Assembly (NCBI RefSeq): GCF_030019515.1 | Contig: NZ_JASEEQ010000005.1 | Coordinates: 63,810-87,809 of the forward strand | Direction of reading: 5' to 3' | Source: Nocardioides sp. | GTDB taxonomy: Bacteria > Actinomycetota > Actinomycetes > Propionibacteriales > Nocardioidaceae | Length of the DNA: 24,000 nt | In this document: one piece after another, positions 1 to 24,000 of the stretch | How the letters are laid out: every line of letters begins with the position of its first letter | Numbering within the stretch: position 1 is the stretch's first letter | Program-made: the position numbers and the translations under genes | The notes under the pieces: model-generated | What the model saw: only the letters and a program-made list of their open reading frames with translations | Database searches by the model: none | Told to the model about the DNA's origin: nothing

Positions 1-75
1 GCTCCGGCCGAGGAGCCCGTGGCCGAGGAGACCGTGGCCGAGGACACCGTGGCCGAGGAGACGGCTGTCGAGGAG
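1..75 (+). repeat. Five tandem 15-bp units (consensus ACCGTGGCCGAGGAG) encoding x-x-A-E-E pentapeptides
   Basis: Units at 1-15, 16-30, 31-45, 46-60 and 61-75 each end in GAGGAG or GAGGAC. Read directly from the sequence. Confidence 0.7.
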
Positions 76-189
76 GCTCCCACCGAGCTGACCGACGAGG
101 CGTCGCCGGAGGAGAGCGTGGTCGCCGAGGAGCAGCCCGTCGAGGACGAGGCCGCCGCCGAGGAGAGCACCGAGGACGACAAGGCCTGA
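1..189 (+). CDS. rplQ: 3' end of a gene encoding an Ala/Glu-rich acidic tail; probable 50S ribosomal protein L17 C-terminal extension (partial, runs off the left edge)
   Basis: Frame 1 is open from the window edge to TGA at 187-189. It translates to APAEEPVAEETVAEDTVAEETAVEEAPTELTDEASPEESVVAEEQPVEDEAAAEESTEDDKA with G/C at nearly all third positions. It lies on the same strand upstream of truA, as in the conserved rpoA-rplQ-truA arrangement, and actinobacterial L17 proteins carry C-terminal extensions. Identity is inferred from synteny only. Confidence 0.4.
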   Translation, partial: APAEEPVAEETVAEDTVAEETAVEEAPTELTDEASPEESVVAEEQPVEDEAAAEESTEDDKA

Positions 190-200
190 GCGCCTGAGAG

Positions 201-233
201 GTCGACCCGCCCGAGGCTCTCGGGCGGGTCGAC
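201..233. terminator. Perfect 15-bp stem / 3-nt loop hairpin between convergent genes (bidirectional terminator candidate)
   Basis: GTCGACCCGCCCGAG (201-215), loop GCT, CTCGGGCGGGTCGAC (219-233). It sits 12 nt after the + strand stop and 20 nt before the stop of the minus-strand GntR gene. There is only a weak T tract (ATTT) after it. Confidence 0.6.
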
Positions 234-253
234 GCCATTTCAAGTCAGTCAGG

Positions 254-610
254 TCAGGCCCAGGCGCTCTCGACCAGCCGGGTGGCCTCGGGGAGGGTCA
301 GGCCGAGCCGGCGGGCGGTGGCGACATACGCCGCGGCGCTCTCGGCGGCATCGGTCGAGCGCCCGGCCGTCGAGGCGGCGACGAAGGTGCCGCGCCGGCC
401 CTCGGTGACCACCACGCCGTCGGCCTCGAGCTCGCGGTAGGCCCGGGCCACGGTGTTCACCGCCAGCACCAGCTCGGCGGCCAGCGCCCGCACGGTCGGC
501 AGGCGGGTCCCGGCAGCCAGGTCGCCGGAGGCCGCGCGGGTGGCGAGCTGGGCGCGCAGCTGCTCGTACGGCGCGACCGGGGAGTCGGGGTCCAGCGGGT
601 GCACGTGCAT
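254..610 (-). CDS. GntR family transcriptional regulator (short, YtrA-like, 118 aa)
   Basis: ORF-track protein contains the typical GntR winged-HTH segment (YEQLRAQLATRAASGDLAAGTRLPTVRALAAELVLAVNTVARAYRELEADGVVVTEGRRGTFV). It has only a short C-terminal region. Confidence 0.85.
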   Translation of the reverse strand: MHVHPLDPDSPVAPYEQLRAQLATRAASGDLAAGTRLPTVRALAAELVLAVNTVARAYRELEADGVVVTEGRRGTFVAASTAGRSTDAAESAAAYVATARRLGLTLPEATRLVESAWA

Positions 611-633
611 CCCCGCATGGTAGAGAAATCCCC
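611..633. promoter_or_regulatory. 23-bp divergent intergenic region with candidate overlapping -10 boxes for two leaderless transcripts
   Basis: Local low-GC island CCCCGCATGGTAGAGAAATCCCC. On the minus strand, TACCAT (622..617) ends 6 nt before the GntR ATG. On the plus strand, TAGAGA (621-626) ends 7 nt before the kinase ATG. There is no room for Shine-Dalgarno leaders. The short inverted repeat CATGG...CCATG is a possible operator. Confidence 0.35.
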
Positions 634-1548
634 ATGGAGAGCGTGGGCAGCGTGCTGGTGGTGGGGGAGTCGCTGGTCGACATCGTGCACGGACCCGACG
701 GGAGCACGATGGAGTACGCCGGCGGCAGCGCCGCCAACGTGGCGGTCGCCCTGGCCCGGCTCGATCGCCGGGTCCGGTTCGTGACCGCGTGGGCCGACGA
801 CGAGCGCGGGCGGGTGCTGGCCGACCACCTGGCGGCGGCCGGGGTCGAGCTCGCCGGCGACCCGCACGTCCTGGACCGGACCGCGACCGCCGCAGCGACC
901 ATCGGCGCGGACGGGGCGGCCAGCTACGAGTTCGACCTGGAGTGGCGGATCCCGGACGTCAGCGACGAGCCCGCTCCGCTGGTGCTGCACACCTGCTCGC
1001 TCGGCGCCGTGCTCGAGCCCGGGGCGGACGGGGTGCTGGCCCTGGTCGAGCGGCTGCGTGATCGCGCGACGATCAGCTACGACGTCAACGCGCGGCCCGC
1101 GATCACCGGCACCGGCCCGGACGTGGTCGCGCTCGTGGAGCGGCTCGCCGCGGTCACCGACCTGGTCAAGGCCTCCGACGAGGACCTGGCCCACCTCTAC
1201 CCGCAGCTCGACGAGGAGGCCGCGGCCCGGCACCTGCTCGCGCTGGGGCCCGCGGCCGTGATCGTCACCCGCGGCGGGAACGGGGCCGCCTGGTTCGCCG
1301 AGCACGCGACCGTCGAGGCGGCCTCCCTGCCGGTCGAGGTGGCCGACACCATCGGCGCGGGCGACACCTTCGGCGCGGCCGTCGTCGACGCGCTCTGGGA
1401 GCGTGGTCTGCTCGGCGCCGAGCGCCGGCCCGACCTGCGGCGGCTGGACCCCGGGGTGATCGCGGAGGTGCTCGCGCACGCGGCGCGGGCCGCGGCCGTG
1501 ACCGTCTCGCGTCCGGGCGCGGACCCGCCGTACCGCTCCGAGCTGTAG
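634..1548 (+). CDS. PfkB family carbohydrate kinase (fructokinase/ribokinase-like)
   Basis: 304 aa. The N-terminal [12 protein letters not shown]...[14 protein letters not shown] and the C-terminal [17 protein letters not shown] match PfkB signatures 1 and 2. Confidence 0.85.
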
Positions 1549-1672
1549 GCGCCTGGCCGCACCCGCCGCGCCCCCTGACGAACAGGCACGCGACGCGCGG
1601 GGCCGGCGGGCGGCAGGTCAGGGGCGGGCCCGTCCCCGGAGCCTCGCCGCGGGCCGCAATAGGGTTGGGCCC

Positions 1673-2479
1673 GTGCGCATCCGGCTCGACCTCGCCTACG
1701 ACGGCACCGACTTCCACGGCTGGGCGGCCCAGCCGGGGCTGCGGACCGTGCAGGGCGAGCTGAGCGACGCCCTGGCGACGGTGCTGCGAGTGCCCTCGGT
1801 CGCGGTGGTGTGCGCCGGGCGCACGGACGCCGGCGTGCACGCCCGCGGACAGGTGGTGCATGCCGACCTGGACGGCCTCGAGCCGGCCGCCGTCGAAGGG
1901 CTGCTACGGCGACTCAACGGGCGGCTGCCCGCCGACGTGCGGGTGCGCCGGGTGGCGGCGGCGCCCGCCGGGTTCGACGCCCGGTTCGGGGCGCTCTGGC
2001 GCCGCTACGCCTACCGGATCGCCGACACCCCGGCGGTGGTGGACCCGCTGACCCGCGGGCACGTGCTCGCGTGGCCGCGGTCGCTGGACCTCGACGCGAT
2101 GAACGCGGCGTCAGCGGTGCTGGTCGGCCGGCACGACTTCGCGTCGTTCTGCAAGCAGCGGGAGGGCGCGACGACGATCCGGACCCTGCTGGAGCTGTCC
2201 TGGGCGCGCGAGCGGTCCGGGCTCCTGGTCGGGACGGTCCGCGCCGACGCGTTCTGCCACAGCATGGTCCGTTCCCTGGTCGGCTGCCTGATCGCGGTCG
2301 GGGAGGGGCGCCGGCCGGTGGCCTGGGCCGAGGACATCCTGCGGGCGGAGGTCCGCGACCCCTCGGTCGCGGTCGTGCACGCGCACGGCCTCACGCTGGA
2401 GGAGGTCGCCTACCCGCTCGACGACGAGCTCGCCGCCCGGGCCGAGCAGACACGAGCGCGGAGGGTCGCCGATGAGTGA
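1673..2479 (+). CDS. truA: tRNA pseudouridine(38-40) synthase TruA
   Basis: 268 aa. [22 protein letters not shown]...[15 protein letters not shown] contains the catalytic Asp motif of TruA. The start is GTG. A TAGGGT hexamer (1660-1665) ends 7 nt upstream of it, which is compatible with a leaderless mRNA. Confidence 0.95.
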
Positions 2480-3074
2480 GGACCACTACTTCAGCGCCGA
2501 CCCGTCGGTGCCGTTCGAGCGCGAGGCCTTCACCTGCGAGGTGTGGGGCCGCGAGCTGACGCTGGTGAGCGGCTCCGGAGTCTTCAGCAGGGGCCACCTC
2601 GACCACGCGACCGCGGTGCTGTTCCGCGAGACCGAGCCGCCGGTGCAGGGCCGGTTCCTCGACCTGGGCTGCGGGTACGGCGTGATCGGGCTGGCGATCG
2701 CCGCCGCCGTACCGCTCGCCTCGATCACCGCGGTCGACGTGAACGACCGCGCCATCGCGCTCGCCAACGAGAACGCCCGGGGGATGGGCGTGGCCGGCCG
2801 GTTCGTCGCGTGCCGGCCCGAGCAGGTCCCGACCGGCGAGGTGTACGACGAGATCTGGTCCAACCCGCCGATCCGGATCGGCAAGGAGGCGCTGCACGAG
2901 CTGCTGCTCACCTGGCTGCCGCGGCTCGCCCCGGGCGGCCGGGCGGTGATGGTGGTCGGCAAGAACCTGGGCGCCGACTCGCTGCAGCGTTGGCTCGGCG
3001 AGCAGGGCTGGCCGACCGAGCGGCTCGCGAGCGCCAAGGGGTTCCGGGTGCTGGAGACGCGGCGTGGTGACTGA
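2472..3074 (+). CDS. Class I SAM-dependent methyltransferase, MTS small-domain type (RsmC/RlmG-like rRNA m2G methyltransferase family)
   Basis: 200 aa. SAM-binding motif [16 protein letters not shown] and the catalytic NPPIRIG (NPPxH/I-type) motif are present. The ATG overlaps the truA stop by 8 nt. Confidence 0.75.
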
Positions 3075-3144
3075 CGGCGCCTTCCGGCCGGTCTTCGGCG
3101 TGGCCTCGCGGCGCTTCGTCACGCAGTGACCGGACCTCGGTCGG

Positions 3145-3193
3145 GGAGTGCGGTGGATCGGATGAACCAGGTTGATCCGATCCACCGCACTCC
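3145..3193. terminator. Long hairpin (19 perfect bp, one G-G mismatch, 3 more bp, 3-nt loop) in the convergent spacer
   Basis: GGAGTGCGGTGGATCGGATGAAC / CAG / GTTGATCCGATCCACCGCACTCC, paired base by base. It lies 71 nt after the methyltransferase stop and 169 nt beyond the esterase stop. No U tract. Confidence 0.5.
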
Positions 3194-3361
3194 TGCTGGG
3201 TGGGTCGCCCAGCCAAGCCCGAACCGCAGTGGACGCTCCTGGGCCTGGCGGCCGTCCGGCCCGATGCCATGGTCGATCCACGCTTCGGGCCTCGGCGGCC
3301 TCACGCTCGCCGGTGATGGTCGATAGGCCATCGGGACCGTCGGCCGGTGATCTCGGCCGCG

Positions 3362-4294
3362 TCAGCCGTGCAGGACCTTCCGGAACAGCGCACAGGTCTC
3401 GTCGAGCGCCTCCTGGGCGGCCGTGGAGTGCCGGCCCATGTCCGCGAAGCCGTGGATCAGGCCGGGGAAGGTCCGCACCTCGACCGGTACGCCGGCCGCG
3501 TCGAGCGCCTGTGCGTACGCGAGGCCGTCGTCGCGCAGCGGGTCGAACTCCGCGACCACGACGACCGCCGGGGCCAGGCCGGCGAGGTCGCCGTGCAGCG
3601 GGGAGAGTCGCGGGTCGGTGTGGTCCGTGAGGTGGCCGGCGTACTGCCGGAGGAACCAGTCCATCGACGCGCGGTCGAGGAAGTAGCCCTCGGCGTTCTC
3701 GGCGTGCGAGGGGTACTGGCCGCCCAGGTCGGTGACCGGGTAGATCAGCAGCTGCCCGGCCAGCGGGCGGGCCTCGTCGCGGAACGCCTGGGCGACCACG
3801 GCGGACAGGTTGCCGCCGGCGCTGTCCCCGGCCACCGCCATCCGGTCGTCGCCGCCGAGGTCGGCGAGGTGGTCCGCGACGTGCCGGGCGGCGGCCATCG
3901 CGTCGTCGACCGCGGCGGGGAACGGGTGCTCGGGGGCGAGCCGGTAGGCCACCGAGACGACCACCGCCGCGCACCCGTCGGCCAGGGTGCGGGCGGTGAT
4001 GTCGTGGGTGTCGAGGTCGCCGATCACGAAGCCACCGCCGTGCAGCAGCAGGATCGTGGGCAGCGGGCCCTCGCCGGCCGGGCGGTAGACCCGGGCCGGC
4101 AGGTCCCCGGCCGCACCGGGGACCGTCGTGTCCTCGACCGAGGCGACCGCGGGCACGGCCGCGGGGTCGCGCAGGTCCACGGTCAGCGTGCGGAAGCCGG
4201 CGCGGGCCTCCTCGGGCGTCCCCTCCGACATCGGCTTGGTCTCGGCCGCGGCGATGACGTCGAGCAGTACGGCGATCTGGGGGTCGACGGGCAC
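3362..4294 (-). CDS. Alpha/beta hydrolase, hormone-sensitive-lipase (HSL/family IV) type esterase/lipase
   Basis: This is the C-terminal part of the 686-aa track ORF. It has the HGGGF oxyanion motif (LLLHGGGFVIGD), the GDSAGG nucleophile elbow and a C-terminal GLIHGF. I place the start at GTG 4294..4292 (VPVDPQIAVLLD...), preceded by GAGGAG 6 nt upstream. That gives 310 aa. Confidence 0.85.
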   Translation of the reverse strand: MPVDPQIAVLLDVIAAAETKPMSEGTPEEARAGFRTLTVDLRDPAAVPAVASVEDTTVPGAAGDLPARVYRPAGEGPLPTILLLHGGGFVIGDLDTHDITARTLADGCAAVVVSVAYRLAPEHPFPAAVDDAMAAARHVADHLADLGGDDRMAVAGDSAGGNLSAVVAQAFRDEARPLAGQLLIYPVTDLGGQYPSHAENAEGYFLDRASMDWFLRQYAGHLTDHTDPRLSPLHGDLAGLAPAVVVVAEFDPLRDDGLAYAQALDAAGVPVEVRTFPGLIHGFADMGRHSTAAQEALDETCALFRKVLHG

Positions 4295-4310
4295 GGGTTC
4301 TCCTCGTTCG

Positions 4311-4370
4311 GGCCAGTGGTCGGGCCAGTGGTCGGGCCAGTGGTCGGGCCGGTGGTCGGCCGGTGGTCTG
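4311..4370. repeat. 12-bp tandem repeat, about 5 copies (GGCCAGTGGTCG x3, then GGCCGGTGGTCG and GCCGGTGGTCTG)
   Basis: Read directly: 4311-4322, 4323-4334 and 4335-4346 are identical, while 4347-4358 and 4359-4370 are degenerate. It fills the 77-nt spacer between the ACAD stop (4372-4374) and the esterase RBS/start. Confidence 0.9.
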
Positions 4371-4371
4371 G

Positions 4372-5607
<1,236 letters not shown>

Positions 5608-5608
5608 G

Positions 5609-6673
5609 TCAGTCCCCTCCCGTTCCCAGTGCGTCCAGGCCGGCCTCGACCAGGGGGTCGAAGCCGGCGCCGATCCTGTCGAAGCCCTCGCCGACGGTCT
5701 GGCCCTGGAGGAATCTGAAGCTGATGCCCTCGAGGATCACGGCGAGCTTGAAGTAGGCGAGCCCGAGGTGGAACCCCAGGCCCGAGCGGAGGTCCCCGAG
5801 GTCCCGGCCGCTGGCGACGGCGTACCGCGCGAGGTGCTGGTCCGGGGTCGGGTAGCCCGGCGCCAGGCTGACGTCGGACACCAGCCCGGCCGCGGGCAGC
5901 GCCCCGAGCCGGTCGTAGACCAGCAGCAGGGCGAGGTCGGTGCGGGTGTCGCCGAGCGTCGCCATCTCCCAGTCGACGACCGCCTTGACCTGGTCGTCGG
6001 CGCCGGTGAGCAGGTTGTCGAGGCGGTAGTCGCCGTGCACGACGCCGACGTGCTCGCGGGCCGTCTCGTCGTCGGGCACCCGCTCGGTCAGCAGCCGGTG
6101 CAGCTCGTCGGCGGCCGGGCGGTCCTGGGTCTTCGAGCCCTCGAGCTGCTGGCCCCAGCGCCGCACCTGGCGCCCCAGGAAGCCCTCGGGCCGGCCGAAG
6201 CCCGCGAGCCCGACCGCCGCGGGGTCGACCGCGTGCAGCGTGGCCAGCACGTCGATCATCCGGCCGGCGATGGTCGCGGTGCGCTCCGGGCCGAGCGACG
6301 CCAGCTGGGAGACCGAGCGGTACGCCGTGCCGGCGACCCGCTCCATCACGTAGAACGGCGCCCCGAGGACCTCGGGGTCGGCGCAGTGCGCGTACGTGGC
6401 GGGCACCGGGACGGCCGTGCCCGCCAGCGCGCTCATCGCGGTGTACTCGCGGCCCATGTCGTGGGCGGTCGCCTGGACGTGCCCGAGGGGCGGCCGGCGC
6501 ACGATCCACCAGGAGTCGCCGTCGGTGACCTCGTAGGTGAGGTTGGACCGGCCGCCGGCGATCACCTGGGCGCGCAGCTCACCCGCGATCTCACCGGGCC
6601 GCTGCTCGTCGTACCAGTGGCGGAAGGAGGCGAGGTCGAGGCCGGGGACGTCGTGGGCCCGCAGGTCGCTCAC
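5609..6673 (-). CDS. Phosphotransferase family protein (APH/choline-kinase fold, ACAD10/11 N-terminal-domain-like kinase)
   Basis: In-frame GTG at 6673 gives VSDLRAHDVPGLD...GGRSNLTYEVTDGDSWWIVRRPPLG. The Brenner/catalytic region is VVHGDYRLDNLL and the metal-binding region is VVDWEMATLGD. The GTGA start overlaps the upstream SDR stop by 4 nt. Its stop is 1 nt from the ACAD ATG. Confidence 0.85.
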   Translation of the reverse strand: MSDLRAHDVPGLDLASFRHWYDEQRPGEIAGELRAQVIAGGRSNLTYEVTDGDSWWIVRRPPLGHVQATAHDMGREYTAMSALAGTAVPVPATYAHCADPEVLGAPFYVMERVAGTAYRSVSQLASLGPERTATIAGRMIDVLATLHAVDPAAVGLAGFGRPEGFLGRQVRRWGQQLEGSKTQDRPAADELHRLLTERVPDDETAREHVGVVHGDYRLDNLLTGADDQVKAVVDWEMATLGDTRTDLALLLVYDRLGALPAAGLVSDVSLAPGYPTPDQHLARYAVASGRDLGDLRSGLGFHLGLAYFKLAVILEGISFRFLQGQTVGEGFDRIGAGFDPLVEAGLDALGTGGD

Positions 6674-7488
6674 GACGGCCGTCCGCCCTGGTCGACGGCC
6701 TCGTCGACCTTGTGCTGGAGGCGGCGCATCCCGGCCAGCCAGCGGTCGGTGTCGGTGGCGCGGGCGGCGTAGTAGCCGGCGACCTCGGGGTGGGGCAGCA
6801 CCAGGAACCGGTCGTCGTCGAGGGAGGCGACCCAGGCGTCGGCGACCTGCTCCGGCTCGAGCGCGACGTCGCGGGAGAGCAGCTCCTGCAGAGGACCCGC
6901 GTCCTCGAGCATCTGCGTGCGCACCCCCTGCGGGCAGATCGCCTGGACCACGATGCCGCGGTGGCCGTAGGTGACCGAGAGCCACTCGGCGAAGCCCACC
7001 GCGGCGTGCTTCGTGACGGAGTACGGCGCGCTGCCGATCATCGTCAGCAGCCCCGCCGCCGAGGCCGTGACCACGAACCGGCCGCCGCCGGACTCCAGCC
7101 AGCGCGGCACCAGCAGCCGGGCGGCGCGCACGTGCGCCATCACGTTGACCTCGAGGATCCGCTGCCAGTGCTCGTCGGGGGTCTGCAGGCTGTCGGCCGC
7201 GCCGAGGCCGCCGGCGCCGTCGATGCCGGCGTTGGCGCAGTACACGTCGATGCCGCCGAGCACCTCCGTGGCGCGCCCGACGAGCGCCGCGACGCCGTCG
7301 GCGGACGACGCGTCGCCCGGCACCGGCGTACCGCCGATGTCGTCGGCGACGGACCGCGCGGTGGCCGGGTCGAGGTCGTTGACGACCACGCGCGCGCCCT
7401 CGGCGGCGAGCCGGGTCGCCAGCGCACGTCCGATCCCGCGGCCGGCGCCGGTGACCACGACACCCTTGCCCCGGAGCTGCTCGTGCAT
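6670..7488 (-). CDS. SDR family oxidoreductase
   Basis: MHEQLRGKGVVVTGAGRGIGRALA (TGxxxGIG Rossmann motif), NAG, and the YSVTKHA (YxxxK) active site. The ATG at 7488 overlaps the upstream stop (ATGA). 272 aa. Confidence 0.85.
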   Translation of the reverse strand: MHEQLRGKGVVVTGAGRGIGRALATRLAAEGARVVVNDLDPATARSVADDIGGTPVPGDASSADGVAALVGRATEVLGGIDVYCANAGIDGAGGLGAADSLQTPDEHWQRILEVNVMAHVRAARLLVPRWLESGGGRFVVTASAAGLLTMIGSAPYSVTKHAAVGFAEWLSVTYGHRGIVVQAICPQGVRTQMLEDAGPLQELLSRDVALEPEQVADAWVASLDDDRFLVLPHPEVAGYYAARATDTDRWLAGMRRLQHKVDEAVDQGGRPS

Positions 7489-8240
7489 CAGACCCCGCCG
7501 GTGAGGGTCACGCCGCCGTCGAGCGTGATCGTCTGGCCGGTCACCCAGGCCGCGTCGTCGGAGAGCAGGAAGGTCACCGCGCCGGCGACGTCTTCGGGGA
7601 CACCGAGGCGCTTGAGCGGGTAGCTCGCGGCGACCTCGTCCTCGCGACCCTCGAAGAGCGGGCCCGCGAACTGCGTCTTCACGATCGCGGGCGCCACCGC
7701 GTTGACCCGAACGGTCGGGCCGAGCTCGACCGCGAGCGACTCGGTGAGGCTGATCAGCATCGCCTTGGAGGCGCCGTACATGGCGATGCCCGGGGCCGGC
7801 TTGACCCCGGAGACCGAGGAGATGTTGACGACCGCGCCGCCGTGCTCGGCCATCCAGGCCCGGTGCGCGGACTGCACCCAGGCCAGGGCACCGAGGGCGT
7901 TGACCTCGACGATCTTGCGCGCGGCCGCGAGGTCGATGTCGACCAGGCTCGAGAGCACCGGGTTGATGCCGGCGTTGTTGACCAGCAGGTCGAGGCTGCC
8001 GAACGTCTCGATGGTGCGGCGTACGGCGTCCTCGCGGTGCTCGGGGTCGTCGGCCTTGCCGGCCACGGCGATCGCGTGCTCGGCGCCGCCGAGGCTGCGC
8101 ACGGCCTCCTCGAGTGCCTCGGGCTTGCGGGCGGTCAGGCAGACCTTGGCGCCCTCGTCGACCAGGCGCCGGGCGATGCCCAGCCCGATGCCGCGGCTGG
8201 CCCCGGTCACGATCGCGACCTTGCCGGCGATTCCTTGCAC
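7488..8240 (-). CDS. SDR family oxidoreductase (FabG / 3-oxoacyl reductase-like)
   Basis: 250 aa. VAIVTGASRGIGLGIA, NNAG and YGASKAM (YxxxK) are present. GTG start, with AGGAGG 5 nt upstream. Confidence 0.85.
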   Translation of the reverse strand: MQGIAGKVAIVTGASRGIGLGIARRLVDEGAKVCLTARKPEALEEAVRSLGGAEHAIAVAGKADDPEHREDAVRRTIETFGSLDLLVNNAGINPVLSSLVDIDLAAARKIVEVNALGALAWVQSAHRAWMAEHGGAVVNISSVSGVKPAPGIAMYGASKAMLISLTESLAVELGPTVRVNAVAPAIVKTQFAGPLFEGREDEVAASYPLKRLGVPEDVAGAVTFLLSDDAAWVTGQTITLDGGVTLTGGV

Positions 8241-8287
8241 GTGTCCTCCTGCGTCCTGGCTTGCTCTGAACTAAGCGCTTGCTTACC
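8241..8287. promoter_or_regulatory. Divergent promoter/operator region between the SDR operon and the TetR gene
   Basis: Contains the perfect 8-bp palindrome AAGCGCTT (8273-8280). CTTGCT is directly repeated at 8260-8265 and 8278-8283. It is relatively AT-rich (CTCTGAACTAAGC). Operator assignment is inference. Confidence 0.3.
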
Positions 8288-8884
8288 ATGCGGTGCATGA
8301 GCGCGTCCAGCCCCGTTCCCGATGCCCGGACCCGGCTCGCGGCCGCCGCCGTGGACGCGTTCGCCGCGCGCGGCTTCCACGGGACGACCACGCGCGACAT
8401 CTCCACCACCGCCGGGATGAGCCCGGCCGCGCTCTACGTCCACCACCGCTCCAAGGAGGAGCTGCTCTTCGAGCTGGCCCGGCTCGGACACCTGCGGGTG
8501 CTCGACCTGGTACGCGCGTCGGTGGCGCCGCTCTCCGACCCCGTGGCCCAGCTCGGTCAGCTCGTCGAGGACTTCGTGCGCGACCACGCCGAGGCGCACA
8601 CCGGGGCGCGGGTCATCAACTACGAGCTCGCCGCGCTGCGCCCCGAGCACCTCGCCGAGATCCGTACGATCCGGCACGAGATCGACCTGGTGCTGCGCGA
8701 GGTGATCGAGCGCGGCGTCGCGACCGGTGTCTTCACCACGCCGGATCCGCGGATGACCGCGCTCGCCGTCCTGTCGCTCGGCATCGACGTCGCGCGCTGG
8801 TACCGCGAGGAGGGGCGCTGGACCCCCGACGAGGTCGCCGCCCACTACCGGCTGCTCGCGCTGCGGATGGTCGGCGCCGCTTAG
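8288..8884 (+). CDS. TetR/AcrR family transcriptional regulator
   Basis: The N-terminal HTH RLAAAAVDAFAARGFHGTTTRDISTTAGMSPAALYVHHRSKEELL is the classic TetR_N pattern. The start is ambiguous: TTG 8279, ATG 8288 or ATG 8297. Confidence 0.85.
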   Translation: MRCMSASSPVPDARTRLAAAAVDAFAARGFHGTTTRDISTTAGMSPAALYVHHRSKEELLFELARLGHLRVLDLVRASVAPLSDPVAQLGQLVEDFVRDHAEAHTGARVINYELAALRPEHLAEIRTIRHEIDLVLREVIERGVATGVFTTPDPRMTALAVLSLGIDVARWYREEGRWTPDEVAAHYRLLALRMVGAA

Positions 8885-8906
8885 CCGCGCCGGTCGCCAG
8901 ACGCGG

Positions 8907-10532
8907 TCAGATCCAGCGCGAGAACCAGATCCGGTCCAGCCACTCGGAGTGGGTGAGCAGCTGGTCGGTGTAGATCGGCCAGAACCAGGCGAAATTCAGC
9001 AGCACCAGCACGAAGAACGTGCCCGCGGCGATCACGCCGGCGGTGCGCCGGCCCGAGGGTCCGTCGGCCGGGCCGATCATCCGGCCGATCGCGAGGACCA
9101 GCGCGAGCACCAGGAACGGCAGCGTGATCACCGCGTAGAAGGAGAAGATCGGCCGGTCGTCGTACTGCAGCCACGGCAGCCAGGTCGAGGCGGCGCCGAC
9201 GACCACGACGCCGAAGCGCCAGTCCCGGGAGCCGGCCCACATCACGACGGCGAAGACCAGCGCGAGGCAGCCGGCCCACCAGAGGACGGGGGTGCCGAGC
9301 AGCAGCACCTGGCGCAGGCAGTCGCTGTCGGCGGGGGCGTGGCAGCCCTGGCTGCCGGGCTGGATGTCGACGTCGGCGGCGACGCCCACCGGGCGGTTGA
9401 GCAGCAGCCAGCCGGACGGCTGGGAGGCGTAGGTGTGCGTGCTGTCGTTGAGGAACCGGGTGTGGAAGGTGTAGACGTCCTGGTGGTAGTACCAGAGCGA
9501 CCGCAGCGACTGGGTCACCTCGCCCAGGCCGGACGCGTCCGCCTCGGTGCGGGTCGGCCAGTCCTGGCCGCCGTCGAAGTGCGTGTACTGCGTGGCGGAG
9601 AGGTGCTCCTCGTACTCGTGCGCATTGACCAGCCAGCCGCTCCAGGTCGCGACGTACACGAAGAACGCGACCAGCACGAGGTGCACGAACGCCGGGATGC
9701 CGTCGACCACCGCGGCGCGCAGGATCGGCCACCGCACCCCGAACGAGCGGCGGGCGCCCGCCGACCACAGCCAGACCATCAGCCCGAACGCGGCGAGCGG
9801 GTAGACCGCCTCCCACTTGGTGCCGACCGCCAGTCCCCAGCAGATCCCGCCGAGCAGCAGCCAGGGCCGGAACAGCACTCCGCGCACCGGTCCCCACGCC
9901 CGAGAGTCGTCGATCGGCGCGGGGACCAGACGGGCGAGCCGGGCGCGGTGCCAGTCCCGGTCGGCGACCACGCAGTGCACGCCGCAGAGCAGGAAGAACG
10001 CCACGAAGATGTCGAGCAGGGCGAGCCGGGACAGCACGAACTGGAGGCCGTCGAAGCACAGCAGCAGCCCGGCCAGGACGCCGAGGAACGTCGAGCCGGT
10101 GAGCCGCCGGGCGAGCCGGATCATCACCAGCACCATCAGCGAGCCGATGACGGCGGCCGCGACCCGCCAGCCGAACGGGTCCATCCCGAAGACCTTGATG
10201 CCCGCCGCGATCAGCCACTTCCCGACCTCGGGGTGGACGATCATCTCGGGGGTGTCCTTGAAGACGCCGGAGAGCGTCTGGCCCCGCAGGATCAGGTCGT
10301 TCGCCTTCTCCGTGGTGTCGTGCTCGAAGCCGTAGTTGAGCAGCGACCAGGCGTCCTTGGCGTAGTAGGTCTCGTCGAACTCGAAGACGTGCGGGCGGCC
10401 GAGCCTCCACAGCCGCAGGAACAGGGCCAGCAGCGTGACCGCGACGGTCGCCGTCCAGCCGATGAACGGGTCCTCGAGCCGGGCCCGGCTCCGGGCGCGC
10501 TCCCAGGCGGAGGGAGGGGCGCCGGTCGTCAC
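8907..10532 (-). CDS. pmt: Dolichyl/polyprenyl-phosphate-mannose protein O-mannosyltransferase (PMT family, GT39)
   Basis: C-terminal 541 aa of the 848-aa track ORF. It is polytopic and has the DE motif in loop 1 (HVFEFDETYYAKDA) typical of Pmt. It is divergent from rsmI, as in mycobacteria (Rv1002c/Rv1003). Start assigned to GTG 10532 (VTTGAPPS...); no other start codon is available upstream in frame. Confidence 0.85.
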   Translation of the reverse strand: MTTGAPPSAWERARSRARLEDPFIGWTATVAVTLLALFLRLWRLGRPHVFEFDETYYAKDAWSLLNYGFEHDTTEKANDLILRGQTLSGVFKDTPEMIVHPEVGKWLIAAGIKVFGMDPFGWRVAAAVIGSLMVLVMIRLARRLTGSTFLGVLAGLLLCFDGLQFVLSRLALLDIFVAFFLLCGVHCVVADRDWHRARLARLVPAPIDDSRAWGPVRGVLFRPWLLLGGICWGLAVGTKWEAVYPLAAFGLMVWLWSAGARRSFGVRWPILRAAVVDGIPAFVHLVLVAFFVYVATWSGWLVNAHEYEEHLSATQYTHFDGGQDWPTRTEADASGLGEVTQSLRSLWYYHQDVYTFHTRFLNDSTHTYASQPSGWLLLNRPVGVAADVDIQPGSQGCHAPADSDCLRQVLLLGTPVLWWAGCLALVFAVVMWAGSRDWRFGVVVVGAASTWLPWLQYDDRPIFSFYAVITLPFLVLALVLAIGRMIGPADGPSGRRTAGVIAAGTFFVLVLLNFAWFWPIYTDQLLTHSEWLDRIWFSRWI

Positions 10533-10580
10533 GGGCCCGAGGATACGGGCCCCGAGATCAGACGCTGCGATGATCGGGGC

Positions 10581-11441
10581 GTGGACGACAGCCTGGGCGT
10601 GCTCGTGCTGGCGGCGACCCCGATCGGCCGGGTCGCCGACGCGCCGCCGCGGCTCGCCGACGAGCTGGCGACCGCCGACGTCGTCGCTGCCGAGGACACC
10701 CGCCGGCTCAAGCGGCTCACGACCGAGCTCGGGGTGAGCATCGGCGGTCGCGTCGTGTCCTACTTCGAGGGCAACGAGTCGGCCCGCACGCCGGCGCTGC
10801 TCGAGAGCCTCCTCGCCGGTGAGCGGGTGCTGCTGGTCACCGACGCGGGCATGCCCAGCGTCTCCGACCCCGGCTACCGCCTGGTGGTCGCCGCCGTCGA
10901 GCACGACGTGCGGGTCACCGCGGTCCCCGGCCCGTCGGCGGTCCTGACCGCGCTCGCGGTCTCCGGCCTGCCGGTCGACCGGTTCTGCTTCGAGGGGTTC
11001 CTGCCCCGCAAGCCGGGGGAGCGGCGGCGCCGCCTCGCCGACCTGCGCGACGAGCGCCGCACGATGGTGTTCTTCGAGGCGCCGCACCGCACCGAGGCCG
11101 CGCTCGCCGCGATGGCCGAGGCGCTCGGCGCCGACCGCGCGGCCGCGGTGTGCCGCGAGCTCACCAAGACCCACGAGGAGGTACGACGAGGTCCGCTCGC
11201 CGAGCTCGTGGCCTGGGCGGCCGAGGGGGTGCGCGGCGAGGTCACCCTCGTGGTCGCGGGCGCCGAGCCGGCGGCCGAGGTCGCGAGCGACCCGGCGAGC
11301 TTGCGGGCCGCGGTCGCCGACCTGGAGAGTGAGGGCGTGCCGCGCAAGGAGGCGATCGTCGTGGTCGCTCGCCGCGCCGGCGTACCGAAGCGCGAGGTCT
11401 ACAACCTGGTTCACGACAAGGGCCACGGAGCACAGGAGTGA
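10581..11441 (+). CDS. rsmI: 16S rRNA (cytidine1402-2'-O)-methyltransferase RsmI
   Basis: In-frame GTG at 10581 gives VDDSLGVLVLAATPIGRVADAPPRL...DAGMPSVSDPGYRLV...TAVPGPSA, a tetrapyrrole-methylase-fold RsmI signature. The upstream part of the 830-aa track ORF is antisense to pmt and is not coding. Confidence 0.9.
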   Translation: MDDSLGVLVLAATPIGRVADAPPRLADELATADVVAAEDTRRLKRLTTELGVSIGGRVVSYFEGNESARTPALLESLLAGERVLLVTDAGMPSVSDPGYRLVVAAVEHDVRVTAVPGPSAVLTALAVSGLPVDRFCFEGFLPRKPGERRRRLADLRDERRTMVFFEAPHRTEAALAAMAEALGADRAAAVCRELTKTHEEVRRGPLAELVAWAAEGVRGEVTLVVAGAEPAAEVASDPASLRAAVADLESEGVPRKEAIVVVARRAGVPKREVYNLVHDKGHGAQE

Positions 11442-12295
11442 GCATGAGCGCACGGATCACCCGGCTGGAGCACGACGGCCTCACCTTCGACGTCCTCGAC
11501 GAGGGGCCGCTGGACGGGCCCCCGGTCGTGCTGCTGCACGGCTTCCCGGAGCGCAGCTCGACCTGGGCGGCGGTCGCGCCGATCCTGCACGGGGCGGGGC
11601 TCCGCACCTACGCCCTCGACCAGCGCGGCTACTCCCCGGGCGCGCGGCCGCGCGGTCGGTGGAGCTACCGGCTCCCGCTCCTGGTCGGCGACGTCGCTGC
11701 GCTGATCGAACGGATCGGCCGGCCCGTCCACCTGGTCGGGCACGACTGGGGCGCCGCGGTCGGCTGGGCCGTCGCCGGACGGCTCCCGGAGCAGGTCCGC
11801 ACCTTCACCGCAGTGTCGGTGCCGCACCCCGCCGCCTTCGTCCGGGCGATGAGGAGCCGGAGCCAGCGCCGGCGGTCCGGCTACATGGCGCTGTTCAACC
11901 TCCCGGTGCTCCCCGAGCTGATGGCGCGGGCGCCCGGCGGCCGCTTCGATCGAGCGATGCGCAAGGCCGGGATGACCGCCGAGGAGGTCGTCCGGTTCCG
12001 CACCGAGATCGTCGAGTACGGCGCGCTGCACCACGCGCTCGGGTGGTACCGCGGCGTGCCGTTCACCCGCCCGGGCAGCACCGACGTCACGGTGACGGTC
12101 CCGACCACGCTGGTGTGGAGCGACCGGGACATCGCCATCGGTCGCGAGGGGGTCGACGGCACCGCGCGCTGGGTGGACGCGCCGTACGACCTGGTCGTGC
12201 TCGAGGGCGTCAGCCACTGGATCCCGACCCAGGCGCCCGAGGAGTGCGCGGCCGCGATCCTGGCCCGCGTGCGGGGCACGGAAGCGACGCGGTGA
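11438..12295 (+). CDS. Alpha/beta fold hydrolase (epoxide hydrolase / haloalkane dehalogenase-like)
   Basis: 285 aa. It has the HGFP oxyanion motif (VVLLHGFPERS) and the nucleophile elbow GHDWGA (Asp nucleophile type). GTG 11438 overlaps the rsmI stop. ATG 11444, with AGGAG 5 nt upstream, is an alternative start. Confidence 0.85.
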   Translation: MSMSARITRLEHDGLTFDVLDEGPLDGPPVVLLHGFPERSSTWAAVAPILHGAGLRTYALDQRGYSPGARPRGRWSYRLPLLVGDVAALIERIGRPVHLVGHDWGAAVGWAVAGRLPEQVRTFTAVSVPHPAAFVRAMRSRSQRRRSGYMALFNLPVLPELMARAPGGRFDRAMRKAGMTAEEVVRFRTEIVEYGALHHALGWYRGVPFTRPGSTDVTVTVPTTLVWSDRDIAIGREGVDGTARWVDAPYDLVVLEGVSHWIPTQAPEECAAAILARVRGTEATR

Positions 12296-13116
12296 CCGAG
12301 CGCCCGCCCGCCCCCGAGCCGCTGCCGCACCCGGTCGTCGACAACCACTGCCACCTCGACGTCGCGCGCGACGAGGACCCGCTCCCGGTGGACGAGGCGA
12401 TCGCCGCGGCCGCCGCCGTCGGGGTCACCCGGATCGTCCAGATCGGCTGCGACCTGCCCGGCGCCCGCTGGGCGGTCGAGGCGGCGGCGACGCACGGCGC
12501 GCTGGTCGCGGGCGTCGCCCTGCACCCCAACGAGGCGCCCCGACTGCCCGACCTGGACGCCGCGATGGCCGAGATCGAGCGGCTCGCCGGCGCGCACGAC
12601 AAGGTCCGGGCGGTGGGGGAGACCGGGCTGGACCACTTCCGCACCGGCGAGGAGGGGCGGGCCGTGCAGGTCGAGTCCTTCCGCCGGCACATCGACCTCG
12701 CCAAGCGGCTCGACAAGACCCTGGTCATCCACGACCGCGACGCCCACGACGCCGTCCTCGACGTGATCGACGAGGAGGGGGCGCCGCCGCGGTGGGTGAT
12801 GCACTGCTTCTCCGGCGACGCCGCGTTCGCGCGCCGCTGCCTGGACCGCGGCGCGCACCTGTCCTTCGCCGGCACGGTGACCTTCAAGAACGCCCGGCCG
12901 CTGCGCGAGGCGCTCGCGATCACTCCGCTCGACCGGCTGCTGGTCGAGACGGACGCGCCGTACCTCACGCCCACGCCGTACCGCGGCCGGACCAACGCCT
13001 CCTACCTCGTCCCGCTCACCGTGCGGGCGATGGCGGAGGTCCGTGGCGCGGACCTGGAGACGCTCTGCGCGGCCCTCGAGGCGGCCACGGAAGCGGCCTT
13101 CGGGGGCCCCTGGTAG
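12292..13116 (+). CDS. tatD: TatD family metal-dependent hydrolase/DNase
   Basis: In-frame GTG at 12292 (GTGA overlap with the upstream stop). VVDNHCHLD (HxH metal motif), GETGLD, VIHDRDAH and ETDAPYLTP are all TatD signatures. 274 aa. Confidence 0.9.
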   Translation: MTERPPAPEPLPHPVVDNHCHLDVARDEDPLPVDEAIAAAAAVGVTRIVQIGCDLPGARWAVEAAATHGALVAGVALHPNEAPRLPDLDAAMAEIERLAGAHDKVRAVGETGLDHFRTGEEGRAVQVESFRRHIDLAKRLDKTLVIHDRDAHDAVLDVIDEEGAPPRWVMHCFSGDAAFARRCLDRGAHLSFAGTVTFKNARPLREALAITPLDRLLVETDAPYLTPTPYRGRTNASYLVPLTVRAMAEVRGADLETLCAALEAATEAAFGGPW

Positions 13117-14490
<1,374 letters not shown>

Positions 14491-14503
14491 GCGACCCCGC
14501 CGT

Positions 14504-14560
14504 CGTACCTGACCCAACTGTCGCGCCCGTGCGGGTTTCGCGGCAGTTGCGTCAGGTGCG
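14504..14560 (+). other. Palindromic intergenic element, copy A (about 21-bp stem, one C-C mismatch, 13-nt loop) between rpfB and rsmA
   Basis: ACCTGACCCAACTGTCGCG (14507-14525) pairs with CGCGGCAGTTGCGTCAGGT (14539-14557). The arms are nearly identical in sequence to the element at 18260-18316. It could be an attenuator, a terminator or a REP-like element. Confidence 0.5.
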
Positions 14561-14597
14561 CGCGCGGGACCGCGACCCGCTGACTACGCTGGCGCAC

Positions 14598-15476
14598 ATG
14601 TCTGACACCTCGGCCGGTCCCAGGTTGCTGGGACCGGCCGAGGTGCGCCTGCTCGCCGCCGAGCTCGACCTGCGACCCACCAAGCAGCGCGGGCAGAACT
14701 TCGTCATCGACGCGAACACGGTGCGGCGCATCGTCCGCGAGTCCGGCGTCACCGCCGAGGACGTGGTGCTCGAGGTCGGTCCGGGCCTGGGCTCGCTGAC
14801 CCTCGCGCTGCTCGCCGTCGCCGGCCGGGTGGTCGCCGTCGAGGTCGACCCGGTGCTCGCCGGCCGGCTGCCCGAGACGATCGCGACGTACGCGCCCGGC
14901 CAGGCGGGCCGGTTCGAGGTCGTCCTCGGCGACGCGATGCGGATCCAGGAGGTGCCCGGCCCGGCCCCGACCGCCCTGGTCGCGAACCTGCCCTACAACG
15001 TCTCCGTGCCGGTGCTGCTGCACCTGCTCACCCTGCTGCCCTCGCTCGAGCGGGGCCTGGTGATGGTGCAGTCCGAGGTCGCCGACCGGCTCGCCGCGCC
15101 CCCCGGCTCCAAGGTGTACGGCGTCCCCTCGGTCAAGGCCGCCTGGTTCGCCGACGTCCGCCGGGCCGGTGCGGTCGGCCGCAACGTGTTCTGGCCCGCG
15201 CCCAACGTGGACTCCGGCCTGGTGGCGTGGACCCGCCGCGAGCCGCCGGCCACGACCGCCGACCGAGCCCAGGTGTTCGCGGTCGTGGACGCCGCGTTCG
15301 CCCAGCGCCGCAAGGCACTGCGCGGCGTGCTGCGCTCGCTCGCCCCGGCGGAGGCGGTCGACGCCGCACTGGCCGGCGCGGGCGTGGACCCGCTGGCCCG
15401 CGGGGAGTCGCTGCGGGTCGGGGACTTCGCCCGGATCGCGGAGCGGCTGCCGTGGGAGGTGCAGCCGTGGAGGTGA
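14598..15476 (+). CDS. rsmA: 16S rRNA (adenine1518/1519-N6)-dimethyltransferase RsmA/KsgA
   Basis: ATG at 14598 gives [46 protein letters not shown]...[12 protein letters not shown]...[11 protein letters not shown], the canonical KsgA motifs. The upstream portion of the 406-aa track ORF is not coding. Confidence 0.95.
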
Positions 15477-16372
15477 CCGTGCGCGCCCCCGCGAAGATCA
15501 ACCTGCACCTCGGGGTCGGCGCCCCCGGTGCGGACGGCTTCCATCCCCTGGTCACGGTGTACCAGGCGGTCGGCCTCTACGACGACGTCACCGCGCGCGA
15601 GGCGCCGGACTGGAGCCTGGGCGTCGGCCTGCCGGACTGGATGGACGACGACGCCGTACCCCTCAACGGCGCGAACATCGTCGACCGGGCCGCCGACCTG
15701 CTCGCGGCCCACCACGGGGTCGAGCGGAGCGGCGAGCTGCACATCGCCAAGGCGATCCCGGTCGCGGGCGGCATGGCCGGCGGCTCCGCGGACGCCGCCG
15801 CGGCGCTGGTCGCCCTGGACCGGCTCTGGGGGCTGGGCACGTCCGACGACGACCTCCTCGCGCTCGCCGCCCGGCTGGGCAGCGACGTGCCGTTCGCGCT
15901 GCTGGGCGGCACCGCGCTGGGGACCGGCCGCGGCGAGCTGGTCACGCCGGTGCAGGACCGTGGCACCTGGTGGTGGGTGGTCGTCCCCTCCGACACCGGC
16001 CTGTCGACCCCGGAGGTCTACCGGCACTTCGACCGGATGTTCCCCGACGCGCCCGCCCAGCCGGTGCCCGCCGACGCAGTGCTCGGCGCGATCGCCGTGG
16101 GCGACGCCTGGGAGCTCGCGGACGCCCTGCACAACGACCTCGAGGCGGCCGCGATCGACCTGCGGCCCGAGCTGGGCCGGCTGATCGAGCAGGGCGAGGA
16201 GGCCGGGGCGCTGCGCGGCCTGGTGTCCGGCTCCGGGCCCACCTGCGTGTTCCTGTGCGGCTCCGCGGACCACGCCCGCTCGCTGGCCGCCGACCTGTCC
16301 GGCGCCGGCCATCCGGTCGTCCTGGCGGCCAACGGGCCGGTCGCCGGCGCCCACCTGGTCTCCTATGCCTAG
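15467..16372 (+). CDS. ispE: 4-(cytidine 5'-diphospho)-2-C-methyl-D-erythritol kinase IspE
   Basis: GTG 15467 (GGGAGG 7 nt upstream, 10-nt overlap with the rsmA end) gives [17 protein letters not shown]. The GHMP kinase motif is [15 protein letters not shown]. Confidence 0.93.
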
Positions 16373-18242
16373 CCCCGGGACCAACCTGGTCAACCTCGAG
16401 CGGGTCTCCAAGGCGTACGGCGTCCGGCCGCTGCTCACCGAGGTCTCGCTCGGCATCGGCGCCGGCGAGCGGGTCGGCATCGTCGGCCGCAACGGCGACG
16501 GGAAGACCACGCTCCTCGAGCTGATGACGGGGTTGGAGGAGCCGGACTCGGGACGGGTCTCCCGCAGCCGTGGGCTGCAGGTCGGGTACCTCCACCAGGC
16601 CGACCAGCTGGAGGACTCGCACACCGTGCGCGAGGCGGTGCTGGCCGGTCGCTCCGACCACGAGTGGGCCGCGGACCCGCGCACCCGTGAGGTCGTCGAG
16701 GTGCTGCTGGCCGGCGTGGCGCTGGACCGCGCGGTGCTCGGCCTGTCCGGCGGCGAGCGCCGGCGCTGCTCGCTCGCCGCGCTGCTGCTCGGCGAGCACG
16801 ACCTGGTGGTCCTCGACGAGCCGACCAACCACCTCGACGTGGAGGCGGTCGCCTGGCTGGCGGACCACCTGGTCCGCCGTACCTCCGCGCTCGTCGTCGT
16901 CACCCACGACCGCTGGTTCCTCGACGCGGTCTGCCAGTGGACCTGGGAGGTGCACGACGGCGTCGTGGACGTCTACGAGGGCGGGTACGCCGCCTTCGTG
17001 CTGGCCAAGGCCGAGCGGCTGCGGCAGGCGGCGGCCTCGGAGGTGCGCCGGCAGAACCTGGTCCGCAAGGAGCTGGCCTGGCTGCGCCGCGGGCCGCCGG
17101 CCCGGACCTCGAAGCCGAAGTTCCGCATCGACGCGGCCAACCAGCTGATCGAGGACGTGCCGCCCCCGCGGGACCGGCTCGAGCTGCAGCGGTTCGCCAC
17201 CCAGCGGCTCGGCAAGGACGTGGTCGACGTCGAGGACGTCGACCTGATCCGCGGGACGCCGGGGGAGGGCGGCCGGCAGCTGCTCGCGCACGCGACCTGG
17301 CGGCTCGGGCCCGGCGACCGGGTCGGCATCGTCGGGGTCAACGGCGCCGGCAAGACCTCGGTGCTGTCGCTGCTCTCCGGCGAGCTCGCGCCGTCGGCGG
17401 GGCGGGTCCGGCTGGGCCGGACCGTCGCGCTGCAGCACCTCACCCAGCAGCTCGACGACCTCGACCCCGAGGGCCGGGTGCTGGCGACCGTCGAGTCGAT
17501 CCGGCGGGTGACCAGGACCACCGACGGGGAGGTCACCGCGAGCGCGATGCTGGAGCGCTTCGGCTTCACCGGCGACCGGCTCACCGCCCGGGTCGGCGAC
17601 CTGTCCGGGGGCGAGCGGCGGCGCTTCCAGCTGCTGCGGCTGCTGCTCACCGAGCCCAACGTGCTGCTGCTAGACGAGCCCACCAACGACCTGGACATCG
17701 AGACGCTCAACGTCCTGGAGGACTTCCTCGACGGCTGGCCCGGCACGCTCGTGGTCGTCTCCCACGACCGGTACTTCCTCGAGCGGGTCACCGACTCGGT
17801 GTGGGCGCTGCTCGGCGACGGGCAGATCTCGATGCTGCCCCGCGGCGTCGACGAGTACCTCGAGCGGCGGAGCGAGCAGCTCCGCGCGGGGGACGAGCGC
17901 GCGGCGTGGGCGAGCGAAGGTCGAGCACGCGACGCCGCCGAGGGACGAGGCGGCGCGAGCGGGTCGGGACCCGGTGAGCCGGTCGCCGGCCCCGGCCTCC
18001 GCCACGTCCCCAAGGCCAAGCCCGGGAGTGCGGAGGAGCGGGCGGCACGCAAGACGATCGCCCGGATCGACAAGCGCCTCGAGCGGATCGCGGAGCAGGA
18101 GGCGACGCTGACCGCGCGGGCGCTCGAGCACGCGCAGGACTACGAGCGGCTCGCCGAGCTCAGCGAGGAGCTGCAGACGCTTGCTGCGGAGAAGGACGAG
18201 CTCGAGCTCGAGTGGCTCGAGGCGGCCGAGCTGCTGGAGTAG
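16365..18242 (+). CDS. ABC-F family ATPase (two ABC domains, Uup-like with C-terminal coiled coil)
   Basis: 625 aa. Walker A GRNGDGKT and GVNGAGKT, signatures LSGGERRR (twice), Walker B LVVLDEPTNHLD and VLLLDEPTNDLD. The C-terminus is charged and helical. No TM domain. The ATG overlaps the ispE stop by 8 nt. Confidence 0.9.
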   Translation: MPSPGTNLVNLERVSKAYGVRPLLTEVSLGIGAGERVGIVGRNGDGKTTLLELMTGLEEPDSGRVSRSRGLQVGYLHQADQLEDSHTVREAVLAGRSDHEWAADPRTREVVEVLLAGVALDRAVLGLSGGERRRCSLAALLLGEHDLVVLDEPTNHLDVEAVAWLADHLVRRTSALVVVTHDRWFLDAVCQWTWEVHDGVVDVYEGGYAAFVLAKAERLRQAAASEVRRQNLVRKELAWLRRGPPARTSKPKFRIDAANQLIEDVPPPRDRLELQRFATQRLGKDVVDVEDVDLIRGTPGEGGRQLLAHATWRLGPGDRVGIVGVNGAGKTSVLSLLSGELAPSAGRVRLGRTVALQHLTQQLDDLDPEGRVLATVESIRRVTRTTDGEVTASAMLERFGFTGDRLTARVGDLSGGERRRFQLLRLLLTEPNVLLLDEPTNDLDIETLNVLEDFLDGWPGTLVVVSHDRYFLERVTDSVWALLGDGQISMLPRGVDEYLERRSEQLRAGDERAAWASEGRARDAAEGRGGASGSGPGEPVAGPGLRHVPKAKPGSAEERAARKTIARIDKRLERIAEQEATLTARALEHAQDYERLAELSEELQTLAAEKDELELEWLEAAELLE

Positions 18243-18259
18243 CGGGACCGGTCGGGCGT

Positions 18260-18316
18260 CGCACCTGACGGAACTGCTCCCCGTCCGGTCGGTGTGGAGC
18301 AGTTGGGTCAGGTGCG
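18260..18316. terminator. Palindromic intergenic element, copy B (about 21-bp stem with a GG/GG internal mismatch, 15-nt loop) between convergent ABC-F and MarR genes
   Basis: CGCACCTGACGGAACTGCTCC (18260-18280) pairs with GGAGCAGTTGGGTCAGGTGCG (18296-18316). It lies 18 nt after the ABC-F stop and 6 nt before the MarR stop. Confidence 0.55.
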
Positions 18317-18321
18317 TGGGG

Positions 18322-18810
18322 TCAGCCGGAGAACGGCGCCGACAGCGTGCGGAGCAGCCCGGCGAGGCGGGTGCGGTCGCGCTCGGGCAGCGCGGTGAGG
18401 AAGGTGCGCTCGGCGGCGAGCAGCGCCTCGAACGCCTCGTCGACCGCGGTGCGGCCCTCCGGGGTGAGCCGCACCAGCACCCCGCGGCGGTCGTGCGGGT
18501 CGGGCAGCCGCTCGACCAGGCTGCGGGCGGCCAGTCGGTCGACGCGGTTGGTCATCGTGCCGCTGGTCACCAGGGTCTCGCGCAGCAGCCGGCCCGGCGA
18601 GAGCTCGTACGGCGTCCCCGCGCGGCGCAGTGCGGCCAGCACGTCGAACTCCCACGGCTCCACCCGGGCGGCGGTGAACGCGTCGCGACGCGCGAGGTCG
18701 AGCTGGCGCGAGAGCCGGCTGATCCGGCTGAACACCTCGACCGGTGCCAGGTCCAGGTCCGGGCGCTCCCGTGCCCAGGCCTCGACCAGCGCATCGACCT
18801 CGTCCCGCAT
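18322..18810 (-). CDS. MarR family transcriptional regulator
   Basis: Start taken at ATG 18810 (MRDEVDALVEAW..., 162 aa). The winged-HTH region is FDVLAALRRAGTPYELSPGRLLRETLVTSGTMTNRVDRLAARSLVERLPDPHDRRGVLVRLTPEG. A TACGCT hexamer (18822..18817) ends 6 nt upstream of the ATG, so a leaderless transcript is possible. Confidence 0.85.
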   Translation of the reverse strand: MRDEVDALVEAWARERPDLDLAPVEVFSRISRLSRQLDLARRDAFTAARVEPWEFDVLAALRRAGTPYELSPGRLLRETLVTSGTMTNRVDRLAARSLVERLPDPHDRRGVLVRLTPEGRTAVDEAFEALLAAERTFLTALPERDRTRLAGLLRTLSAPFSG

Positions 18811-18877
18811 GGCCCGAGCGTACCGGACAGCGTCGAGAATCTTGACATCGAGATACCTCCGGTCGCACGGTGGTCGC
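18811..18877. promoter_or_regulatory. Divergent MarR/tam promoter-operator region
   Basis: Low-GC stretch containing a perfect TTGACA (18842-18847). TCGAGA is directly repeated at 18833-18838 and 18848-18853. An imperfect 16-bp palindrome ATCTTGACATCGAGAT spans 18839-18854 (12 of 16 positions symmetric). Confidence 0.4.
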
Positions 18878-19648
18878 ATGGCGCACACCTGGGACCCCGA
18901 CCGCTACCTCGCCTACGCCGACGAGCGCGGCCGGCCGTTCGTCGACCTGCTCGCCCGGGTCCGCGCGACCCGGCCGCGCACCGTGGTCGATCTCGGCTGC
19001 GGTCCCGGCAACCTCACGGCGCTGCTCGCCGAGCGCTGGCCGGGCGCGCGGGTGACCGGCCTGGACTCGAGCCCGGAGATGGTCGAGGCCGCCCGGGCCG
19101 CGGCGCCCGGCCTCCGGTTCGAGGTGGCCGACCTGCGGGACTGGGCGCCGGCCGAGCCGGTGGACGTGGTCGTCGCGAACGCGGTCCTCCAGTGGATCCC
19201 CGGCCACCTCGAGCTGCTGCCGCGCCTGGTCGCCGCACTCGCGCCCGGCGGCTGGCTCGCCGTCCAGGTGCCCGGCAACCTCGGCGAGCCCAGCCACACG
19301 CTCCGCGACCAGCTGGCCGCGGAGCCGCCGTACGACGTCCACACGCGCAGCGTGGCCGTGCCGAGCAGCCACGACCCCGCGGCCTACCTCGACGCGCTCG
19401 CCGGCCTCGGTTGCACGGTGGACGCCTGGGAGACGACGTACCTCCACCTCCTCACCGGCGCGGACCCGGTCTTCACCTGGGTCTCCGGAACCGGCGCCCG
19501 CCCGACCCTCCAGGCGCTGCCCGACGACCTGCGTCCTGGCTTCGAGGCCGAATTCCGTCGCCGGCTGGCCGAGGCCTACCCGCCGCGCGAGTACGGCGTG
19601 GTGCTGCCGTTCCGCCGGGTGTTCGTCGTGGCGCAGGTGGCCCGGTGA
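18878..19648 (+). CDS. tam: Trans-aconitate 2-methyltransferase (Tam-like class I SAM methyltransferase)
   Basis: ATG 18878 gives MAHTWDPDRYLAYADERGRPFVDLLARV...VVDLGCGPGNLT...ANAVLQWIP, the Tam family pattern. 256 aa. The upstream part of the 433-aa track ORF is antisense to MarR. Confidence 0.85.
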   Translation: MAHTWDPDRYLAYADERGRPFVDLLARVRATRPRTVVDLGCGPGNLTALLAERWPGARVTGLDSSPEMVEAARAAAPGLRFEVADLRDWAPAEPVDVVVANAVLQWIPGHLELLPRLVAALAPGGWLAVQVPGNLGEPSHTLRDQLAAEPPYDVHTRSVAVPSSHDPAAYLDALAGLGCTVDAWETTYLHLLTGADPVFTWVSGTGARPTLQALPDDLRPGFEAEFRRRLAEAYPPREYGVVLPFRRVFVVAQVAR

Positions 19649-19850
19649 GGCTGCACCACCTCCAGATCGCCTGCCCGCCCGGAGGTGAGCCGCGTCTCGC
19701 GCGTCGACTTCGTCGCCGCGCGGGCCGCGGGATCGATCGCGGGGCGGTCGTTCGGCGGTGCTGAGCGGGCCGGGACGAACGGCTCCTCGACGCGCACGTG
19801 AATCCTCGATGCCCACGGCAACCGGGTCGAGGTCCTCGCCGACATCGGCG
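19645..19850 (+). pseudogene. Decayed VOC/glyoxalase-family gene remnant (N-terminal and C-terminal fragments in different frames)
   Basis: GTG 19645 overlaps the tam stop (GTGA) and encodes VRLHHLQIACPPGGE..., a typical VOC N-terminus, which then degenerates to an Arg-rich tail with a stop at 19762-19764. Frame +1 relative to this, from 19802, reads ILDAHGNRVEVLA, a VOC C-terminal F-x-D-P-x-G-N-x-hydrophobic-E-like motif. The total span is far shorter than the 115-130 aa usual for the family. Confidence 0.4.
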
Positions 19851-19926
19851 GCCGACCGGGACCGGCCCCGGTAAACCGGGCGGCCCCACCGCGCGTCCAA
19901 CAGATAGGACCCGAGGGAGGCGCGAG

Positions 19927-20802
19927 ATGGGTACGCGGTGGTGTCGGTGGGGTTGGTGGCGTGGCTGGGCGGCACTGGTCGTGGTGCCGGTGCTGGTGAC
20001 GGCCTGCGGGGTGCAGGGCGGGTCGGACACCGGTGCGGACGTGGCGCCCACGCCGGCGCCGAGCAGCCAGGAGCCGAGCAGTGCGCCGGGCAGCCGGGCG
20101 CCGGGCAGCGGGGCGAGTGCGCCGGACACGATGCCCGACCTGATCGGGCTCGGCTCGGCGGATGCCGCTCGTCGGATCAGTGAGCTCGGGCTGGGCTCGG
20201 AGTGGGACACGGTCGCGGTGCGGTGCGGTGCCCGGCCGGGCACCGTCGTCCACCAGGTGCCGGCCCCCGGGTCGGAGCTGACCGACCGGACCGTGGTGCG
20301 GTTGCGCACCGCGATCCTCGACCTCGACGAGTTCCGCGGGCCCTGCGAGGCGGACGAGCTCGGGCCGGTCACGGGCCCGGACGCCGTACTGGCCCGCGCG
20401 CTCTACCGGTTCGCGGCCGACCCGGCGCTCGGGGCGCCGTTCGTCGCCGGAGGCGTGTGGACCGGGATCGAGGACGGACTCGCCGCGAGGACGGTCGGGC
20501 CCGAGCAGCGAGCCGACCTCACGGCCTGGCAGCTGGACGCGGAGTACGCCGAGCGGGGCGGGCCGTTCTCGGCCCTGGACGTCCTCGCCGGCAGCGGCGG
20601 CCACTACGAGGTGCGCCGCGGCATCGTCGGCACCTGCCCGGGCGGCAACCCGACCGCGCCGGCCGAGCTCGCCGGCCTGCGCGCGATCAGCCTCACCGTT
20701 CCCGAGGACTCGATCGACTCGTGCCTGCAGTGGTGGGGCGTGAGCGTGTTCCTCGACCACGGCCGGATCCGCGGCGTCGCGCTCCGGCTCGGCTCGCCGT
20801 AG
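19927..20802 (+). CDS. Putative lipoprotein with a single PASTA domain and an uncharacterised C-terminal domain
   Basis: ATG 19927, with GGGAGG 8 nt upstream. The signal peptide and lipobox are WAALVVVPVLVTAC|G. A Pro/Ser-rich linker follows, then the PASTA-like segment MPDLIGLGSADAARRISELGLGSEWDTVAVRCGARPGTVVHQVPAPGSELTDRTVVRLR. 291 aa. Confidence 0.65.
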   Translation: MGTRWCRWGWWRGWAALVVVPVLVTACGVQGGSDTGADVAPTPAPSSQEPSSAPGSRAPGSGASAPDTMPDLIGLGSADAARRISELGLGSEWDTVAVRCGARPGTVVHQVPAPGSELTDRTVVRLRTAILDLDEFRGPCEADELGPVTGPDAVLARALYRFAADPALGAPFVAGGVWTGIEDGLAARTVGPEQRADLTAWQLDAEYAERGGPFSALDVLAGSGGHYEVRRGIVGTCPGGNPTAPAELAGLRAISLTVPEDSIDSCLQWWGVSVFLDHGRIRGVALRLGSP

Positions 20803-20840
20803 GCCGACGCCGGTCCTGGGGTGGCCGATCAAGCGCGGCG

Positions 20841-20892
20841 CGGGACGTCATACGGACGGTGGAGGGGGACACACTGTCCGTATGACGTCCCG
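20841..20892. other. Perfect 17-bp inverted repeat (extendable to 21 bp with a G-U pair), either a terminator of the lipoprotein gene or an operator upstream of the DUF4442 gene
   Basis: CGGGACGTCATACGGAC (20841-20857) pairs with GTCCGTATGACGTCCCG (20876-20892), checked base by base. Each arm contains a GACGTC palindrome. It lies 39 nt after the upstream stop and 28 nt before the downstream ATG. Confidence 0.55.
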
Positions 20893-20919
20893 GCGGTTAC
20901 CGGCGGGTAATATGTCCGC

Positions 20920-21399
20920 ATGAGCCAGGTCCTCATCCTGTGGCACAAGACGAGCGCGCTCCCCGTCGTGGGCAGCCGGGTGTTCTCGGTGCTGTTCGCG
21001 CAGAAGGCGCCGTACTTCGCCTCGATCCGCCCCCGCTTCCTCACCATCGAGCCGAACCGAGTCGAGCTGCTGATCCCCAAGCGGCGCCGGGTGCACAACC
21101 ACCTCGGCACCGTGCACGCGATCGCGCTGTGCAACGGTCTCGAGGCTGCGATGGGCGCGCTCGCCGAGGTCACGATCCCGGCCGACCGGCGCTGGATCCC
21201 CCAGGGGATGGAGGTCGCCTACACCGCCAAGGCGACCAGCGACATCGTGTGCATCGCCGAGACCGACCCCGAGCAGTGGCGCTCCGACGCGCTGCCCGAC
21301 ACCGGAGGTCAGCTGCCGGTGCGCGTGCAGGGCGTCCGCGACGACGGCACCGTCGTCATCGAGGGCGTGATCCGGCTCTGGGTCACCCCGCGGGCGTGA
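20920..21399 (+). CDS. DUF4442 domain protein (hotdog-fold, PaaI/thioesterase-like)
   Basis: 159 aa. APYFASIRPRFLTIEPNRVELLIPKRRRVHNHLGTVHAIALCNGLEAAMG matches the DUF4442 family pattern as I recall it. TAATAT (20908-20913) ends 6 nt before the ATG, a candidate leaderless promoter. Confidence 0.75.
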   Translation: MSQVLILWHKTSALPVVGSRVFSVLFAQKAPYFASIRPRFLTIEPNRVELLIPKRRRVHNHLGTVHAIALCNGLEAAMGALAEVTIPADRRWIPQGMEVAYTAKATSDIVCIAETDPEQWRSDALPDTGGQLPVRVQGVRDDGTVVIEGVIRLWVTPRA

Positions 21400-22876
21400 G
21401 CAGGATCGGGTTCGTCAGCGCCACCATCTGCCCCGTGGCCGAGCTCCGGCGCACCTCCGCTCGGACGAACGCCGTGCCGCCCGGCACGGTCGCGTCGAGG
21501 ACCACCGTCCCGCCACTGGCGATCGCCGTACCGTAGGTCGCCGCCGCCGGGCCGAGCAGCGTCGCCACGCAGCCGTCGTCCAGGCCGCTCGCCTCGAGGT
21601 GTACGGCGACCTCGTCGCCGACCGCGCTCGGCACCCGGTCGCCGCACTCGCCGCTGACGTCGCCGAGGGTCGCGGTGAACGTCAGGCCGATGCCCGAGGA
21701 CTCGGCGATCCAGGAGTGCCCGGCCCGGTAGCCGGCGATTATCGCCTCGGTCGAGAGCGACTCCGCGCGTACCACGGTCTGGGCCAGGCCGATCTGCTGC
21801 GCCTGCCGGTGGGTGTCGGAGTTGCCGACCGCGGGCTTGAACGTGCCCGCGCTGAGCAGGGTGTGCCAGCGCTTCACCGTCTGTGCGTTGAAGACGGCGT
21901 TCACGCCGGACCAGGGGCCGTTCCACACCTCGACCGCGTCGACCTCGGAGAACCCCGCGTCGTAGTCCCAGCGGATCGACGGCACCGGCACGCTCGGGTG
22001 CGCGGCGATGGACAGCCCACCCAGGTCGCGCACCTGCTGGGTGAACTCCGCGAGCCGGTCGTCCTCGGGACGGTAGCGCCAGTCGATCCAGGTGTCGGCG
22101 GGCAGCCCGGTCGCCAGCCAGTGCCCGCCGCGGGTGGTGACCTCCTCACCGTTGATCACCAGGAAGCCCTCGGGCACGTGCCGGCCCCAGGTCCGCGTCG
22201 CCGAGCTGTTGTTGTGCTCGGAGGTCCCGATGAAGTCGAGGCCGGCGGCCTGGGCGTACTCGAGCACCTGGCGCCGCGTCTGCGAGCCGTCGGAGAACAC
22301 GGTGTGCACGTGCAGGTCGCCGCGGTACCAGCCGTGGCCGGTGCCCGGGACCGCGGTCGGCGCCGGTGCGGACTCGAAGGCCGGCCCGCGCGGGCCGAAG
22401 CGCAGGGTGACCGTCACCTCGTAGTCGACCCGGCTCATGATCTGGTACGGGCCCAGTGAGATCCGCCAGCGTCCCGGCTCGATCGGCCCGGCCAGGTAGC
22501 CCGGCGTGGCCGACCCGCGGCTGAGGCGGAACGAGGAGCGCGCGCCACCCGTCCAACCCCGGAAGCCGGCGGCGTTGCCCAACCCCACCCCGGAGGGGTC
22601 GAAGATGCCGATGTCGATGACGTTCGTGCTGAAGCCGAACCCGGTGTCGTTGGGCGGCGGATAGGAGTAGGAGACCTCGATCTGGCGTACGCCGCGGGGC
22701 ACCCGGAACGGCAGGTATCGCCAGTCCTCGGTGTCCGTGGGGGAGAAGTGGCCCCGGAACTTCTTGGTGACCGTCGAGCCGGCGGCCGCGGGCTCGAAGG
22801 TGGTCAGCGCGGCGGTGGTCGCCACGCCGGCTCCGGAGAGCAGGAGCCGGCGACGGTCGAGGTGATGGCTGCTCAT
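21383..22876 (-). CDS. Tat-secreted PHP-domain metallohydrolase (CehA/McbA family)
   Basis: 497 aa. Twin-arginine signal [24 protein letters not shown]. An N-terminal beta-rich domain precedes the PHP motifs [18 protein letters not shown] and GNSDTH. Its 3' end overlaps the convergent DUF4442 gene by 17 nt. Confidence 0.8.
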
Positions 22877-22893
22877 GGTGCCACCAGGATGGC

Positions 22894-23250
22894 TCAGCGC
22901 GAGCCGCGTCGTACGGCGAACCCGGTGATTGCGGCCGCGAGCAGCATCGAGCCGCCGACCAGGCCGGGCCAGATCCCCAGCTCACCGTGCTCGCGGTGGC
23001 CACGCAGGCTCCGGTGGCACTGGTAGGAGAGCGCCGAGCCGTTGCTCTCCCGGGAGCACACCGAGGCCGCGCTCTGGAAGGACAGCACCGACGCCGCGGA
23101 CATCAGCGAGCCCAGCGACCCCGCCGACATCAGCGATCCGACGCTGCCGAACGAGGCGACCGAGCCGATGCTCCCGATCGAGAGGACCGACCCGTCCGAC
23201 CACAGCGAGAGGATCGAGCCGCGCGAGCCGTGGGACCATATGGACCGCAC
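22894..23250 (-). CDS. Hypothetical 118-aa protein with 25 consecutive S-x-x triplets (nonapeptide repeats SxGSxLSxG) plus a C-terminal hydrophobic segment and basic tail
   Basis: GTG 23250 gives [120 protein letters not shown]3 is high. The stop is 17 nt upstream of the co-oriented PHP hydrolase start. Strand assignment is uncertain because the antisense frame (23042..23296 +) shares wobble positions and is also open. The TM-plus-RR tail favours the minus strand. Confidence 0.45.
23011..23235. repeat. 27-bp-periodic degenerate tandem repeat (about 8 units), with strict 3-bp periodicity
   Basis: Example + strand units: GACCGAGCCGATGCTCCCGATCGAGAG / GACCGACCCGTCCGACCACAGCGAGAG / GATCGAGCCGCGCGAGCCGTGGGACCA. 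GACATCAGCGA recurs at 27-nt spacing (23099 and 23126). Confidence 0.75.
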
Positions 23251-23270
23251 GGTACGCCGCGGTTCGGCCC

Positions 23271-23286
23271 GGCGGGCCGGCCCGCC
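23271..23286. promoter_or_regulatory. Perfect 16-bp palindrome GGCGGGCCGGCCCGCC in the divergent spacer upstream of miaB
   Basis: Read directly from the sequence. It lies between the GTG at 23250 (minus-strand gene) and the miaB ATG at 23305. Function is unknown. Confidence 0.3.
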
Positions 23287-23304
23287 GTACCCTTGACGAC
23301 TGTC

Positions 23305-24000
23305 ATGGCCACCGCACAGCGCACGTACCAGGTCCGCACCTACGGGTGCCAGATGAACGTCCACGACTCCGAGCGGCTCACCGGGCTGCTCGAGGACGCG
23401 GGCTACGTCGCCGCGGCCGACGGCAAGCAGGCCGACGTGGTCGTGTTCAACACCTGTGCGGTGCGGGAGAACGCCGACAACAAGCTCTACGGCAACCTCG
23501 GCCACCTGGCGCCGGTCAAGGCCGCGACGCCGGGGATGCAGATCGCCGTCGGCGGCTGTCTGGCGCAGAAGGACCGCGACACGATCACCGCCCGGGCGCC
23601 GTGGGTCGACGTGGTGTTCGGCACCCACAACATCGGCTCGCTCCCGGCGCTGCTGGAGCGGGCGCGCGTCCAGGACGAGGCGCAGGTCGAGATCCTCGAG
23701 TCGCTCGAGGTGTTCCCCTCCACGCTGCCGACGCGGCGCGAGTCGGCGTACGCCGCCTGGGTCTCGGTGTCGGTGGGCTGCAACAACACCTGCACGTTCT
23801 GCATCGTCCCCAGCCTGCGCGGCAAGGAGAAGGACCGCCGCCCCGGCGAGATCCTCGCCGAGGTCGAGGCACTGGTCGCGGAGGGCGTCTCGGAGATCAC
23901 CCTGCTGGGGCAGAACGTCAACGCGTACGGCGTGGAGTTCGGCGACCGGCAGGCGTTCTCCAAGCTGCTGCGCGCCTGCGGGGACATCGAGGGCCTGGAG
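23305..24000 (+). CDS. miaB: tRNA (i6A37) methylthiotransferase MiaB, N-terminal part (runs off the right edge)
   Basis: ATG 23305 gives [25 protein letters not shown]...[13 protein letters not shown]...GGCLAQ (UPF0004 domain cysteines). The radical-SAM motif is [12 protein letters not shown]. The frame is open to position 24000. It is absent from the ORF track because it is edge-truncated. Confidence 0.9.

Follow-up and report, generated by a model that had tools for sequence, protein, structure and literature searches.

The region at 3362-8884 of the window, by which we mean the whole 24-kb stretch of Nocardioides DNA analysed here, most likely carries a TetR-repressed catabolic operon that would bring 4-hydroxyacyl-CoAs, and probably 4-oxoacyl-CoAs, into beta-oxidation. 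We give this reading a probability of about 65%. [quoted passage not shown] The evidence lies in homology and active-site residues of the proteins, together with the coupling of the genes, their synteny and a conserved palindrome.

Organization of the operon

Five tightly packed genes were found on the minus strand, coding for SDR1, SDR2, an APH kinase, an ACAD and a family-IV esterase, with a TetR gene divergent from them. The features are as follows.

3145..3193, no strand: hairpin, likely bidirectional terminator; perfect stem with 24-nt arms, inverted repeat with 96% complementarity
3362..4294, minus: family-IV (HSL-type) carboxylesterase, 310 aa, terminal gene, GTG start, ribosome-binding site GAGGAG; Abhydrolase_3 5.7e-73
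4295..4371, minus: 77-nt spacer between ACAD and esterase genes; about 6 tandem copies of a 12-nt unit (GACCACYGGCCC), array at 4308-4382
4372..5607, minus: ACAD10/11/LvaC-type enzyme of the acyl-CoA dehydrogenase fold, 411 aa; assigned by PDB matches and signature motifs
5609..6673, minus: APH-fold kinase, 354 aa, GTG start; Pfam APH 3.4e-50 and PDB matches
6670..7488, minus: SDR2, short-chain dehydrogenase, 272 aa; Pfam adh_short 7e-41
7488..8240, minus: SDR1, classical short-chain reductase, 250 aa, GTG start, ribosome-binding site AGGAGGA; Pfam adh_short_C2 6.6e-59
8271..8286, no strand: candidate TetR operator CTAAGCGCTTGCTTAC, inverted repeat CTAAGC-N4-GCTTAG, abutting the TetR start
8288..8884, plus: TetR-family regulator; Pfam TetR_N and TetR_C_24

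All genes were located where the initial annotation had placed them, as five coupled co-directional genes and a divergent TetR gene. The GTGA overlap of the SDR2 and kinase genes was present, as was the single base between the kinase stop and the ACAD ATG. The ATGA overlap described for the two SDR genes was wrong, since this junction reads TGATG with a 1-nt overlap (SDR1 TGA at 7490-7488, SDR2 ATG at 7488-7486). The repeat-filled spacer was recovered, and Tandem Repeats Finder counted 6.3 copies of the 12-nt unit with 89% match. A search inside the region gave neither a consensus promoter nor a consensus terminator. The hairpin at 3145..3193 occupies the gap between the convergent esterase and methyltransferase genes and folds as RNA with -59.5 kcal/mol (z -5.84; none of 200 shuffles was equally stable).

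The kinase and the acyl-CoA dehydrogenase

The solved structures closest to the kinase were all ACAD10/11-type kinases (9o56, 3.8e-52; 3dxp, 2.5e-48; ACAD11, 8e-42), with identities of 35% to the Caldalkalibacillus thermarum kinase and 32% to the ACAD11 kinase domain. The previously reported motifs GGRSNLTYEV (40-49), RRPPLG (59-64) and HGDYRLDN (213-220) were all found. All catalytic residues are kept. The key residues of the protein are D215, N220, DWE 234-236, RRPPLG and R168, and conservation extends to the beta-3 Arg and the Arg that contacts CoA. By its sequence the protein falls into the ACAD10/11-type kinase clade, as expected from its earlier likening to the ACAD10/11 N-terminal phosphotransferases, and is predicted to be a 4-hydroxyacyl-CoA 4-kinase.

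The ACAD matched ACAD11 (2wbi, 8v3u) at about 1e-132 and 4hr3 at 3e-128, whereas the next best match, an ordinary ACAD, reached 9e-47. It is 53% identical to the dehydrogenase domain of mouse ACAD11, and its residues D387, R260, H268 and R271 align to D753, R626, H634 and R637. The motif ADGPDEVH (386-393) stands where the canonical catalytic Glu motif is expected. Besides the catalytic Asp D387, the protein carries the phosphate-binding RLGPGRIHHCMR cluster and NCAAPDTGNME; Asp for the canonical Glu, this cluster and APDTGNME are hallmarks of ACAD10/11 according to PMC12440821 and PMC11342911. These sequence features place the ACAD in the ACAD10/11/LvaC clade, apart from ordinary ACADs, in keeping with its first description as ACAD10-11-like, and it is predicted to eliminate phosphate from 4-phosphoacyl-CoA.

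The short-chain dehydrogenases

Both SDR assignments are based on about 30-38% identity to families of broad specificity. The top structures for SDR1 were DHRS4 carbonyl reductases (2.4e-48), and the TARK sequence after beta-2 indicates that the enzyme is probably NADPH-dependent. For SDR2 the top structure was 2et6 (6.5e-32), which is the yeast MFE-2 (3R)-hydroxyacyl-CoA dehydrogenase and shares the GAxVVVND motif; from VVVNDLD it is probably NAD-dependent.

The TetR regulator and its candidate operator

The TetR protein may start at ATG 8288 or, equally well, at the conserved ATG 8297, and TTG 8279 is possible. Its top structure was 3him, an uncharacterised Rhodococcus TetR (2.8e-36), and its orthologues adjoin SDR1 at many loci. 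The palindrome CTAAGC-N4-GCTTAG lies in the 47-bp divergent gap between the TetR and SDR1 genes and has a single match in the window against an expectation of 0.11. It is identical across four close relatives and was found in 44 of 81 sources, either in the gap between the TetR gene and the first gene or upstream of unlinked kinase-ACAD pairs. In Kitasatospora it stands upstream of kinase-ACAD pairs that are 7-9 kb away from TetR-SDR1-SDR2. This recurrence, also upstream of unlinked pairs, suggests a TetR regulon and adds support to the proposed TetR control of the operon.

Conservation of the gene order

The kinase gene is immediately upstream of the ACAD gene in 60 of 77 actinobacterial loci, so the neighbourhood check called for by the initial annotation came out in favour of kinase-ACAD synteny across Actinobacteria. 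Orthologues of SDR1, SDR2 and TetR are linked at many loci, and all four partners were present in 18 of the 59 fully visible ones. In longer versions of the operon the added genes encode enzymes of acyl-chain redox or hydration, namely a PTGR1-type ene-reductase, an MDR of the quinone-oxidoreductase type, a FabG-like SDR and a MaoC hydratase. This five-gene operon was also found in Nocardioides sp. JS614 and in three metagenomic relatives. The arrangement is not due to chance: independent genomes show this gene order as well.

The proposed pathway

We infer the enzymatic activities as follows. SDR1, DHRS4-like and with an NADP-type motif, would most likely reduce a 4-oxo group to give the 4-hydroxy substrate, an LvaD-like step. 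The APH-fold kinase would phosphorylate the 4-hydroxyl of 4-hydroxyacyl-CoA with ATP, and the translationally coupled ACAD10/11-type flavoenzyme would remove the phosphate by a redox-neutral elimination that depends on FAD and yields 2-enoyl-CoA. Such an elimination was shown for mouse and human ACAD10/11, P. putida LvaA/LvaC and a B. pseudomallei pair, according to PMC12440821 and PMC11342911. The most likely role of SDR2, MFE-2-like and with an NAD-type motif, is the oxidation of the 3-hydroxyacyl-CoA formed downstream. The TetR protein probably sits on CTAAGC-N4-GCTTAG and is probably released by a ligand of the acyl-CoA type.

No CoA ligase, transporter or hydratase genes were found in the 24-kb window, and no frame of it contains an AMP-binding ligase signature, which bears out the reported lack of a CoA ligase. 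CoA activation would require a ligase encoded elsewhere. Literature searches found no experimental work on any actinobacterial member. The proposed actinobacterial split version of the ACAD10/11 (Lva-like) pathway, with a kinase and an ACAD-lyase, is supported by homology, active-site residues and gene context including synteny.

The terminal esterase

The esterase scored 361 bits with the NCBIfam LipP1 family HSL model (cut-off 350), carries HGGG, GDSAG (Ser158) and His281, and matched PDB esterases with values up to 4.6e-74. It may free hydroxy acids from esters or lactones as the last gene added to the operon in the Nocardioides clade. Alternatively, the core chemistry is as proposed and the esterase is a co-transcribed neighbour acquired in this lineage that neither supplies 4-hydroxy acids nor acts as a lactonase; we consider this to have a little less than an even chance. 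Its orthologues are confined to Nocardioides-clade loci (L001, L002, L081-L084), and it is missing at about 75 of the 80 other actinobacterial loci. The esterase is an addition of this clade outside the wider actinobacterial module. In L001 and L002 three extra ACAD genes lie between the kinase-ACAD pair and the esterase gene.

The junction is also unstable. The spacer between the ACAD and esterase genes varies from 28 to 168 nt among relatives; L082 and L083 have a single copy of the 12-nt unit, JS614 has a gene remnant and the window a repeat expansion. RNA folding of the 77-nt spacer was not significant (z -0.62); the spacer represents a local expansion where a deletion left its scar. Broad specificity, typical of family-IV esterases, would also fit a bystander. 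Against this, the esterase gene closes the same co-directional cluster in all 7 Nocardioides-clade loci and has its own ribosome-binding site, no terminator-like structure separates it from the upstream genes, and the sole strong hairpin is downstream of it.

Alternative functions of the operon

A 2026 preprint (PMC13596139) describes a second in-vitro substrate of the kinase family, 1-O-alkylglycerol. The kinase could accordingly be an acyl-CoA-stimulated lipid kinase for 1-O-alkyl- or 1-O-acylglycerol, with the HSL-type esterase/lipase yielding monoacylglycerol or free fatty acid in an operon for glycerolipid turnover. Its top PDB match is indeed the C. thermarum enzyme 9o56, which like other prokaryotic homologues phosphorylates chimyl alcohol in vitro, some of them requiring acetyl-CoA for full activity (PMC13596139), and the operon does end with an HSL-family esterase. 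However, the kinase is coupled and syntenic with an ACAD that bears the ACAD11 phosphate-binding cluster, and most actinobacterial loci lack the esterase. In addition, the C. thermarum kinase and that of Cytobacillus are themselves found in acyl-CoA clusters with TetR, an ACAD10/11-type ACAD (56-58% identical to the window ACAD), SDR, ECH or 3HCDH, thioesterase and MDR, and for this reason the alkylglycerol activity fails to separate the two contexts. The authors of PMC13596139 state that the relation between the 4-hydroxyacyl-CoA and alkylglycerol activities is not clear. We regard glycerolipid turnover as unlikely.

A conventional FadE-type alpha,beta-dehydrogenase for ordinary acyl-CoAs next to an unrelated antibiotic or small-molecule kinase, as the public annotation ('acyl-CoA dehydrogenase', 'aminoglycoside phosphotransferase family') and weak NCBIfam matches to APH(3') and assorted ACADs might imply, is very improbable, as these matches are all far under the cut-offs, ADGPDEVH replaces the catalytic Glu motif, the similarity to ACAD11 is far above that to any standard ACAD and the kinase-ACAD coupling is kept in two phyla.

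Comparison with known systems

The 4-hydroxyacyl-CoA operon proposed here shares both catalytic modules with mammalian ACAD11/ACAD10 (mouse ACAD11 8v3u, 8v3v; PMC12440821 and PMC11342911), with 53% identity for the ACAD and 32% for the kinase. The two share the catalytic Asp in both modules, the R/H/R phosphate cluster, APDTGNME, DWE and the Arg that contacts CoA. The mammalian modules are fused in one polypeptide, whereas Nocardioides has two translationally coupled proteins, no HAD domain and the setting of a bacterial operon with TetR, two SDRs and an esterase.

The P. putida lva operon (lvaRABCDEFG; Rand et al. 2017) was compared by its description in the same two papers. It likewise combines a kinase, a phosphate-eliminating ACAD and an SDR reductase of the same families. 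The Nocardioides cluster differs by having two SDRs and a terminal esterase, by a TetR in place of the sigma-54 regulator LvaR, and by the absence of LvaB, the LvaE ligase and the transporters. The 1-nt gap between kinase and ACAD leaves no room for an LvaB gene, which agrees with the earlier statement that such a small subunit is absent. Without LvaB, LvaE and LvaR the cluster does not qualify as an lva operon proper; of the suggested lva-type pathway, the functional likeness to the lva or ACAD10/11 pathway stood and membership in the lva operon type did not.

The B. pseudomallei pair Q63VL0/Q63VL1 replaced the ACAD10 kinase and ACAD domains in vitro, as given in the available part of PMC11342911. 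By this description it is also a split bacterial kinase/ACAD pair, with no LvaB-like partner mentioned there, and it is of proteobacterial origin. The C. thermarum kinase 9o56 (locus L086, PMC13596139) is the nearest solved relative, and its reported in-vitro substrate differs from the one proposed here. Its cluster resembles ours in TetR, an ACAD10/11-type ACAD (58% identical), SDRs and MDR; the kinase and ACAD genes are not adjacent, and ECH, a thioesterase, a VLCAD-like ACAD, a CoA-transferase and a thiolase are extra.

The operon of Nocardioides sp. JS614 (chromosome CP000509.1, about 4,081,595-4,087,196, L084) matches ours gene for gene (TetR, SDR1, SDR2, kinase, ACAD, esterase), occupies the same position between pmt and truA and has the same operator; its kinase is 84% identical. 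Its 168-nt spacer holds 43 codons left over from a deleted ACAD gene and no 12-nt array. The JS614 genes are annotated only generically. In conclusion, the pathway type is already known, and the Nocardioides locus adds an example of it and not a new kind of pathway.

Organisation of the operon

The genes were placed from the ORF listing, the codon-position G+C and domain scans. In the window, which has a G+C content of about 74%, the six genes called by the initial annotation were all recovered in their places:

3362-4294, minus strand, family-IV esterase (Abhydrolase_3, 5.7e-73; NCBIfam LipP1 HSL, 361 bits with a cut-off of 350)
4372-5607, minus strand, ACAD (three ACAD domains)
5609-6673, minus strand, APH kinase (PF01636, 3.4e-50)
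6670-7488, minus strand, SDR2 (adh_short)
7488-8240, minus strand, SDR1 (adh_short_C2)
8288-8884, plus strand, TetR (TetR_N and TetR_C_24)

The junctions were read directly. SDR2 and the kinase overlap by GTGA, one base separates the kinase stop from the ATG of the ACAD gene, and the spacer between the ACAD and the esterase is 77 nt long, all as first described. For SDR1 and SDR2 an ATGA overlap had been claimed, but the junction reads TGATG with a 1-nt overlap, which is a minor correction. The peptide motifs quoted for the kinase and the ACAD were all found. Consensus promoters or terminators were not detected in a scan of 3000-9000, as expected at 74% G+C, and searching the window for Rfam families and tRNA genes gave no matches.

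The ACAD belongs with ACAD10, ACAD11 and LvaC

When the ACAD was compared with all PDB sequences by phmmer, human and mouse ACAD11 were matched at about 1e-132, whereas the best ordinary ACAD reached 9e-47. The M. abscessus structure 4hr3 was matched at 3e-128 in the PDB search, and the dehydrogenase domain of mouse ACAD11 is 53% identical to the window ACAD. In ACAD11, D753 is the catalytic Asp and R626, H634 and R637 of the HCMR helix accommodate the phosphate (PMC12440821). The residues were aligned allowing for a one-residue offset of the PDB sequence. D387, within the ADGPDEVH that stands where canonical ACADs have their Glu motif, aligned with D753, and in the phosphate-binding helix RLGPGRIHHCMR the residues R260, H268 and R271 aligned with R626, H634 and R637. 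The window ACAD also has GRLGPG and, at residues 101-111, NCAAPDTGNME with the signature APDTGNME; the supplement of PMC11342911 tabulates both signatures for ACAD10, ACAD11 and both bacterial LvaC proteins. At the sequence level the protein agrees with the ACAD10/11/LvaC family on every point, and it is predicted to turn 4-phosphoacyl-CoA into 2-enoyl-CoA in an FAD-dependent reaction without an electron acceptor. A literature search on FadE2/FadE36 yielded no functional data; 43 apparent 'fadE2' matches in PMC12704764 were fadE25, a word-start artefact.

The kinase and the possibility of an alkylglycerol substrate

The best solved relatives of the kinase in the PDB search were 9o56, the ACAD10-type kinase of Caldalkalibacillus thermarum (3.8e-52), and 3dxp (2.5e-48). 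The kinase domain of ACAD11 was matched at 8e-42, whereas the next PDB match reached only 3e-12. The catalytic Asp and Asn are kept as D215 and N220 (D220 and N225 in ACAD11), together with DWE at 234-236 and the alpha-C Glu, and the beta-3 Lys is replaced by Arg (RRPPLG, 59-64). R168 is the equivalent of R176, the CoA-contacting Arg of ACAD11. The kinase is 32% identical to ACAD11 and 35% identical to its C. thermarum relative, in the same range as the 29% that PMC11342911 gives for LvaA against ACAD10/11. In APH fold, nearest solved relatives and key residues the kinase has every sequence feature of the ACAD10/11-kinase family, and it is predicted to phosphorylate 4-hydroxyacyl-CoA with ATP.

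A minor rival is a role as alkylglycerol kinase. ACAD10-type kinases, among them the best PDB match here from C. thermarum, phosphorylate 1-O-alkylglycerols in vitro; some require acetyl-CoA for full activity, and how this activity relates to that on 4-hydroxyacyl-CoA was called unclear by the authors (PMC13596139). However, the C. thermarum and Cytobacillus kinases both sit in clusters with a TetR gene and an ACAD10/11-type ACAD, which is 58% and 56% identical, respectively, to the window ACAD. These clusters also hold SDRs, an ECH or 3HCDH, a thioesterase, a VLCAD-like ACAD and an MDR, and one locus has an AMP-binding ligase, the other a CoA-transferase and a thiolase, so the genomic context there also points to acyl-CoA metabolism. 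The SDRs of these Bacillales clusters are only 28-38% identical to SDR1 and SDR2, which is not decisive for orthology. In the C. thermarum locus (L086) a 2-phosphosulfolactate-phosphatase-family gene (PF04029, 8073-8825) lies immediately 3' of the kinase gene; it is of note because in mammalian ACAD10 the kinase domain adjoins a phosphatase (HAD) domain.

The two SDRs

The standard coenzyme rule for SDRs links the residues after beta-2 to the use of NADP or NAD. SDR1 found its best structures among the DHRS4 NADPH-dependent carbonyl reductases (2.4e-48) and has basic residues (TARK) after beta-2, an NADP-type motif. The best structure for SDR2 was the (3R)-hydroxyacyl-CoA dehydrogenase of yeast MFE-2 (6.5e-32), with which it shares GAxVVVND and an acidic residue after beta-2. 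By this rule, SDR1 is suggested to be an NADPH-dependent reductase and SDR2 an NAD-dependent dehydrogenase. The pair would fit a 4-oxo reduction (LvaD-like) and a 3-hydroxy oxidation; since the identities are low and the families broad, we infer these roles only.

Conservation across Actinobacteria

With the window ACAD as query, a genome-collection scan retrieved 80 loci from Actinobacteria, 71-87% identical and closest in Nocardioides, and the window proteins were compared with these loci by tblastn. The kinase lies immediately 5' of the ACAD in 60 of the 77 loci with sufficient flank, and overlaps it or is slightly more distant in three further loci. In 59 loci the flanks reach at least 8 kb to each side; of these, 30 have an orthologue of SDR1, 33 of SDR2 and 26 of TetR, and the kinase, both SDRs and TetR occur together in 18.

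Longer versions of the operon, for example in an Actinoplanes locus (L014), have extra genes inserted between TetR and the kinase. These encode a PTGR1-type ene-reductase (ADH_N_2), a quinone-oxidoreductase-type MDR, a FabG-like SDR and a MaoC hydratase, all of them enzymes of acyl-chain redox or hydration, and the MaoC and SDR pair is a split equivalent of peroxisomal MFE-2.

In the Aeromicrobium-like loci L054, L067, L068, L073, L075 and L076 the ACAD10/11-type ACAD has no adjacent kinase, and the order is palindrome (see the next section), MaoC hydratase, ACAD and an SDR2-like gene (46-49% identity). There, the kinase gene lies at another site or the ACAD functions alone.

A candidate TetR operator

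The 47-bp gap between SDR1 and TetR holds CTAAGCGCTTGCTTAC at 8271-8286, an inverted repeat CTAAGC-N4-GCTTAG. This is the sole match in the window, with 0.11 expected. Of 81 sources (about 1.5 Mb in total), 44 have the palindrome, against about 0.1 chance matches by a rough base-composition estimate. It lies nearly always in the gap beside the TetR gene or before the first operon gene, and the four closest relatives have it unchanged. In six Kitasatospora or Streptomyces loci, where TetR-SDR1-SDR2 are located 7-9 kb from the kinase-ACAD pair, a copy lies about 60 nt 5' of the kinase; one locus (L065) has a second copy beside TetR. The TetR protein consists of a TetR_N HTH domain and a ligand domain, and its gene borders the divergent gap with the palindrome. 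A TetR operator with a small regulon would be expected to show this distribution, from which we infer the binding. No published characterisation of the palindrome or of any actinobacterial member was found in the literature.

The esterase and its unstable flanks

The esterase has the Abhydrolase_3 fold with the HGGG oxyanion motif, the GDSAG nucleophile elbow and the catalytic His, and its orthologues are limited to the Nocardioides clade. In two loci (L001 and L002), three extra ACAD genes, an alpha/beta-type pair and a standard ACAD, lie between the ACAD10/11-type gene and the esterase. Close kinase homologues led to four more loci, at 96% (a metagenomic contig), 86% (two loci) and 84% identity (Nocardioides sp. 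JS614), which have exactly the five-gene operon of the window, between pmt and truA. The view that the esterase came to its place by a deletion accident in the window only, prompted by the three extra ACAD genes of L001 and L002, was revised with these four relatives. The deletion itself is real: in the JS614 spacer a 43-codon reading frame joins the start of the third extra ACAD (first 37 codons; 62% identity, E 2e-12) to its end (last 10 codons; 7 of 10 residues), a deletion scar. As the esterase is the last gene in all seven versions, its position argues for co-expression and is silent on the substrate.

The spacer between the ACAD and the esterase had been described as repeat-filled, and Tandem Repeats Finder indeed reported 6.3 copies of a 12-nt unit at 4308-4382. 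In the four further loci the spacer measures 49 nt, 28 nt (L082 and L083) and 168 nt (JS614). CCGACCACCGGC occurs once in the 28-nt spacer; in the window this unit has been amplified about six-fold. The window repeat is thus an expansion specific to its lineage, at a junction that is unstable. A structured RNA or attenuator in the spacer was rejected, as the predicted fold was no better than chance (z -0.62).

Downstream of the esterase, the convergent gap to the MTS methyltransferase gene holds a near-perfect hairpin at 3145-3193, whose 24-nt arms are joined by a 1-nt loop (RNA fold -59.5 kcal/mol, z -5.84). As a terminator of the operon it is a good candidate, and probably a bidirectional one. 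It was not seen in the related loci examined and could also be a small inserted element. The gap spans 287 nt in the window (3075-3361) and holds two to four extra genes in relatives: GtrA-like and LRAT-domain genes in L081 (5852-6855) and in L082 and L083 (L082, 11280-13535), all three metagenomic, and genes for a YCII protein and a sigma factor in JS614 (L084, 11392-13382). This side of the esterase is as unstable as its junction with the ACAD.

Other features of the window

The Pmt ORF at 8907-11453 (minus strand) is 848 residues long, and its PMT domain begins at residue 338. Relatives have a Pmt of 541 residues, alongside a divergent TP_methylase (RsmI-like) gene. The full length in the window was therefore rejected as a probable high-GC over-extension, and the TP_methylase gene should be found at about 10580-11441 on the plus strand. 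Long minus-strand ORFs at 14996-16903, 21386-22876 and 23490-23987 have a coding-like codon bias but matched nothing in Pfam at E<=1e-5; the one at 14996-16903 shares its stretch with further long ORFs and is possibly spurious. A DUF4442 gene (hotdog-fold, thioesterase-like) is located at 20920-21399, about 12 kb from the operon.

Proposed function

The split ACAD10/11-type pathway proposed in the initial annotation is supported by the family features found in both the kinase and the ACAD. We give a probability of about 0.65 to a TetR-repressed operon that would feed 4-hydroxy- or 4-oxo-acyl-CoAs into beta-oxidation, the entry route running over the kinase and then the phosphate-eliminating ACAD. 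It is a much more speculative and rather improbable idea that the window holds the minimal form of a widespread actinobacterial TetR regulon, marked by CTAAGC-N4-GCTTAG, which would dispose of lipid-peroxidation-type 4-oxo- or 4-hydroxy-alkenoyl compounds (4-HNE/4-ONE derivatives) or gamma-lactones. Its fuller versions would combine a PTGR1-type ene-reductase, a DHRS4-like carbonyl reductase, an MFE-2-like dehydrogenase, a MaoC hydratase and the kinase/ACAD pair. If this were true, the accessory genes would name the steps up- and downstream of the ACAD10/11 reaction, including that in mammalian peroxisomes, and point to the physiological source of 4-hydroxy acids.

How enzymes break down 4-hydroxy acids was worked out only in 2017-2025, and the second, alkylglycerol activity of the kinase is under debate. 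With a separate kinase and ACAD, defined accessory reductases and a candidate operator and repressor, the operon offers a simple test system, and a sequenced, named strain, Nocardioides sp. JS614, has the same one. It could be used to ask for the pathway substrate, the inducer and the acyl-CoA specificity of the kinase. Public annotation of the homologues is generic only; the reading would correct 'aminoglycoside phosphotransferase' and 'acyl-CoA dehydrogenase' on thousands of such genes.

Comparison with the lva operon and other split pairs

The absence of an LvaB-like gene and of a CoA ligase, both claimed before, was confirmed: the 1-nt gap between kinase and ACAD leaves no free space within SDR1-ACAD, and neither an AMP-binding signature in the six frames of the 24 kb nor such a Pfam match among the ORFs scanned was found. 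[quoted passage not shown] It is controlled by the sigma-54-type LvaR, whereas the window operon has TetR, and it encodes the transporters LvaF/G, whereas the window operon has none and its neighbours are housekeeping genes. For the reduction of 4-oxoacyl-CoA to 4-hydroxyacyl-CoA the lva operon has the SDR reductase LvaD; the window has two SDRs, of which SDR1, with its NADP-type motif, is DHRS4-like. Split bacterial pairs from P. putida and B. pseudomallei are reported in PMC11342911 to do this chemistry, so the core of the operon is not new chemistry. In conclusion, the window cluster would work like the lva pathway but is not an lva operon itself.

Follow-up and report, generated by a model that had tools for sequence, protein, structure and literature searches.

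A small open reading frame with an unusual serine repeat lies near one end of the 24,000-nucleotide stretch of Nocardioides sp. DNA that was analysed as a whole (hereafter the window); its features and neighbours are listed in Table 1. It is followed on the same strand by a gene for a CehA/McbA-family metallohydrolase (NF038032, 2e-58; N-terminus RRRLLL), with a 17-nt gap up to the ATG at 22876, both as the earlier note had described. The periodicity read in that note also stands, since the translation has serine at residues 3, 6 and so on to 75 unbroken, followed by Cys78 and Ser81. In these Ser-x-x triplets, position 2 is mainly Val, Ile or Ala and position 3 mainly Gly or Leu, and the periodic serines are encoded by TCG, TCC and AGC. 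A super-repeat of nine residues is evident as well, the identity at non-serine positions being 0.36 at a lag of 9 versus 0.11–0.15 at lags of 3, 6, 12 and 15. The degenerate 27-bp repeat described at the DNA level is correct yet weak, because Tandem Repeats Finder detects only 2.3 copies of it, besides two short 9-bp arrays. Among runs of at least eight periodic serines, this array is the only one in the six frames of the window, the next-best run counting seven. An Rfam scan of the whole window gave no match, and exact-sequence look-ups of the small protein, of the window hydrolase and of P0065 returned no record.

Table 1. Features of the small open reading frame and its surroundings (window coordinates)
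Feature	Position	Strand	Basis or remark
CehA/McbA-family PHP metallohydrolase, twin-arginine N-terminus	21383..22876	-	Downstream neighbour; profile match
Spacer of 17 nt, small ORF stop to hydrolase start	22877..22893	-	Same spacer in L003
Small ORF, 118 codons plus stop	22894..23250	-	GTG 23250 is the sole canonical in-frame start
Basic C-terminal end RRGSR	22897..22911	-	Translation
Uncharged hydrophobic segment, residues 91–113, putative membrane anchor	22912..22980	-	Kyte-Doolittle, AlphaFold2
Basic/His linker, residues 76–90	22981..23025	-	Translation; similar basic linkers in homologues
(Ser-x-x) array, 25 unbroken triplets, residues 3–75, 9-residue super-repeat	23026..23244	-	Translation
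27-bp tandem repeat (DNA level) inside the array	23134..23194		Tandem Repeats Finder: 2.3 copies, 79% matches
ATA at the family-consensus start position	23239..23241	-	Alignment; 7 nt after the hexamer
-10-like hexamer TACCGT (TANNNT)	23249..23254	-	Aligns with orthologue TACGCT; overlaps GTG 23250
MiaB-like radical SAM methylthiotransferase	23305..24000	+	Divergent neighbour, runs off the window end; UPF0004 and Radical_SAM

By sequence comparison, the ORF is a member of a large family of small proteins that has yet to be described. Family matches at E ≤ 0.01 number 247; a threshold of E ≤ 0.001 gives 1073 cluster representatives and one of E ≤ 1e-10 gives 395, almost all of them 65–230 aa long. 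At least 552 confirmed stretches were found in species-representative genomes, mostly of Actinomycetota among the matches listed, with Streptomyces and Nocardioides among the carriers. Counted from the inferred start, members are about 90–140 aa long, and RefSeq annotates them only as “hypothetical protein”. Comparisons at the locus level were made on 83 loci, and exceptions to the serine rule were also collected from an independent set of 217 proteins. Searches of Pfam, NCBIfam and the PDB bear out the statement of the earlier note that no characterised family is involved. No Pfam or NCBIfam family model matches, the sole profile match being a sub-threshold one to HxsA4, and PADLOC and PHROGs give no family match. 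A PDB sequence search with the family profile retrieved artificial GS linkers only and no solved relative, and no description of a serine-triplet family was found in the literature searched. Neither tblastn against plasmids and phages nor the scanning of 2.9 million viral contigs turned up a relative, which led us to drop the idea that the gene stems from a holin or some other mobile element. An apparent second array in L007 proved to be an unrelated simple repeat, and the match to P0129 (2092 aa) arises only through a different low-complexity repeat.

Several comparisons between loci indicate that the minus-strand frame in the window is a genuine protein-coding gene. The earlier note had favoured this frame while pointing out that GC3 alone cannot separate the strands (it is 0.93 in the serine frame) and that an antisense ORF is present in which every third residue is acidic (23042..23296, +); these points all hold, and the choice of frame is now backed by serine conservation and by pN/pS. 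Serine occupies 2023 of the 2040 periodic positions of the 83 loci. Both serine codon boxes, TCN and AGY, are in use, AGY accounting for 14% and being found in 78 of the 83 loci. At the same positions the antisense frame reads Asp 878 times, Glu 863 times and Leu 282 times, an alternation that is exactly the one dictated by serine codons TCS and AGC, with a D:E ratio near 50:50. The substitution test advised in the earlier note was run on seven syntenic orthologues, and pN/pS was lowest in the serine frame for all 21 pairs. Close pairs gave 0.24–0.36 in this frame versus 0.45–0.79 in the antisense frame, the window ORF and its L003 orthologue (81% protein identity) standing at 0.36. Length also varies by repeat unit, as had been anticipated: L016 has exactly one additional nonapeptide, and the arrays span 16–29 triplets. 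Antisense ORFs of at least 90 aa are open across the array in 23 of the 83 loci, with inconsistent ends; such shadow ORFs make up the largest cluster of the neighbour clustering, which was set aside.

A scan for sigma-70 consensus promoters and for terminators yielded nothing, and the -10 element came to light only through the comparison of loci. A [TC]ANNNT hexamer stands 6–7 nt before an in-frame ATG or GTG in 63 of the 83 loci, versus 2.5% of control ATG/GTG sites; its first base is C rather than T in 26 of these 63, and the strict TANNNT form is present in 37 of the 83 loci versus 0.6% of controls. This spacing agrees with that of the published leaderless promoters of Mycobacterium tuberculosis (PMC6028130). 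From the position of the hexamer we infer that the transcript would be a leaderless mRNA in most loci. The corresponding starts sit 2–15 codons before the first periodic serine and give N-termini such as MWSLWS... or MTK..., and the database members shown carry N-terminal extensions upstream of them.

For the window copy, the translation start is uncertain, because ATA is found where relatives have GTG (L003) or ATG (L009, L015 and L016). Given this ATA and a GTG 23250 lying inside the -10-like hexamer, the copy may be poorly or differently translated. The most serious alternative takes this one step further: the family would be real, and the window would carry a decaying or silent allele that has lost its start codon. 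We consider this unlikely, although it is in keeping with the alignment of the ATA (23241..23239) with the start codons of four orthologues, 7 nt downstream of the hexamer, and with the overlap between hexamer and GTG; moreover, the first ATG of a transcript beginning at that position is out of frame (ORF 22982..23239). What speaks against decay is the intact 118-codon frame, together with the pN/pS value of 0.36 versus L003. GTG 23250 also preserves the x-x-Ser register (M-R-S) and would be usable from an upstream transcription start, and the ATA itself is possibly a sequencing error.

The composition of the array gives some clues about its structure. Serine accounts for 99% of the periodic positions, and the non-serine exceptions are Cys (6), Gly (6) and Ala (5) in the 83 loci, and Ala (60), Cys (29), Gly (7), Pro (5), Arg (2), His (1), Tyr (1) and Thr (1) in the 217 independent proteins. 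Pro makes up 0.0–0.09% of the array, charged residues about 5%, and Asp plus Glu about 2%. Since the exceptions are mostly Ala, Cys and Gly, almost never Thr, and since Pro is absent, these data suggest that the periodic serine is a tight-packing residue and not a chemical handle. The small-residue serine position, the lack of Pro and the scarcity of charges together make it most likely that the array folds into a regular structure of three-residue periodicity that is hydrogen-bonded and self-associating. It is composition that carries this reading, as AlphaFold2 gave no confident array structure in either of two subfamilies (pLDDT 41–55), represented by the window protein with a 113-sequence alignment and by a Streptomyces-type member with 45 sequences. 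The array may take the solenoid or ladder form suggested in the earlier note, or it could be disordered. Transmembrane segments within the array were considered and rejected: the best 19-residue Kyte-Doolittle mean is 1.26–1.76, above 1.6 in 12 of the 83 loci, and about one-third of the residues are serines.

Known repeat folds offer partial analogies. In the collagen-like Gly-X-Y triple helix and in polyglycine-II/PPII bundles, such as the snow flea antifreeze protein, the periodic residue is Gly and the sequence is often Pro-rich. As in these folds, every third residue of the serine array is strictly a small one for a length of tens of residues, implying a three-fold structural periodicity. 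The array differs from them in having Ser as the periodic residue, V/I/A and G/L elsewhere and no Pro, and AlphaFold2 predicts none of these folds. Gly provides only 6 of the 17 and 7 of the 106 exceptions, and the collagen-like adhesins Scl1 and Scl2 are each matched by 1 of 113 members. The RTX beta-roll is built from the nonapeptide GGxGxDxUx, with a calcium-binding Asp. Both repeat a nine-residue unit in which Gly and a hydrophobic residue have set places; in contrast, the array has no calcium-binding Asp, hardly any acidic residues and no secretion signal, and neither Pfam nor AlphaFold2 supports the relationship. A bolder version of the periodic-structure reading, which we regard as doubtful, would make (x-x-Ser)n an unprecedented three-fold periodic fibrous structure, with serine in the role that glycine plays in the Gly-X-Y or polyglycine-II folds; it would exist only as an oligomer and build filaments or sheets tethered to the membrane in many Actinomycetota of the soil.

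HxsA is the other protein to which the array has to be compared. It has five HxS repeats and a peptidoglycan-binding domain, undergoes N-terminal processing, is periplasmic and acts as the effector of the HXS antiphage system, in which it is encoded together with the rSAM enzymes HxsB and HxsC plus HxsD (PMC13128918). Like HxsA (NF038313, HxsA4, the only profile match found), the present protein is small and has serine at every third residue over a part of its length. Unlike HxsA, it has about 25 repeats devoid of His, ends in a putative membrane anchor, lacks a signal peptide and is not encoded beside HxsB, HxsC or HxsD. That the array would be a substrate for serine-hydroxyl chemistry, through an RiPP-like maturation as for HxsA, dehydration, O-glycosylation by the Pmt of the window or phosphorylation, appears improbable. 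HxsA is itself an rSAM-matured repeat protein (PMC13128918), and the resemblance to HxsA4 extends to 70 of 113 family members at E ≤ 0.01 (best E among the 113, 2.5e-6). However, the window protein reaches 24.2 bits (E 4.7e-5), far under the curated cut-off of 55 bits, and His is found two residues before the periodic serine in only about 3% of cases and makes up 1% of array residues. A PMT-family protein is encoded at 8907..11453 and the divergent neighbour is a radical SAM gene, which could provide the chemistry, but this gene is only MiaB-like and adjoins in just 8 of the 83 loci; we take it to be a housekeeping tRNA enzyme. Neither HxsB, HxsC and HxsD nor any conserved adjacent rSAM maturase, cyclodehydratase or dehydratase was found beside the gene in the 83 loci, and PADLOC gave no match. 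A leader/core layout is also lacking, the C-terminus holding a putative membrane anchor. Finally, most hydroxyl-directed enzymes accept Thr, which is nearly never accepted here where Ala, Cys and Gly are. The dense array of modifiable hydroxyls, with its possible link to an O-mannosyltransferase, envisaged in the earlier note is thus disfavoured.

In the window, the small ORF and the hydrolase gene downstream of it are probably co-transcribed. The small protein could then be a partner of the enzyme, such as a chaperone or an anchor, or its ORF an expression device, placed upstream for coupled translation, an idea to which we give little credit. In its favour, the two genes are co-oriented and 17 nt apart both in the window and in L003, and an ATGA stop/start overlap, a typical translational-coupling arrangement, replaces the spacer in L021, L029 and L042. 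Nevertheless, the hydrolase adjoins in only 5 of the 83 loci, all belonging to one syntenic Nocardioides group, so the pairing noticed in the earlier note appears as a local arrangement. Five loci of the same miaB/DUF4442 synteny (L005, L006, L009, L015 and L016) carry the small ORF and no hydrolase, and outside the hydrolase group what follows the small ORF is mostly a convergent or unrelated gene. All-against-all clustering of the neighbours in the 83 loci identified no conserved partner gene, most neighbours being singletons.

In the C-terminal part of the window protein, the hydrophobic segment has a best 17-residue Kyte-Doolittle mean of 1.97 and AlphaFold2 predicts a helix at residues 96–116 (pLDDT 83–87); a C-terminal helix is also predicted for the Streptomyces-type member, with a moderate pLDDT (64–76). 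A hydrophobic 17-mer with a mean above 1.5 is found in 58 of the 83 loci, within 17–24 uncharged residues that precede a basic end. The median length is 19 residues for the uncharged segment and 5 residues for what lies beyond it, and the mean net charge is +1.9 before and +2.4 after the helix. The anchor is absent in 25 of the 83 members, and the family can therefore do without membrane tethering. The earlier note had rightly seen no N-terminal signal peptide, the protein opening directly with the repeat; for this reason, we infer that the helix is better read as a tail anchor than as a sorting signal. Bacterial tail-anchored membrane proteins have reportedly been surveyed in Streptomyces. 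The likeness lies in the lack of an N-terminal signal and in a single predicted transmembrane helix that sits in the last 30 or so residues, ahead of a short end. It is a likeness of architecture and not of homology, as expected for tail anchoring, and it does not extend to the members lacking an anchor. To our knowledge, no described tail-anchored protein has a tripeptide-periodic N-terminal domain.

The earlier note had instead compared this region to C-terminal sorting signals. It is very unlikely that the protein is exported and its C-terminus processed as a sorting signal by a sortase, exosortase or rhombosortase. The tail does have the tripartite outline of Pro/Gly, hydrophobic helix and basic end, with G-x-x-[LVI]-P before the helix in 25 of the 83 loci, and the near-uncharged array (5%) would allow translocation of the N-terminal part. 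However, no signature motif is family-wide: LPXTG-like motifs occur in 6 of the 83 tails, PGF and PEP in none, the [LVI]P.G element (15 of the 83 tails) is clade-specific, and the pre-helix element is clade-specific too and missing in Streptomyces-type members. In addition, a signal peptide would not fit after the inferred starts (M-W-S..., M-T-K...), basic residues flank the helix on either side, and linkage to a sorting enzyme was not found among the 83 loci. The last alternative, that the hydrolase gene and miaB are separated by a non-coding VNTR or that the acidic plus-strand ORF is the real product, is hardly believable and largely refuted by the comparisons made: the open antisense frame with its common wobble positions, its long ORFs in 23 loci and the lack of a consensus promoter or terminator could be invoked, but the D/E/L pattern simply follows the serine codons, the ends of the antisense ORFs are inconsistent, pN/pS is lower in the serine frame in every pair, the indel seen is a whole repeat unit, and it is the serine strand that conserves start codon, promoter spacing and C-terminal helix.

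Taken as a whole, the explanation that we hold to be the probable one, with appreciable room for doubt, is that of a real lone gene of an undescribed family, leaderless, whose product is tail-anchored and carries a serine-packed periodic array. The gene stands alone and would be read from a leaderless mRNA in most loci. Its protein comprises (x-x-Ser) repeated about 20–29 times from residue 1–3 onwards in nine-residue units, then a short basic/His linker and, in about 70% of members including that of the window, a 17–24-residue uncharged helix with a short Arg-rich end. This helix would tether the array to the cytoplasmic membrane. The array itself would have three faces, made of serine, of beta-branched hydrophobic residues and of Gly/Leu, in a structure that would need an oligomer or the membrane to form.

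Hundreds of actinobacterial species thus carry a conserved small gene with neither a family model nor a predicted fold, and with a serine periodicity that hardly any described repeat matches in strictness. From a practical point of view, the strand of such a repeat ORF in a high-GC genome, where GC3 fails, is decided by serine codons coming from both boxes, and the N-terminal extensions of database members, which run upstream of the inferred leaderless start, are relevant to annotation. The family would add a further case to the little-known leaderless, tail-anchored small proteins of bacteria, and it offers a target for structural work on tripeptide-periodic proteins beyond the Gly repeats of the collagen type.

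The strand of the serine-every-third frame can hardly be decided from its own composition: GC3 reaches 0.93 in the Ser frame of the window, yet the wobble positions are common to the antisense frame, as pointed out in the earlier note. The strand call was thus based on relatives. A genome scan yielded at least 552 confirmed stretches, and the 80 loci retained, two exact look-ups and the window make up a set of 83 loci. Ser occupies 2023 of the 2040 periodic positions in this set and is encoded by TCG, TCC, AGC, TCA, AGT and TCT, with AGY codons accounting for 14% of these Ser and found in 78 of the 83 loci. At the same positions, the antisense frame carries Asp (878), Glu (863) or Leu (282), a mixture expected from the reverse reading of TCS and AGC when the wobble position is free to be G or C. 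A plus-strand product would need Asp, Glu and Leu to be interchangeable, while the minus strand retains Ser. The ends of the clustered antisense ORFs are also inconsistent. Seven orthologues with miaB/DUF4442 synteny provided 21 pairs, and pN/pS was lowest in the Ser frame in all of them (0.36, 0.28 and 0.24 in the closest pairs, versus 0.79, 0.53 and 0.45 in the wobble-sharing antisense frame). The array of x-x-Ser triplets is 16–29 triplets long across the 83 loci, and that of one orthologue, L016, is longer than the others by a single whole nonapeptide. Strand-biased substitution and indels in repeat-unit steps, both proposed earlier as checks, were thus observed. We regard a genuine minus-strand coding family as nearly certain. 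In terms of codon usage, TCG represents 57% of the periodic Ser codons of the 83 loci versus 36% in long neighbouring genes, and AGC is depleted (13% versus 26%).

In the window protein, the uninterrupted Ser run extends by translation from residue 3 to residue 75, as initially described, and is followed by Cys78 and Ser81. No second run of at least eight periodic Ser was found in any frame of the 24-kb window, the runner-up scoring 7. The proposed nonapeptide organization holds at the protein level, with an identity of non-Ser positions of 0.36 at lag 9 versus 0.11–0.15 at other multiples of three (0.38 versus about 0.15 family-wide); its proposed 27-bp counterpart in the DNA scores as a tandem repeat over 61 bp only.

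The composition of the array is strongly constrained. Position 2 of the triplet is V, I, A, L or F, and position 3 is Gly (34%) or Leu (26%). Of the array residues, Pro makes up 0.0% in the 83 loci (0.09% in a set of 217 independent proteins), Thr about 1% and charged residues about 5%. Where the periodic Ser is replaced, Cys (6), Gly (6) and Ala (5) are found in the 83 loci, and Ala (60), Cys (29), Gly (7), Pro (5), Arg (2), His, Tyr and Thr (1 each) in the 217 proteins. A single mutation turns Ser into Thr, which usually replaces it most often; that Thr is almost absent here while Ala, Cys and Gly are tolerated indicates, at the sequence level, a steric need for a small side chain rather than for a hydroxyl. 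The small-residue constraint, the lack of Pro and the low charge suggest that the array would form a regular, hydrogen-bonded, self-associating structure with a three-residue periodicity. The lack of Pro and scarcity of charge also disfavour a simple disordered linker. The array has a pLDDT of 41–55 in AlphaFold2 monomer models of two subfamilies; its fold may need oligomerisation or a membrane surface, or the array may be disordered. On its own it would hardly span a membrane: its 19-residue Kyte–Doolittle means peak at 1.26–1.76, and about one-third of its residues are Ser. Glycosylation, to which a speculative link with a protein O-mannosyltransferase had pointed, is disfavoured by the exclusion of Thr, and the position of the PMT-family gene is unrelated to the small ORF.

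A short Arg-, His- and Gln-rich linker follows the array and leads, in 58 of the 83 loci, to a hydrophobic segment (best 17-residue Kyte–Doolittle mean above 1.5) of 17–24 uncharged residues (median 19), with a short basic end (median 5 residues). AlphaFold2 predicts a helix there, confidently in the window protein (residues 96–116, pLDDT 83–87) and moderately in a Streptomyces-type member (pLDDT 64–76). The earlier comparison of this tail to a sorting signal was not supported: no family-wide motif precedes the helix (LPXTG-like in 6 of the 83 tails, PGF and PEP in none), and a G-x-x-[LVI]-P element is found in some clades only. Since a signal peptide is absent, the segment is best read as a predicted tail anchor rather than a processed sorting signal. 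The net charge is +1.9 before the helix and +2.4 after it, which does not allow its orientation to be called. A detectable anchor is missing from 25 loci, most of which stop soon past the array; the long non-hydrophobic tails of three loci (L038, L050 and L073) may be frameshifted.

Setting the upstream regions side by side revealed a hexamer just before the in-frame start codon, such as TACGCT, TAGGCT or TAGAGT in the Nocardioides type and CAGGAT, CAGACT or CAAGAT in the Streptomyces and Embleya types. In 63 of the 83 loci, [TC]ANNNT precedes an in-frame ATG/GTG by 6–7 nt, versus 2.5% of control sites (all ATG/GTG of the same DNA); strict TANNNT with a 6- or 7-nt spacer is found in 37 of the 83 versus 0.6%. 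This spacing is the geometry of Mycobacterium tuberculosis leaderless genes, whose Pribnow box lies 6–8 nt from the gene start (PMC6028130). Transcription would thus be leaderless. The N-termini from these putative starts read MWSLWSENS..., MLSWRS..., MSSRWS... or MTKxxx, leaving no room for a signal peptide, since the x-x-Ser register opens at the very N-terminus or only a few residues after it. The C-initial hexamers (for example in L052, L045 and L082) are preceded by GGG and followed by ATGAC(N)AA(R), encoding M-T-K, a context unusually conserved across genera for a promoter. Many Nocardioides-type N-termini (for example MWSLWSENS in L010, L011 and L023) show W-S-x-W-S and so match the WSXWS motif of eukaryotic cytokine receptors over all five residues, a match that the x-x-Ser register probably produces by coincidence.

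The start region of the window copy (23239..23254, minus strand) departs from this pattern. Its GTG, the sole canonical in-frame start, falls inside the hexamer, and ATA stands at the start position. Translation of this copy may thus be poor or rely on another transcript; alternatively, a base may have been miscalled. The reading frame is unbroken, with a pN/pS of 0.36 versus L003. A transcript starting at the usual position would have as its first AUG an out-of-frame ATG at 23239.

Features of the small ORF and its surroundings in the window
Feature	Position	Strand	Remarks
Small ORF	22894..23250	-	GTG 23250 to TGA 22894; 118 residues by translation
Hexamer TACCGT	23254..23249	-	present in window copy
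ATA codon	23241..23239	-	aligned with GTG of L003 and ATG of L009, L015, L016
PHP hydrolase	21383..22876	-	CehA/McbA-family; start 17 nt downstream of small ORF; twin-arginine N-terminus
MiaB-like gene	begins 23305		divergent to small ORF
PMT-family protein O-mannosyltransferase	8907..11453	-	looks ordinary
RpfB-like protein (DUF348 + G5 + transglycosylase-like domain)	13156..14490	+	looks ordinary
ABC-F type ATPase	16365..18242	+	looks ordinary

All-against-all clustering of neighbouring ORFs detected no conserved partner gene; the immediate neighbours are mostly singletons, many of them convergent or divergent. The window falls into a group of syntenic Nocardioides loci with divergent miaB, then the small ORF and then DUF4442. 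The short gap to the PHP hydrolase stated in the earlier note is correct. Co-occurrence does not extend further: the hydrolase separates the small ORF from DUF4442 in five loci (the window, L003, L021, L029 and L042) and is missing from five others of the same synteny (L005, L006, L009, L015 and L016). This pairing is not a property of the whole family. In L021 (6252–6255), L029 and L042 (both 6270–6273), the stop of a tail-less small ORF overlaps the hydrolase start (ATGA), and co-transcription with coupled translation is likely in this subgroup. The block CATGACAGTCGTCAAGGGTACGGCG across the miaB start codon on the opposite strand (23285..23310) is nearly identical in the window, L009, L015, L016 and L042 and more conserved than the remaining intergenic region.

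A word-seeded search retrieved 247 proteins at E ≤ 0.01, all unnamed or ‘hypothetical’, and a full profile search of 1.84 billion representatives retrieved 1073 at E ≤ 0.001 (395 at E ≤ 1e-10), nearly all of 65–230 residues. P0129 (2092 residues), considered as a long member, was rejected, its match being a different low-complexity repeat; the other longer matches inspected are apparent upstream over-extensions. Hosts include Nocardioides, Mumia, Janibacter, Intrasporangium, Streptomyces, Embleya, Yinghuangia, Kitasatospora, Kribbella, Actinoplanes, Rhodococcus, Jatrophihabitans, Frankiaceae and Gaiellales. One member (L071) comes from a MAG labelled Rubrivirga sp., not Actinomycetota, which could reflect bin contamination or horizontal transfer. 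No relative was found on plasmids, phages or viral contigs.

The view that no characterised family is involved still stands. RefSeq members are labelled ‘hypothetical protein’ (e.g., WP_202867945.1), Pfam, PADLOC and PHROG searches gave no match, the PDB no solved structure of a relative, and the literature search no description of such a family. The sole NCBIfam signal is HxsA4, below threshold (24 bits versus a cut-off of 55), a model matching 70 of 113 family members at E ≤ 0.01. HxsA, the closest profile match, has five HxS repeats, a peptidoglycan-binding domain, periplasmic processing and dedicated rSAM partners (PMC13128918), none of which is seen here. Collagen-like and polyglycine-II folds likewise repeat a small residue every three positions, although this is Gly instead of Ser; RTX beta-rolls also have a nine-residue unit, but one that requires Asp. 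Tail-anchored membrane proteins have the same architecture, but are not a homologous family. The gene is real and its family large and undescribed, with an exceptional periodicity that looks structural. That its members are at once leaderless, tail-anchored and built on Ser as the packing residue of a self-associating array is a reading that we moderately favour.
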